In this document: positions 1 through 64,000 of the stretch, one piece after another
Position numbering within the stretch: position 1 is the first letter of the stretch
Layout: each line of letters opens with the position of its first letter
NCBI RefSeq assembly: GCF_963676685.1
Contig: NC_092351.1
Location: 83,576,001 to 83,640,000 of the forward strand
Origin: Mytilus edulis
Lineage: Eukaryota
Direction: 5' to 3'
DNA length: 64,000 nucleotides
Notes under the pieces: model-generated
What the model was told of the DNA's origin: nothing
Databases searched by the model: none
The model's input: only the letters and a program-made list of their open reading frames with translations
Position numbers and translations under genes: made by a program

Positions 1-2044
1 AAAACTTGTACTTTTAATGGGGTGTGGAGTGACATGGCAACAGAAAAAAAAAACAGTAATAAAAGACAGCAAGGGAAACGGAGGCATTGTTGGTATTACA
101 AGAAAAAAGTCTGCACTAATCAGGTGGAATCTAACAAGGCATATTGTAGGATATTTCACCGCAGAGATGAAAGCAAGATCCGGACTACTTCATGAAGATG
201 ATGTCAAACACGACGAAAGTGGACTATCTTCCATGAAAAGAGATGAGCAACAAGTGCAGGATTTAATTAGACATATGAAGGATAAAATGATTATCCCTTT
301 TTACACTAAAGATCACCCTCGTGAATTAATCAATGTATCAACTGGCTTGTATGCAACAAAAGAAGTTCAAGACGGTTTACTTAAAGCAGTTAACACTGGC
401 ACTTGAAAAATGGAGTTTCTATGATCCAATTCAACGATCAAACATAAATACTTTTACTGACATGAACAAAAAGACAAAACTGAAGTGCAGATCAGGTGAT
501 ATAAATAAGGGAAACATCAACCCAGAACTTATTTCTAGACGTGCTCTAGCCTTAACAAAGTGCAGAGATGATGTAACCGTCGAAAACTGTTGTATTTCCC
601 TATTGGACCAATTCCGACTTCTCTGTTCCATGATGATGGTACCATGAGAAAATGTACAAAGACTGATCTCACTCATGAACTTGAAAATGAGATATGTTCA
701 TCTTTTGCTCTTCCTCCATTTGACATTTCCCTCACAGCCTTAATAAGAGATGGTATGGGTGTGATTCAATCAAGTTTGGTGAGCTAGGTATGTTTAACAT
801 TCAACAACAAACTCTATATTTTTCGACAGCAGCAACTATTACAGACGTATTCGATAGTTATGATGTCGAAAATTCAATTAAATCTGTTGAAAGAGAACGA
901 AGGTCTTTAACGTCTGCATGCAATCGAATTTATCAGGTAAAAGAGGGTAGCAGTATCCCTGACTGGAAAAAGTTTCTTTCAAACAGCAAAAACAAGCCAG
1001 CCCTCATCACTTTCCATGGAGAATTTACAACACAATTTTACAGCAAAAAAAAATGCCATAATTGATGGACGTATTTTATATCTGGCCGGGGCATTCCATA
1101 ATCCTGAGGCAGTTAAAAAGATCTGCAACAGCACAATAAGTAATTGTTTGTGTTTGTTCAGCACACAAGAAGAAGCAGATACCCGTATCATATTAAATGC
1201 CCTACATGCTGAAAAGCAGTTCGGGAATTCTAATGTAAGGGGTAGAATAGTTAAACGGTGTTCAGATACAGACGTTTCAGTTCTTTGTGTCCATTATGTT
1301 CATCATCTGCAACACACGGATCAGCAATGGTTTCTTATGAGAACAGTAACGAGCGGAAAGGATGGTAGGCGATATATCCCAGTGCATGATTTATGCAGTT
1401 TCCTGTCGAATATCACTTGTACAATTTTGCCATCAGCCCATGCTTTAACTGGTTGTGAAACAACATCTTCTTTTTTGGGATAGGGAAAAAATCGGTGTAT
1501 AACATCGTCAGAAGATCTATCAGATTTGATGCAGCTTGCTCAATCAGATCTTGATGTTTCAATAAAAGCCTTGAGAAAACTTGTTCCAAGATTATATGAT
1601 CCTAAGGGAAAGTATAAATCTTGTCAAAATGATTTAAATAAATTGCGTGTCAGACTGGCGACCAGCAAAGACTCTGCTCTTGCTCGCCTTCCACCAGGCG
1701 AAGCGTCTTTTAAGCAACATGTCGTGAGAGCGTGCATTCAGGCAAAAGTATGGATGACCTCACACAAAGCAAACCCCCTAATAGGTTCTCCGTATGACTT
1801 TAATTGGCAAAAAGGCAGCAACGGTCCAACGCCAACTATATTTACTGGTAAGATGTCATCCGACTTTCTACAAGATTTGGTCTGTTTCTGCAAAGGTAAA
1901 TCAATATGAAGTAGATCTTGTGTCTGCTTTGAGCAAACCCTCTGCTGCACTGAGTTATGCCCCTGCCAAGGAAGTGATCTTTGTAAAAACATGTTGACAA
2001 ATGGACCAAGTCTGGACGATGAGAATGATGTGATTACAAATTAA
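1..2044 (+). pseudogene. Decayed AcademX DNA-transposon ORF (C-terminal part: XPG/FEN1-like PIN nuclease + Cys-rich CXC-type zinc finger)
   Basis: ORF pieces in shifting frames (17-406, 333-647, 590-787, 790-1065, 1016-1483, 1526-1909) carry QEEADTRIIL, SDTDV and HALTGCETTSSF (XPG-type motifs). Reading through TGA 1907-1909 gives CFCKGKSI*SRSCVCFEQTLCCTELCPCQGSDLCKN ending TAA 2042-2044. XPG plus a Cys-rich finger is the AcademX architecture. Many frameshifts and stops. Confidence 0.8.
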
Positions 2045-3168
2045 AATACAGCTCTGATATCCCGACACCCCAATATTTCTACACCTAAATAGCCCATCAC
2101 CTAAATAATCAGACATCCCATTGGTCTAACACCCCATTTGTCCCTCACCCAAAAAGTCCGAACTCTCTATCATTTATAGGATAGCGGAATTCTTTTAAAA
2201 AGTATATATTTTAAGAAATCCAAATAAAAGGTTCAATTTTAGGATGACCTTGTTCTCGTTTGAACATGCGATGCAAGTAATGAAAATAAGTTGGTATATC
2301 AGTGCCAAAGTAGCCGAACGTCAAGTGTTGTTTAATCAATTCGATATTTCAAGATACACGGCGGATTATTTATATCAAATTTGCAGTAAATATGTTTGTA
2401 AATACGTGCAATCAGTTGATATGGAGATCTTATAAGATTTAAATAATGCAAGGGCGACTACCGATGAATTTGTGCAATTAATAGTTGACGTTCTAAGACT
2501 CCGAGAGAAAACGTTACGTAACATACGTTACCATTAAAATCGACCAAAGTTAATTAAGGAAGCTGGCTTGTCATGTTTTAGATGTTTTGTCTGATTTTCG
2601 GAATCCTCTGGTTTTATCCATTTGAATGCCTTGAAAGCATTCTGCCCGGTGACCCCCATTTTTCTTTTTGTAAATCTTTTACATGTATAATGATAAGCCA
2701 TCTGTAAAAGTCTTATAAAATATTAATTACTTTTTAACAGTTTTTGAGAACTTTAACTTGCCAATGGAAAGTCAAGAGAGAATCTTTTCCCGCCAAAATT
2801 TCAATTGCTAATATCTCGAAAACAAGCACTGTGACCTATTTATTTTTTTTGCTCTTTGGATTCCTTTATTAATTCCCTTTCTATATAAACGAATATTTAA
2901 AAAAGTTAATTACTTATAGTATTGTTTTGTTTTTGCAGTTGTTTTAACTCGATTTTTCTACTGCAAGTATCCAAAGAATTGAAACTGCACCCATGACCTT
3001 TGATCCAGATTTAAAATAAAATTGCATTATAATTTCTTTTCACGACCGGGATATTTGGAAAGTACACATTCTTAGCTTTCCATTGATATATAATTGAGCC
3101 GTGTGTTAGGTAGGTGCATTAAAAATGTATATTTGGCTCTCATATCACTCGCCTATATTCACGAACTA
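1..3168 (+). mobile_element. Right part of Academ element; candidate right terminus ...CACTCGCCTATATTCACGAACTA
   Basis: Follows the Academ ORF and ends in CTA (TAG...CTA-type terminus). The left end is outside the window, so the TIR and TSD cannot be checked. Confidence 0.4.
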
Positions 3169-4224
3169 CCAATATATAAATACCTCTTTAGCTGAGTCTG
3201 TACGCTAAAAGATACGTTAACTAAGTTCATTTATTTTGTTTTCGAAGATTTTTCCTAGGGGATTATAAAATGTTGAAAATAAATATCCCGGACTGATAAA
3301 ATTTGGGATGAACAATTTATACTATGCATAATCATCAGATACTCCTGAAGCGGTGAAAATATATGTGGTGTCTGGTCAAATTCTTTTTTTCAAAATTTTC
3401 TACGTTTTTTCTGACATTTAATTTAAAGTTGTGTGATAATGATTCCTAATAATGTAGCTTCAATATAAGGCTGATAAAGATCCTCAGATAGCTTTAGGTT
3501 GTCGTTTTATTATGTGATACATATTTGTTTTTCGTTATTTTTTTTTCATCAATAATGCCATTAGTTTTCTCGTCTGAATTGTTTTACATTGTCATTCCAG
3601 GACCTTTTGTAGCTAAATATACGGTATTGGGTTTCCTCGTTGTTGAAGGCCGGACGGTGGCGTATAGTTGTTAATTTCTGTGTCATTTGGTATCTTGTTG
3701 ATGGTTCTCTTATTGGCAATCATAGCACAAGTATATCTTCCTTTTATATTATATCATTCCAAATTGTCAGCATTTGACTTAGTAGTACATGTTTAAAGAA
3801 GCATGTGACGGTTCAATCTTGTAAAAGGACATATATTCTTCAACTATTCATTTGTTTTTAGTAGAACAAAGTTGTCTAACAATTAAGCTGAAACAAAATT
3901 GTATTTCGAAATAATCGTGTTTTTTTTACAGAGCGAATATTCTTTTTACTGCTTGGGGAATATATACAGTTTTGCTTCGGGGGTACCTGATCGGTTGGTG
4001 TACTAGAAGAAAATGAAAATTCTGCATCATAAAATGAGGGCTATATATATAATTGTGTACAAAAATGAAAAAAAAGCATGCGTAGTTTCAGATGAAAAAC
4101 AATACTAGTATTCAGTTATCAACATTTTTTTTTTAAATCTGTCTGTCCCGTTTTTATCCTGTCCGTTTTATCATGTATATCTTTTATGTATGATATATAT
4201 TTTATATAGTCATTTTTTTATAAA

Positions 4225-4790
4225 CTTTACTGTTTTCAAATGTATGAATTATTCTACACAAATAAGGATGTTCTTATCATAGACAGAAAAACTCTAGCCG
4301 TATTCGGCACAACTTTTGTGAACTTTAGGTCCTCATTGCTCTTAAACTTTGTACTTGTTTTGGCTTTCGAATCTTTTGCATCTACGCGTCACTGGTTAGT
4401 CTAATGTGAACGAAACGCACGTTTGGCGTATTACATTTTTAAAATGGTACCTTTTGTTAGCTATTATGAGTGTGTTTCTCTCTCCTATATGTTCTCCCAT
4501 TTAATATTAAATTTAACATTGCCATAAAAGCGGGAGTTTTGGCATGCCACAAAACAAGGATCAACCTACCATTTTTTTCTTAAAATGTCCTGTACCAAGT
4601 CAGTAAAATGGCCATTGTTATATTATAGTTTGTTTCTGTGTGTTTTACATTTTAATGTTGTGTTTCTGTCGTTGTTCTCTTATATTTGATGCGATTTCCT
4701 CTGTTTTAGTTTGTAACCCGGATTTGTTTTTTCTCTATCGATTTATGAGTTTCGAACAGCGGTGTACTACTGTTGCCTTTTTGTATCAGG
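4225..4790 (+). mobile_element. Composite dispersed repeat: degenerate hammerhead (4385-4430) followed by twister-like motif (4521-4612)
   Basis: GCGTCA-CTGGTTAG-TCTAATGTGAAC-GAAA-CGCACGTTTGGCGT is a decayed copy of the hammerhead seen elsewhere in the window. Downstream GCCAT...ATGGC encloses GGGAG..TTGG and CCT-GT-ACC-AA-GT-CAG. Confidence 0.55.
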
Positions 4791-5983
4791 AATTTAATCG
4801 CATATTCAATACAACCCGGACAATTTATATTAATACATGGATTGTAAAACTCGTTTTAACAGCAAATCATTTGACCAGAAAAAATGGATCGTGCATGACT
4901 TTTCATTAAGATGTTGAAGGGACAAAATCTATTTATGTTCGTAATTGATCTGCTATTTTTATTTCTATTTAAAGATCAACTCGTTTTTTAAGTAACTGTA
5001 CAGATTTAACTTTGCACTGAGCATGCACAATAAAACATGTTAATGATGCTTTCTCGAATAACCCATTTTATCAATTCGAATCGACCAATGTGTTCCCATT
5101 AATAATTTTACATATATGAACATCAAATGATCCAGTATACAGTTGTTATAAGAAATCTGACAGAAAATACGCATTGACATGATGCAGAACTTTAACGAAC
5201 GAATATGTCTATTCTGAAGACTGATATGTTTACAGCGCTCATATCGTAATTCAGTACTTTTTTCAGTCCTTATATGCTTAAACGAAGATTGTTTATTGAA
5301 ATAAAAGGATTTTTTTGCATATAAATATATGTGTTAAATATTTATACATTTTGTTAAAACATTCATTATGTACACTGAACATGTCCTGTTAGGATAGTTA
5401 ATAATTATTATATACATTTCAATACTGCAAGTGTCCTAAAGAGATGGTATGTGCTTCGTCGCATATTTGAATAACTGTGTTCATGAATTATACTTCTGTA
5501 TGTCTGTTTGTTTTTAATATACATGTACACAAAAAAATATAAATAGAAGAACTTTATTATATGCGTAATAAGTCTGTCAATTTTAGAATTACATACATTC
5601 ATATAGTCAGCTTACACATTTTTTACCAACAGGATTCTATAACGAAACAATACTTTTACATTCAAACATGTTTTAATTTAACAAAAAATGTACGGTGTTT
5701 AATCTCACAGTTCAAATTAAAGATAAATAAATAGTGTGTCACTAACATATTTGGTTTTAATTCAAACAGATTATTTCAAACAAATAGTGTTATCTTATAC
5801 AGTGAATACGAAGGTTAACATGCACCTCATATGATAAATCATATTGCAGGTGACAACGCAACACTGTCTATCTGATAAAAAAAGATCAATTTTATATATT
5901 GGATAGATTAATACTTGTATCCACGTATTTGATATTTGAAAAGAAAAATTTTAAGAAGCAAAAATATCTGTACTACAGTGAAA

Positions 5984-8900
5984 ATGGCACAAACTTATAA
6001 CGTTTTGATGTTTATATTCTTATTCAGCAGTTTAGATGTCCTTCTAATTCGTAACACATCGGCATTTCTTATTGATGTTAGTGCTAATAATCATCAGGTT
6101 ACAAAAGATCCGCCATCTACACAACAAGCACAAAGGGATATTTCATTCCAAAGAGATATGAACCTGCTGAAACAAGAAGTGGAAATCTTAAAACAATCTC
6201 ATCCAAATTATCCGTCTGAAGAAATATCTCAAATGAAAAGTGTTATAATGAGTTTAAAAGAAACAATGCGTGAATTAAACGGAGAGGTACAAAGTTTACA
6301 AGTTGCAAAAGTAAATTTGATTGAGGAATTAAAGCAAGTCCGGAAGGAAATGTACAGGACCGAAAATAGAACTGCCGAACTAGCACTCGAATGCACTTCA
6401 TTTCTGAAAGACTTAAGTCACCTAACAACTAATCAAAACAAGAAACTTGAAAACAGTTTAGACATTCTTAAAAAGTCAGTTGCAGGCAACATCAGTTCAC
6501 TAAACCAGAAGATTTCTCATACAGACGCCCAGCTTAAATTGATATCGTTTACAACAAACTCGTGCTGCCAGAATGTCAAAGTATTACTGAATAAAACCCA
6601 TCTTTTAACTTCACATCCATCGACAACAATGACATTTACGACACCCACTACTGGAAAAGTCAACAACGCAATGATCGGGAGTTCTGTGTTTGAAGTACAA
6701 ACTACAATTTCTTCGACAAAACCCAGCGATATTAGGCGAACCGTTATTTTCTTTCAAAAATACGCTGTGTCTGGCCAATACTTGTTTATAAGAGGAGGAA
6801 TAGATGAACGTCACAGTTCAGGTATGTTGCTTACCTGTAGTATTTATAACCAGAGTGTCATGTTATTTATAGAAACTGTTGTATCGTCGTGCTACAAAAT
6901 ATATAGTTCTCCATGTGGTTTTGTTTAACATTTTTTCGCCATTTCGTGTTAGCATTGATATAATATTTCTTAAAACCTTCATTTCGGTGATTGATATACA
7001 ATATCAGAGCTTAGACAACTTTTGTGATGTAGTTTTAGTATTTAGTAAAGGGGCTAGGGTCCTCAAATAAATGTTCACTGATATGACTCAAATTCTTCTA
7101 TTTGATTTGTAACATACTTAAACGTATATCCAAATTATAAAAAGTCTAAAATAAGCAATTAACAAGGCTAGTGCATGATAATATGTATTTTCGTTTCGAG
7201 TGTATTTTAGTCTAGACTCCATCAAATGAACTATTGAATTGATATTAACATAAATATAGATATAAATAGATAGATAGTACTGCAATTATTTACTTCTAGG
7301 CACGTACGTTTAATGATAGATTAATCCATTTTTAGCTAAGGGGTTAAATTGAAAGTCACATGCATAGGAATTGAATGAGATCGAATTATTGAGACTTGCA
7401 TGTGAATAATTCGTCATAATTTTTACTTTGCTTATTTTGATAAAATTGAATCAAAACCGCTCTAAAAAGAGAATTTTTATATCACTATTTTCCACTTTCA
7501 TTCATGATTGAACAAAAAACATAGTTTTATATATGTATATCTCGTAGCGAGTGCTTATTCAAAACATAAGCTGCTTTTCAGGTTTATGTGCACTTTTTCC
7601 TGCGTGCTTCTGTGTTATTTATTTATTCTGTAGTTTCTTTAATTATTTTTCATACCTTTGAAAATGTTTTAATTATTTGAATTTTTTGCACAGTTCCTCT
7701 ATTCACCATTTGTTTTGCTATTCATGCTATTGTTCTCTGTTCTATAAACACCACCCAGATGTGTTTGTGTTCATATATTGTGCTGTTACAAACTGTTCCT
7801 ATATTATAAGGAGTGTTATCTATTGTGAACATATTCAATTATGCAATATACTGCTTGGGATTGTCCCAAACAAGACGACTGCAATGCAAATTAAGTGTTT
7901 CTCATATTTGGTTTTAGTTTCATGAAATTTAATTTTCCCGTTAGAATTCTTTTGCATGTTAAAGCCTTGTTTGGCTTGCTTTGCGGTTAGGGCTTTTCGC
8001 ATTATTGACATATCCTGATTTATATTTGCTAACTTCGATTTTTTTTGTTTATAGCTCTTCATATTTTTATTAAGCTTTGGATTTTCAAATATTTGGTCTC
8101 GGGCATCAATGAAGAGACATTGATTGTGCAGATAAATTGGGACCGTTTATATCACTAACATTTTTTTCAAATCCTATCCAGCAGATAATTTATGTTTGCT
8201 TTGAGAATATTTATCATTTAAAAAAAAATAATTTCAAGGATCAGAACCAATTGGTGATCTACTTCAACTACTTTTTGAAAACAAAATTGAAGATCATTTG
8301 AGATAATTTGAGATGTTTAGGGATTTAATTTACATTTTTTATGAGAAAAATTAAATTATCGTTAGTCATCATGTCATTTGTGATATTTTTGTATTATAAT
8401 AGTTCATCATAGTGTTTGCATTTTTAAATTATGCCTCAAAGTTGTAGCCAGTAAATGAAGAAAATTTCCTTTACTATATGTTTTGAATATAAATGTTAGA
8501 TTCATTGTTCTTTAGTTCATGTATTTTTCATTTAATTGTTGTACATAAACAGTGTCAGAAGAGCAACAGAAACAGGTGAAATTGCTGTATATTTTTATGT
8601 ATGCATAAAAGCAGATTTGATAGAAAAATATGACTAAAATTGTATATGGTTGTTTTCAGTATGTCTGTCATTAAAAATAATGATTTTAATGCATGGGAAC
8701 TATTTTTTTAACTAAAAAAAAAAACAAGTTTATTTTAACAAATTCAATATAAACTTAGGGTATTTTGTCCAAAAAAACTACAATTATGATAAAAAAACAA
8801 AACAAATCAACACTTAAATGGAAGAAAGTATCCATTTTCTTATTTTCTTCTATATTTCATTTATATTCTTTCGACTGTTGTTTATGGTAAGTAGTTATCA

Positions 8901-11604
8901 AAGGTACCAGGATTATAATTTAGAACGCCAGACGCGCGTTTCGTCTACATAAGACTCATCAGTGACGCTCATATCAAAATATTTATAAAGCCAAACAAGT
9001 ACGAAGTTGAAGAGCATTGAGGATCCAAAGTTCCAAAAAGTTGTGCCAAATACGGCTAAGGTAATATAAGGTAAGTGTCAGGAGTGCAACAAAATCAGGA
9101 AAGCAGGGTGTTCATATATCTTTTTTTTTATATTTGAATATTTTTTTTGGTTTGTTTGCCATCTAAAAAGATTACTCTTACACGAAAAGTAATGTATCTT
9201 AATTTGATCTTAAAAACTTTTTGAACCAGCCTCATAAAAAATGAGGGGGAAAAAGACAAAAAAATAATAATTAATAAAAAAAAGTGTAGTACAAAATGTT
9301 TTATGCCTGAAAATAATAACTTTAGTCCCAGTGATTAATTGCACTGTAAAAAACTGTCAATTTCTGTTTTGAATTCTTTTCAAAAAATATAATGCAATGT
9401 TTTCATGTTATAGTTTTCTTTTTTTTATATCCTGTTAATAAAAATGCTGAAACTTTTTTAATTATTTCTTGATTGTATTGTTCTCTTCGATTTACGAACT
9501 TCAATGAACAAACAATCTAAAATTACCGACGAAAAACTATTTCAACTTGGTTGAAAATTGACCAAAAAATTCAGTTTGTGCCTCATTCATTTTGAATTCA
9601 CGCATATCTTATTTTTATAACTCAGATAATGAGTTGTCGGAAGAGTTTAAACATTTCTTTTATTTGTAGATATTGGTATGCTGATAATTTCTCCTTATTT
9701 AACTTTGTTGTCTATCTATAATAGTTTTCAAAATGATAGACATGAATGAAAACATATTTAACATTTAAAGAGAAATAACTCATATAAGAAGGCGCATGCC
9801 ACTTAATTCGTAAAAACAACAGGTAGATCTGAACATTCTGATAATTTCTGTTTCGTCATGTTATCTCTATCCATAGCGGTTTTCTAGATGATCAACAAAA
9901 CTTGCATTCTACCTCTTTTGTTCAAGTCCTAGCAATGTCAGCTACAAAATGAATTCTGGAAAAAATGTTGAATGTTTAAAACGAATGTTGAAAGTTAAAC
10001 ACGAATGTTGAAAGTTGAACACGAATGTTGAAGGATGAACTCGAATGTTGAAAGTTGAACACAAATATTGAAGGTTGAACACAAATGTTGAAAGTTGAAC
10101 ACGAATGTTGAAGGTTGAACACGAATGTTGAAAGTTGAACACGACAGTGAGAGTTGATCACGAATGTTGAAAGTTGAACACGAATGTTGAAAGTTGAATA
10201 CGAATGTTGAAAGTTGAACACGAACGTTGAAAGATGAACACAAATGTTGAAAGTGTGTATGTTGACAGGTACATTGGATCATCGGATCATATTTTAAAAC
10301 TAGATTCCGCAATAATGGTTGTAGTCAAGTCTAATTAAATTTCAGAAAAAAAAAATAACGACGAAGACGACGGACGGAAGATGCAGGATGACAAGTGATG
10401 ATAACTGCTCAGTTGGCTTTTCGGCTAAATGAGTTCAACTCAGTTTATATAGATTCGAAATAAGAGACATTTTCAGTTATTATAGTCGTTTAAAGATAAT
10501 ATTTTTTCAGGTTGTAGAGGTATGTCAGTGGCATCAATGAGTAATTGTTCCATACCAATACAAAGCATCAATCTTGGATCAAGCGGACAGTATGACGCGT
10601 ATAATGCATGGCGAAATGGAGACAAGTTATTGGATTGGTTTGGACCGGAGCCTGGTCAAGGTACATTTCAAGGAGAACGGGCCTTTGGTACGCCGGCTGT
10701 CTGGACGACTAACAACCCAAGTGATGGTAGATACAACAAACTCAATACGTAAGACTTTTTAAAAAAACCCACCTCTATATCAATGTTCACATAAACATTT
10801 TGAGTGTAGGGGATCGGTTCATTCACGTGCTGATTTCGAATGATAGGTTCAGTCTGCTACAATTAGAAATAAGGACAACGACTGACCGGTTTTGAATCAG
10901 GAAAATGTGTCAACGTAGGGTGACTTGTTTTCGAGTTAAAAATGCTTTATGATTTTTTGTTGGAAAGCGGATAAAATTCTGATGACTGGGCTATGAATAT
11001 TTCTTTAACAGGAATTTTCTTTTGCTTTTTTGATAAATTGTCAATACTTATACAAAATCAAAGGTTTTATGACGCGTTTAATTCATGGCGAATTAAAGAA
11101 CCTGGTCATGGTATATTCATAAGAAACAAATAATTCTTATCCACGAAATCAACGAAATTAAATCTTTAACGAAAATTGATGCTTTTACGATAGTGATATG
11201 GTGTATTGTTCTAATAATTATATACGATTTCAAATATAGATGATATTGAAAACTGAACACTCAATGCAATATGAGGACTGATTTGAATTTGTAAAGATTG
11301 TGTAACTTAAAATGTGTAATACTCTATGATTTATGTGTTTTATCGTTTTTACAGATTTGGCGAACATTATTGGTTAGTGAACATTGAAATGGATTGTTCT
11401 AAGACAATTAGTGGTTGGTTCGAAGTAAAAGCTTATATTGGCTCTAATGATAATTTTAACTGGGAAGATAACATACTTCAACATAATTCTTGCTTCGGAA
11501 CCGAAAGAACTCCGTATGCAAATGTTTATCACTGGGCTAAATGTGGAATGATGAACGTTTTTCATTTTAATCAAGTGGCATGTGAAACGTATATAATAAA
11601 TTAG
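5984..11604 (+). CDS. Secreted coiled-coil protein ending in the alpha-amylase C-terminal (putative carbohydrate-binding) module; exons 5984-6821, 10511-10748, 11355-11604; 441 aa
   Basis: ATG 5984, hydrophobic N-terminus, heptad-rich middle, T/S-rich linker. Motifs RTVIFFQK..GQYLFIRGGID, CSIPI, WRNGDKLLDWFG.E.GQG, GTPAVWTTN, LNTFGEHYWLVNIEMDCSKT..GWFEVKAY, WE..I.Q, HWAKCG..NVF.FN follow the order recalled for the P. haloplanktis amylase C-terminal domain. GT-AG introns have matching phases (1 and 2). Stop TAG 11602-11604. Confidence 0.9.
8893..9069 (-). ncRNA. Retrozyme fragment with intact minimal type I hammerhead ribozyme (8925-8968) in intron 1
   Basis: Minus strand reads GCGUCA-CUGAUGA-GUC(UUAUGUA)GAC-GAAA-C(GCGC)G-UC^UGGCGU with all core nucleotides present. 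Flanked by a GGTAAGT direct repeat (8886-8892, 9070-9076), a possible TSD. Confidence 0.85.
9965..10255. repeat. 20-bp tandem array (AATGTTGAAAGTTGAACACG)n, ~14 units, inside a probable Helentron-type HINE (end near 10440)
   Basis: Units are directly visible. Nearby GACG-rich tract and GCTCA...TGAGT hairpin at ~10360-10440 resemble a reversed HINE 5' end. Confidence 0.8.
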
Positions 11605-12351
11605 TCTTTTATTACAATTTATTATCTTATTTTGAATCAAATGGAACAGCTTCGATGTAACAATGATTTCAAACCCCTGTAAGCGTCTGATTAAATATGA
11701 TGTTACAGACATGATTTACGAAGCTTAATCTATGGTTTCCTGAGTCATACTTTGTTTATTGTCTTCTTGTCGCCATACATACAGTGATCGTGTTGTCTGT
11801 CATTTTAAACAGATGATTTATATGATTATGTTTTATGTTTGTTTCCTTTATAAGGTAAATATACTAAAAGTCTGCAGTTATTGATTTCATTTACACTTAA
11901 AAAGTCAAAAGAGGTCATCAAGTTACCATGCTTATATTTTAATACGTCTAACGCGCGTTTCGTCTACATAATTCCGGCGTCTCACATGTGCGTGAAGACC
12001 AACGTGCACCAGACGTACATTGAAAATTGAACGTATACGTCAAGACGAACGCTAAGCAATCGTTAGACGCGCGTTGCATAAGTTTGAAGTACGTTGAAAT
12101 GCAATGGTATACGCTTTCTTTATGAAAACTTTAACTCAAGGACAATTTTATGCAGCATACACATTTTAATCTAGCACTAGCCTTTGTTAAGCGTATACCT
12201 GTTCGCTACACGCACGTAATACATACGTGACAAGCACGTTGAAAAATGCTATAGATATGTTTAAGACACGTTTAATGCACTTTATATACACATCAAGATC
12301 GTTCGACTTTTACTTGGACTTTTACTTATACGTATGTGGGGCGTGTTTGTA

Positions 12352-12695
12352 AAAGAAGGACGAAAGATACCAAAGGGACAGTCAAACTCATAAATCTAAA
12401 ACAAACTGACAACGCCATGGCTAAAAATGAAAAAGACAAACAGAAAAACAATAGTACACATGACACAACATAGAAAACTAAAGAATAAACAACACGAACC
12501 CCACCAAAAACTAGGGGTGATCTCAGGTGCTCCGGAAGGGTAAGCAGATCCTGCTCCACATGCGGCACCCGTCGTGTTGCTTATGTGATTACAAATCCGG
12601 TAAATAGTCTAATTCGGTAGGTCAAATTCATGAAAGGGAAGGGGATTGTAGTTACGACGTAAGGAACATATCCGATATCATTTGTGAAATGGTAA
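12352..12695 (-). mobile_element. Penelope-like (Naiad-type) retroelement 3' fragment
   Basis: Near-identical to 20429-20770 and 32885-33243, which follow the RT C-terminus LKSSLRKFYGRHHELVDRYGITVSQMISDMF. Confidence 0.7.
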
Positions 12696-12877
12696 CATAT
12701 GCCTGGCGTGGTTTCAGCGTTTCGTAATGCCGGCGTCACACATTGACGTATGGACAGACGTGCACCAGACGTACAGAGAAAATATGCGTTAAGGGCACGC
12801 AAGAGGAACGCTATGCAATGATTAGACATGCGTATCATCAGTTTAAAGTACGTCGAAATGCAAAGGTTAACGCTCAG

Positions 12878-15411
12878 TAGAGGTTTCCCGATTTGCTACG
12901 GTACCAACCGTAGTACAAACTGGGAGCTGTCATTGAAGTTTTTAAATTAATTTATATATGCCCTTTATGTCGATGCATGTTACCTGAATCATTATTTAGC
13001 GTATTTAGAGGATTATTAGCTACAACTTGGTATAACATTCATAAAGATGTGTTACTAACAATATTGCGTGTACTCGATTATGCTTTCAACAAACCGTTGC
13101 AAGTAACCGTTGCAACAAACAGTTGTAAATTTAGTTGTATTTCCCCCGAAATTGCTTCAGCAAAAAGAAGCTAAACAAAAAGTACATTCATACTTTATTT
13201 TATGTTTGCCTGTTAGACTGATATAATAGTTTAAAATAAAAAAAAGTTTGCATTTTTCGGGGTTAAGCCTGTAGAAAAAAAATTAATAAAAAAGAGCTAT
13301 TTTGAAATACAAAATTGACCTTATTGAAAATATTTAATGTTAATGGTAAATTAAAAAAAAAGTTTTCGTTACTTTTGACGCTCACTAATTACATGGCGTT
13401 TTTAAATCTGTCAGTATAAGTATATGAACAAAAACACGACGTAGGAAGTCTGTAATAAGATGTATAGATGAGATACGAGACTTAAGAATCAAATATACAA
13501 CACACGAAGGGCATCATTCCACAACAATATGCACAATACCATTGGAAAAAATAAAAACAAGAACCTGAACTATTTCGGTCATGTTATCGACAGGATCAGA
13601 GCATCGTCTGTCTCATATGACTATTACAACATATCTCATAATAATCAAATATCATTTATGTATTTTGTTTCCTTTTGGATCTCATATCTACACACTGAAA
13701 AATCTCATTTCCTAGGCACTTAAAAGTTGGTAAATGCTTATTTGTGAACAGCCAGCCATATGTTTTATTATTGGATAATTCTTTACAATTAGTACAAAAA
13801 CTGTTTACTATATCCAATGATAATATTCTCTGTTCGCTATATAAAGGACAACTAACTGTATAATGAGTCTCATCTTCAATAGATTTTAATCTATGTGATA
13901 ATCATGATAGCATATAAAATCGGAGATCAACTTACTTGTTTGTAATAAATAATCAGAAGGACTTCTTTGCATTCTATGATAGAATTTAGTATTGTAGGTT
14001 TATTTTAGTTGTTTGAATTCATTATCTATAATCCAATTCTTATATTTTTCTGAAATTCGTCAAAATTCACACGTATAAGAAATTTTACTAACGTTAAAGG
14101 TACGAATAAGGGATCAAATAATAGATACACTAATCAATCCCAAGACAGAAGCCTTTGTTAGTCTTGTATTATTTTTTTTAAAATTTAGTTCATTTATATG
14201 TTTTAGAGTATATATCGTATGACATCCATTTTCACTGAACTAGTACACATTTTGTTTTCGGGGGCCAGCTGATGTCCACTTCCGAATGCGGGACTGTCTC
14301 ACTGCTCTTTGGTCTTTGACATATTCCCAATTTCCATTTCATTTTTTTTTAATAAAATATTCATTGGACACAAATGTCAGTTCAATTATATTTTATTACG
14401 TCGTTAGTATAATCATATGAAAATAATTCTAGTCAATTACATTCATTGATTCAAGGAATGATTTTTTTCATTGGCAACCGAATAGTGAATACTGATTAAT
14501 CATTTTTTTTTTAATTTTACTTTCTAGAATGCATTTCAAGAAAACAAAATATGACGGAAAATTCCAATTTATCACTCAATATGAAATCTCAGCTCCCTTA
14601 TTCTATCATAAAAACACCTTCTGCTGCAATGATCGAAATAGATTAATTGAATAATAGAACTAATTTCAAAATCATGCAAGAACTAATTAAAATATGAAAA
14701 CTTCGCAAATTTTACACGTGAACAAATATAACCAACACAAGTATCATGTGTTTTAGAAATTAGCCTATAGTTATTATGATAATTATTCCTAAGTCTCACT
14801 CTATAAGAAAACAATGTTTAAGAGAAACGCAAATCTATATTTAGAATCTATAAGTCCGTGTTTACGAGGCGCCGAATGGGACTCTTGTGGTTTTGTACAA
14901 AATTCAATTCTGTTAAAACAAAATCATTTTTGTCTTACAAAAAACTATGTGATACAGACTTGATTTATGCATGTTATGAGAACCTCAATTTTGTGATGAC
15001 AAAATTCATTTTTGTAGACAAAATTCATTTTTGTAAACAAAATTCATTTTTTGTAGAACAAAACTCACTTTGTCCGTACAAAATTGAATTTCGAGTACAA
15101 AACCACAAGAGTCCCGTTCGGCGCCCCGTATTGTTAACCCAGTTCGTTAAAAGTTCTGTTTGATTCATGCACTTGTGCATAACTAAGTCATCCAATAAAA
15201 AATCACATTCAAAGAGTTATTGAAACGTTGAAATCGTTATTAAATAAATCGTTAAGCAAGTTTTTTGGTAATACGCATTTCAATTATTTTGATTTTAACA
15301 TGAGTAATAAAAAAATTGTCTTTCATGCTTAAAATGATACCTCTTAAACAGCATTTACGGTTGCTTTACGTACCAACCATACCTGATACGTAGAAAATCG
15401 GGAAACCTCTA
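12878..15411. mobile_element. 2.5-kb non-autonomous TIR element (TAG...CTA ends)
   Basis: TIR TAGAGGTTTCCCGATTT(G/T)CTACG at both ends (23 bp, 1 mismatch). The host repeat resumes collinearly after it. No clear TSD. Confidence 0.75.
14863..15130. mobile_element. MITE with ~36-bp TIRs and internal ACAAAATTCATTTTTGT repeats
   Basis: TACGAGGCGCCGAATGGGACTCTTGTGGTTTTGTAC ... GTACAAAACCACAAGAGTCCCGTTCGGCGCCCCGTA. Confidence 0.85.
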
Positions 15412-16441
15412 ACGAACGCTTCAACTCGAGGAAATACAATGAAATATGCAGCATAAGGATTTTCATCACGTAATAGCGTTTGTCGAGTGTATACCTGTTT
15501 GCTACACGTACGCTATACATACGTTACAAGCGCGTTGGAAGACGCTGCAGATAAGTTTGAGACACATTTAAAGCACGTTGTAAACGTATCAAGATCGTTC
15601 GAATTTTCTTTGAATTTTAACTTGGATTTATGCCGGGCGAGTTTTTCACACACGCCTGGCGTAGTTACAGCTCTTCGTGAACGTATAAAACGCACCCTTA
15701 GCATATCAAAAACGTACTCTGACATTCAACAAAACATTGACCACGTCCAGCTTCCGTTGGTGCTTTACGCTGATGTGTGTCGCCGGTATGAACCTATAAA
15801 ACGCACCCATGACGTTTTAAAAAAGTCTTCTCACATTCAACGAAATATGCTCTGACATTTTTATCGTGGCATAAATCCGCGAATTTATAAGACCATGTGT
15901 ATCCAGAAGTAGTAAAAACAATAGCCTTGAGAATGGAAACGGGGGAAAATGCCAATGCAGCGAGAAAATCCCGCACCCAAAGGTGGGCCTCAGCTGGTCC
16001 CTTGTTCAGTGAAACACCCCATAATTTGATATCCAACACACACAGCAAGCACGGATAATCGATATAGGTGTGACCGCGACGCGCTTCAAATACAATGTAC
16101 GTTCATGGGACGATTTTACTTCGTAGCATGCATTTCATTTACGTTAGACAAAAATAAAATAGATATAGATAAGTTCTTAACTAAGAGTAATATTCTTTTT
16201 AATTAATTACTGTGCATTTATAATTATTCGTCATGTTTGGTTGGACACAATTTTCACGGATTTCGTTTCAAATGGTGAACCATCAATTCAAATTTTCAAC
16301 AAAGTTTTCCTTTTTTTTTTATAAAGTTTTTCAATTTGCTACACATTTCTTGGCTTATATCAAAGTCTGGTAAAAAAAAATCACATATGAACATAAACTT
16401 ATCAAATATGAATTTGAACGTTACTACAAGTTATATTGTTC

Positions 16442-16542
16442 GCTACTGACCACCTACGGATCCAAGAAGGGTTAGTAAAATCCATACAGGGTGAGACCGG
16501 ATGGGTTTTATCCACCCTATATGGTCCGTAGGGGGTCAGTAG
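16442..16542. repeat. ~100-bp foldback / mini-MITE
   Basis: CTACTGACCACCTACGGATCCA ... TGGTCCGTAGGGGGTCAGTAG inverted ends. Confidence 0.6.
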
Positions 16543-17789
16543 TTAACCATATAACGAATTCATCGCACGCTGGACTCTTTCTACTGAGTTTTGTTGAAAA
16601 AATAAACAATGAAACACAACAACATTAATAGATGACGTCACCATTAACAGAAAACGGGACGTCATGACCACTCTATGAAATTTACTAGCCCTTACGGATC
16701 CATAGGGGGTCCCCATGTGTAGCTTTAATCTAATCAAAACGTGATAATTTACCCGCGGTGCGATAAAAAGTTATCGATAAATTTCATAAAAATAAAATCT
16801 TAATTCTTAATGTTAATAATTAGATTAATCTTTTTTCATTACGTTTTTATCTTCTCTTCATACACATAATTAACAAAATCATAAAGTAAACCAACCTTGA
16901 GTACGCGTTTTGTCTACGTTAGACCATTTGATGGCACTCGAATTTAAACATTTGGAAGGCCGATTCGAACACATTGTTTAATCCGAAAATTGAAATCGAA
17001 AATATGTGCACAATTATACAAACAATGTATTTCTACTGAGAGCACATATTTCCCAGTTAATATGAAATTCCAGGGCTCGTATTTCCTACCATGACTTCAT
17101 TGAAAGAAGGTTGCAGCTTACTAGGAAGCTTTATGTGAGTAGTTTTAATTGGTGAAGTTGAAATCATCCTTTCTTAAATTTTACTAACGCCATCTCAAGT
17201 TGGTTGAAAACTTGGCATAAAAATTACGAGAGGGATTTTTTTACAAATTCATCTCAGGTTGTCAATTCCTGCGGCAAAACATCATTAGTATGTTTTAAAC
17301 AAATTTTCTTTGAGGAACATTAACATAAAGGTGCAATAATGTTCTTAATTTGTCCCTTTTATGTTTCTAAAATTTGATCTTTTGATTTAATATTGAAATC
17401 ATTTCTGTCTTAAAGGTCAAATTCTGTAAAATAAAATTTTAAAAAATCTAACGTTTTTCACCAATGACGTCACAAGACAGACACTTTGACACGTTGTCGT
17501 GAAAATACAAATCTTTGTCATACTTTTTATTGTTTGTGGACCATCCAAAATTAGGCAATGCAAGAACCGACCAAATGCTTGTCTGTATCGTATGCTGGTC
17601 AGTTAATGAACAAATACGTTTCATGTTATTGTTTTGCTTTTGTAAATAAACTCACCATAGATATCAGGATTAAAATTTCATATTTACGTCAGACGCGCGT
17701 TTTGTCTACAAAAGACTCATCAGTGACGCTCAAATCCCAAAATGTTTAAAAGGCCAAATAAAGTATGAAGTTGAAGAGCATTGTACTTT

Positions 17790-18200
17790 CTCAAAAAATT
17801 TTGATAACAGAGAATACATATACACATTTTCGTAAATGTCAAATGTTCCGTAATAGTGCTTATCAGGATGAAATGAAAACTTTATGAACTGCTTCAAGTT
17901 GTTATCGCATGCTTCTCCGTAACGTTACCAGTAAGGTCACCAGTGCTTTGATTGCTTGCTATTGTGTTCAGACAGCTTTTTCTTCAACAACATATGGTGA
18001 TACTAGAACAACCGAAATTTCTATTCTTAATTTATCAGAGGGGGAGTAGATGAACGTCATAGATCAAGTACAGGGGCTGATTAAGAGGGTTTTTCAGCGG
18101 CCGGTCCCCCCTTTTGTTGGAAAAGATTGGTTGATTACATAGGCTTAAATACCGCCAGTGAGGTATGATGCTTATCTGTAGTATTCATTATCAGAGTAGG
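17790..18200 (+). pseudogene. Decayed paralogous copy of the 3' part of exon 1 of the 5984-11604 gene
   Basis: TTTATCAGAGGGGGAGTAGATGAACGTCATAGATCA matches TTTATAAGAGGAGGAATAGATGAACGTCACAGTTCA (6785-6820). GGTATGATGCTTATCTGTAGTATT matches the intron start GGTATGTTGCTTACCTGTAGTATT. A ~90-bp insertion sits at the splice site. Confidence 0.7.
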
Positions 18201-18806
18201 TGTGTTAATTTAAAGAACAGGATCACAAGCAGATAGTTCTCCATATGTTCTGATATTGTTTATCGATTTTTACATTGTTTACATTGCCATTTTTTCTTTA
18301 ATCATGGATAAGAGTACCTTTAAACCATTCATCGGGGAGATATATAATAAAACATGGTTTAACAACTTTTTGAATTATAAAGTATTAAGAATATCAGTCT
18401 TCTTTACTAATGGAAATAGACAACAGCAAAAAACACTTTTTGAGATGTTGTTGCATTTATAAATACATTTACTGCTGATATTTACTTGTATACATATATC
18501 AATAATTGCTTTGTACGTAATTTTAAAGGTTAACAATTAATTTAGGCCACTTGCATCCATGAATAAATGTTAAATCTCAATTAAAAAGTAAAAATACAAA
18601 AATACTGAACTCCAAGGAAAATTCAAAAAGGAAAATAAAAAAACAAAAGGCAAAATCAAAAGTCCAAACACATCAAACGAATGGAAAACAACTGTCATAT
18701 TCCTGACGTGGTACAGGTGCACCAAGCTAGGATCCAGCGGACATGATACAACGTACAATGCATGGAGACATGTAGAACATATCCTGGATTTAAGATGGGT
18801 GTAAAC

Positions 18807-18924
18807 CTGGTCATGAGACATTACTAGGACATCACACTTAAGCTCTATGGATTACCAATAACCCACTGGTCATGAGACATTACTAGGACATCACACGTAA
18901 GCTCTATGGATTACCAATAACCCA
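18807..18924. repeat. 59-bp tandem duplication (2 copies, 1 mismatch)
   Basis: CTGGTCATGAGACATTACTAGGACATCACAC(T/G)TAAGCTCTATGGATTACCAATAACCCA twice. Confidence 0.9.
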
Positions 18925-18986
18925 AAATTAAATGCATCTAATGAGTGAAGCCCTTTAATGGTTCTTTCTTGTGTTGTGATGTTACA

Positions 18987-19093
18987 CCACTGTTCAATGT
19001 TAAGAGAAGGGTTGGGATCCTGCTAACATGTTTAACCCCGCCACATTATGCATGTATGTACCTGTCCCCATTCAGGAGCCTGTAGCTCAGTGG
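18987..19093 (+). ncRNA. Degenerate P5-type twister-like ribozyme motif in a dispersed repeat (related copy 38019-38123)
   Basis: CCACTG...CAGTGG closing stem; GAAGGG-TTGG..CTAA hairpin; TTTAA-CCCC-GC; CCT-GT-CCC-CATT-CAGG. Order matches a permuted twister core, but this copy has L4 substitutions. Confidence 0.45.
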
Positions 19094-20428
19094 TTAACTT
19101 TTGTTGGTGTACACATATTTGTTTTCCGTTCATTTTTTTAACATAAATTATGCCATCAGATTTCTTGTTTGGATTTTTTTACATTTGTCATTTCATGGCC
19201 TTTTATAGCTGCATGACTATGCAGTATGGGCTTTGCTCAATGTTGAATTATTGGAACAAAATATAATATCGTTATAACAGAACAAGGAAAATGCTGGGTT
19301 TTTATCATTTCTTTGTAAGAAATGTGAAGTTAAAAGATAAGAAGCTCATGTATAAACTAACATTTATAAGAATACAAGGTATTAGTTTTTGTCAATGCAT
19401 CTAACAGCGTAGATACAGTGGATGTTTAGATAACGCTATCAACAGTTCTTAGTCTTATAATAAATTATCTTAAATTGGTCCACCCCTCCCGAAAAAAAAG
19501 AAGAAAGACAGATAGTACAATGTCATCTTGGAAGTTTATCCAACATATGTTCTATCGAAATTTACGCCAGACGCATGTTTCGTCTATGAAACGCTCATTA
19601 GTGACGCTCCAAACCAAAAAAGTTAAACAGGCCAAATAAAGTACGAAGTTGAAAGACATTAAAACCGACATTTCTTGAAGTTTTGACAAATACAGCTTAG
19701 GTCATCGATTCCTGAGGTAGAAATAAGCCTTAACATTTCAAATATTAAAATTTTTATAAAAAGTTAATTTATGATATGACCATATCATTGGTCACTAATG
19801 TCAAAACAGGAGTGTTAACTACTGGGTTGGTGATACCCTTAGGGAATAAAAACTCCACCTGCAGTGGAATGCACTTGCATTTTGATTACATAGTTTGGGA
19901 TTATTACATGATTCAAGTTCGATAAAAATAAAAACAAGTACGGAAAAGACAATTCCCACTAAATATTCCGATTTCAAAGCATATTTAAAAAAACAAATTT
20001 ACTTGAAAAGTATATGTCTCCCCTTGTAACTCGTGATGTTTCATAATGAAATGCAAATATGTAGAACTTAAATGTTCCATATACTTAAAGAGTGTATCAG
20101 AAATGCACTTAATAATTATTATTAATAATAATAATGATTCAATTTCAACATACAAATGATACAGTTCAAAATAAAGTGCGTTAAAATAGGTCACATTATT
20201 TCCAAATTATATCACTGTACAGAACTATCAAGGACATTTTCAACGAAATGGATATTCAATTTAAGGTAATAAATTCATGTTGGACTACATATCCCTTGTG
20301 TCTCAGATCAGCTTTTTATTTGGTCAAGTTCACTATTTTTAGTTCGATTTGAAAAAGAAAATAAAGTCATCCTAGATACCAGGATTGAAGTTTAGTATGC
20401 ACGCCAGACTCGGGTTTGGTCTACACTA

Positions 20429-20926
20429 GAGGGACGAAAGATACCAAAGGGACAGTCAAACTCATAAATCTAAAACAAACTGACAACGCCATGGCTAAAA
20501 TTGAAAAAGACAAACAGACAAACAATAGTACTCATGACACAACATATAAAACTAAAGAATAAACACCACGAACCCCACCAAAAAACTAGGGGGGATCTCA
20601 GGTGCTCCGGAAGGGTAAGCAGATCCTGCTCCACATGTGGCACCCGTCGTTTTGCCTATGTGATAACAAAGCCGGTAAATAGTCTAATTCGGTAGGTCAC
20701 ATTCATGAAAGGAAAGGGGATTGTAGTTACGACGTAAGGAACATATCCGATATCATTTGTGAAACGGTTATTCCATAACGGTCAACCAACTCGTGATGGC
20801 GTCCGTAAAATTTACGAAGGGATGATTTCAACTTCACCATTTGAAACTTTTGGTTTAATAGCTTCCTTGTGAGCAGCAACCCTCTATCAAGAAAATCATG
20901 ATAGAAAATGATGCACGCACGAGAAT
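20429..20926 (-). mobile_element. Penelope-like (Naiad-type) RT C-terminus + 3' region inserted into a decayed hammerhead repeat
   Basis: Encodes SRAC..YHDFLDRGLLLTRKLLNQKFQMVKLKSSLRKFYGRHHELVDRYGITVSQMISDMFLTS*. Flanks ACGCCAGAC..GTCTACA (left) and TACAAAAGACGCATCAGTAACG (right) are two halves of a hammerhead copy. Confidence 0.75.
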
Positions 20927-21625
20927 ACAAAAGACGCATCAGTAACGTTAGAATAAAAATAAAATAAAAAGAACAAATAAAGTACGAATAAAACACTTAT
21001 ACAAAAAAGAGAAACTTTTATTGGATTTGAAATTATTTGGACACTCATTTACAATTAATACTTGCAGTAAAACAACACTGATAACAAAATCTCAAAATCT
21101 GATTCATACAAAGCGAAAAGTGTTTTTACAACATACAAGATGTGTTATTAGTTTCTTTGTGAAAAAAAAGAATACGTAGTAAAGAAATATTACAAAAAAA
21201 TGATATTAACAAAACCATTGATAAAACACAAGCTGTTTTAATACTTGGAACAGTTTACTGATTCTGCCAAAGATTTACAAAAAAAAATACATATGGTAAA
21301 ATTCGTATGAAAAGATGTTATATGAATTTTACAACAATATACATCATGTATCTACAAGGGATAAATGGAATAAACCGTCCTTCCAAAACACATATAAATA
21401 CAAAATTGTAAAGAAATAGTATGAAATTAGAGTAGGAATATTGATCTTGATTTCAGAATTTTTTTCTGTATCTAAATTTATTTATCTAAAACTTTAACTT
21501 ATCTTCCTTTAAACTTCTCGTAAGACAAAAGTTAGTTTTTCCTATGCTCAAAGTATCAAAAAAGGTATAAGAAAGATAAGTCAAATCTGTAATAAGAGTT
21601 AATTATAAAATCCGTAATTTCCAAT

Positions 21626-24600
21626 TTATTTGCCTTGCATGATCTTGGCCATTACTTCTTTAAAATCGAATTCATTAATGGTTGTTCCCTGTAATTTTAA
21701 ACCGATTAATAGCGCCCTCTTTAAATAGTCTTTGCTTGTAGTATATACCATCTTGTGAGGTGCAGGGCTGTCTTCTGGTGACCTGTAAACAAAATGGTAA
21801 AATTATATTTCAGACCAACTAAACCATGTAAAAGGTACCTGTTACGCTAGAAATTTAATTACAAACTGTATCTATGCTTTTGATTTGAACAACTCTAAAT
21901 TTACCAAACAATAAGTTTTTCTGTTATATTTCCACAAGTCTATGCTCTGATTGTTCAGTGGCTAATATAAACCTTTAAAAACGAGAATTATTAAAATCAA
22001 ACCTGCTTAAGGGACCACCTGTATTAAGCAGAAACCTGCGTTAAAAGACCATCAATTTTATATCCCTCTGTAATACAATTCATATAAATTGAATCTGTAT
22101 TAAAAGAACCACCTGTCTTAAGACACCACGTTTTTGCTCTCCCTTAAGTGGTCGCTTCAAACTGGTTTAACTGTATTTGCAAGTACTAGACAGTTCTATA
22201 ACAGCGGCAAGCAAAAGTATGATCAGCACCCACTGAATTTACTATAAGAGTATATATGTAACACTCCCAAATCTGTCCGAGTCCCTCAAACGTGTCGATT
22301 CTCCATAAATGGTCCGTTACATTCAATATTGCCCGAACGTGTCCGATTTTATAACCCTGAAACGTGTCCGATAATTGTAATTCGCCAAAACTTGTCAACT
22401 AGTAAACGCCAGAATTATGTCTCATGTCTTTTAGCGCAAATACATGCATGTCCTAAATGAAATCAATAACTTGTACGGCAATTTTATGATGGGTGACATA
22501 GTTGATGAGGTGGTAATTTTTTAGCATTGGTTTGTATTATGTGAATTAACTTATGACTGAAATTGATTATTGTCCAGTTGCAAGTTTGTCGTGCTTATTT
22601 GGATCAAACATACAAATAATTCTAAAACAGTTGAATTGATTGTTAACTATGTATATTATTTTGTTCTAATACACTCCGATTATGCCTTTCATATTAATCC
22701 GAATGTTGCAAAACGGGCTTTCGGGAGAATTGATCTTTCTAATGTCCCTCGTCTATAATGTCGAATCTACTAACCTTACTTTATCAATTGGCAGTTAACA
22801 AAATTGCAAAAGGCAGCTGAATTCCTTTAAAATATATTTCTAAAGTACTAGCTCTCCAAAAGTCGAGTTCATGCTATTTATAAAAATGAAATGGTTTCTT
22901 ACTGCTATTGTATTCTAAAACAAATTGACCAAATAACGCTGTATCAATCAATATATGATACAATAAGAAAAAGAAACAACACTAAAATCATGTTGACATA
23001 TTTATTGTCGTCATAGTGATAAAGATTATTACACAATCTTGACTGATGAACCCATTTTTTTTACATTTTACCCAGTTTACAGGGTTTTTTTTGTTCACAC
23101 ATTGCCGTCAATAGAATAGGGTTTGATGCGACTGTCGGGTTACCTATAAAACCAGGTTTAATCCATTTTTTTCTACATAAGGAATAAGTATATTAACAAA
23201 ATATCTGAACTCCGAGGAAAATTAAATATGGAAATTCCCTAATTAAATGGCAAAATCAAAAGCTCAAACGCATCAAACAAATGGATAACAACTGTCATAT
23301 CCTTTACTTGGTACAGCCATTTGGGTAGAAAAGGATGGATTTGATCTGGTTTTATATCAATCTGAACTTCTTGTTTGACGGTCACATCAAATTTCTTTAT
23401 ATTGACAGCGAAGTGTAAAAATGGGTAATAATGTCAAGAAAGGGTTACAGCGGACAATATTGTCTTATAAATGTTATAATCGTAATACATATGACAGTTG
23501 TTTTTTATTCATTTAATGTGTTTGAGCTTTTGATTTGCAATTTTTGATCAGGGACTTTCCATTTTAATTTTTCTTCTGAGTATGATATTTTTTAAATCAA
23601 CTCATAATGGAGTTGGTCATAATTAATTTGCAATTACCAATGTTTATAATTGTTCAATACTTTTCACTCAAACAATTTACATCTCAATAAAGCATTTTAG
23701 ACAACTCAAAATTTGACCTGCATTAGATTTGCAAACTTTAGTTAAATACAATCAATAATGAACATTGAAGGATTTCACTCAAATTTCAGTTAATCAGTCA
23801 CTAACAATCCAGGAAAATATGAAACAAAGTGAGAAAATAATATAAAAAATTACGTAGTCAGGAGCTTCTTGCCACAGTAAGTATTGTAATTTTTTTTATT
23901 TGTATTTTACTTCATTAATATGTTTTAGAGTGTATTATGAGGTCCATTTTTACTGAACAAGTACACAGTTTTATTTAGGGGCTAGCTGAGACGACCACCG
24001 GGTGCGGGAAACCAACTGGTAGCCATCAGCTGTTATCTGCTCTTTTTGCCGGTTGTCTTCTATATGAAAGACATGTATTCCTCCTTTGCATTCTTAATTT
24101 AAGACGGTGTACATCTATCAGTGTTAGTGTTGAATAGAAGGACATTTAAAAGAGTCAACTGATTTCCGCGAAGTTTCACTTTAATTGGTACAATTTCACG
24201 AATGATTAATTTGTTTAAATACACTTACCAAGCAAAGAATACTATGTTATTTTTGATTGTGAGCTGGTCTTGCCACTGAGCATTAAAAACCGCGTATCGA
24301 CAATCACCCACTTCTACTAATTCCTGGAGGAATCGTTTGTAAGCAACGTCTGAAAAAAATGTTTTTTGAAATCTAATTATTTATAGAAAACAGTGAATAT
24401 ATAAAAAAAACGGACAACAAAACTCACGTCCAATAAAAAAACAAAACAATTAAGGCCTTGTACAAAAAGGGATATTTCAATCATAAACACTGAAAACTGA
24501 AAAGTAAAAACTGAGCAACAAAAACCCGACACAAATTGAAAGAAAAAAATAGTTTAATTATTATAGAGGAACTCAATATTATTGCTACAAAAGACCTGTA

Positions 24601-27600
24601 TACAATATCAAAGTAGTCTCCCAATCACAGATTCATGGACACATGATAACACAACCAAAATTCTTTTATTTTTTCAGTGCAATCTTAAAGCATTTCACTT
24701 TTGTTTGTGTGTTTTGTAAATTGGGGGCTTTGAAATATTTCGTTTCAGGTAAAAGTTAATCCAGAAAGTCTCTGATGTGCAAACATAAATGAAGTGTTAT
24801 TTTCATTGTTCACACTTGTTTGTCTTTCATAGAATATTACATTGCGCTAATTGAAATAACTTTGCATGAGAGTTTAAAGAATACAGAAGTATAAAAAAAA
24901 AAATTATTTCTATGCACGAGGAAACTACATGTACTTGAACAATTTTTTAGATTTTTTTCAGTAGCCACATTTGATAAATATTGTCCTTTCAATAGATTAG
25001 TAAAAGTATCTCTGAATACCCGCGTTGATTGCTGATAAAATTGTTGTAAATAGTTTAAAATGGAATTGTGAGGAGCACATGGATGATTCATCAATTCAAC
25101 GTTGTCTGTATGTCCCTAATGTAATGTTTTTGTATCCACACTACAGAAGAATAAGTTTCTGCAGTAATGCAGTTGAGTTACATAAGAGAGGGAAATATAC
25201 CAGAAGGACATTCATGTGGCAAATGTCGTTTGATTATGTTATTACAAACCCGTAAAAAAGTCTAATTCAGTAGAGCATATTCGATAAAACAGAACGGGAT
25301 TGTAGTTGCAACATAGGGCAAATATGATATATACATGAATCACAAATGTTGCTTTTGAGTGTCTTGTCCACCACAATGTGTGTCATCTCATTGTCTAGCT
25401 TGAATGTAATGTAATGATATGCCTTTTTCATTTTCAGCCGTTCAAATTCTTCTACGCATTCATTCGCTACTGTAACACCCTTAAACAATATTCATTAGAA
25501 TAAACATATTTTCTAATGTACTGTCATACATTAAAGTAAAAGAAAATACTTTGTGTTTGTAAATGAATGATATAGTTAGACTTTTATTATGGGTACAAAT
25601 ATTATCTTATAGTGTGGGATATGATTTTGTGCAGAAATTCGATTTTACTATACCATGATCAATAAATCAGAATGAGACTTTTAGAATTGAAGTTGGTATG
25701 TATCTGTTTATTTACTAAAGTGAAAGTGAATTTGTATACTAGTAATAAAGTAGCCTTGTTCAATTTTGAACCTCAAAAATAATGAAAAACGCTTTAATAA
25801 GAGATTGATAATACAATGCAATATTTTTTTAAATGCTTGTAAACAGTTTGGGTGAATTTTGTTAGGTCGAAGTAACAATACGGTATTTCTTTTTTATCTA
25901 TCATTTTCTCTCGGTCCGATATACTATAACCTTAATTGTGATATAGACTGGCAGTTGTTATCCAATTTTACATTATTATTGGTGAATTTATTTGTTCCGG
26001 TGAATTTTGTGAGAAAATCCACTTTTGATTTTACAAACTAGGGACTTCAAGGAGCCTGCGTCACTCATCTAATATTTTTGTTCACAATTGATGCATGAAA
26101 CAATGCAACAAAAAATCTTTTTTAAAGGAATATTTTAGGATAGAAAGGTTATCTGTCGTTTGATTTTAACTGCTTTTAACCTATTCATCATTTTAAGTTT
26201 TCATGGTTAAATCACAATTTTGCTGCTGTTTCATGAACATTAATTTTAAAGGTCTTTCCCCTACGTAAGGAAAGACCTTATTGTATCTCTAATGTTTTTT
26301 TTTTGTTTTTTTTACTTCCAGCATTTTTTTGGCACGCCCTCCTACCGTTCCTTTAAAGTTATCAATACCAAATTTGAACCATCAATAGACCTCACCATGA
26401 ACTTTTTTCTGATGAACTTTTGTAGGATTTCATCATCCCCTTTAGAAGTCATATCCCCTTATTGATGTTTTCAACATGCCCTCCTCGTTTTTTTTTTTAT
26501 CATGACCTTTTTTGACAATAATGTATTACCATATAAGGATCAATAGGATGTTATTGTCCCCTATGAGAGTTATACCCCCTTGAAACAATTTCTTTCTTTA
26601 GCATTTTTCTCAAAAATTATGAGAGATAAAATCGATTTGAAAAATTGTACAAAAACAGATGGCAATAAATAGTTTAATGCACATATACAATTATGAACCA
26701 TTATAAGGAGTTATTCCCTTTTAACAATTGTACACAATTTTAGAAAAATTGTATTTCCAGAACCGGAAATCTTAGAGACTTGGGACCTTCATAAATAATC
26801 GTTAAATTCATGTGACCTTTAATATGCACTTAATGTCAAAGGTTACAGAGTGCAAAATAGAAGTACGCTGCAATTTCAAGCCTACATATAAGGAAAACGA
26901 TAAGACTTTGCTGCATACATACAGCGTATAAAATGTTCCTCTCGACAAGCACTACATTTTATATAATAAGCCCAAAAAGTTTCAACCGTCTGTTCAAAAG
27001 TTACAATGGGATGATTCTTCAAAGTATATAGTATTTTATGTATATCTTTTTAAAGGTAACATATATCAACCTACTATAACCTGCAAAGATGATCAGTAAA
27101 TCAAGACCTTCAACGTGAGGTCACTTTCAAGTCACGATGAAATTTTACCTTGACCTTCACAGTATACTATGACCCTGACCTTGTGATATTTGAAAGGTCA
27201 AGTGGTCCTGGGTTGAATGGTGATAGTCCTATGTCTCTACCTATTCCGGTTCTCAAGTTTTGCTTTGCATCATACATTTCTATAATGGTCTCCTTCAACT
27301 GTTAATCATTTAGCATTTAACAGATACGAGATATCTATTATCGTTTAAGATATAATGCAGTTTGGAATTTTGTGAGCGGCGGCATGTATTTCTGAATCAA
27401 CAATAGTTTACCACTTAAAATGTGAAGAGGTTAACATAGTTATATGTTTGACGATATAACAAGAATATTCTATGGAAAAAAATACCATTGTGAACATTTG
27501 AAAATAAGTTGAATTGAGTTATTAAGTGCAAAAATCCAGAACAAGACGTTTTCGCATATCCAATGAAAGCTCATCTCTTCTATGTTTTATATATCATACC

Positions 27601-29866
27601 TCCGATTAGATCCCGAAAAGTAGGCGGATGGTCATAAAGTTTCAAAGGCCAAAAGTTTCAGAAGGTACACTTGTCGTATATCAAACGAAAGGTCATACAA
27701 AGAACATTACAAAAACATCACTTTTACAGGAAAGACCTTTCAATTGTTTTACAAACAATTTAGATACTAGTTATATATGTTTTTATATATATTAATCCTG
27801 GTAAAGGATCACCAAAGAAACTTTAAATTATTTTGCCATGTTTATTACAAGTTTTTCAATTGGTTGAAAGATATAGGAATATGTGGTATAAGTGCCAAGG
27901 TGATAACTCTCCATCCAAGTCACAATTTATTAAAAGTTAACCTTTATGGATCAAGGTAGGTCTTTAACACAGAGCCTTAGCTCGCACCATAATGCAAGCT
28001 TTAAATGGCACCCAAAATCACTAGTGTAAAACCGTTTAAACGGAAAAACCAACGGTCTAATATATGTATAAAAACGACCAAAGAGCAGAAAATAGCCGAA
28101 AGCAACTTTGTCTTGTCTACAGGATACCAACTGACATAATAAAAAATACCATGGTAGTAATATGTATCTGTTACATTTGATCTTAACTATACATACTGAA
28201 AAGTACAAATCTGATTTTTTTCACCTGAATATGTATAAACCATTCATACATGTGTTTCAAGTTATAAATAGAAAATGTGTTAAAATTCATCTGACACTTT
28301 TAAAAACTTAGTAAGTGTGTCTAATTTTCGAACTATATACATAAGCATTACTTTTTTTCAAATATCATACCAATACACTTGATGTGTTTTGTGAATCGAT
28401 TTTATGCTATGTTTATTGTAAAGGTCCTTAAATAAAACACATATATTTCATTTCATACAATTTATAGGTAATGCATGGATTTTATTGTTTTGGGCCAATA
28501 GAAACAAATTATATGAACAAACTGTATGAGTGTTACCAATTTCTACATTTAAGTAGTATTCGGACTTGGTCTACATTTTATTGACAATCAGAAAAGCAGT
28601 TATTCACCCGGTTTTGTATTGATACACCACGATATAATTTAAGTAAGTGCTGATGACCATAGTTGTTGCATTCGTCTTTGTCCATAAGTCTTTTTGTGGT
28701 AAAGTTGTCTTATTTACAAACACACCCTACTTTTGTCATAAAACAATGCACTAGTAAGACAAAGGGGGCGTATATCACAATCATGTTTGTTTTAAATAAA
28801 TAAAACATATGTATGTACAAATGTCTGAATTTTAAAGAAAACATGCAACAATGTGCGTGTGCCTTTCTGCATGAATATTTATCTATAATATTTTTTTATT
28901 CAATATTGAATACTCCGAAATCCATAATAAGATATAAACAAACCTGAGACTATAACAGCAATTACTCACCTATTTTTTGTTTATCTTTGATTATAAGTGA
29001 AACATATTGATCTGTAAATTTGCTTTCTTGATCTTCACTCGCCGGGATTCGAACCCCTGCTTCTGAGATATTGTGATACCAAATCGCCTGCACTGTACCC
29101 GTCCCACTAGATCACACGACCACCTGGGCTTCATAAAAATGAAGTTTTTGGTGGCCGGGTGTTACCTTTCCACGTTAGTTATAATCTAGCGTCGTACTAC
29201 AGTACATGATATATAAGGCAGGAAAATGTTATTCTTACAGATCAGCTTATAAATTAATTATCAAAAATACCAGGATTATAGTTTTATACGTCAGACGCGC
29301 GATTCGTCTACATAAGACTCATCAGTGACGCTCATATCAAAATATTTTAAAAGCCAAACAAATACCAAGTTGAAGAGCATTGAGGACCCAAAATTCCAAA
29401 AAGTTGTGCCAAATACGTCTAAGGTAATATATTCCTATCTATAGTAACATAAAGGATCCCACAAATTAATGTAGGATACAGTCATAGAAAATAATTATAT
29501 TTATAAGTACATCTGAGCCAATGACAACTCTACAACAAACTTATCCATCGGATCATCAGCAGTGATGGTGATACAGGGATGTGTACATTTTTGTATATAC
29601 AACTCGTCTAAACATCAACCCAACCATGTTCATGATGTTAGATCTGTAAACTTGCTTTTGCAATTTTTTTAGTCTTCTTTCGCCATGATTTGAACCCATG
29701 CTGCTGAGATATAATGACACCAAATCGCCTGCACTCTATCAAATGACTATGAAGACAACAAAAACAAAATAATCGAAGTATCATGTTGTAACAATTATAA
29801 CAATAGACCTAAGCTACTATTTAATGAAAATAATGAATGGATCATAGTAATACTCACCGTTGACAT
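21626..29866 (-). CDS. ADF/cofilin family actin-depolymerizing factor; coding exons 29866-29858, 25479-25344 (or -25335), 24349-24229, 21782-21626; probable non-coding exon donor at 31063
   Basis: Spliced protein MST|GVTVANECVEEFERLKMKKAYHYITFKLDNEMTHIVVDKT..|VAYKRFLQELVEVGDCRYAVFNAQW..KNNIVFFAW|SPEDSPAPHKMVYTTSKDYLKRAL..LQGT..EFDFKEV..*. GT-AG junctions are phase-consistent. Two candidate phase-1 donors exist for exon 2. Confidence 0.9.
26250..27772 (+). mobile_element. Helentron-associated interspersed element (HINE/DINE-1-like) in cofilin intron
   Basis: 5' hairpin GGTCTTTCC-CCTACGTAA-GGAAAGACC; 3' subterminal GGAAAGACC followed by the short palindrome AATTGTTT-TAC-AAACAATT and CTAGTT. 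Confidence 0.7.
29010..29740 (-). mobile_element. Pol III (tRNA-related) repeat, ~1.5 tandem copies, with a retrozyme fragment inserted (~29255-29440)
   Basis: Minus strand shows A-box-like GGTGGTCGTGTGATCTAG and B-box GGTTCGAATCCCGG. The same family is at 62862-63140. The nested hammerhead 29288-29331 has GAAA changed to GAAU. Confidence 0.65.
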
Positions 29867-31809
29867 TGCAAACGATACCGTGACGGTAATACACCAATTA
29901 AACAAATGTGGAAAGAAGAACGAATCTGAAATGAAATAAAACACCAGTTGTATAAACATAAATATGAATTAATAAAAAGGTTTTTCAAGAATAAATTTTA
30001 CTTTTTTGGACAGTCTACATCATAGTATAAAACCCTAAAAAAACAAGTATATTTTTAAAAACTTATTTAAACGTTATCATACTAAAGACGCCAAAGCAGA
30101 AGTCCGGATTATTATCAGTTAAGGACAAATTTAATTTTATATGATTTTAATCAAAAGGCTGCTGTTCAATTAATGCTTCAATTTTATCAATTTGAAAATC
30201 TTAAGGACATTATTTCAAAATAAGGCTTTTTTTAATATTCATATTGTCATTCCAGAACCTATATAATAAGCTTTTAACATCATAGTATCAACATCAATTA
30301 ATATGTATTTTTTTTTATGTCCATAAAGAGATAAAGAAAAATTATTACAAAAATACCAAACTTTAAGGTTAATCTGAACAGGGAAAGTCCATAAAAACTT
30401 ACATGTCCAACGCTATAAGGCAAAGGAACGACGCGTTGACAAACAACTTGCATACAAATTACTTGAACAATGCGTTTACTTCTTTTATAAACTTTAAATT
30501 TATTTGTTTTCAAAATTTGAAACAAAAATTATCTGAACTATTAATTGACAAAACAAATATTTTGGTCAAAGATTGATTTGTAATAACCATCCTCAACACA
30601 ACAACTGTTAAACAACTTTAACGAAACAGAAAACGCCGACATTTTGTACAAACCAGGTAAGCCAAACATTTCTAATTTAGCGAATAGAATGACAAATACT
30701 GATTTTCAAGATATTAACAATTATGAAATAAATATCCGTTTACAGAAGACATTTGGATTTCTTTCATCGTTTATGCTTTTATACTTTTCTGACAATGAAT
30801 AAATTTAATTGCCCTTTTAAAAAAAAAGAACTACATGATTGGTTATAATCGAATTTTCCTGTCAGTTTTATATCAAATTTTAGAATAGTTACTGTAGTGT
30901 TTTTTTTCTTTCTATTTCTTGCACAACAAAACATTACTTTTCTTTTATCACAAATTCGTTAAGTGTAATGATGTTTTGCCCAAGTTGATTTCTAAGTTTT
31001 GAATATTGTATTTGACAAAAAAAGGAAATAAGTTATAGGTTGTATAAAAAAAAAAATCTTACCTTGTCAAAGCCACGTAACAAAAACATGCTGTGCTGGT
31101 GTTTTTAAAGAAGTACCAGTTATAGTCGTTTGATAGACAGTTGGTAGACAAAGTGATGGCTTTTTTTAATTGAAAACTACCGACTAATCAAATTTTCGAT
31201 GCTTTTAAAAGATACAACTTTTATTGATTTTAAAACATGAAAGAAAAAGGAAGTTACTGTGGTGCAATACTTTAAAGATAAAAGTTATTGATGTGGTTGA
31301 AAATTAATGCTTGCACGTTTGGGAGCAATTTCAACTGTTTATGAATTTTAAAAGAACCCAAACGCCTCCGAATCTTATATCTTTAATAGAAATTGATTAG
31401 TGGGTATTGCAGCGTACACTTGCATTAAGATTAATTGAAAAGATTAATAATCAGCTCATGGTTCGAAGTGTACATACTATGTGACTTTTTACAATTTATA
31501 AATAAAAACGATTGATTTGTGACGCCGTTTAAGATACGCTGTTAAATTTTCAAGGACGTCAGACTGAAGTAAATAAAGTCGCCATCGGTAAATGCTCCGT
31601 GCACTAAAAACCACGAGAGGGAACGAGTACGATTTTTACGACATACAGTAAAAAAGTAATAAAACCTGAAAAATTCAAACTTTTGTTTATACAAATATCA
31701 ACAAAGAAACGAATATATATCTGTGATATTCATGACTTTATAAAAGCATTTATCTAAAGTGGAAACTTGTGTGTAAAAACTTTCAAGCTCACCAATTCTC
31801 AACATCAGC

Positions 31810-32230
31810 AGATCCAGCATATTGAGTATATGTGTCTCAACTGATACGTTTCTTTAGAGCTAGCTCAAAGTACGTTGATTCTGTTAAACGAGCAATACTG
31901 CTTTCTCAAAAGTTGCTGAGACGGGGCTATGAATCAATCAAATTAAGGTCATCACTCAAGAAATTTTACGGTCGCCATCATGAGCTGATTGGCCATAATG
32001 AAAAAAGTGTGTCAAAAATCATATCTGATATTCTTCTTCAGTCATAATGACCTTCCATTATTACCGAACTGAACACAGCAATAACTCGACGGATGCCGTA
32101 TACGGTACAGGAAATGCTTACCCTTCCAGAGCACCTGATTTCACTTCCGGTTTTTAGTCGAGTTCGTGTTGTTTCTTAATTAGTAGTTATAACTGTTGAT
32201 GTAAATAATCTTTGGTTTTGTGAGTCTTTG
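31810..32230 (+). mobile_element. Second, divergent Penelope/Naiad-like family: RT C-terminus + 3' region
   Basis: PAY*VYVSQLIRFFRASS..LLSQKLL..GY..IKLRSSLKKFYGRHHELI, followed by the shared TGCTTACCCTTCC.GAGCACCTGA 3' motif. Confidence 0.75.
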
Positions 32231-32884
32231 TTTACTCCTTAGTTTTGATTGTTATTGTCTTCACGGGAGTGTTTACGATTCCGGTTTATTAACAAAAGTT
32301 ATATTTATGACATATTCTATAGATTATTTAATTATATATACGTGTGACTGAATCAGAACAATATTCGATTGATTGGCACATGTTAATCTCTACTTTTTTT
32401 TATACTGGTGACAATTCATATTCTAATCCTTTGAAACATTAACTTTTATTGATGACAATTCGCTATTTAAACACATAAAATAAACTCTTATTGGAAGTTT
32501 ATAACACTAAAACAGATTTATTATCAAATTAGCTTTAAGATAAGGAGATCAAACAGAAAAGAAAGGATCATCCATCGTCAACTTTGCAAACACAATTTGC
32601 ATTACTTTTTATGGATAATTTAGAAATAAACAAGCGATTTACATAAATATTCAAACTCGTGTCCCGGGTTTAAAAATTATAAAAAATTTAAAAAATGCAT
32701 GAAATGAAAATATAATACATGAGTTAAAATCTGATCCAAAACGTGACAGGAGAAAGGAAATATAAAAGTAAGCTGACTGTATCCTTCACAATTATTAACA
32801 AATATAAAGCTAATTATGAAATAGTTGTAATAACATTCACCAGTTTTTCTGCACCAGATGCTTGTGGCCAAAATATTTTAAATT

Positions 32885-33243
32885 CAAAGTTGGTTGACTG
32901 TTATGGAATAACTGTTTCACAAATGATATCGGATATGTTCCTTACGTCGTAACGACAATTCCCTTCCCTTTCATGAATGTGACCTACCGAATTAGACTAT
33001 TTATCGGATTTGATATCACATAAGCAACACGATGGATGCCACATGTGCACTACTAACCTTTTCAGAGCACCTGAAATCCCTCCTAGTTTTTGGTGGGGTT
33101 CGTGTTGTTTATTCTTTGGTTTTCTATGTTGTGTCATGTGCACTATTGTTTGTCTTTTTTTTTTGTTTTTAGCCATGGCGTTGTCAGTTTGTTTTAGATT
33201 TATGAGTTTGACTGTCCCTTGGTATCTTTCGTCTCTCTTTTGT
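32885..33243 (+). mobile_element. Penelope/Naiad-like 3' fragment (older copies at ~17050-17210 and ~37440-37860)
   Basis: KLVDCYGITVSQMISDMFLTS* plus the same 3' sequence as 12352-12695 and 20429-20770, in opposite orientation. Confidence 0.75.
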
Positions 33244-33689
33244 ATAAAAGACGAAGAGACATTTAAAAGGTCCAAAAAGTAAAGCCGAAACGCAAATTAC
33301 CAATAGGTGGATATTGTTAAAAGATGATAATACAGTCTTGTTTATTTCAATATACTCAGCTGTATTGATTGTGTAGCAGAAATTAACTGTCATTTCAAAA
33401 TTATTTGTAGCATTCATGACGACATAAGCTTCAACAATAAAGTACACACTCTGGTAAATTAATGAAAACTTGATAGAAATCAAGTCTGCATGATCCTAGT
33501 AAACAAATAAAAGCTTTTACACCTCAATAAATTGATAAAAATAGGCATTCAATTCAAAAATAAAAACCCATACACTTGTGATGCTTTTCAAAAAAGAAGC
33601 GTAATGATGTTTACTAAGAAATAATTCATGGCAACTGTATATTTGTTTTCATTTAAAAATGAGTTTGGAATTATATTCGATTATTTTAC

Positions 33690-34350
33690 CCTGAGCGTTA
33701 GTGATTGGTATAACGTTTTTTTTTATAACCTGGCTGCAATTGATATACAGGACATCATTTTAGTAAGCTTTATCCCCCAACAGTGCAGTATACTACAGGT
33801 TTTCCTTGTGGTATTGTAGAGGTTGCTGGAACAAAGAGTCACATTTATTGCTAGGTTTACCAAGATATAGGTCAGGACTTGCCAAGAGACAGATTGCTGT
33901 ATTTTAATAATTTGCATACATGCGTTGTTCTTTGGAATCAGTGCCTTGGTAGTCTCGTTACTCAAGTCATAAGTCATCTTATTTTACTCATCAACCTTAT
34001 TGTCTTATCATTTCGTAACTTGTGCGAGTGAGGAGATGATGTCTTCTGCGCACACAGAGACGATAACCAAGAAGATCTTAATTTGTAAAGTAATAGAATC
34101 ATCGAGTCTAAATATTCCTCTTGAATATAAGGTTTAATATCCCCTTCTGAAATAGGCTTTTTGTGCACAGCTACATTTCGTCCGTCCCATTTTAGCATTT
34201 CAAATATTTCCATAAATACATGATAAGTTGTCATAAAGTCTGAGTCCTTCCTCCAACTGTTTTTCCCACAATAGGTGGAGAGAGTCAGATGTCTTGAAAT
34301 GGCTGCACGGATTTCGATAATCGATGACTTAGAATTATCCTGCCCTTTGT
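33690..34350 (-). pseudogene. Crypton-type tyrosine recombinase (DUF3504/ZMYM-QRICH1-KCTD1-related) remnant
   Basis: Minus strand reads KGQDNSKSSIIEIRAAISRHL...DSDFMTTYHVF...LKWDGRNVAVHKKPISEGDIK, later NETTK, GIKLTKMMSCISIAARL*KKRYTNH*R (decayed YTNHSxR catalytic motif). Stops and frameshifts present. Confidence 0.75.
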
Positions 34351-35541
34351 TTATTTGTTTGTTTGTATAAAACTTTTAGCCTGTTGTTCAATGTTGCCGT
34401 GTCTAAATGCTCAAAATATGTATAAAACTTGTTCTCAGATAACCAAAATAAGGTCTATAAGTTATAACAACAATTAAATTGAACTTGAATAACATGAATA
34501 AGGTAATGACTGGTATCAATTTAAGGGAGGGGGTGTGAATATGTTTTTATATTAATTTAGATTTTTGATGCAGAGCGCAACATCTGTTTCAATGGCAAAA
34601 ACTTGTTGATAGTCAGAAAACGGAACAAACTAATTTTTATTCTAAATAGAATGTTTAGGTGAAAATCATACCCCTCCACAGCTTTAAGTTCAACAGTCTT
34701 TGCCTTTTTAATTTGATCAATTCAAATATTTGATTCTTAACAGAATGTATGCGCATGTAAAGAGACGTCCTGAATATGTGTGAAATATTTGCCACTGAAC
34801 GTTCAACAACCAATAATCTATCAATGTAACGAGTTATTTGTTTGCAATAAATCACTTCGGATTGTTAAACTTGATTGCTTCGTCATCGACTATGCATGAT
34901 CTTCACAATAAGTTGCACATGCATGTATCACTTTATATTAACAATGTACAAAAAATGTATATACATTTGTACATATATTGTATTAATCACAATCACATGG
35001 TCATGGTTAAATTAAAACACATATATGGCTGTGATGAATATAGGATGATATTATATATGTTACGTTACAGTACCTTGTTTAAATGTTTTAAATGACCACA
35101 TAATTGATATTATTGTCAACACCGAAGTGCTGAATACTGGGCTGGTGATACCCTCGGGGACGAAACGTCCACCAGCAGTGGCATCGACCCAGTGGTGTAA
35201 ATAGTTATCAAAGGTAATAGGATTATAATTTAGTACGCTAGACGCGCGTTTCGTCTACATAAGACTCATCAGTGCCGCTCATATCAAAATATTTATAGGG
35301 CCAAACAAGTACGAAGTTGAAGAGCTTTGAGGATCCAAAATTCCAAAAGGTTGTGCCAAATACGGCTGAGGTAATCTATTCCTGGGATAAGAAAATCCTT
35401 AATTTTTCGAAAAGTTCAAGGTTTAGTAAACACTAAATTTATAAAAATGACCATATAATTGATATATATTCATGTCAACACCGAAGTGCTGACTACTGGG
35501 CTGGTGATACCCTCGGGGACGAAACGTCCACCAGCAGCGGC

Positions 35542-36659
35542 CAGGCGCGTAGCTGCCTATACGCTAGCACGCAGTTGCGTGCACATCGATTCAGCATGCA
35601 AAAAAAAAAAAATGGCAAAATAAAAATTTATAGATTGAATGTTAAAGGAAACACCTATGTTGTCACTTTTTGAATTGATGAAATATCATTAAATAACGGC
35701 ATTTGGTTTCAAAATAAAAGTTTCATTGGAGATTATGACAAAATCGGACAGTAACTTGTATCTTTTACTAGATTTGAATTTGTAATACTCAGTCTAAGAC
35801 ATGTAGTTTTTGGAGCATTTGTTACAGTGCACGGTTCATTAGTTTGGAATGAGATGTACCAATCGGCATAAGAGTTATCAGAACCCCTCGATATCGTTAA
35901 AAATATGTCGAGGCGATGTGGTCGACAGACTACCAGATCCAATCACCCTGCAAACACGCCAAAACAGTATTGGAAAGTCTCATTATTTTTTGCGTTCATA
36001 GACCATATGATATGATAAGGGAACTAGAGAGTGGAGTCGCGTCTAGTATTATCAGAAAATCGCACTTTTGCGCTGTATCTGCTCAATCGTGTTGTAAGAA
36101 ATATAACAAACGAAAAAATCTCAACATTATCTGAGACATACGAAACTGACCTGGCATGTGATTTTGACGAATTTAATTGGGAGGTCGCTCGATGCTGAAC
36201 ACGTACGCTGGTTCTGATGATAACATCTCGCGAGTGCTACCATGGAGATCTATCAGTGTACTAAGTATGTTGAAAACAAATGTACGATCAACAATGAACG
36301 ACAGTTACTAGCATTACTGCATATTCATCGGGATTTCAGTGTGAATATTGACAATTAAAGTAATACAGAAGTTTGTTTCTGCCTAGACCCGAAGAGCAGA
36401 TTTTGGACAATTTTTAGTAAATTCTGTATCACAAATATGTGTTGTTTATGTATTACTCTATTCAGAAGATTTATTAATAGTTTTACATTCATAATTTTTT
36501 TATAAGTCCTATCTACATATAGCTCCTCTTTTAACAGTCCTATGACCGAAAACCGAAAAAAAACCCAATTTTTCTGCATAAAAGGGTCCCAAAAAATTTT
36601 CGCCTCGCTCCGCTCGGTGGTAGTTGCTTGCACATCGTTTCTTTCTAGCTACGCCCCTG
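35542..36659 (+). mobile_element. Internally deleted hAT transposon, 5-bp TSD GCGGC
   Basis: TIR CAGGCGCGTAGCT / AGCTACGCCCCTG; GCGGC at 35537-35541 and 36660-36664. Remnant hAT dimerisation domain SISVLSMLKTNVRSTMND..LALLHIHRDFSVNID at ~36250-36357. Confidence 0.85.
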
Positions 36660-36716
36660 GCGGCATCGACCCAGTGGTGTAAATAGTTATCAAAGGTACC
36701 AGGATTATAATTAAGT

Positions 36717-36760
36717 ACGCCAGACGCGCGTTTCGTCTACATAAGACTCATCAGTGACAC
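36717..36760 (-). ncRNA. Minimal type I hammerhead ribozyme (best-paired copy in the array)
   Basis: GUGUCA-CUGAUGA-GUC(UUAUGUA)GAC-GAAA-C(GCGC)G-UC^UGGCGU; palindromic helix III ACGCGCGU. Confidence 0.85.
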
Positions 36761-39059
36761 TCATATCAAAATATATATAAAGCCAAACAAGTACGAAGTT
36801 GAAGAGCATTGAGGATCCAAAATTCCAAAAAGCTGTGCCAAATACGGCTGAGGTAATCTATTCCTGGGATAAGAAAAGCCTTAGTTTTTCGAAAAATTCA
36901 AGGTTTAGTAAACACTAAATTTATAAAAATGACCACATAATTGATATTCATGTCAACATTGAAGTGCTGACTACTGAGCGGGTGATACCCTCGGCAACGA
37001 AACGTCCGACAGCAGTGGCATCGACCCAGTGGTGTAAATAGTTATCAAAGGTACCAGGATTGTAATTTAGTACGCCCGACGCGCGTTTCGTCTACATAAG
37101 ACTCATCAGTGACGCTTATATCAAAATATTTATCAAGCCAAACAAGTACGAAGTTGAAGAGCATTGAGGATCCAAAATTCCAAAAAGTTGTGCCAAATAC
37201 GGCTGAGGTAATCTATTCCTGGGATAACAAAATCCTTAGTTTTTTGAAAAAATCAAGGTTTAGTAAACAGCTATAAAAATTAAGAGTTGTCATACTTCTT
37301 GATCGTTTCTTCTAATGCAGTGTGGGTTCTGAGTGTTGGAATTTATTTGTTATAAAATATTCTCCGTCATTTTGATCGTACAAATGAAAAAGTATAAGAA
37401 AAAAGGTCGCGTTTGAATGCGAATTCAAGAATTTGCATTTCCTCTAAGAATTTATTGCTAGAGGGTTGCTTTCTTCATATATCTGGCAGCTATCTTACCA
37501 AAAATTATAATGCTTAAGTTGAATTAATCATCTCGAGTCCCTTCGAAAATTTCAAAAATGTCATCACAAGGTAGTTGATCGTTATGGAAAACCTGTTTAA
37601 AAGTTCACACCGGATTTGTTCAAATGTCGTTACCAAAATCTTGTTTCCTTTTCCTTGATTATGACCTGCCAATTATACAAATCGACGGGTTTGTACTGAT
37701 GAGCATCTCGATGAGTGTGAAATATGGATTAGGATATGTTTACACTTCCAGAGCACCTGTAAGCCCTCGGTTGTTGGTGGGGTTTATGTTGCTTTAGTTT
37801 TTTGGTTTCGTCCATGTTTTGACAATTGTTGTTAAGTTTTTTTTTTATTGGAGTTTGACTGTTAAAATCTAATACAGCGGTAGATAAAATTGTTTTACGT
37901 TACAACAATTAGATACAACATTTGGATATTGAACGTTATTTGAAGTAGACATTTGTATCCATATGATGAGTTAAGCCTTTTCCAACTGATTTTTATAGTT
38001 TTATATTGTAATGTTTCACCACTGTCCTAGGTTAGAGAATGGTTTAGATCACGCTAAATGTTCAATCAAGCAACATTCTGTATGTTTGTGTCTGTCTTAA
38101 GTCAGGAGTCTGTAATTCGGTGGATTTCGTATGTTGCTTTGTTACATATTTGTTTTTCGTCCATTTTTGTGTACATTAATTAATCCGTTAGTTTTCTTGA
38201 ATTGATTTGTTTACATTGTCATTGCAGGGCCTGATACTGTTGACGGCCGTAAGGTGTCCTATATTGTTAATTGTTTTGTCCTTTTGGTCTCTTGTGAAGA
38301 GTTGTATCATTGGCAATCATACCACATCTTATCTTATATATACACCTCCGTTCTGGCGATATTATTTAGATGTAGTGATTGACTTTATGAACAAATTAAA
38401 TGTGAAATATACAAAAGAAAATGCAGTTGACCTAGAAATCCAAGACATCCAGACAGGTCGATTACCATTTACTTATTGTTACGTAAATAAACGAGTAAAA
38501 TATATATATTTCATAAACCACTTCGATTAGTTTTATAAATGTTTATTTGATTTGAATAGGTTTACAAATTTAAACTTAGAAATTCATCCACAATAACATT
38601 CCTCTTCAACAAATATTGAACAGTGAAATGTATATATTAAATAAACCATTTCGATAAGTTTTATAAATGTTCATTTGATTTTAAGAAGGTTTACAAATCT
38701 AAACTTAGCAATTCAACCACAATAACATTATGCAATCGCATTTAAAACGTTGTACTCAAATAAAATGTTAGCATCAATGATTCAATAACTCAAATAAATG
38801 TATTTATCAAAGTTGTACAAAATCGAACATGTAAAATGTTATTTGTTTAAAGTTAACACGTGTTTGGTTAATTATAGTAAGGTTGGTTCGATTGGGATAT
38901 TGAGTTAATGCACGAGTGAACTCAGGTGGTTTAAAGTCATTCGAGCCAAAGTCAAAGTGTACAGTAGCATTTTATTATGTTCTCTCCACCTTGTACTTTA
39001 CGTAATACGGCAAGTTCTGAACGTGAAGAAAGTCACATCTATGACATTAAGATACTGAG

Positions 39060-39640
39060 ATAACAGATAGAGACATATAAAAGTTGCAGACAATCTTGAA
39101 CACTTTCTTAATGGGAACAAGTTTATTACGATTGCTGATAAGTCACCAGCAGGATGGGATACAGTCAAAGAATACCTGTCAGACGAGCTTGCGTAGTTTT
39201 CCGATGATAAGAAGAAGATTTGGTCCGCTTTAACACGGACCTTGACGCGCCAAGTAAAACAAGTAACACGAGCGTTTTAAAGATCAAAGTGATAAGTATT
39301 GTTTACATAATGTATGGATTTTTATCATATTGAATATAAAATTTTATTATATAAAATGAACGTTTAGATACAATTCAGCACATGTCATTTGAATATGAAA
39401 AAAAACTCCCTCTTCATGAACTGTTTAGGGAAATTAAAGAAAATATATATATTTGAAAGAATGATACACATTGATTCGTTTTAGACAGGATTGATAATGG
39501 TTATTCTATCCCATTTATGACGACTCAACCAGTTACACTTTAATATTTAACAAGAACTGTACAAAAATGCTGAATTTGTTTCAGAAGCTAATCCAGAGAA
39601 CGGATTTGTAAATGGTGATCCTTTATTACCTACATGTAGT
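39060..39640 (+). pseudogene. DIRS/Ngaro-type retrotransposon gag and RT-start remnant
   Basis: NKFITIADKSPAGWDTVKEYLSDELA*FSDDKKKI (gag-like motif of DIRS/Ngaro) and later VLDRIDNGYSIPFMTTQP. Confidence 0.7.
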
Positions 39641-40020
39641 TAAACAACACGTTTTGGAATAAACCATTCAGTTCTTAGACTTTTTTCCATGGTATCCAGT
39701 TCAGTATACATCAGATTTTTAAAGAGTACTAACTATTAAACAAGTTAACAAAAAATGATAAAAAGACATCTGACATTTGCAGTAGAAAAAATATAAAATA
39801 AACATGAGTTTTACCTAAAATATAATACATTAGTTAACCAAGAGCTTCGTTTTGAATATTGTTGACTTATTATCACTGGGAATGGTACTAGAATTTTTTT
39901 AGGTTTATACTTTTTGAGTAACTTTTTGTCTTAAGGGATGATTGATTGTTAAATCTACTGATAGTTATACTAAGGCACTGGGCTATTAATAATGTAATCC
40001 ACTGGATAGGTTGTTATTGA

Positions 40021-40721
40021 CAGTCAGGGGCGTTACTTAAACAAGTTTTTTTTTTTTAATTACTTATATAAGTATTTTTTTTATTTTAAAAATAATAAAA
40101 TTACTTAATAGAGTTATTTTAATTTTCAATAGAAACATAGACTAAATTTAGTTTTCAAGATTTTAAACAACATTTTATATAATAAAATAAAGAATTTATC
40201 AGATTTGTGAGGAGTATAGAGATAAAGGGTTACTTTGAAAATAATGACAAAAATATTACTTGAATAAGTTGTTTTAAACATTTGTGAAAAAAATAGCAAT
40301 TACACTTTTCTAAGGCATATATGTAATTGATTTAGGTTACAAATTATAAATAACTTCAGGTCTTAATTAATTCACAAGTATCTATCTATTAATATAAGTC
40401 TACCTTCGAGATTTTAGAGGAAAATGATAATTTAATAGTCCCAAGAGACAAATCTTTGACCCAGAAGCGTCGGTATGAAAGATAAGTGCGTCGGAAAGTT
40501 AATTAATGTTTCTGAAGAATTAGTTTTTTATATATCAAGGGAAAAATAACCAGATAACTGTGAAAATTATTTAAAGCTAGTAAAATCTGTATTCTTGGAC
40601 ACCTATAAAAATAATATTCAGAAAAATAACTTATATAAGTCATATGTGAATAAGCCTCGTTTTCAACATTACTTGTATAGGTCATTTTAATTGTTCCTTG
40701 TTTAAGTAATGCCCCTGACTG
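40021..40721. mobile_element. MITE, 25-bp TIR, 5-bp TSD ATTGA
   Basis: CAGTCAGGGGCGTTACTTAAACAAG / CTTGTTTAAGTAATGCCCCTGACTG; ATTGA at 40016-40020 and 40722-40726. Confidence 0.9.
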
Positions 40722-40742
40722 ATTGAAGCTGCTTGACTAGTT

Positions 40743-43700
40743 CACTACACGAAATCCCGGATTTGAAGAGGTATGCAAATGTTATGTAAATGTATTCAGA
40801 GACCGACATTTACATATATTTACAAACCGCTGCATTTAGTTTATCTTGTCTTTACATATAGTAAATATCAACATTTCTTGTGCTATACCCTCCTATAGGC
40901 GGTTATGAGAGACCGTTTAAGCTTAAAAACTGTACATAATCCTACGAAATCGGCCGTATAATCCTATACTAGCTAGTATACCAAGTGCGGGACTGTCGAA
41001 AGGACACTGGTAAAACAATATGATCCGGCCCAGTATTTAGCCAAGGGCACACAATTTATATTAGTATATATAATGATGTTCTATTTTATAAATTATTATA
41101 AATCATTTGATGACAAAGTATCTTTTTGTATAAGCAGTTCATAGTGGGATGGTACTTGGGAGATATCAAATATAGCAAGCTAACATGTACGTCATTTTGA
41201 CTTTGATGGAACGTTTTTAAATTGGCAATCATATCACATCTCCTTATGTCATAATGGTTTGAGTTTTTTCAAGACTAACAAATACGTACTAGGAGAATAA
41301 ACTATGTTGCTGTTATAGCTTAAATCTTACTATTGTTGTGAACATGTGATGTTATAATTTGATAGATTTAATACTTGCTATACTAAATATACTTATTTCG
41401 GGGCCTTTTATAGATGACTATGCGGTATGGGCTTTGCTCATTGTTGAAGGCCGTACGGTGACCTATAGTTGTTAATTTCTGTGTCATTTTGGTCTCTTGT
41501 GGAGAGTTGTCTCATTGGCAATCATACCACATCTTCTTCTTTTTTTTATAATTATTAACTTTCATATTCAAGAAACCAACAAATCTTTACTAATAAAAAC
41601 TACCGTAACAGATTATCAGTAGAAAAATACTTGTCCATTCTGCATTAGTCACGTGTTATCTATATGTCTTTGGTTTTGATTGTCGTTAATTGGCCGGTTG
41701 CTGTGTATATCCCACATTTCCATTTTTGCAAATAAAGAAATAGCAACCCTTTTAATTTACATAAACACTTGACGTATATACTTGTTAGAAAAAATCCTTA
41801 TAAGACTGTGAATACTCTCGGGCTTTTCCCGACGCCCATGTGACCAATATGCCCCTCACAAAAAGGCACCTTTGCTAATCGCATGTGAGTCGTTTTGTCT
41901 CCCCACTTTGTGAAAAGGTGCGTTTTTTACCAGCTGTACCAGGCCTGTGTATCATATCTAACTCAAAACACAAAAAACACACCCATCTCCGAAGACCAAA
42001 GTGCAAATTAATATGAGTCTAAATTCAAAATGATTTTAAGATTTGTCCCCCGCGCGACGCGCTGATGGGAACATTAAAATATCGGGCTTTCGTCCTTCCG
42101 TCCGGTCTTGTTAGGTCTCTAACGGGTAAAATTCTTGCCAGATTTTTATAAAATTTATATATCAGGTATATATCAGCATTGTTGCTGACAAGTTTCAAAA
42201 ATCACTGCCGACAAACTGCTTATTGCATTGAGTAAAAACAAAAAGCGACTCAAAGACAAACACCAGTTTACAAGTATACGACATAAACATGAGGATGTCA
42301 GAATGTGACAGTAAACCGGATTTATTTTACATTTATTAATGACTAAAAAAAGACTTGCTATTTTTATTACCGGATTTCCAGTCCCGTTATTGATTTATTG
42401 TTGTACTGCGGACGAGCAGGCGGACTGCTCCAGTCGTTTCCGTGCGATGACTTATGAACCTTTCATCTAAAGGTTTTCAAATTTTAATATGTTGTAACTG
42501 GTGGGAAAATGGAGGTAGTCTAAGAGTTCGATATTGATGATTAACTTTACATCATTCAGCAACCACATTATTTTGATTTGAAATGAAATGCTATCGCTAA
42601 GAAATGTTTTAAAAAATTTGAGCCTTCGATTAGAACAAACACATGTACTGGGATTTTTTTTCATATCATTATATACCTTTAAATAGGATAAAGTCAAGAT
42701 CTGGAAACCAAAGGGCACCAAGATATTTTATTAAAATTTTGAATTGATTGAATACTACCATATATATCTTTAGAATAAAACTGATACAGGAGCAGCTAGG
42801 AAGGTTATTGAAATTGATGTAGTTTTTTTTCCATTAATGTTGTTCATTTTTCTTGTTAAAACACGAAATACAGAGATATACCTGATTCAAAAATTAAATT
42901 ACTTGCTTTGCATCGAATCTATTATATCTGCTACATGTATGAGAAGCGGGGAAACTAGAATGTTTTTTTTTTTTATATACAAAAGATAATTGTTTAAAAA
43001 CAGTTTTACTGTATATAATTTCAACATATTTTTAGATACAATGTTACAGTAACTGTCCTTATTTCTCTTTTAATTTTCTACCATATAAACTTTTAAATTA
43101 TCTGCGTTTTTCAAAGTATTAACACGTTTTCACGAATACAAACTGCATGTTTAATGATGTCTTTATCTGGCAACTCTTGGCCTGCGCAGTTGGTATAATC
43201 TGTTTACAACATCTGGATGTTATCATACACAATTAGCGTTACATTGTATTTGATCAATTTTGGTAATTAACACATACGGTTTTCCTTTTAAAGTACCCTG
43301 TAGTGTTAAAAGATGAACCATTTTACAGTCAGGAAAATCCCTTCATTTACATACAAGTGACACATTTACCACCTATCAAGGGATCGTTAATTCATGCTCT
43401 TTCTTCGCAGTATAGCCAGTCGAGGTTGTTAAAAACTCCCATCATCATCATCTCGTTCTTCATTGTATTATTAGACATTTTCAATTGTAAACATAAACAT
43501 TCTGACAACATTCTGATAAAATACATGTATGTGCATACTCGTGTATTTTCAAATCATAGGATCATGCAAAACCCACGCCTTGACTGAAGTTATATTGAAA
43601 TAATTATTTTGTATTCTCTTGTTTAAAATGAAAAAAGATCACAAATAAGCAGAAGCGAAACTAACTTTTTCCCAAGTCCACATCAAGGTTGGTAGACTTA

Positions 43701-45880
43701 AGCTTGATGTGGACAAAACATACCGTGTTTATCGATTTGATCTTATTTATTCTAGTTTAGAGTTCATTCTAAATGACATCGTTGTTTTCATATTTTGAAG
43801 TACAAAAGGAAAATTTAGTACAGTGTTATTATAATAGTGCATTTCTCCCTACACCTGAGATTCATGTAGTATTTGCAACTGGACGTTTACACAAATCAAT
43901 CCATTTACCCATTTATTATGTGGCTATAAGATGTAAAAAAAAATATCAGCTTACTGTTACAATTCATCGTCTTAGTTAAAGTTTCCGTTATGATTCAAGC
44001 ATATCGAATTGTAAAATCTGCTGTAAGGAAAGTTATGAACATTTTAAAGCCACGTTTTGTTATGCAAGCAAGATCTTAATTTTTTTTTTTCCATGGTTCT
44101 GGAGTAAAGCTGTGGATATTTCCTTATTTATTCAAATAGAAAAAAAATATCATCGGTCCGACATATAAAAAGCACCTTGCCATTTTTTAATATCATTAAT
44201 TATATCTTCAAGCAGTTCTGTTTTGAATCGGGAAGAACAATATCTACTTCAATTCAAATGTTCGCTCGGTGTGACTCTCTGAAACTTTGCTGCAAAACGT
44301 ACTGCAAAACGTACTATACAATATATGGATTTATTTTTTCCGTAAATGTGAAATAATCGACACATCTTACAGCATTTACTAGGGTCTGAATGGGGTCTTT
44401 CATACCTGTATTCTATGATAATTTAGATCATATTCCTTTATTTCTTTTATATTTTATGCCCATTGTCATGATTATTTTCTATTCTGTATATATTAGACCC
44501 TTTTTATCTATTTTTTTGGGAGTAATTTTTTTTCTTTTTTTTCTTCTTTTAGCTCTAATCACGACCCTCATTTACGTTTGTTGTGCATGCGATATATAAA
44601 CTGCAGTCTCGCAAAGCTATACCTGTGTGAAGACAGCTTCACGGTATCAATGTTTCATATACTAACTATGAAGTAAATAAAATGCATTTCTTTACGTACA
44701 TAAATACATCCGACAAATGTTTGCAAAAATAAGCAAATATTTGTCAGCATTTACTGTGGTTGTAAATGTATTATAAACCGCGGTCTCTCAAAACTTTGCA
44801 TACGTCTATAAAGATATGTTGCAAATATTAATATTTATCAAAATAACTATGATAGTGGAAAGTATTAGTAAATAAAATACATGTCTTTATATACAGAAAC
44901 TATATCGACAAATGTTTGCAAATATAACACAAACATTTGACAGCATTTACTTTGGCTGTAAATGTTTTATAAACCGCGGTCTCTCAAAACTTTGCATACG
45001 TCTGTAAAGATATGTTGCAAATATCGATATTTATCAAAATATTTATGATAATGGAAAGTATAAGTAAATAAAATGCACTCCTGTACATACATAAACGATA
45101 TCGACAAACGTTTTCAAATATAACACAAACAGTTGACAGCATTTACATTGGTTGTAAATGTTTTATAAACCGCGGTCTCTCAAAACTTTGCATACGTCTG
45201 TAAAGATATGTTGCAAATATCGATATTTATCAAAATAACTATAATACTGGAAAGTATTAGTAATAAATAAAATACATTTCTTTACATGCATGAACGATAT
45301 CGAAAAACGTTTGCAAATATAACATAAACATTTGACAGCATTTACATTGGTTGTAAATGTTTTATAAACCGCGGTCTCTCAAAACTTTGCATACGTCTGT
45401 AAATATATGTTGCAAATATCGATATTTATCAAAATAACTATAATACTGGAAAGTATTAGTAAATAAAATACATTTCTTTACATGCATGAACGATATCGAA
45501 AAACGTTTGCAAATATAACATAAACATTTGACAGCATTTACATTGGTTGTAAATGTTTTATAAACCGCGGTCTCTCAAAACTGCCCACACCTTTGTAAAA
45601 CATTTATGTAAATTTTAAACTTTGCATACATCTCCTATCCTAGAAAGTGCATGCAAATATAAGGCCTATCTTTACATATCTTTAGAATATAAATAAAGAT
45701 ATGGAAATAAAATAATTATCTTTAGCATATCTTTGAGAATGTCCAAAATAATGCCAAAGGAATAATGCATTTACATATACATTAGTAGGTCCGCAAATAT
45801 ATCTGGCAGAATAGTAGTTACATTTGTCAAACATTTACATGATTGCCCAAATTGTTGTAAATCTGCCTTTTCGTGTAGTG
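40743..45880. mobile_element. Non-autonomous CACTA (EnSpm/CMC) transposon, 3-bp TSD GTT
   Basis: CACTACACGAAA ... TTTCGTGTAGTG; GTT at 40740-40742 and 45881-45883. No transposase ORF. Subterminal tandem array present. Confidence 0.9.
44670..45600. repeat. ~196-bp subterminal satellite, ~5 units, within the CACTA
   Basis: CCGCGGTCTCTCAAAAC recurs at 44778, 44974, 45170, 45369 and 45565. Confidence 0.92.
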
Positions 45881-48620
45881 GTTGTTAGTGAAGCCACTGG
45901 CCATATCGTATAATATAAGCAACTTGGCTGATAGTTATTCAAACCGCTGGAAATGTTGTTATTGAAACTACTAGGCGTGATTTTTATTGATGCCACTATT
46001 CGTGTTGTTTTTTAATACATTGCACAAATTTTAATTAAAACCACTGGGCTGATACTTGATTAAGGGTCTTGAAATGTTGTTATTTACGCCACTGGGCGTG
46101 TTGTTATTGATGCCACTGGGCGCGTTGTTATTGACACCACATGGCGTGTTGTTATTAACGCCACTGGGCGTGTTGTGATTGACGTCACTGAAGTTGTTGT
46201 TATTGACGCCACTGGGCGTGTTGTAATTGATGCCACTGGGCGTGTTGTTATTGATGCCACTGAGCGCGTTGTTATTGACACCACATGGCGTGTTGTTATT
46301 GACGCCACTGGGCGTGTTGTGATTGACGTTACTGGGGTTGTTGTTATTGACGCCACTGGGCGTGTTGTTATTGATGCCACTGTGCGTGTTGTTATTGATG
46401 CCACTGGACGTGTTGTTATTGACACCACTGGGCGTGCTGTTATTAACGCCACTGGGAGTGTTGTTATTGACGCCACTGGGCGTGTTGTTATTGACGCCAC
46501 TGGACAGTTTGTTATTGACGGCTCTTGGCGTATTATTGACGCGAATGGGGATGTTGTTATTGACGCCACCGGGCAGGTTGTTATTAAAGCCGCTGGGCAG
46601 GTTGACACTGAAGCCCCTGGGCAAGATGCTGTTGAAAACACTGAGTAGTGGGTAGGTTGTTATTGACACCACTCAGCGTAATGTTATAAATATCACTGGG
46701 CAGGCTGTTATTGACGCTACCGGGCAGGTTGTTGTTGACACCACTGGGCGTGTTATTATTTAGGCCACTAGGCAGGTTGATATTGAAACCACTGGGCAAT
46801 ATGCTGTTGAAGCCAGTAGGCAGTTTGTTATTGACGCCTCTTGGCGTATTATTGACGCCATCGGGCAGGTTGTTGTTGACGCCACTAGGCGCGTTGTTAT
46901 TACAGCCACTGGTCAGGTTGACATTTAAGCCACTGGACAAGATGATTTTGAAGTCACTGGGCAAGATGCTGTTGAAGCCACGGAAAGGGTTGTTATTGAG
47001 GCCTCTTGGTTTGTTATTGACATCACTTGGCGTGTTCTTATTGACACCACTTTGCGTGTTATTATTGACGTGATGTTATTTACGCCACTGGGCAGGTTGT
47101 TATTAACGCCAATAGGCAAGATTCTGTTGAAGCCACTGGGCAGGTTGTTATTGGCGCATACTGGCGAGTTATTGACGCCACTGGGCACGATGCTGTTGAA
47201 GCCACTGGCCATGTTGTTATTGGCGCCTATAAGCGTGTTATTGACGCGACTGGGCGTGTTGTTATTGACGCCAGTGGGCGAGGTATTATTGATGCCACTG
47301 GGTGTTGTTATTAAAGCCACTAGACACATTGACATTGAAGCCACTAAGCATGTTGTAATTCAAGCCATGGGCTACAAGTTATCTAAACCATCAGACAGGT
47401 TGTTATTGATGCCGATGGACAGGTTGTTGTTGACACACAGGGCAATTATGTATTGAAGCCACTGGGTAGGTTGCTTGTGAAGTCAACGAGCAGGTTGTTA
47501 AAAGTTTCACTTGGCATGTTGGTAATGGAGACAGTGGGCAGGTTGTTTGTAAAACCACTTGGCAAGTTGTTGTTGAAGTCACTGGACTAGTTTTTATTGA
47601 TGCATATGGACAGCTTGTTGTTGACGCAGCTGGGTGTGTTCTTATTGAGGCCACTGGGTAGGTTGTCAAAGATGCCACTGGGCGGATTGGTATTGGAGCC
47701 GCTTGGAAGATTGTTTGTAAAACCTGTGGGCAGTCTGTTGGTGAAGACACTTGCCTTGTTCTTATTGACTCCCATAAATGGGCAGGTTGTTGTTTACGCC
47801 ACTTGGCAGGTTGTTTAAGCTCGGGCGTGTTGTTTTTGAAGAAACTGTGCAATTTGTAATTAAAGCTAATGTACTAAAAGTAATTAACCAACTGGACATG
47901 TTGTTGTTGAAGACACTGGGCTTGATGTTGAGGACATTCGGTTAGTAGATATTGAAGACACTGGGATTGGTGTTAAGAACATTGGGTTGGTAAATGTTGA
48001 AGGCACTGGGCTTGGTGTTGAGGACATCGGGTTGGTAGATATTGAAGACACTGAGCTTGGTGTTGAGGACATTAGGTTGATAGATGTTGAATACACTGGG
48101 CTTGGTGTTGAGGACATTGGGTTGGTAAATGTTGAAGACATTTGCAGTGACTTGACTGGTTGTTGTTGAAGCCACTGAGCAGGTTTTTATTACAAGCACT
48201 TGACTGATAGTTATTCAAGACATGGGACATGTTGATGTTGAAAAAACTGGGTAGGTTTTTATTGCAAACTCTTGGCTGGTAGTTATTCAAGACACTGGGC
48301 ATGTTGATGTTGAAAACACTGGGTAGGTTGTTGTTGAAGACACTGTGTATGTTGTTATTGAATACATTGCTGATTGTTTTTGAAGACTTTCGACATGTTG
48401 TTTAGTTATTGAGGACAATGGGTTTTTTGGTATTGAAAAAAAAAACTGAGCTGGTTGTTGAAATTAGCTGCTGGTTGTTAAAGATACTGGACTGATTGTT
48501 GTTAAAAACACTGGATCGGTTTTGTAAACGCCCCTGGAGATGTTATTAAGACACTAATGTTGTTGTCGTTTAAAACACTGGGCAAGTTAAATTAAAGGCA
48601 CTTGGCTGGTTGATGTTGCT
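45881..48620. repeat. Degenerate 24-bp array (GTTGTTATTGACGCCACTGGGCGT)n with a 45-bp sub-array (~47900-48140); fainter units also at ~39900-40020 and 40722-40742
   Basis: Units are directly visible and give stop-poor octapeptide ORFs in several frames (NNNTPSGV, TTRPVASI, VVIDATGR). Confidence 0.9.
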
Positions 48621-50916
48621 TAGCAAATTATTATTATAGTCACTAGGGTGAATGTTTAGACAATACGAAATTGTATTGAATCTATTAGACATGTATTTTG
48701 GTATAGTATTTAACTAAATAAGTTTCTTTAAATAGTTATAATAAGATGCTCACATACACCTGGATCAATATATAATTTAAAATAAAATTCACTAAGTAGT
48801 CAAATGTTAATAAGTTCTCAAAATGATTCGTCTCTCGAATTCAAGACCCAGAGCTAACACCTGTACTTCTGATAAGATTTTTCTGAAGCATAACAGGTTA
48901 CATCCGGACAGAGGAAAGGATGGTGACGTTAGAAAAGACTTTCCAGCACAGTTATCTATTCATCGAAATTAGGAAATAAAAACAAATATTCAATGTTATT
49001 TTCCCATTCTTTGTGTTTCGAGAGCCATTGCCTCTGCAAGTGGCGTCTCCCATGTAAGAGTTTGTGAATATTTGATAAATATTTTATGTTCGTATGAGTT
49101 TACGAATTAGAATTTAAATGTATTTATCAAAGTTGTACAAAATCGAACATGTAAAATTTTGTTTGTTTATAGTTGACACGTGTTTGGATAATTATAGTAA
49201 GGTCGGTTCGATTGGGATATTGAGTTAATGCACGAGTGAACTCAGGTGGTTTAAAGTCATTCGAGCCATTGCAGTCAAAATGTACAGTAGTATTTTGCAA
49301 AAGAAACAATATTATTAATCATATTATTTATTTTAAGATTTGTGAACCACAAGTATTGGGAAACCAGTACATGCGACTAAGTAGCTATATAGACATGTAT
49401 TTATATGAACTTTCAACAATATTTTACTCATATTTATGATAAAATGTGCGCTTGTCTCTGCAAAAAGTAAAATCACAAAAATACTGAACTCAGAAGAAAA
49501 TCAATTAGGAAAGTCCATAATACATGGCAAAATCAAATAACAAAACGCATCAAAAACGAATGGACAAGAACTGTCATATTCCTGACTTGGTACAGGCATT
49601 TTCAAATGTAGAAAATGGTGTATTAAGTGGCGTCTCCCATGTAAGAGTTTGTGGTTATTTGATAAGTATTCTATGTTCGTTTGAGTTTACGAATTAGAAT
49701 TTAAGTTTTATTTTATCATATAAGACATGTCTATAGATACAAACCCTTCCTCTTCTAAAAATACTGTAGTGCAAATGAAGACCTTGCCCAATTGTGTTGG
49801 TTTTTCGGAAAAGAGTTTAATAGAAATAAGAAAAAGAAAACCGGTAATAATACTATAATGAGAAAAAAACATTTTAATAACATAATTGTTAAAGACAATT
49901 GGTATAGTATTTAGCCTTAACCTACACATTTTCAATAAAACACACATAATAACTCACTCAAATACACAAAGGAATGATCAAATTAAAAAAACAATATATA
50001 TAATACCGTCACATACAATTTTTATCAGATCAAAAATTTTCAAGAAAACAAATGCGTTGATTTTATTCAGCTTCTGCTATTAATGTTCACGTATGACACG
50101 TATGCGGAAAGCTCACCTGAATACACTTAACATTTTAAGCTATAAAATAAATTACGTTTCTTGGAATTGTTTTATATGATTCTTAGTGCCCCCTACAGTT
50201 TTCACTAGAACATGGATTTAATCATATACTGTAAATTCCAAAATTATTTTTGAGCGATAGATACAAATGTCGGTCGATTATCGATGTAGCATACAGATTA
50301 TAAGATAAAATATGAAATAATAATTTGTTTTTGTGTCATCTTTTGCGTCGCAAGTTTTGAATTAATAAAACCATTTCAAAGACTTCAGAATTTACGTTAA
50401 TGCAAAGTTCATGAGATTTTACATTTCCTTTTATTCTCTCGTCTTAATAATGTAATTATATCAGTATGACCCATATGCGAAGCGACATCCAAAGCACTTT
50501 CATGGCGTTGGTTTCGAAGGTTAGTATTACAATTGTAACCTAATAACAGTTCTACAATGCGGGTATGACCCATACTTGAAGCTATGTGTAGAGGACTCTG
50601 CTTGTACTTATCACACAAATCGGGATTACTATTGTTTTCTAACAATGTTTCTGCAATTTCTGCATAACCTTTAAACGTTGCTTTAAAAAGAGGCGTTTCC
50701 ATCTGTTTGTTACATTTATTTGTATCACAGTTCTGTTTTAACAATAATCTAACAATATCAATATAACCCTTGCCTGCAGCTATGTTCAAAGGTGTCTCAC
50801 CATACTTATCACAAATATTAGGATCACAATCATGTTCTAACAATAATTCTACAATTTCTGCAAAACCCTGAAGCGATGCTTTAAAAAGAGGCGTTTCTTG
50901 ATTTTTGTTACATATA

Positions 50917-51122
50917 CTGTAAATTCAGAAATTATTGCGAGGTTTTTATTATTGCGAATAATGCGACTGAGTTGTAAACGCAATAATTAAAACTCGCATT
51001 TTGTAATATTTGAACTGACTTAAGCATGACTTTTCTCAAAATCGTAAAAATTAAAATCACATTCAAGTGTAAAATGACAAAATCGCAATAATAAATGCAC
51101 GCAATAATTTCTGAATTTACAG
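50917..51122. mobile_element. Tc1/mariner-pogo-like MITE, TA TSD, inside the ankyrin ORF
   Basis: TA|CTGTAAATTCAGAAATTATTGCG ... CGCAATAATTTCTGAATTTACAG|TA. Excision restores CYPNICNKNQETPLFKAS. Confidence 0.92.
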
Positions 51123-53331
51123 TATTGGGATAACATTTGTATATTAGCAATAATCGTACTATAGCCGTATTACCATTTCTTGAAGCTGTGATGAGAGGTT
51201 TTTCGTCATCATAATTACATATGTTAGGATTACAATTGTTTTGCATCAATAACTCCACAATGTGTGCGTTAGAGTTATCAACAGCTGTAGAAAGAACCTT
51301 TTTATATGTTTCTATACTGATATCAAGTTCGGTTTTTTGTTGGTTAAAGATGTATTTGACAATTTCGGTATTACCAAAGCAGGTTGCAGCATACAGTGGA
51401 CTTGTATCGGACGAATCACACACCTCAATTTTGCACCTGTGATCAATCAGAAGTTTGGCAATATTGGTTAGCCCAGAGTATGAGGCTATATAAAGAGGTG
51501 TCATGCTTTCTTTATTGAACATGTTTAACTCACACTCATGATGCAATAATAATTCCATAACCTCAAAATGGTTATGAGCAACAGCAATGAAGAGAGGTGT
51601 CTCGTGTCTCTTATTGCAGAGATTGAGCTCACATTTGTGGTGTAGGAGCAATTTAACAATTTCTACGTTTCCTTTCCCAGAAGCGACAAACAGTGGTGTT
51701 TCGTTTTCTTCATTACAGATATTAAAATTACAATCGTAATTTAATAATAATTTGACTATTTCAGTATAACCATGTAAGGCTGCTATATAAATGGAGGTTT
51801 CTTTGTCATTATTGCAAATATTCGGATTAGCGTTATGTTTTAATAATATATTTACAATATCTATAGAACCATTTGAAGCAGCCGAACACAAAGGACTGCT
51901 GATATCAAGATCTGCTTTGTACTCTAACAATAATGCTAGCATATCAATATTACCAGTATGTGAAGCAACTATATCCAGACAGGTTTGATTGTTTGGACTA
52001 AGAGTATTTATATAGTCAGCACCTTCAATCTCATCACTCAAAGGTATATATGCTTTGGTAGCATTTTGCTCTTTATCGTCATAGATGTGTTGTAATAGCA
52101 ACCTCGCTATGTGGATTCTATTTTTAATGCAAGATATAAATAACGCGTTTGCAAGGTTATCATAGAATATATAACGATCACAATAGTGTTGCAACAATAA
52201 TTTTACAACCTGAATATGGTCGTTATGGCAAGCTATCAACAACGGTATTTTGTCTTTTATATTGCAGATATCTGGATTACAATGGTGTTGCAAAAGTAAA
52301 TGAACAATATCAGCATTACCATCTCTCTCGGCTAAATAGAGTGCTGTCTCATTATCTTTATTAAAGAGATCTAGATCATCGGTATGTTCTATTGATGATT
52401 TAAGAATATCTGTTTTACCAGACATCGAGGCGATATGCAAAGCTGTTTTATTGGCCCTGTTACAGATATTTGCAATACACTGGTGTGTCAACAATAATCT
52501 TATTATCTCAATTCGACCATTCATACAGCCATCATAAGCGGTGTGCACCCAAAAGTATCGGCAGCATTTACATTTGCTTCTTTTTTTAACAATAATTTAA
52601 CAACATCTGTTTGACCTGAGAAAGAAGATCGCAACAGAGGCGTTCCTCCATATTTATCACGTATATTTATGTCACAATTCTGGTTTAAAAGTATTTTTAC
52701 AATATCAGCATGACCAACACTGCTCGCTACGTGCAGCGCTGAGTGGTTGAATTCGTTATCATTACTATTTACTTTAACTTGTTGTTCCAATAACGAATTA
52801 ACTGCAGTTATATCACCCTTCTTGCAAGCCAAATAAAAACGTACTGTATCATAACGATTCTTCATAATTTCCCTATCTTTAAATTGTAGCATCATGTCTA
52901 CAATTTTTGTGTAATCATTTTCTACAGCAACGAAGAAAGGTGTTATATTGATTATATTACAAATATTGTAATCGGCGCCATCTTTTAAAAGTTCCTTTGC
53001 AGTATCCGTGTGGTTTGCCATCGAAGTTCTCAAAAGAGGTGTTACATTATCCTCATCGCGGTGATCTGTTTCTGATTTGTACTTTAACAGTAACGTTACA
53101 ATGTCTGTGTAACCTTTTTCCGATGCAATATCAAGAGGTATACGACTGTACTTATCACTCAAATTTGGGTTTCCTTTATATTCTAGTAGTAACTTTACAA
53201 CATCAATAAAACCTCCCTTTGCAGCTTCAAACAGAGGTGTAACATCTCCCCAGCTACCAATATTAGAGTCGGCATTATATAATAGCAGTAGTTTAACTAT
53301 AGCGGCATCTCACTTCAATGCAGCTACATAC

Positions 53332-53384
53332 GTAGATTTACGAGTTTGACTGTCCCTTTGGTATCTTTCGTCCCTCTTTTCTTT
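53332..53384 (+). mobile_element. Extreme 3' tip of the Penelope/Naiad-like repeat, 7-bp TSD TACATAC
   Basis: GATTTACGAGTTTGACTGTCCCTTTGGTATCTTTCGTCCCTCTTTT matches the 3' end at 33197-33240. TACATAC at 53325-53331 and 53385-53391. Confidence 0.85.
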
Positions 53385-53544
53385 TACATACAATGGTGTT
53401 AATTTTCCGATGCTTTTAATGTTTGGATTGGCTTTGTGATAAAGTAATAATCTTACAATATCACTATTACCATTCTCTGAGGCTACATATAGGAAGGTTT
53501 TCAAATTTTCAAATATAAAATCAGGAATAGCTTTATGCTCTAAT

Positions 53545-55193
53545 AGACCTTTTCAACATCTCTCGACACCAACAGTTGAGAACGACCACGACAGGTAAAA
53601 TGTGAAGGGTCGTCTTAAAAATAAAAAATAAATGAATGCATTATTGATTTTATTACTTTCATTGACAATGGTACAATTTTCCTACAGAGTCCAAATAACA
53701 TGGATTTTTTTTATAGTTTATCTTTTGAGGCGTTGAGCTTCTAGCTGTCCTGGTGGAATTTGGAAAATGAAAGAACAAAGCTTGCTTTATTGTGGTTAAA
53801 ATTCAATTAAACAATGTATTATGTCTGTTGACATAGGCGGCACATGTTTCCAAAGTGTCTGTTCGTTTTGGTCATGGGTGCCTCCATAATGTACTCAATA
53901 CTTTGTATTTTTTTTTATTCACCAATTTTGTGTTCCACTTGAATTCTATATTCACCAATTACGCTATTAAAGTTGCTGGGTTTTTTTATCAAATGTTATG
54001 TTTTACGATTAATTTGCGGTGTTGTAAATGGTGTAACTAAAGGATGACGATTTCGATAACTCTAAGGAGAACACACTGTCAGTCCTTCGGGAAATGCAGC
54101 AGACCATTTCTCCTTATTTTGATCCAAAACATCCCTTATGTATGGTTATAGAGGAGATCAAAAAATCTAAAGTACGAAAAAAAAAAGAACTGAAAAAGGT
54201 AAAAAACTTTGTTCCGCAAATTGGATATAGAGAAACACATTCTGACCCGGTGAAAACAAAACAAAATACAACAATGACAGTGTATCAACTTTTTGTAAGA
54301 AACCAAAAGGTCATTTTCAGGAACAGGGGAAGAACAATATTACGAAGGGACAAGGTATGTTGTTTTCGGGACATCAGCCGTTGGTCTCCAAGCCCCTGCT
54401 TAGCACTGACCATATTGATTTTGCAATGTCAACGAGCTCTATAGTGTTAACTAACAACTTGAAATATAAATTCCATACGAATGTATGTAAAAAAAAATGT
54501 ACTGCTTAGATGTTGCAACATTAAAACGAGAAGTCAATTTTATTTTTTTCTTCAAAATTCATCGTATCAACTCTTATAAAATATCTTGAAGCGGAGAAGT
54601 TCGCCGTTGATAAAAATAAAACAACAACAAAATAGCTGTGATATTTTCCTTAGACTTTCAAAATACATATGTGATTATCCATCCAGAAATTGAATATGTA
54701 CATTAACTAAGGTGAAGACCGGTTGAAAATATCAATTTGGTCGTGTTAACAAGTGTGATACGGACATACGGACAGTCCAGTATTTACTCTTTTTTTTGTA
54801 AATTTTGGAAAATTTTATCAAAGCTTTCACACCAACAAATTAATCGTTATTTACTTGCGGCGGCAAATATTTGATAAAAGACTCAAATAATCATAAAATT
54901 GAAGAGAATCGGACCAGGATGCAAAATGGTTGCTGTATTTGTTTTAATCAATTTAACATGAGATTTCGTGTAAATACATACAAAATAAGAAAAGTATATG
55001 ACAGATACATTTATTTATCTATTTGGTTGATATATATGCTGAAGCTATATAGTCAAGACAGTATATAACATCGGCGCGTTCCAATCCAATATGTAACGTA
55101 TTGATAATCATGAAGGTTTTTGTCTTTGAGACGACCCATCCATTTTACCTGTAAACTGTAGTTAGTCGGTGTCGAGAGATGTTGAAAAGGTCT
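53545..55193. mobile_element. Non-autonomous TIR element, probably PIF/Harbinger-ISL2EU-related (PHIS), TSD AAT
   Basis: 26-bp perfect TIR AGACCTTTTCAACATCTCTCGACACC plus an inner inverted block (ACAGGTAAAATG..GGGTCGTCT). AAT on both sides. Removal restores VEILL-EHKAIPD. Confidence 0.85.
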
Positions 55194-55341
55194 AATAGGA
55201 TCTCTACAGTATCAACAAAGCCTTCTGATGACGCTTCATATAATGATGTATCGAATGAACCATCGGTGCTAGTGTTACAATTCACAGCAACATGTTCTGA
55301 TAATAATAGTGTTAGCATGTCACTGAAACCTTGACGAGCCA

Positions 55342-56307
55342 TTGACATCAACAACAGAAAAAGAAAACCAACCTTATACTGTATACCCTATCACAGATGC
55401 TGAAGTAAATGCCACACTGCCATTTTTAACTATTGACGATATCAGTAGTGAGGAAGTTACATTTTATACAGGTTTACCTAATAAGCCGACATTTTATTTA
55501 TTGTATGAACATATTATGTCAAATATAAAAATTGTTGAGCCAGAGACTGGAGGCAGACCTCAAAAACTTAGAGGTGTGGATGAATTATTTATGGTTCTAA
55601 TGCGGTTGCGTCTGGGTTTACTTACTCAGGACTTGGCACGTCGTTTTAATATTTCTGTTTCTACTTGTAGTAAAATATTTAACAAATGGATTGATTTAAT
55701 GTATGAACATTTACATTTTCTTGTTGCCTGGCCTGATAGAGAAACTGTCAAATGTAATATGCCTGACAGTTTTAAAAGGAGGTATCCAAATTGTCGTGTA
55801 ATTATAGATTGTACTGAAATATTCACAGAAATGCCACAGTCATTATCTAATAAAGGAAGAATGTACTCTGACTACAAGTCACATACGACATGGAAAGTTT
55901 TAATAGGAATAAGCCCAAATGGTGTGATTACTCATGTGTCTGACCTTTGGTCAGGTAGTATATCAGATAAACAAATAACAAAATCCAGTGGTCTTATTAA
56001 CAAGTGTGATCCAGGCGATGCAATAATGGGGGATAAAGGATTTCTTATATCTCATATGTGTACTCCGAAAGGAATTTATCTCAAAGTACCACCAACCAAA
56101 AAAAATGGTAAATTGACAAAACATGAAGTTGAAAAAACGAGGAGGATAGCTAATCTTAGAATACATGTTGAGCGTGCCATGGAAAGAATTAAAAACTTCC
56201 GTATAATACAAGGAGTAATGCCAATTTCCATGTCAGAAAAAGTTTCAAAGATTGTATTTATTGTTTGTGCTCTTTGCAATTTGCTACCACCTCTTATTCA
56301 ACAATAA
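55342..56307 (+). CDS. HTH_Tnp_4 + DDE_Tnp_4 (HARBI1/ISL2EU-type) transposase, N-terminally truncated
   Basis: FYTGLP, LFMVLMRLRLG..QDLARRFNIS.STCS.IF..W, IIDCTE, YSDYKSH.T.K.LIGISPNG, G.ISDK, GDKGF, IANLRIHVERA.ERIK.F. D-D-E triad intact. No true start codon or THAP domain seen. Confidence 0.9.
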   Translation: MTSTTEKENQPYTVYPITDAEVNATLPFLTIDDISSEEVTFYTGLPNKPTFYLLYEHIMSNIKIVEPETGGRPQKLRGVDELFMVLMRLRLGLLTQDLARRFNISVSTCSKIFNKWIDLMYEHLHFLVAWPDRETVKCNMPDSFKRRYPNCRVIIDCTEIFTEMPQSLSNKGRMYSDYKSHTTWKVLIGISPNGVITHVSDLWSGSISDKQITKSSGLINKCDPGDAIMGDKGFLISHMCTPKGIYLKVPPTKKNGKLTKHEVEKTRRIANLRIHVERAMERIKNFRIIQGVMPISMSEKVSKIVFIVCALCNLLPPLIQQ

Positions 56308-57632
56308 GTTATAATTGTTTTACTTGTAAATACTTGTCACATGACTGTTTTCACTTTGTCCTTCTGTCAGTAAACAATTTTCAAATACACAAAAACTCCA
56401 AAAAGAAGTACATTGTATAAACAAATGTTTATTTATGACCCAAAATGAAACTATGGATGTTCTACCTTCTATTTTGATATGCATATTAATTTGTGAAAAG
56501 GGAGCTACTTTCAGTAAATAAAAGGCCTATTTTCTGCATGTTTTGGTTAAAAATTAAAATGTTGATGAATATTTCTTTGTAAATACACAACCAACTTCAA
56601 AATATGGATGAAATTCTCTTAAATTGTACATGTATCTATTGATTTTGCATTTATATATATGTATACATGTATAAAGTACATTTAATTAATCTAGTTCTAG
56701 GATTTTAAGAAATGTTTACTTGTAGATACTGTTTACATATATGTATTATTAGCATGATATACAAGGAATAAATTAATATCAACATGATACAAATAAACAT
56801 TTTTTAGCATTGATTGATCCTTTATAGTATGTTGATTTTATAATACTAGGAGATGTGTTGTGATTGCAAATGAGAAAAGTATTCACCAGAAAACCAATGA
56901 CATGTAGTTTGCCTTGAGAACTTCAATAATGAGCAAAACCCATATTCCATCATATCCAGAACATATTTAGCCAAACCATGCATTTACCTGTATAAATAAA
57001 ATGATTTGTGGTTTATACATCTCTGACACAGAACAGCAATCATGACATCCTGATATCTAATATCAGTCACTGTACTTCACAAAATTGTATAGCTTTAAAG
57101 CCTTTTTTAATATTTGAACATGTTGAAGCACATCATGGTGAAAATCTTGTTTTAATGTAGGATAATTTGAACCTTTAATTGCAAATTATACTGTAGGGTT
57201 CAGATTTTTGGTGTTCATTCCAGAATAAATTTCTGACATGACAGTCTTTCAGGTTTACCCATTCTCAGACTTTTTCATTTTTATTTGATCAAGTGACGTC
57301 CATGATTTTCCCTCTACAAATTGAAAAAAAGTTGTATACCACAATAAATTAAAAATGAATGAATCCACAGTAATTTATATGACTTTTCTTGTGTGCATTT
57401 CAGAAATACTATAAGAGAAAGATAACTAAAATTAAATTTTAACATGTTTAATGCGTGTACTCACAACTGCCATGATTATTTTTGGCTAGAATATATAAAT
57501 ATAATCAGGTACATGTATGTAGGTTGTACATGTCTCTTATTCTGGTGTTTAAGTAACATTATGAAATTTTAAAACAATAAATTATCTTTTGTTCGAAAAC
57601 ATTGTTGCACATTTAAGGAATTAGTCGGAGAG

Positions 57633-60265
57633 TTAATTGTACAATTTCAGCCTTCGTTTTACACGGCTTGTAAATAGTTCTGGTACAATGGCACTACAGA
57701 AAAATGCATTTAACTTAGGTAACATGATGTTTTCCCAAAGTTCTTTGTAATAGCATATTCTTTCAAACTCCATTCCTTTATTGGTCCAAACAACAAAGTG
57801 ACACCATGCACGTTTAGTTATAGCTAATTGTCCCTGAACTTGATAATAATAAGAATGACTACGTTTAAGTCTTAAACGCCCAAAATTATCCAGTTCACAA
57901 CAAAAATTGCTCTGCCTTGCCGCTTCCAACGGATGCGTGTCTCTTAGGGCATAAGGACATTTAACCTCAATCACACCATGATATGGATTACAATGTGGAC
58001 AATAGACTAATCCATCAGGAGTAGCACCCAAATGTGGCAAATTCTCATTTATAATGACACCATTTTTTGTAGCTGTGAGTGGTGGATGACTCTCCCTTAC
58101 ACGAATGAGGTAGCTATCAATAGCTATTTGCTCATGATCTTTGCCCCAGCTGATTGCTGCATTTTTGAAACTTGGTGTGTAATCTAAAAGATACTTTATG
58201 AGGTTGTCAGGTTCAGTGTCAACCTTTCTCCTGACAATATTCCCAAACTTTGACGCCGTTAGACGCCCTCTGCGTACCTGTTTCCATAGAGAGTTTTTGT
58301 GTTGCTCTCTTGTAGCTACTTCAATTTTACTACAATCATCCTTTGTTATTTTCAAACTATCAAAATAGGATAAAAAATGTTGAACACACTCAATACTAGT
58401 AATATCAACTGTATCCATGTATGAAAAGTTAATGTTATGAAGTTTTGGCAATGTTGATACACTTGTATTATTCTCACATGAATCTGATATTTGTGGAAAG
58501 TTCATTAACCAGCCAGCATCAGGGTTTACATTCATAAGTCTTTCCTTAAAGCTCAGAATTGCTGGAGTTGACAGATCTTTCGAGAACGATGCATTTACAC
58601 TGTAAAGGGAAACTTTTCTATCGGGAGACTTAAATTTATTGAATACCATTTCTTGAGTTTTTTTTGGAGACAGGTTTCTGTTGCGTGGCTTTATCCATTC
58701 ACAAGCCTTTGAGGTTGGTGCAATCTTGCCAGAATATTTTTGTTGTGTTATGTCTGCTATGCCATATAGAAGAGCTGCTATGTGACTACAGGATTCTCCA
58801 GCCCTGCAAAAAACTTCTATATCAATACTTGTAGTCAAATAACTATAAAAACAAAACAATTGTTGAAACACTTCAAAATAAAACTTTAGTAACAATATAA
58901 ACATTAATTTATTGGAACTAGATTAGAAATAGATAGGAAATGTACATTAAGATAATAAAAATAAACTTGCTTCTACATTATAAAATGGTTGTTATATTAT
59001 TTCCATGCTCTAATTAATGATTAGTAAGTACATGTAATCATTTCATGTTGCTTTAAACATTTATCTTAATTTACAACATGAATCTTGATTGTGAAAATTT
59101 GTAAAATTAATCACATGTTCTTCCTATGACCATATAATATATTTGACACCTACAAGTTAATCTTAATTGGTCCAGTATATTTATTTATTACAGGAAAACA
59201 TGCAATTTTACAGGTACAAAATGTAGTCTGCCTGCACAGCTTGGTCTCATTACCAGCTGATAACAGGAAATAACATATACAGTGACAATGAAATTGAATA
59301 TGATTATTTGATCTAAAAAACAATAGTCATTTATTATGTGCATATTTTTTTTTAATGAATATGTGTAAATGTGCAATAGTAACTGTACTAACAATATAAA
59401 AAAATGTATGTCAACATAACTCAAATGGTTGAATAATGAAGGAAAAAATCCAAATAACTTAATTTTGGAATAATCATACTATTAAAGTCATAAAATGAAA
59501 TAATAGAGGAGATTAAAATCATTAATATTGAAAATATTTTTACGGGTTCATTTTTACATTACAAGATCAACAAAATCAACTTTATTTTATTTCTAGCAGT
59601 AGAATCATTTTATATAAAAATGGAATGCAGGTGATGCATGAACAAATTAATGTTTGCTTTATATTGAGGATTGTTCATACATTTTGCAAAAAAAAATATT
59701 CTAAAGAGACTTACCCTGCTACACAGTTGCACTCAGCATTATGAACTCTCCCAGTAACCTTCGACAAATACACCCAAGTCTGGTATGCTGGCTTCTTTTT
59801 CTTATCCTTTGTTGGTATAGATGGGAGACAGTGGCACTTGATGATACAGTGGGAGCACTTTTCAGATATTTGATGGCAATTAATGTTAGAAATGTGTCCT
59901 TCTTGGTAAAAAACCTTTGTCTTCAGTTGACGTCTATCTCCCAATTCACTGGCATCGTAAGATCTATGTCTACTTAAAACTAAAAAGTTATATAGTTCTT
60001 TGTGTGTAAAGTCCGGAAATTGGTCACAATTAGTTGACCAACCCTCCTTTAATTCTGTTGGACTGGGTAAATGTTCACCTAATGGCGTGAGAAGAGGCGA
60101 CTTTATATCATCTCGGGGTGCATTATTGTTTATGTCTAGGCCCAGATCTTTAGCCCCTTTTGCCCGCTCTATTAATTCAGGCTTATTTCCGAAAGTTGGT
60201 TGGTTACACTTCTTCAGAAAATGCTGTAACACTTTCTTTTTCCAAGTATTGAAGTCACTTGTCAT
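57633..60265 (-). CDS. SWIM zinc finger + YqaJ (lambda-exonuclease family) protein; exons 60265-59715 and 58803-57633; 573 aa
   Basis: A phase-2 GT-AG intron joins AECNCVAG|AGESCSHIAALL (CxC-xn-CxH SWIM). YqaJ motifs: W...R..RLTASKF, WGKDHE, LGATPDG, IEVKCPY, YYYQVQGQL. No internal stops. Confidence 0.9.
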
Positions 60266-61624
60266 TGCTATCTATAAAAACTGTCCTGGTTCACGTAGAT
60301 ATCGATATATAGTAAACTAGTAATTGATGAAGTGGGCGTTGTTATGGACGCTGGTAAGTGTACCTACCGGAAGCAGTAAATCTCCGATAGCGGAGAATGC
60401 CTAAAGGGAAATAACCTAGTTATCGGAAAGGGCTATATAGATAGTGTGGTGCACAGTGTATAGAACCAAAAGAAATTTTGAAAAACATAGCAAATACTAT
60501 TTATTTTTACAATATACAATGTGTTTTTTGTGCAAACATTAAAGGTAGTGAAATAGGCATAATGATGACATCTATTAATTTATAATATACGAGCTAAGTA
60601 GAAATTCCCTGCTATATTTATATCTTTTCTATTTTAAGTATCATATTACTTGGAAATATTGTAAACAGCATTTATAAGAAAAGTATTACTGTAATTATAT
60701 AATATAAGTTGATTGGCATATGATATCTATACCTTTTGTATTTTGATATTTCCTGGGCTATTTTCTATATCACTTAATTTGATTTTAAGCATTATACACA
60801 GATGATGACAGAAAAATGCAACATAACAATAAAAAAAGACAATATACATGTATCAAAATAACATTTCTCTGTGGCTAAGGGAAGCAACTCATATTGATAT
60901 GTTACATACACTTTCATATGAAAAACATCCACTTGTTATCCTTTCATTTATGATATATTCGGAAATTGATTTGATATTGATATTCTAAACAATTTGTGCA
61001 AACAGCAGCTAGTACTGAACACATACAGAAAATTTTATGCATACTTTAATTGAATTCATCATCTAAATTATTTTTGCTCTTGATTTTAAGGGAAGCAATT
61101 CCAGCTTAAAATGTTTTCAAATTATTCATATTCATATTACAGATCTATTTTAAATGAGAATTTCACAATTAACATATTAAAACCACCACGTATGCAATGA
61201 TGTAAAAGAACAAACACTAAAAAGAGAGAAATATTTTTATAAAAACTTAAAACAACCTCAGATCTCAGAATGAATAATCGAGTTAATATATATTCTTTGT
61301 ATGTTTATAATCTTGTATGAATATTGTTAGTGCTTCATAAGCCTCTAAAGGCTGGCTGATATGGTATACTATTGCTAATGTATTGAAATGTAATTGTAAT
61401 TTCATGTATATTGTATCAGGTTGCACTTTATATAAAATAAAATCTAAAATCTATATCAGTTTGATAAACACCAGTTTTGATCATTGAGAAGCTTAATATT
61501 CCTTTTACAACACAACGTAATACAAACAATCAGCTGACTCTACAAAGTAATATCCCTGAAGTGTTAGGTACCACTTTAAGACATCCCCAGTTGACAGATG
61601 TCAAAATCTTTTAAATTTTATTAT

Positions 61625-61765
61625 GAAAGAAACCAATGACATTAACTTGACAAACGAACCAATGATATTACCTTGAAAAACGAACCAATGAAATTAACTT
61701 GAAAAACTAACGAATGATATTAACTTGACAAACGAACCAATGATAATACCTTGAAAAACGAACGG
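61625..61765. repeat. ~26-bp tandem repeat (AAACGAACCAATGATATTAACTTGA[C/A])
   Basis: About 5 units directly visible. Confidence 0.75.
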
Positions 61766-62097
61766 TAATTGACTGCACTCAAAACAGAACGGGACCAGCA
61801 GCGTTGACATGGTAGTCTTAATATACATGTATCTTTTGAATAGTGCAAATTCTACAATGACTTGTAGGGAAAATCAGCGGTAATTCGATAAGAGCAATTA
61901 ATAATCAGTTCGGTTTGAATTTTTGGGGAAAATAAGAATAATCATGAGGGAACGCCATTTAGTATATAAGATTTTAAAAACAGAAATTGATTCTTTATGT
62001 AACTGCTGTTTGAGGTGAGGCATCATCTTGTCTATGTTTCATTGTAATGTTAATGAAGAAAGTTATTATTTAAAAAAAATTCAATAGGTCTATGCAA

Positions 62098-62582
62098 TAT
62101 GGGGACGAAGTCCCCAATAACAGTAGAAAATTCAATAAAAAAAAAAAATCGGGAAAATTTCCCGAATTTTCCATTGTACTAATGAACTCAAAAGCATTCA
62201 AATTTTTTTATGTCATGTTTTGGAATCCCGGACCTGCGCAGAAATCTACAATGTACTTCCTTTTTCCGGTTTTTTTTTTTAATGAATCTTTGAGTAAAAT
62301 ATATATTTACCAGTCTATTATAAATAGGAAGGAACGCAATACCAATTTCATTTTTAATAATTCCTTGATATGAAAAAACGTTACCTGATGGTAGCGTTTC
62401 TTTATTTACATTGCATATGACGTCATAACTTAAATAACGTCACAACTTAAATCCCTAACAACAGAACCAAAATCGGAAACGTTACGGTATTTCCGTTTCT
62501 TTTTTTAACAAATATTTAAGTTACAAAAAAAATAATTCATACAGACTTCGTCCCCATTTACAGGTAATGCCTGCCTCATATT
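62098..62582 (+). mobile_element. HINE-like non-autonomous element, copy 1
   Basis: ATGGGGACGAAGTC ... GACTTCGTCCCCAT subterminal inverted repeat plus 3' hairpin CAGG-TAATG-CCTG. Confidence 0.65.
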
Positions 62583-62861
62583 ATGTTAATCTCTTACTAA
62601 ATCGCACTGAGCCACACAATATGAAACTGAAAACAGGAAATTCAACTGGTATGACTATAATTGTTTATATTTTCATTTTTTTTTTGTAAAATCATATTTT
62701 CACAACAGATGTTAAATACTTGACATTTGATGACTGTTTGATTCAAATAAGATTAAAAACCATCTCATATATTTGAAAACCGGAGACAGTATTTATATAC
62801 AGAAATTTTATTATAAGTTCAACTTCTTAAATTAGACCAAATTAGAAATCAAAATAAATAC

Positions 62862-63140
62862 ATATATATATACAACTCGTCTAAACATCAACCCAACAAT
62901 GTTAGATCTATAAATTTGCTTTCGCAATTTTTTTGTTCTTCCCTCGCCGGGATTCGAACCCATGCTCCTGTGATATTGTGACACCAAATCGCCTGCACTG
63001 CAGCCGTACCTCTAGACCACACGAACACCTGAGCTCTACATATAATAAAGCTTTCAGTGGCCGTGTGTTACCTTTCTTCGTCAGTTTAAATCTAGCGGCG
63101 TACTACAGTACATGATGTATAAGGCATATATATATATACG
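62862..63140 (-). mobile_element. Pol III tRNA-related repeat flanked by (TA)n
   Basis: GTGTGGTCTAG A-box-like and GGTTCGAATCCC B-box on the minus strand; homologous to 29010-29220. Confidence 0.65.
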
Positions 63141-63196
63141 TCAATTATTGGGTTTATTAAATTAACTTAAAATATTAACAAAACAGTATTTATTAT

Positions 63197-63649
63197 ATGG
63201 GGACGAAGTCCTCAATAACAGTAGAAAAATCAATGAAATTTTTCCCGAAATTTTCATTGTACTAATGAACTCAAAATCGTTCAATTTTTTTTATGTCACG
63301 TTTTGAATATCCGCATCTGCGCAGAAATCTACAATGTATTTCCTTTTTCCGGTCTCGTTTGTATGAAACTTTGAGTAAAATATATATTTATCAGTCTAGT
63401 ATAAAATAGGAAGGAACCCAAAACCAATTTCATTTTTAATAATTCCTTGACATGAAAAAACGTTACCTTTTTTTACATCGCATATGGCGTCATAACTTTA
63501 ATAACGTCACAACTAAAATCCCTAACAACAGAACCAAAATCGGAAACGTTACGGTATTTCCTTTTCTTTTATTTAACAAATATTTAAGTTACAAAAAAAT
63601 AATTCATACAGACTTCGTCCACATTTCCAGGTAGTGCTTGCCTCATATT
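63197..63649 (+). mobile_element. HINE-like non-autonomous element, copy 2
   Basis: Collinear and highly similar to 62098-62582. Confidence 0.65.
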
Positions 63650-63845
63650 AATTTTTTATTGTTATCGAAATATTTTTGTGATATCCGCCTAAGATAGTTG
63701 GTTATGTCCGTCGGTACGTCCTTTCGGTTTAGATAGAATATCCTTAGCAGTATTATATATATTTGACACAACTTGTTTTGGAATTTTAGGTCTGATATGC
63801 TCTTCAACTATACACTTGTTTGGCTTTTTAACTTCTGTTATCTGA

Positions 63846-63889
63846 GCGTCACTGATGAGTCTTTTGTAGACGAAATGCGCGTCTGGCGT
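63846..63889 (+). ncRNA. Minimal type I hammerhead ribozyme in a retrozyme fragment (~63730-63920)
   Basis: GCGUCA-CUGAUGA-GUC(UUUUGUA)GAC-GAAA-U(GCGC)G-UC^UGGCGU. Confidence 0.8.
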
Positions 63890-64000
63890 AACAAATTATA
63901 ACCCTGGTACATTTGATAACTATGATGAAGATGTGGTCAAATCAACTTGACATGTATGGTAATTGTTCATTATAATGTAAGATAAAATAGTTATCAAAGA

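Follow-up and report, generated by a model that had tools for sequence, protein, structure and literature searches.

Naiads are Penelope-like retrotransposons recognised by a GIY-YIG domain placed before the reverse transcriptase (RT), CxC and DKA motifs, tandem copies joined through pseudo-LTRs and heavy 5' truncation (Craig et al. 2021, PMC8557442). The available text of that paper, which defined the group, reports no canonical hammerhead and left open how Naiads reach copy numbers in the tens of thousands when they lack the hammerhead of other Penelope-like elements. Canonical Penelope-like elements carry dimeric hammerheads in the pseudo-LTR, together with a palindrome that suggests dimers (PMC6765202, available text). 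In the anole element Poseidon, according to the available part of PMC11167929, reverse transcription starts internally, the hammerhead is protein-assisted, insertion in vitro did not require its cleavage, and its cut coincided with no read ends.

A type I hammerhead also characterises the mussel non-LTR retrozyme, described with a period of 350-390 bp in the available text of Cervera and de la Pena 2020 (PMC7229834), and a preprint whose abstract deals with hammerheads only ties retrozymes to Penelope-like elements (bioRxiv 10.64898/2026.07.22.740005). Twisters form a different ribozyme class, in which type P5 (Rfam RF02684) has the order P2, T2, P3, P4, L4, T1, GA, N^AA (features per the available parts of PMC11662667 and PMC6765202); they tolerate defects in P1 and P2 and any base at -1, but no change of A1 or A2 (PMC11662667, available text). 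A twister has been tied to a retrotransposon in Schistosoma, where Perere-3, a non-LTR element, carries it at the 5' terminus with its cut beside the target-site duplication (Liu et al. 2021, PMC8501958, available text).

The locus studied here carries a predicted twister in the pseudo-LTR of a Naiad and, in one lineage, a hammerhead. The position in a pseudo-LTR and the palindromes recall the Penelope-like hammerheads, but the ribozyme is of the other class and the palindromes number two, not one. In contrast to Perere-3, the fold lies inside the 3' repeat and insertions run across its cut. It shares the order, the invariant catalytic letters and the P5 opening of type P5, from which it differs in having a P3, a two-palindrome linker of ~23 nt in place of P1 and, in Naiad lineages A and B, T1 ACC/GGU and T2 AC/GU. 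This predicted link between twister and Naiad is the main finding and is new relative to the literature searched: no such link was found there, the text and supplement of PMC8557442 never mention a twister, and the available text of a review covering both twisters and Penelope-like pseudo-LTR elements draws no link between them, although the putative bivalve twisters of PMC11662667 may include some of those described here.

Window copy, repeat family and host element

The window is the whole stretch analysed, 64,000 nucleotides of Mytilus edulis contig NC_092351.1 (83,576,001-83,640,000). An earlier note, made from its letters, had described a degenerate hammerhead followed by a twister-like motif in a permuted layout with AC/GU as T2. 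Letters and arrangement of both motifs were confirmed (Table 1), the permuted layout is borne out by the P5-permuted order and by covariation across families, and the copy is indeed degenerate in both cores. The proposed spacing of about 90 nt holds for the window copy (91 nt) but not for the family (about 129 nt), because 38 nt are missing from this copy at 4499/4500.

Table 1. Features of the window copy (positions in the window)
Feature	Position	Strand	Remarks
Truncated Naiad 3' pseudo-LTR copy	4194..4780	+	lineage B, CTGGTTA subfamily; 3' UTR/pseudo-LTR; 5' part missing
Retrozyme-derived segment	4202..4465	+	78% identity to retrozyme monomer L042; stops at the retrozyme's usual 3' end
Decayed type I hammerhead	4386..4429	+	2/12 core positions changed; predicted cut after 4423
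Naiad-specific spacer	4466..4520	+	private 38-nt deletion at 4499/4500
P5-permuted twister fold	4521..4612	+	1/14 core positions changed; catalytic letters intact
P5	4521-4525/4608-4612	+	GCCAT/ATGGC
P2	4530-4533/4565-4567	+	GCGG/CCT; followed by G4534 A4535
T1	4536-4538/4594-4596	+	GTT/ACC; G>T at 4537 breaks one pair
T2	4568-4569/4599-4600	+	AC/GT
P3	4570-4575/4582-4587	+	CATTTT/AAAATG
P4	4589-4592/4601-4604	+	CCTG/CAGT; G>T at 4604
Palindrome 1	4541..4548	+	GGCATGCC; within the linker standing in for P1
Palindrome 2	4553..4561	+	damaged in the window copy; family form AACCAGGTT; lineage C form AACATGTT
Predicted twister cut site C^AA	4562..4563	+	by analogy with twister N-1^A1 A2 of PMC11662667
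Fixed 3' end of lineage B insertions	4767..4780	+	in tandem units, 5' UTR and ORF follow directly

The hammerhead of the window copy comprises stem I (GCGTCA/TGGCGT), stem II (GTC/AAC), GAAA, a palindromic stem III (ACGCACGT) and the triplet GTT, with the core CTGGTTA where the intact form reads CTGATGA. A6G and G8U are common to its subfamily, so that neither the copy nor the subfamily has the active type I core (CUGANGA, GAAA, NUH), and the stem II mismatch and the GUU cut triplet are private. In the anole element a G8 change abolished hammerhead cleavage (PMC11167929, available text). With one T1 and one P4 mismatch, the twister of the window copy would be impaired, but not surely dead. The copy has no ORF, and an Rfam scan of the window region returned no hammerhead and no twister match. 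BLAST identity to window 4194-4786 is 77-80% for old copies (L092, L120, L004), and the unit of the intact element L252 matches the window copy at 74-82%. Elsewhere in the window, 3600-3740 (+) is by eye a 3' end of lineage C1, three pieces match the element's retrozyme-derived part (8900-9058, 29286-29421 and 37037-37255, all -), and four decayed twister-family pieces lie at 18688-18848 (-), 23114-23218 (+), 23288-23387 (-) and 49567-49652 (-).

Used as a query against the 1.37-Gb AT-rich genome, 4225-4790 returned 10,084 candidates. Forty were scored, and the top 30 among them align across hammerhead, spacer and twister-like motif, with ragged 5' ends and a sharp, shared 3' end at ~4780. Loci picked by the CTGGTTA core alone have the twister at fixed spacing in 22/30 cases, and those picked by the intact hammerhead word in 0/30, one of them having a lineage A twister 379 nt away. 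A hammerhead precedes the twister at 7/30 loci picked by the lineage A/B twister word (17,512 exact genome matches) and at 0/30 picked by the lineage C word (20,036 exact matches). In 600 kb fetched blind, 2/27 hammerhead and 2/29 twister matches were linked, and profile searches on shuffled sequence gave 0 matches. The best-30 alignment, the 22/30 CTGGTTA loci and the empty shuffles argue that the pairing is not chance. Hammerhead and twister are thus genuinely paired, recurring together at fixed spacing rather than being adjacent at a single locus, yet only in one Naiad lineage, B; the linkage proposed as family-wide stands for this multi-copy family and not beyond it.

The repeat family of the window copy belongs to an autonomous Naiad with its own ORF and corresponds to the 3' pseudo-LTR of that element. 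Long lineage B copies extend upstream into an RT frame, and a protein search gave 150 scored matches of 98-100% identity, some with open frames of 1007 codons. In 10/13 fetched regions a frame of 1000-1007 codons lies between direct repeats (~270-3450 nt, 97-100% identity) ending at the lineage's fixed 3' end, and the tandem unit measures ~4.5-4.75 kb. The downstream repeat holds the hammerhead remnant and the twister, as does the upstream repeat where it is long enough, being truncated inside the twister in 2 of the 10 regions. The L252 ORF (1004 aa) has a GIY-YIG domain at 135-223 (E 1.4e-4, 22.5 bits, cut-off 22.6) and a weak C-terminal RVT_1 match at 648-853 (E 0.011), and the lineage B translation contains DCSCAS (CxC), VPADKASNN (DKA) and CSISKCNRKNCKTC (a CX2-5CxxC finger before the endonuclease). 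Relatives of the window copy therefore display N-terminal GIY-YIG, CxC, DKA, C-terminal RT, partial tandems and 5' truncation, with graded 5' loss among 61 lineage B copies. The non-autonomous retroelement proposed earlier is contradicted by this GIY-YIG/RT frame, and the discovery of the ORF also led to the rejection of Helitron and SINE as identities. In comparisons over 800 nt, 6/8 elements have 0-2 differences between their own two repeats (13 and 20 in the others), compared with 4-19 differences from the nearest other element; the near-identity of repeats within elements indicates that lineage B is young.

Lineage C2, too, represents the 3' end of a Naiad. Its frame contains a UGA past the DKA motif, where a cysteine is conserved, and at locus L211 (G000:C1:1329000-1338999, 5373-9900) a SECIS-like hairpin is recognisable by eye directly after the stop. 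A CUGAUG stretch in C2 considered as a minimal hammerhead was dropped, as it fits a SECIS-like hairpin by eye. Selenoprotein Naiads have been reported in clams and spiders, but not among the two published Mytilus consensi. Another locus, L259 (G000:C6:35603500-35613499), has a sense-strand A>G cluster with 13 changes common to both pseudo-LTRs; it fits ADAR-like editing fixed by retrotransposition, an edited RNA segment being copied twice, and fits inheritance from an edited parent too. By eye, the lineage B 5' UTR is closer to oyster-type Naiads than to Naiad_Mgal and its 3' module is a Mgal-type twister, and a module swap in this lineage is possible.

Twister fold

The twister model, built from eight lineage B copies with nested stems only (T1 and T2 not fitted), was run on 28 chosen sources and matched at 47 places, lineages A and C among them. 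In this alignment, decayed copies included and pseudoknots counted, 87.8% of 940 cells are paired, compared with 77.7% in shuffles (0/500 reach the observed value, a control that related sequences can beat, with few independent lineages here) and 33-45% in slid controls. Helices are 82-92% paired, the unfitted pseudoknots T1 and T2 reach 82% and 86%, and 17/23 pairs have two-sided change. Two-sided changes occur in P2 and T1, those of T2 being mostly one-sided here (A-U/G-U). Between lineages, T1 changes from U-A to G-C, P2 from G-C to A-U and T2 from A-U to G-U, with further changes in P5 and P3; published consensi, by eye, have T2 CC/GG (clams only) and P4 CCCG/CGGG and ACCG/CGGU.

The letters predicted to be catalytic (A1, A2, the general-base G, the A.A pair and the L4 A) are unchanged in 139/140 core cells of the young elements, and the twister core is fully intact in 51/91 lineage B copies. 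P1 is absent: no in-register pairing is possible between the strands on either side of L1, and the two-palindrome linker takes its place. P2 has 3 bp and a bulge in lineages A and B, with a C.C mismatch beside the active site in young B subfamilies. By the rules of PMC11662667, young copies should be competent for cleavage. Palindrome 1 covaries in the genome as GGCTAGCC, AGCTAGCT, AGCGCT, GGGATCCC and GAGATCTC, and in both palindromes the letters change while palindromy is kept, which suggests dimers. The self-duplex energy of the linker is only mildly unusual (7-31/500 shuffles for seven sequences, 111/500 for one).

On the Rfam models named in the earlier note, intact hammerhead relatives come near the cut-off of Hammerhead_1 (33 versus 34 bits), but twister-P5 finds none genome-wide among 79 scored of 31,236 candidates. 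Rfam scans of 40 loci likewise returned no twister, and twister-P1 reaches 13.1 bits on the best lineage (E 9, cut-off 67.2). The models contain neither P3 nor the long linker, and scoring reached few candidates. A loose hand-written twister descriptor was discarded for lack of power (158 matches in 600 kb versus 148 and 127 in shuffles).

By eye, the twister layout ends 5/11 published bivalve Naiad consensi (Mgal, Bpla, Mphi, Scon and Mmer), where it is unannotated and has new P5, P3, P2 and P4 sequences. Lineage A and the 3' end of Naiad_Mgal agree in almost every letter, the record being assigned by file order. The CGi, Sglo, Olur, Tgra and Pmar consensi have a different 3' motif, and the visible end of Mcor has neither. 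Other phyla were probed with short words, at the first places listed; early records of the PMC8557442 supplement (ctenophore rows in metadata order) contain GA-GGU, two palindromes and U^AA resembling the front half of the bivalve motif, with P4/L4 not placed.

Hammerhead and mussel retrozyme

Judged by its letters, the lineage B hammerhead is derived from the known mussel retrozyme. The intact hammerhead word GCGTCACTGATGAGTC has 24,647 exact genome copies and the CTGGTTA word 358. Some retrozyme copies are tandem with a period of ~356 nt, and most stop ~35 nt past the hammerhead; this period and the type I hammerhead agree with the published retrozyme, which was matched by description and not by published sequence. 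In lineage B, by comparison, only ~265 nt remain, embedded in the 3' UTR of an autonomous Naiad and with a decayed core, and the coding unit of several kilobases differs from the non-coding tandem units of 170-400 nt, each with a hammerhead, that define non-LTR retrozymes.

Downstream of its 3' end, retrozyme sequence can be aligned to the 5' UTR of Naiad B (score 78, against a maximum of 61 in 2,000 shuffles), which suggests that the retrozyme is mobilised by this Naiad group, with Naiads as helper; such mobilisation would explain the capture of the hammerhead. In a comparison of L252 4625-4700 with L042 1576-1650, the post-end retrozyme sequence is similar to Naiad 5' UTRs, both that of lineage B and those of published bivalve elements. 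Lineage C1 (L181, L185, L207, L147 and L149) has a half-core, CTGATGAG, without GAAA, ~110 nt upstream of the predicted twister cut; it may be what is left of a second hammerhead, independent of the first.

The two motifs differ in how they were kept. Ten distinct rows remained from young elements once duplicates were dropped, one of them (L264) with only a partial frame, and they represent about four subfamilies rather than ten independent events. In these, the twister core is changed in 1/140 cells versus 146/918 in the adjacent spacer, and the hammerhead core in 45/120 versus 301/1152 in the retrozyme flank. An intact hammerhead core was present in 1/91 lineage B copies gathered before the targeted search; searching with that copy found both motifs intact at 11/30 loci, a set picked by likeness. 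The majority sequence of this CTGATGA subfamily (10 copies in the class) is intact in both motifs, and the copies indicate that a subfamily did amplify while both its motifs were intact. The canonical hammerhead is thus intact in the CTGATGA subfamily and absent in young B subfamilies and at the linked position in lineages A and C. A hammerhead dead from the outset was rejected on the 11/30 loci with an intact core.

Among 109 lineage B copies, distance from the retrozyme is 0.070 for CTGATGA, 0.085 for CTGATTA, 0.092 for CTGGTTA and 0.28/0.21 for CTGGTGA/CACATAG, with the twister core unchanged through the series; the subfamily order is based on these distances rather than on a tree, and divergence from the class majority is similar (6-8%) in all three older classes. 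At L316, an ORF end is joined to the twister with the retrozyme sequence absent, a single hint, from one degenerate ORF-linked locus, of a pre-capture state. Thirty loci found by the old subfamily's twister-side word are mostly too short to give the hammerhead state, with partial matches at 4/30. The hammerhead is likely a captured retrozyme passenger that decayed in younger subfamilies, and on this subfamily pattern the dual-intact state is a transient stage of one lineage. The maintained small RNA with two cuts that had been proposed finds no counterpart in the young subfamilies seen, in every one of which the hammerhead core is destroyed and the twister kept; the same pattern is the opposite of a family cleaving only at the hammerhead, the outcome set against that proposal.

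Proposed mechanism and alternatives

The favoured reading, which we regard as quite probable, is that the locus is a damaged Naiad pseudo-LTR in which the twister fold is likely self-cleaving, probably as a palindrome-paired dimer, and the hammerhead is likely a captured, decayed passenger. It draws on element anatomy, covariation, the contrast in conservation and presence in other bivalve Naiads. Tandem transcripts with two pseudo-LTRs would bring together two twisters pairing through palindromes 1 and 2 instead of P1, and these would cut at C^AA and release unit-length Naiad RNA, a release role that has also been suggested for the dimeric hammerheads of other Penelope-like elements (PMC6765202, available text). 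Reverse transcription would start internally at the fixed 3' end, on RNA that must be mostly uncut or re-ligated, since insertions do not start at the cut. In one lineage, a retrozyme copy would have been inserted ~130 nt upstream of the twister and then carried along, its hammerhead being intact at first; G8 and A6 would then have been lost, followed later by GAAA and stem III.

Insertion boundaries bear on the suggestion that the ribozymes mark the element ends, which they do not: 60/76 twister copies extend >11 nt upstream beyond the predicted cut, and the fixed 3' end is reached only some 220-380 nt further downstream. There is no 5'-end spike at the predicted cut among the 76 copies and no boundary exactly there; the interval from -11 to +26 contains 16/76 boundaries, several of which are duplicates or represent internal deletions. 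Of the sequencing runs listed as containing matching sequence, none is registered as RNA. In one RNA-seq run, with lineage C left out, 1,404 reads cover both strands of the repeat, with none past the 3' end, none in the 5' UTR or ORF and no accumulation of read ends where the cut is predicted; the reads are mostly passenger transcripts of old copies and uninformative on cleavage.

These boundaries, with the absent P1 and the weak P2, are what would be expected if the fold descended from a twister and no longer cleaved in lineages A and B, where it would be retained because it serves the ribonucleoprotein of the Naiad in dimerisation or protein binding. The insertion of anole Poseidon in vitro without hammerhead cleavage, and the lack of read ends at its cut (PMC11167929, available text), point the same way. 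This reading is nevertheless unlikely: GA, A1 A2 and the L4 AA are invariant in all intact lineages and in five published consensi and the stems covary, and a purely structural role would not need invariant unpaired catalytic letters. The twister may instead cleave as a monomer or with help from protein, the palindromes serving otherwise, for example as a DNA- or protein-binding site, and all else being as in the favoured reading. P1 is dispensable in twisters (PMC11662667, available text), the anole hammerhead is protein-assisted, and minimum-energy folds of five young or intact copies (B1, A twice, C1 and C2) recover P5, P3 and P4 as monomers, but palindromes with 0-2-nt centres cannot form hairpins and compensatory change is seen in at least 10 sequence variants, leaving this reading a very small probability. 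A slight probability attaches to a cassette in which hammerhead and twister both cut and release a selected RNA of ~175-180 nt. The fixed spacing in lineage B, the CTGATGA majority sequence and the 11/30 loci with an intact core agree with it, but the hammerhead core decays at or above the flank rate in all young subfamilies, was intact in 1/91 copies before the targeted search, and is missing beside the twister in lineages A and C and in the published Naiads.

If the favoured reading is true, the conserved twister, found in the same place, is a candidate answer to how Naiads multiply, directly testable since young intact copies exist (for example L252 8738-8840, L211 5603-5690 and L070 1424-1530), and Naiads would be a second class of retroelement carrying a twister. 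Should the palindromes behave as predicted, the twister would be dimeric, of which no example was found in the literature searched. Lineage B would record the pick-up of a retrozyme by its probable helper element and the stepwise decay of a ribozyme beside a retained twister. With >37,000 exact twister core matches in the genome (17,512 + 20,036), many host transcripts could carry predicted cut sites.

More tentatively, it is conceivable that Naiads use interchangeable self-cleaving modules in the pseudo-LTR, either an obligate-dimer, P1-less twister (mussels and clams) or an undescribed pseudoknotted, palindrome-bearing class (oysters, ark and pearl shells and one mussel lineage), and that one lineage passed through a stage with intact hammerhead and twister ~177 nt apart before losing the hammerhead. 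The mussel lineage concerned (L267-L269, G000:C1:406679-416437; L087:1130-1440) has a tandem period of 3,370, an RT 69% identical to that of lineage B, 9,267 exact matches of a 19-letter word and no twister at its 3' end. Its motif, which has no Rfam match, is common to oyster-type Naiads and comprises a closing stem, a second stem, a palindrome, a covarying pseudoknot and a hairpin; it is a candidate for another or a new ribozyme class.

Follow-up and report, generated by a model that had tools for sequence, protein, structure and literature searches.

Positions 5,984 to 11,604 of a 64,000-nucleotide stretch of the Mytilus edulis genome (contig NC_092351.1; hereafter the window) contain exons for the C-terminal module of alpha-amylases behind a putative signal peptide and coiled-coil stalk. 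This arrangement raises the question of whether these exons terminate a longer amylase gene or form a gene in their own right and, if the latter, where the gene came from and what its product might do.

Gene structure and transcription

Three exons on the forward strand (5984-6821, 10511-10748, and 11355-11604), all bounded by GT..AG, encode an open frame of 441 aa, and the M. edulis RefSeq protein XP_071127434.1 is identical to this splice product. RNA contigs and gene comparison place intron 1 (6822-10510, phase 1) and intron 2 (10749-11354, phase 2) at the same positions as in two neighboring genes, amylase A and amylase B. Junction 6821/10511 was present in RNA contigs from three of four runs and junction 10748/11355 in two contigs from a single run among the four; thus, the exon structure and both junctions claimed in the original prediction agree with RNA contigs and RefSeq. 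Spliced RNA of the gene was found in three studies. Zero reads of these exons were observed in one raw-read run (about 6% of the run examined), and three runs of one study contained next to no words of the gene, which is compatible with tissue, low level, or gene absence.

One annotation, CAG2234202.1 (P0192, 1153 aa), joins amylase B to a stalked copy, such that the exons would form the end of one long amylase gene (amylase B followed by a module, the stalk, and a second module). However, this model enters in the middle of the signal peptide and truncates the first module, its sister record with the same label (P0193) joins amylase A to amylase B, and RefSeq annotates separate genes. The 5' leader (5839-5983, + strand) is transcribed and unspliced and carries an in-frame TGA at 5930-5932. 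Contigs from two runs have their 5' ends at 5839 and 5840 and continue into the coding exon, and contigs from three runs pass both the point at which the fused model enters and the acceptor at 5978 without a joint. Because these contigs are unspliced at the 5' end past the in-frame stop, no upstream amylase catalytic exon is spliced in at around 5978, an event that had been set beforehand as refuting the proposal. The fused model was rejected on the basis of the RNA contigs, the truncated module, and the separate RefSeq genes, and we regard such a longer amylase as extremely improbable.

Stalk, head, and predicted fold

The N-terminus (aa 1-27, 5984-6064) is a predicted secretion signal, judged by eye from a hydrophobic stretch at aa 7-21 (peak 19-residue hydropathy 1.46) with a likely cut between TSA and F, and it is kept in three Mytilus relatives; this fits the signal peptide proposed originally. 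It is followed by a predicted coiled-coil stalk (aa 46-207, 6119-6604), in which alignment reveals conserved Cys137 and Cys194-Cys195. The proposed heptad region of about 150 aa is consistent with the hydrophobic periodicity of 3.56 over residues 78-200 (p 0.0005 against 2000 shuffles) and with helices at 46-72, 78-125, and 130-207 in the AlphaFold model. The expected Thr/Ser-rich linker was located at about aa 206-247 (6605-6724; pLDDT <50 in the AlphaFold model), and its distal part is homologous at the DNA level to the linker of amylase B. Searches for a stalk donor found none: own-genome protein and DNA searches returned just the two stalked genes, database searches, which covered the 150 top-ranked of 495 clusters, yielded Mytilus records only, and the top ESM Atlas score for a relative was 0.79, a lead at most. 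Pfam coiled-coil matches of the stalk were weak and generic, and helical structure matches (gp41, BAR, and spectrin) were discarded as common arrangements.

The head is a complete module (aa 248-441) with six Cys and seven Trp, full-length in comparison with its relatives, as expected for the Cys/Trp-rich domain of about 200 aa described originally. Homology and alignment assign its first part (aa 248-280) to the end of exon 1 (6725-6821), its middle (aa 280-359, with Trp322) to exon 2 (10511-10748), and its end (aa 360-441 plus stop, with Lys384, Trp395, Glu396, and Tyr417) to exon 3 (11355-11604). Homology to the amylase C-terminal module, whose absence had been set beforehand as a refuting outcome, extends over the whole length: the head shares 38% identity over 209 columns (E 2e-36) with residues 476-667 of P0024, a close relative of the Pseudoalteromonas haloplanktis amylase whose catalytic part matches PDB 1aqh (E 4e-284). 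Twenty-eight more proteins match at E <1e-15, and identity to amylase tails of bivalves, snails, starfish, and water flea is 44-54%. In amylases of the P. haloplanktis type the module follows the catalytic domain, whereas the mussel protein has a coiled-coil stalk and no catalytic domain; neither GH13 nor any other Pfam family matches the 441-aa protein and transcripts start near 5840, in line with the (beta/alpha)8 domain being absent. All six near-invariant module positions (C373, H418, C422, G423, E396, and W365; 99-100%) are kept. Among 178 module copies, Trp322 is conserved in 165, Lys384 in 162, Trp395 in 157, and Glu396 in 177, and position 417, Tyr in the window copy, is Asn in 165.

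PDB sequence searches returned no entry for the module, and its fold was approached by structure searches. The eight best matches of the mussel model among 48161 chains were seven CBM20-bearing chains and one CBM25 chain, headed by 8x8k (Z 9.7, rmsd 2.3, 92 of 97 residues aligned). For the model of a stand-alone shrimp module (pLDDT 92), all 21 chains with Z of at least 5 were starch or glycogen binders or enzymes, two of them presumably so. CBM_20 was the feature in 29/30 ESM Atlas matches, although the best Foldseek E value was 6e-3. The head is thus predicted to be a CBM20-like beta-sandwich with a core of about 100 residues, which superposes with CBM20 domains (STBD1, glucoamylase, GPCPD1, CGTase, and beta-amylase) over 91-102 residues (Z 8.6-9.7). 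By eye, the motifs TxxGQ..F.RG, LDW, YW, FE.K, WE, and NH follow in CBM20 order. The carbohydrate-binding role proposed originally may therefore be narrowed to a CBM20-like one at the level of predicted fold, but not by sequence profiles: PF00686 did not match the 441-aa protein and the module exons are not among its three matches in the genome, hhalign against four CBM20 sequences gave probabilities of 2-5%, and a profile restricted to the core did not reach significance (best E about 0.6 among 1535 windows). A forced global hhalign run gave 97% on a single column and was discarded as an artefact.

W322, K384, and W395, tentatively mapped by motif order, are conserved in the same order as the residues of CBM20 site 1 (W543, K578, and W590; PMC9069913). 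About 90 of the 190 head residues, including three conserved Cys-bearing inserts, are absent from CBM20, and these inserts may cover or alter the candidate site. Such a core surrounded by large inserts might also suit a more general role in tethering to surfaces, mucus, or matrix, or in aiding folding or secretion, with the stalked protein as a structural part of mucus, the crystalline style, or another secretion. The module occurs in about 495 sequence clusters. In bacteria it is attached not only to starch enzymes but also to proteases, phosphatases, lipases, and oxidases; these non-amylolytic carriers are poorly explained by a pure starch-targeting role. Tandem modules in mucin-like animal proteins and the removal of the P. 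haloplanktis propeptide after secretion (PMC1766363) point in the same direction. However, the best fold matches are all alpha-glucan binders, the candidate site-1 residues are conserved, and the propeptide is described as dispensable for secretion in Pseudoalteromonas (PMC1766363), so that we consider a tether or folding aid unlikely. The parts of PMC1766363 and PMC3096672 covered assign no ligand to the domain.

Origin and selection in the amylase cluster

Four tandem module genes lie on one strand within 52 kb, in the order amylase A, amylase B, and then the two stalked copies, with the gene described here in last place. Amylase B lacks the acid/base Glu. Two TIR-domain genes are located 60-100 kb upstream. 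The DNA similarity between amylase B and the stalked gene extends into the linker, and the modules of amylase B and of both stalked genes form one clade (13 rows, support 100/100) apart from amylase A in an unrooted tree. Since linker DNA and both introns are common to the two genes, the stalked gene is probably the product of a tandem duplication that copied part of amylase B, in agreement with the domain shuffling suggested originally; with an unrooted tree, we infer the direction from amylase B to the stalked gene.

The genome contains two stalked genes plus one decayed remnant (18031-18865, + strand; blastn and tblastn), which consists of pieces at 18031-18070 and 18719-18865 with stops. 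The neighboring copy is frameshifted in this assembly, a site that one RNA contig among four runs crosses with one gap, and both Trp322 and Trp365 are missing from the copy in M. coruscus. These observations, together with dN/dS near 0.5 between the two copies, might indicate a young duplicate that is expressed while drifting to decay, with no important function. Nevertheless, dN/dS between the copies is significantly below 1 in both the module (0.55, p 0.024) and the N-terminal part (0.47, p 0.002), the gene is open in records of M. edulis, M. galloprovincialis, and M. coruscus, and its RNA is spliced in all three studies mentioned above, which makes mere decay quite improbable. Taken with a value of 0.22 in the comparison with amylase B (188 codons; p 1e-11, Fisher test), these ratios show that the stalked gene is under purifying, though relaxed, selection.

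Database searches found the stalked architecture in Mytilus only. Stalkless modules that are likewise separate from any enzyme exist in snail and crustacean database records (Palaemon, Macrobrachium, Biomphalaria, Lymnaea, Plakobranchus, Elysia, Patella, Daphnia, Gigantopelta, and Meganyctiphanes), mostly mislabelled 'alpha-amylase'. Like the mussel protein, they have a hydrophobic N-terminus and a module without GH13; unlike it, they have no stalk, although some gain valency via tandem modules, and they branch separately from the Mytilus clade. The module of the mussel protein is indeed freed from its enzyme, but this is not special because gastropods and crustaceans have such modules too, and a 'new lectin family' is an overstatement for two genes and a remnant in this genome, with the stalked form found only in Mytilus. 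The main texts covered in the literature mention neither this gene nor stalked or enzyme-free modules; tables of genome papers may list the gene.

Possible function of the stalked protein

A signal, a stalk, and a starch-binding-like tail domain suggest that the product is likely an enzyme-free protein gripping starch or glycogen. On balance, our best explanation is an expressed gene of the Mytilus lineage that likely arose by partial duplication of amylase B and encodes a predicted secreted protein with a CBM20-like head, which likely binds starch or glycogen, would be clustered by the stalk, and most likely serves in feeding or digestion. After secretion via the predicted signal peptide, the heads would bind starch or glycogen, the stalk would cluster several of them for avid binding (the protein is probably oligomeric), and the assembly could assist amylase A by holding or loosening glycogen or the starch granules of algae. 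A stand-alone CBM20 has been described to boost amylose hydrolysis by a truncated glucoamylase (PMC9069913).

Alternatively, the protein may recognize glycans in immunity. Coiled-coil FReDs and C-type lectins have the same layout of signal peptide, coiled coil, and globular head. This layout is also that of bivalve sC1q-like type II proteins (PMC6835236). The relaxed or mixed selection, module exchange among copies, the change of Asn417 to Tyr, which could shift specificity, and the TIR-domain genes upstream would fit such a role. However, the genome has two stalked genes compared with hundreds for bivalve C1qDC, the gene sits inside an amylase cluster, and the likeness claimed originally holds for the predicted layout only: Pfam, own-genome, and ESM Atlas searches detected no kinship between this stalk and those of C1qDC, FReD, or C-type lectin proteins, and the head is an amylase module rather than a C1q, fibrinogen, or C-type lectin family of Pfam. 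As nothing beyond layout supports it directly, an immune role appears rather doubtful, and a digestive one more likely.

Besides this digestive explanation, we tentatively entertain a broader account, in which the propeptide represents an unclassified, insert-laden CBM20-type family of alpha-glucan binders that was released from its enzyme repeatedly among invertebrates, the mussel locus comprises an active amylase, a catalytically dead amylase B, and stalked multivalent binders, and the last member is a new oligomeric alpha-glucan lectin capturing starch-bearing algae or microbes.

Ever since its description as a propeptide that is cleaved off in bacteria, the module has been a puzzle, with no Pfam family or solved structure. 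A natural animal protein, expressed and under selection, in which a stalk carries this module shows that the module works without the enzyme, offers a ready construct for binding tests, and clearly illustrates how a chimeric gene can lie beside the gene from which it likely derives. If alpha-glucan binding proves true, the module would be an additional starch-binding family across those 495 or so clusters, and the stalked protein might help a farmed bivalve to digest starch or capture particles without acting as an enzyme itself.

Gene structure and transcripts of the stalked protein

The three exons of the original prediction (5984-6821, 10511-10748 and 11355-11604, forward strand; the window is G000:C8:83576001-83640000) are bounded by canonical splice sites and together encode, without a stop, 441 residues that are identical to XP_071127434.1, an "uncharacterized protein" of Mytilus edulis in the protein collection. 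In 20 of 24 RNA runs, the words sampled from exon 1 were present to a fraction of 0.87 or more, and splice contigs were checked in four of these 20. Junction 6821/10511 appears in contigs of runs X1, X2 and X13, which leave out a 3689-base stretch bounded by GT..AG, and two X13 contigs span 10748/11355, where the remaining contigs differ at many letters and derive from paralogues; the exons had no reads in the part of raw-read run X24 that was read (about 6%). The open frame, RefSeq identity and RNA contigs bear out the gene and both junctions.

At the 5' end, an X1 contig is unbroken over 5839-6816 and contigs of X13 and X2 start at 5840 and 5898, with an in-frame TGA at 5930-5932 in the transcribed leader. 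Thus, the acceptor at 5978 is unused by these transcripts and an amylase domain is impossible in them, just as had been predicted. The same evidence argues against the protein being the tail of a longer amylase, as in record P0192 (CAG2234202.1, amylase B fused to a stalked copy), which we consider hardly credible.

By eye, the first 27 residues resemble a signal peptide. The AlphaFold model (48-sequence alignment) has helices at 46-72, 78-125 and 130-207, a disordered linker at 206-243 and, starting near residue 250, a domain modelled with confidence. Over residues 78-200, hydrophobic periodicity has its maximum at 3.56 (p 0.0005, 2000 shuffles), and two relatives show the same. These features match the proposed layout of signal, heptad region, linker and head. 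Cys137 and Cys194-Cys195 are conserved in all five aligned stalks and could be interchain links. The layout is that of sC1q-like type II proteins (PMC6835236), as an immune lectin might have; however, head and stalk of the mussel protein both belong outside that family, and we find this role unlikely.

Relatives, partners and fold of the module

The head (residues 248-441) matches 29 proteins, itself included, among 91 candidates, with 33-41% identity to bacterial proteins. Da Lage 2004 reportedly deals with this domain. Identities of 44-54% to the tails of bivalve, snail, starfish and crustacean amylases, and of 38% to the tail of P0024 (closely related to the P. haloplanktis amylase of known crystal structure), confirm its homology to the amylase C-terminal module. 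According to PMC1766363, the P. haloplanktis tail is an independent propeptide, cleaved after secretion and dispensable for secretion in Pseudoalteromonas; the accessible parts of PMC3584928, PMC11083476, PMC13180774 and PMC8467227 hold nothing further on the module. It matches no Pfam family, has no PDB relative by sequence search and is a known but poorly understood domain, spread over 495 clusters at 50% identity (best 150 listed).

Pfam scans covered 141 of 145 new proteins from these best 150 clusters and 21 earlier ones. Among the proteins listed, the module accompanies GH13, GH14 and GH31 enzymes, stands beside CBM20, 21 and 26, and is also carried by S8, M4, M12, M64, C11 and trypsin proteases, phosphoesterases, phospholipases and oxidases. 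So wide a range of partners is the strongest point against a role confined to starch targeting and favours a general tether or mucus component, to which we give the same low probability as to the immune lectin.

Enzyme-free modules as such are common in invertebrates: ten chosen proteins include stand-alone or tandem modules in shrimps, five snail genera, a limpet with EGF repeats and Daphnia, and some enzyme-free records could be partial gene models. Enzyme-free or multi-copy records from shrimps, snails, limpets, Daphnia and krill (P0042, P0057, P0059, P0069, P0171, P0045, P0048, P0037, P0007 and P0035) mostly carry the label "alpha-amylase"; one amylase has six module copies, and in crab record P0020 the module is fused to an LPMO10 domain. 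The claim of a module "freed from its enzyme" holds for the transcripts, which have no amylase domain, but such freedom is common elsewhere. The "new family" is an overstatement for a new arrangement of the module, found only in Mytilus records (M. edulis, M. galloprovincialis and M. coruscus, plus one further contig); a crude heptad score over the collected module-bearing proteins places the three Mytilus proteins on top.

For a shrimp stand-alone module (AlphaFold pLDDT 92, 113 sequences), the top Foldseek matches are CGTases, glucoamylases, beta-amylase and STBD1, all weak (best E 6e-3). VIA-align against 48161 chains gave Z of at least 5 for 21 chains, all starch/glycogen enzymes or binders, laforin and SEX4 among them. 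For the mussel model, the eight best rows are seven CBM20-bearing chains and one CBM25 (best 8x8k: Z 9.7, rmsd 2.3, 92 aligned). Inserts make up about half of the module length, and its ESM Atlas features agree with a starch-binding fold. In 178 module copies, W322 (165), K384 (162), W395 (157) and E396 (177) are conserved, and position 417 is Tyr in the window's copy versus Asn in 165. The four conserved residues appear to follow the CBM20 motif order and, by eye, W322, K384 and W395 may map to CBM20 site 1 (W543, K578 and W590; PMC9069913). Profile comparisons of the module with CBM20 did not confirm this mapping, and we therefore limit the claim to "works like CBM20" rather than "is CBM20".

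Probable origin in the tandem amylase locus

All four module genes of the genome lie in tandem: amylase A (C8:83535747-83541716), amylase B (C8:83544781-83556754, L011-L013; protein P0036), a neighbouring stalked copy (C8:83562886-83565853, L013:6886-9853) and the window's gene. The module's two introns are at identical places in all four, and DNA likeness between the window's gene and amylase B starts within the Thr/Ser linker. A 33-row tree unites the modules of the stalked genes and of amylase B in a single long-branched clade (100/100) and places amylase A with the scallop and ark-shell amylases; the tree is midpoint-drawn without a clade test, so the direction of duplication rests on parsimony. 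The 3' part of amylase B would have been duplicated and joined, inside an exon, to a sequence encoding signal and stalk, for which own-genome protein or DNA, database and ESM Atlas searches gave no donor. In records of five Mytilus species, amylase B has His at the GH13 acid/base Glu position, and the Gly-rich loop that follows the third catalytic motif is missing; amylase B is probably a long-kept pseudo-amylase with its module retained. Given this His, amylase B, as the likely parent, might already have been a non-catalytic binder.

In their last exons, the M. galloprovincialis stalked protein and M. edulis amylase B are 98% identical, and module exons are, judging from the sequences, exchanged among copies. 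Comparison with amylase B gives a dN/dS of 0.22 and comparison of the stalked copies one of about 0.5, every value being significantly below 1; conversion may blur these values. That the gene is a decaying duplicate seems quite improbable. The neighbouring stalked copy is one base short in this assembly (frameshift near L013:7511); P0034 and P0005 (a M. galloprovincialis record and a further contig) have an open frame, so the frameshift is either a null allele or an error of the assembly. At window 18031-18070 and 18719-18865 lie the decayed remains of a fifth module copy, which contain stops and a short internal duplication. Haplotypes also differ in their module exons, with swaps between amylase B and the stalked genes (P0034, P0036, P0192 and P0193, the last fusing amylases A and B). 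Sequence comparison suggests unequal crossing-over or conversion, with copy-number variation, at the locus.

Upstream of the amylase cluster are two intronless ORFs of about 830 aa (L005 and L007; G000:C8:83476343-83478829 and 83498952-83501432) that contain hydrophobic stretches and match TIR_2 weakly. Within the window, broken ORFs of raised GC without Pfam match at 330-2040 look by eye like a decayed DNA transposon. Tandem repeat arrays occupy 9975-10255 (intron 1, approximately 21-base unit) and 46030-48400 (long, low-complexity). Ankyrin-repeat ORFs in three frames (50409-53309, reverse strand) are followed by adjoining DDE_Tnp_4 transposase (55327-56307, forward), YqaJ-like nuclease (57633-58922, reverse) and SAP-domain (59711-60271, reverse) ORFs, these last three being probably mobile elements.

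Proposed role

Searches of the accessible literature found no paper on the stalked gene. The likeliest reading, towards which we lean somewhat, is an alpha-glucan binder: the predicted protein would be secreted, oligomerise via its coiled-coil stalk and bind alpha-glucan through several heads, and may serve feeding or digestion alongside amylase A. The chimeric gene itself is real, and it places a known but poorly understood module in a new arrangement.

Follow-up and report, generated by a model that had tools for sequence, protein, structure and literature searches.

An interrupted and decayed retrozyme array in Mytilus edulis, of a family likely copied by Naiad Penelope-like reverse transcriptases

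The window, a 64,000-nt stretch of Mytilus edulis DNA, carries a tandem array at 35090-37270 whose minus strand holds three identical 32-nt hammerhead cores, as found by exact core search. Four exact matches to this core were obtained in the whole window against 0.26 expected, and at least four were reached in 0 of 100 shuffles; the fourth match, at 8931, belongs to a solo 5'-truncated family copy (8887-9068, minus strand) that ends at +44. Within the array, the Rfam model Hammerhead_1 (RF00163) matched the minus strand at 37072-37115 (E 3.9e-4, predicted cut after 37078), 36717-36760 (E 4.2e-5, predicted cut after 36723) and 35235-35276 (E 6.3e-3, predicted cut after 35241; this third hammerhead spans 35235-35278). 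All three matches score under the gathering score of 34 and were recovered by E-value alone, and a scan of the window at the gathering threshold gave no match. Together, the identical cores and the Rfam matches confirmed the three type I hammerheads that a preliminary description had placed on the minus strand.

As that description also stated, helix III comprises 2 bp and is capped by the palindrome ACGCGCGU as a tetraloop. The Rfam type I consensus likewise has a 2-bp helix III with a tetraloop, and it contains the ACGCGCGUC stretch as well. The word "minimal" does not suit these ribozymes in its published sense, which is kept for hammerheads in which helix III is absent (PMC7761336). Helix I is indeed best paired in the middle copy: at 36723 all six pairs form, three of them G.U, while the 37078 copy has an A.G mismatch at the pair adjoining the cut and the 35241 copy has two mismatches adjoining the core. 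The middle hammerhead, which has an extra G.U pair, gave a constrained energy of -1.9 kcal/mol and is weaker in this respect than the 37078 copy (-5.8) and a young copy (-6.7). In most copies unconstrained folding missed the hammerhead (z -0.26 to 1.11), and the fold of the whole monomer was no better than that of shuffles (z 0.24), so that free folding lends no support. The palindrome ACGCGCGU could form an 8-bp duplex with a computed energy of -13.3 kcal/mol. The suggestion that it favours dimeric cleavage is nevertheless unsupported for the family, as a published single-repeat mussel clone cleaved at ~0.1/min (PMC7229834); most invertebrate type I motifs are described as cleaving as monomers (PMC7761336).

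Read along the minus strand, the array begins with a 5'-truncated unit (37078-37269, unit positions +164 to +355, 95.3% identical to the whole monomer by blastn), followed by the sole uninterrupted monomer (36723-37077, 355 nt), which runs, as previously reported, from one cut (after 37078) to the next (after 36723). The second monomer is divided into a left piece (36660-36722, +1 to +63) and a right piece (35241-35541, +59 to +355), and the last partial unit (35090-35240, +1 to +151) has its 3' end beyond the usual +41 to +45 of the family. Inserted between the two pieces, within the second monomer's hairpin, is a 1118-bp non-autonomous TIR DNA transposon (35542-36659) with 13-bp TIRs (12/13 matching) and a 5-bp target duplication, one copy of which (36660-36664) ends the left piece. 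Its class is indicated by the inverted ends, the duplication of constant length and the lack of a transposase. Of 15 copies examined (40 of 945 candidates were scored), 11 had both ends intact, and 8 of these showed an exact 5-bp duplication; no ATG ORF >74 aa was found in 35542-36659. Because this element sits in the second unit, the second cut-to-cut interval is 1482 nt; the one-monomer spacing claimed before therefore holds for the first interval (355 nt) and fails for the second. Neither the transposon nor the fixed ends and Naiad hairpin presented below had been noticed in the preliminary description. The unit of 355 nt has a GC content of 39%. Tandem Repeats Finder did not report the array, no stop-to-stop frame of at least 100 aa was found in 35090-37270, and no target duplication was seen around the array.

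Genome-wide, the exact 32-nt core occurs 12,280 times (control 0). The family units measure 354-368 bp, belong to at least two related types and form arrays on many contigs. One type I hammerhead per unit, non-coding head-to-tail units within 150-450 bp, GC below 50% and high copy number are the features of metazoan non-LTR retrozymes, and all of them were found. The locus is almost certainly a three-hammerhead array of an abundant family of this class, of the mussel type as judged by comparison with published descriptions. The retrozymes of M. galloprovincialis (Cervera and de la Pena 2020, PMC7229834) are ~350-390 bp repeats with two ribozyme families that yield circRNAs, deposited as MN642551-MN642576, and the earlier assignment to a mussel-type, circle-forming retrozyme fits this account. 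They are also alike in having a type I hammerhead, head-to-tail non-coding units with GC <50%, thousands of copies, related subfamilies and abundant RNA. In contrast to them, the copy at this locus is interrupted and diverged. This kind of self-cutting mussel repeat is already described; what is new is that the insertions end just before a hairpin shared with Naiads. Such a fixed 3' end and shared hairpin do not appear in the available part of the M. galloprovincialis account (PMC7229834).

Units of the present array are 89-95% identical, compared with a within-locus median of 99.2% at other loci (15 pairs) and 95.2% between loci. The uninterrupted monomer has 16 rare letters, each shared by no more than 10% of 25 further monomers. 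Four rare letters are common to all copies of this array that cover the site. The array derives from one template and has since been mutated and interrupted. Family RNA was abundant in three runs (5429 of 8.7M, 6045 of 8.3M and 9351 of 7.3M records) that were picked by species label and come from a related organism (C), with a strand bias of ~2-12-fold by bin toward the hammerhead strand, assuming the usual library polarity. Nothing ties this RNA to the locus. At 37077, 1369 of 1404 and 2708 of 2781 reads carried the family letter instead of that of this copy, as did 682 of 686 reads at 37008, and depth was zero on the unique upstream flank in both RNA runs examined, although the sampled organism may not carry the locus. 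As the DNA run of the sample has no depth at 37262-37318, silence of the locus is not to be inferred from these runs. The family reads run head-to-tail and none of them ends at the cut, which fits circles and uncleaved multimers alike.

These data bear on the earlier proposal that a transcript of the 36723-37077 monomer is cleaved at its two ends with the help of dimeric hammerheads, and circularised. We regard it as rather improbable and the excision as unsupported: the two catalytic cores lie undamaged at a distance of 355 nt, the palindrome could make its duplex and the family is expressed on the same strand, but the A.G mismatch adjoins the first cut in the 5' ribozyme, the monomer carries 16 rare letters, and the reads show the family letters with no depth on the unique flank, albeit in a sample possibly without the locus. 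It can be said with fair confidence that this array is not a real source of circles, and the locus is an ordinary and probably dead one.

After 3 of 71 arrays of the family at locus edges were dropped, 58 of the remaining 68 had their end between 30 and 55 nt beyond the last cut, where a uniform spread would put 7%, and the 5' extents spread over 33-364. Arrays of the A type stop 2-8 nt short of the stem of a hairpin in 31 of 35 cases, and the ends of the Naiad families N1, N2 and N3 fall in the same register before the stem in 44 of 45. The hairpin is a 58-nt fold at unit positions +48 to +105, and it is also present at the start of these three hammerhead-free families. Retrozyme and Naiad have a common terminal signal and a common end position. 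The same hairpin is carried by a third retrozyme family, whose hammerhead is different and whose end, judged by eye, appears to lie just before the hairpin. At the present locus, an intact hairpin at 35136-35193 (minus strand) matches the start of N3, the family with the closest hairpin, at 86% identity over 59 nt, and that of the uninterrupted monomer (36973-37030, minus strand) is damaged by 6 rare letters, 4 of them in the otherwise invariant core; the folding energy of the region is -19.2 kcal/mol in the damaged copy and -28.5 kcal/mol in the intact one. In a small set of six related sequences, with the structure derived from one member, 98.6% of cells were paired, and in 7 of 23 pairs both partners had changed; none of 500 shuffles scored as high, and slid alignments were 38-53% paired. 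The invariant core CUGCUG..GGA/CCGAGG lies inside the covarying stems. A rough word search found no shared target duplication around the other arrays.

Exact hairpin cores number 10,021 genome-wide (control 0). Among N1 loci the core was present in 22 of 30, and among other Naiad loci in 16 of 20; it was absent from all 48 loci of a GIY-YIG set and from all 12 ORF starts of canonical Penelope-like elements (PLEs), a control with few families, some of them probably truncated. As judged from one copy per family, N1-N3 possess an N-terminal GIY-YIG, CxC, DKA and YIDD and no hammerhead core; the Pfam RT match was weak for N2 and none was obtained for N1. N1-N3 can accordingly be classed, by sequence, as Naiads, with N-terminal GIY-YIG, CxC, DKA, a C-terminal RT and no canonical hammerhead. 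The Naiad PLEs described by Craig et al. (2021, PMC8557442) likewise show 5' truncation, tandem units and a fixed 3' end. In our families the hairpin occupies the same register as in the retrozyme, and the 3' UTR of N2 contains a retrozyme-derived segment. Unlike Naiads, which lack a hammerhead, the retrozyme is non-coding and has one, and outside the hairpin no similarity of the retrozyme to N1 or N3 was found. Naiads probably act as the helper of the retrozymes through this hairpin.

A published hypothesis (PMC7229834, PMC7761336, bioRxiv 10.64898/2026.07.22.740005) would have canonical, hammerhead-bearing PLEs of the Neptune/Poseidon type move the retrozymes, in which case the hairpin might be merely the legacy of a Naiad ancestor or a promoter. 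Although canonical PLEs with their own minimal hammerheads do occur in the genome (L132, L142), we consider this very unlikely here, as the monomer has no similarity to canonical PLEs in the examined stretches beyond scattered retrozyme-like pieces and unrelated hammerheads, their ORF starts lack the hairpin, the end register agrees with the Naiads, and the compensatory changes indicate a fold, not a DNA motif. The Xenopus work (Li et al. 2026, bioRxiv 10.64898/2026.07.22.740005) likewise presents animal retrozymes as non-autonomous PLE partners. It rests on frog pLTR similarity, and no molluscs, Naiad link, end mapping or recognition structure were found in its available part. Since it ties frog retrozymes to the pLTRs of Repbase PLEs in vertebrates without detected Naiads, the Naiad link may be lineage-specific.

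Taken as a whole, the best explanation is an interrupted, since decayed array of a retrozyme family that is likely copied by Naiad Penelope-like RTs. Young arrays are transcribed on the hammerhead strand, as the family-level reads of the related sample show if the usual library polarity is assumed, and the RNA would cleave itself into ~355-nt monomers and be ligated to circles, as published for mussel retrozymes. A Naiad protein may bind the hairpin at +48 to +105 and nick genomic DNA, to which the common hairpin and end register point, and cDNA synthesis would begin within the RNA, 2-8 nt upstream of the stem. A precedent is Poseidon PAc, a PLE whose RT initiated internally in vitro (Frangieh et al. 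2024, PMC11167929). There, the RT start is inside the RNA near the pLTR-ORF junction and downstream of the hammerhead cut, RNA is required 3' of the start, and genomic ends mark the start sites. PAc differs in that it belongs to another PLE clade, is autonomous and acts on its own RNA, and its start sites are within a stem-loop (PMC11167929), whereas retrozyme and Naiad ends are found just before the stem.

A start at +42 leaves just 42 nt of a cleaved linear monomer; therefore the template should be a circle or an uncleaved multimer, and since the Naiad RT probably starts internally, a cleaved monomer could be copied whole only as a circle. Rolling round a circle would account for the pattern seen, in which the 3' end is fixed, 5' ends are ragged and units are near-identical. 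We lean slightly towards the circle as the main template. Read-through of an array could instead supply an uncleaved linear multimer on which the Naiad hairpin acts, cleavage and circles being side products. This is less likely, though several observations favour it: PAc inserts from uncleaved RNA and its hammerhead mutants insert normally (PMC11167929), Naiads lack hammerheads, no read ends at the cut, and one array (L006) shows an alternating letter among its units. It accords poorly with circles being the dominant RNA form in mussel northerns (PMC7229834), with the ~99% identity of units in other arrays, as expected from one circle repeatedly copied, and with the exact preservation of the 32-nt core in its 12,280 places.

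The hairpin might also be an RNA-processing or termination element, possibly self-cleaving, with the real RNA 3' end just upstream and end-primed TPRT following. First-mate starts do form minor clusters at 37031 (+47), with 9 molecules where the depth is 30 and 12 where it is 43, but no pile-up was seen there at a looser threshold and depth continues through the site. Moreover, a stable stem can bias random priming, and the insertion ends scatter over 2-8 nt. Even with an invariant core inside covarying stems, and with Naiads in need of some means of defining ends without a hammerhead, we find this explanation quite improbable.

According to the available text of two 2020 papers, the helper enzyme and signal that return animal retrozyme circles to DNA were open (PMC7229834, PMC7761336), and the review among them gives no conserved motif in metazoan retrozymes that indicates a helper (PMC7761336). 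No published hairpin link between Naiads and retrozymes was found in the openly readable literature; end maps or sequences could stand in subscription journals, in the supplement of PMC7229834 or in that of the 2026 preprint. We tentatively propose, with a little under an even chance of being right, that retrozymes parasitise hammerhead-free Naiads via a common RNA landing pad downstream of the copied end, and that circularisation lets the cleaved monomer be copied. If so, this would identify the helper enzyme and the signal it uses and give the circle a purpose, in a SINE/LINE-like partnership whose recognition element lies beyond the copied end and is usable solely on tandem or circular RNA. 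With a 58-nt fold common to one PLE clade and in register with both sets of ends, the question becomes testable by in vitro TPRT of the PAc type.

The 3' end of the present array (+151) is itself atypical and without target duplication, which counts against the Naiad model. In a metagenome scan for the hairpin core, 79 of 80 loci among the matches listed had a GC content of at least 45% and look like chance matches; one locus among them (L311) looks like a true relative.

The tandem hammerhead array occupies 35090-37270 on the minus strand. A loose pattern search of the window returned four identical minus-strand hammerhead matches (0.26 expected). Three of the four lie in the array and are predicted to cut after 37078, 36723 and 35241. 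As Rfam Hammerhead_1 they score 24-31 bits, below the gathering score of 34. The array comprises a first unit truncated at its 5' end, a complete unit, a unit that is split in two, and a last piece of 151 nt. The one-monomer spacing claimed in the preliminary description therefore holds for the first cut-to-cut distance (355 nt) and fails for the second (1482 nt), because a separate repeat of 1118 bp (35542-36659) sits in the latter. This repeat is a non-autonomous element bounded by 13-bp terminal inverted repeats. Its 5-bp target duplication is exact in 8 of the 11 both-ends-intact copies among 15 examined, and its family has 945 candidates in the genome. Counting of pairs bore out that helix I is best paired in the middle copy and mismatched in the other two: the middle copy has one additional G.U pair, and the first has a mismatch at the pair adjoining the cut. 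This pair probably matters for cleavage rate. Since its helix III has 2 bp, as in the Rfam consensus, the motif is not "minimal" as the available text of PMC7761336 uses the word.

Exact copies of the 32-nt core number 12,280 in the 1.37 Gb genome (control, 0), and many stand in arrays whose period is 354-355 bp; a second type has units of about 365 bp. By description rather than by letters, the family fits the non-LTR retrozymes of M. galloprovincialis, for which the consulted part of PMC7229834 gives about 5000 hammerheads in two families with repeats of about 350-390 bp. The earlier assignment to a mussel-type metazoan retrozyme known for circRNAs thus agrees in unit length and copy number. 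Cleavage, ligation and circles of mussel retrozymes are already published there: a single-repeat clone cleaved at about 0.1/min, the 353-nt monomer was ligated by RtcB, and circles were abundant. That clone, and the statement in PMC7761336, as far as accessible, that invertebrate type I motifs mostly cleave as monomers, lend no support to the suggestion that the motif favours dimeric cleavage. A third retrozyme family (loci L217, L223 and L230) has a period of about 350 bp and a different hammerhead with a CUGAAGA core and its own palindromic helix III.

The locus itself is a decayed member of this known family. Its own units are 89-95% identical. The median elsewhere is 99.2% among units of the same locus (15 pairs), against 95.2% for units of different loci; these comparison loci were selected as best matches or for an exact core and so lean young. 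Four rare letters are common to all array copies covering the site; therefore the array derives from a single template and has aged since. The whole monomer carries 16 letters, each shared by no more than 10% of 25 other monomers. Hence, of the proposal that the array templates circles of about 355 nt, the family type stands, while this copy is aged, and it is unlikely that its whole monomer still yields circles.

Ends were mapped in the first 70 core-containing loci from one contig (71 arrays, 3 at locus edges left out). In 58 of 68 arrays, the sequence stops 30-55 nt past the last cut (mode 41-43), an interval in which uniform ends would place 7%, while the 5' extents of the same arrays range widely, from 33 to 364. 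A fixed 3' end with a ragged 5' end is what target-primed reverse transcription leaves when it begins at a single point. Copying from +42 (counted from the cut) runs upstream over the cut, which rules out a cleaved linear monomer as template. An exception is the array under study, with its 3' end at +151. Five further retrozyme fragments lie in the window (8887-9068, 17641-17783, 19563-19870, 29252-29436 and 63760-63923), and four of them end at about +40 to +45. One six-hammerhead array elsewhere (L006, G000:C4, about 80105650-80107580) has one letter alternating among its first units, possibly from a dimer template or later duplication.

A GIY-YIG search gave one element with an N-terminal nuclease, and this element as query gave three main Naiad families (N1-N3; 1053, 1007 and 1000 aa). 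Each has CxC, DKA and YIDD, in agreement with the Naiad marks in the available text of PMC8557442, and the hammerhead core was absent from the one copy checked per family. The retrozyme unit and the Naiads share a hairpin (+48 to +105 in the unit) in the same register. Its core stands at the element start in 22 of the 30 N1 loci and in 16 of another 20 Naiad loci, and was found in none of 48 other loci of the GIY-YIG set. Of 45 Naiad 3' ends, 44 fall 2-8 nt ahead of the stem, as do 31 of 35 ends of A-type retrozymes. An alignment of six sequences has 98.6% of its cells paired, against 38-53% in slid controls, and both sides are changed in 7 of 23 pairs; the set is small and related, N1 was omitted for its extra arm, and the structure was derived from one member. 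The third retrozyme family has the same hairpin and, by eye, apparently the same end position. Of the array's three hairpins, only the third is intact; the transposon interrupts the second, and six rare letters fall in the first. One AT-rich metagenome contig (L311:701-727) also has a hairpin resembling that of the retrozymes, and an old plus-strand N3-like 3' fragment (69%) lies at 37433-37824, upstream of the array by 160 bp and in opposite orientation to it.

By analogy with PAc, the anole Poseidon protein, the hairpin is likely a Naiad landing pad of which retrozymes carry a copy. The Naiad protein would bind it, start reverse transcription internally and roll on a circular template. The behaviour of PAc is described in the available part of PMC11167929: the protein begins reverse transcription within its own RNA and requires sequence downstream of the start; start sites are marked by genomic ends, and hammerhead cleavage is dispensable. 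Helpers among Penelope-like elements (PLEs) were already proposed for retrozymes (PMC7229834, PMC7761336, as far as accessible), backed by pLTR similarity in frogs in the available text of a 2026 preprint (Li et al., bioRxiv 10.64898/2026.07.22.740005). Canonical PLEs are improbable helpers here, the hairpin core being found near none of 12 of their ORF starts (600 nt each side), a fairer control than the GIY-YIG set. We found no publication naming Naiads or the hairpin as the signal, though supplements or subscription journals could hold one. The interest rests on the family-level result rather than on the locus.

The 3' UTR of N2, an autonomous Naiad family, holds a sense-strand retrozyme segment, 70-75% identical, in all 8 N2 loci (L186-L191, L204 and L205; in L205 at about 5090-5380). 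This captured, degraded segment starts at +105 and continues around the unit to +41, where the family has its fixed end; its core is dead and the hairpin is missing. An old insertion or a template switch may account for it, and either origin gives retrozymes and N2 a common history; a chance insertion is possible with more than 12,000 retrozyme copies about. A partial duplicate lies immediately upstream of the segment, and window positions 4194-4780 resemble the same UTR region.

The family is expressed. In four raw-read runs of a related sample, records matching one permuted unit at 88% or more numbered 5429 of 8.7M, 6045 of 8.3M, 9351 of 7.3M and 2924 of 12.7M. Three runs were biased roughly 2-12-fold by bin toward first mates on the plus strand, which means hammerhead-strand RNA given the usual polarity of stranded libraries; the fourth was about 1:1. 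Hundreds of reads cross from one unit to the next in head-to-tail order, and the cut site showed no listed pile-up of read ends in these runs, which fits circles and uncleaved multimers alike. Uncleaved multimers are a possible template, if a less probable one than the circle preferred here. Most family reads are just 90-95% alike, and where this copy has private letters they show that of the family. RNA depth over the unique upstream flank was 0 in both runs inspected, but the same organism's DNA run also gave no cover at 37262-37318, so that the zero is no proof of a silent locus. A small pile-up of first-mate starts at 37031, one base before the hairpin stem, appeared in two runs (9 and 12 molecules) and is possibly an RNA 3' end or priming bias. 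That the hairpin is a processing site we consider improbable. These alternatives, a still active monomer and canonical PLE helpers among them, are not all mutually exclusive.

Elsewhere in the window, a DDE_Tnp_4 transposase (plus strand, 55327-56307) faces a YqaJ-like nuclease (minus strand, 57633-58922) and a SAP-domain frame (minus strand, 59711-60271), and the whole (55327-60271) resembles a DNA transposon that carries accessory genes. On the minus strand, an ankyrin-repeat coding stretch in three frames or pieces lies at 50409-53309, and 24-bp tandem repeats at 46075-48400 encode Thr/Pro-rich mucin-like repeats in interrupted frames.
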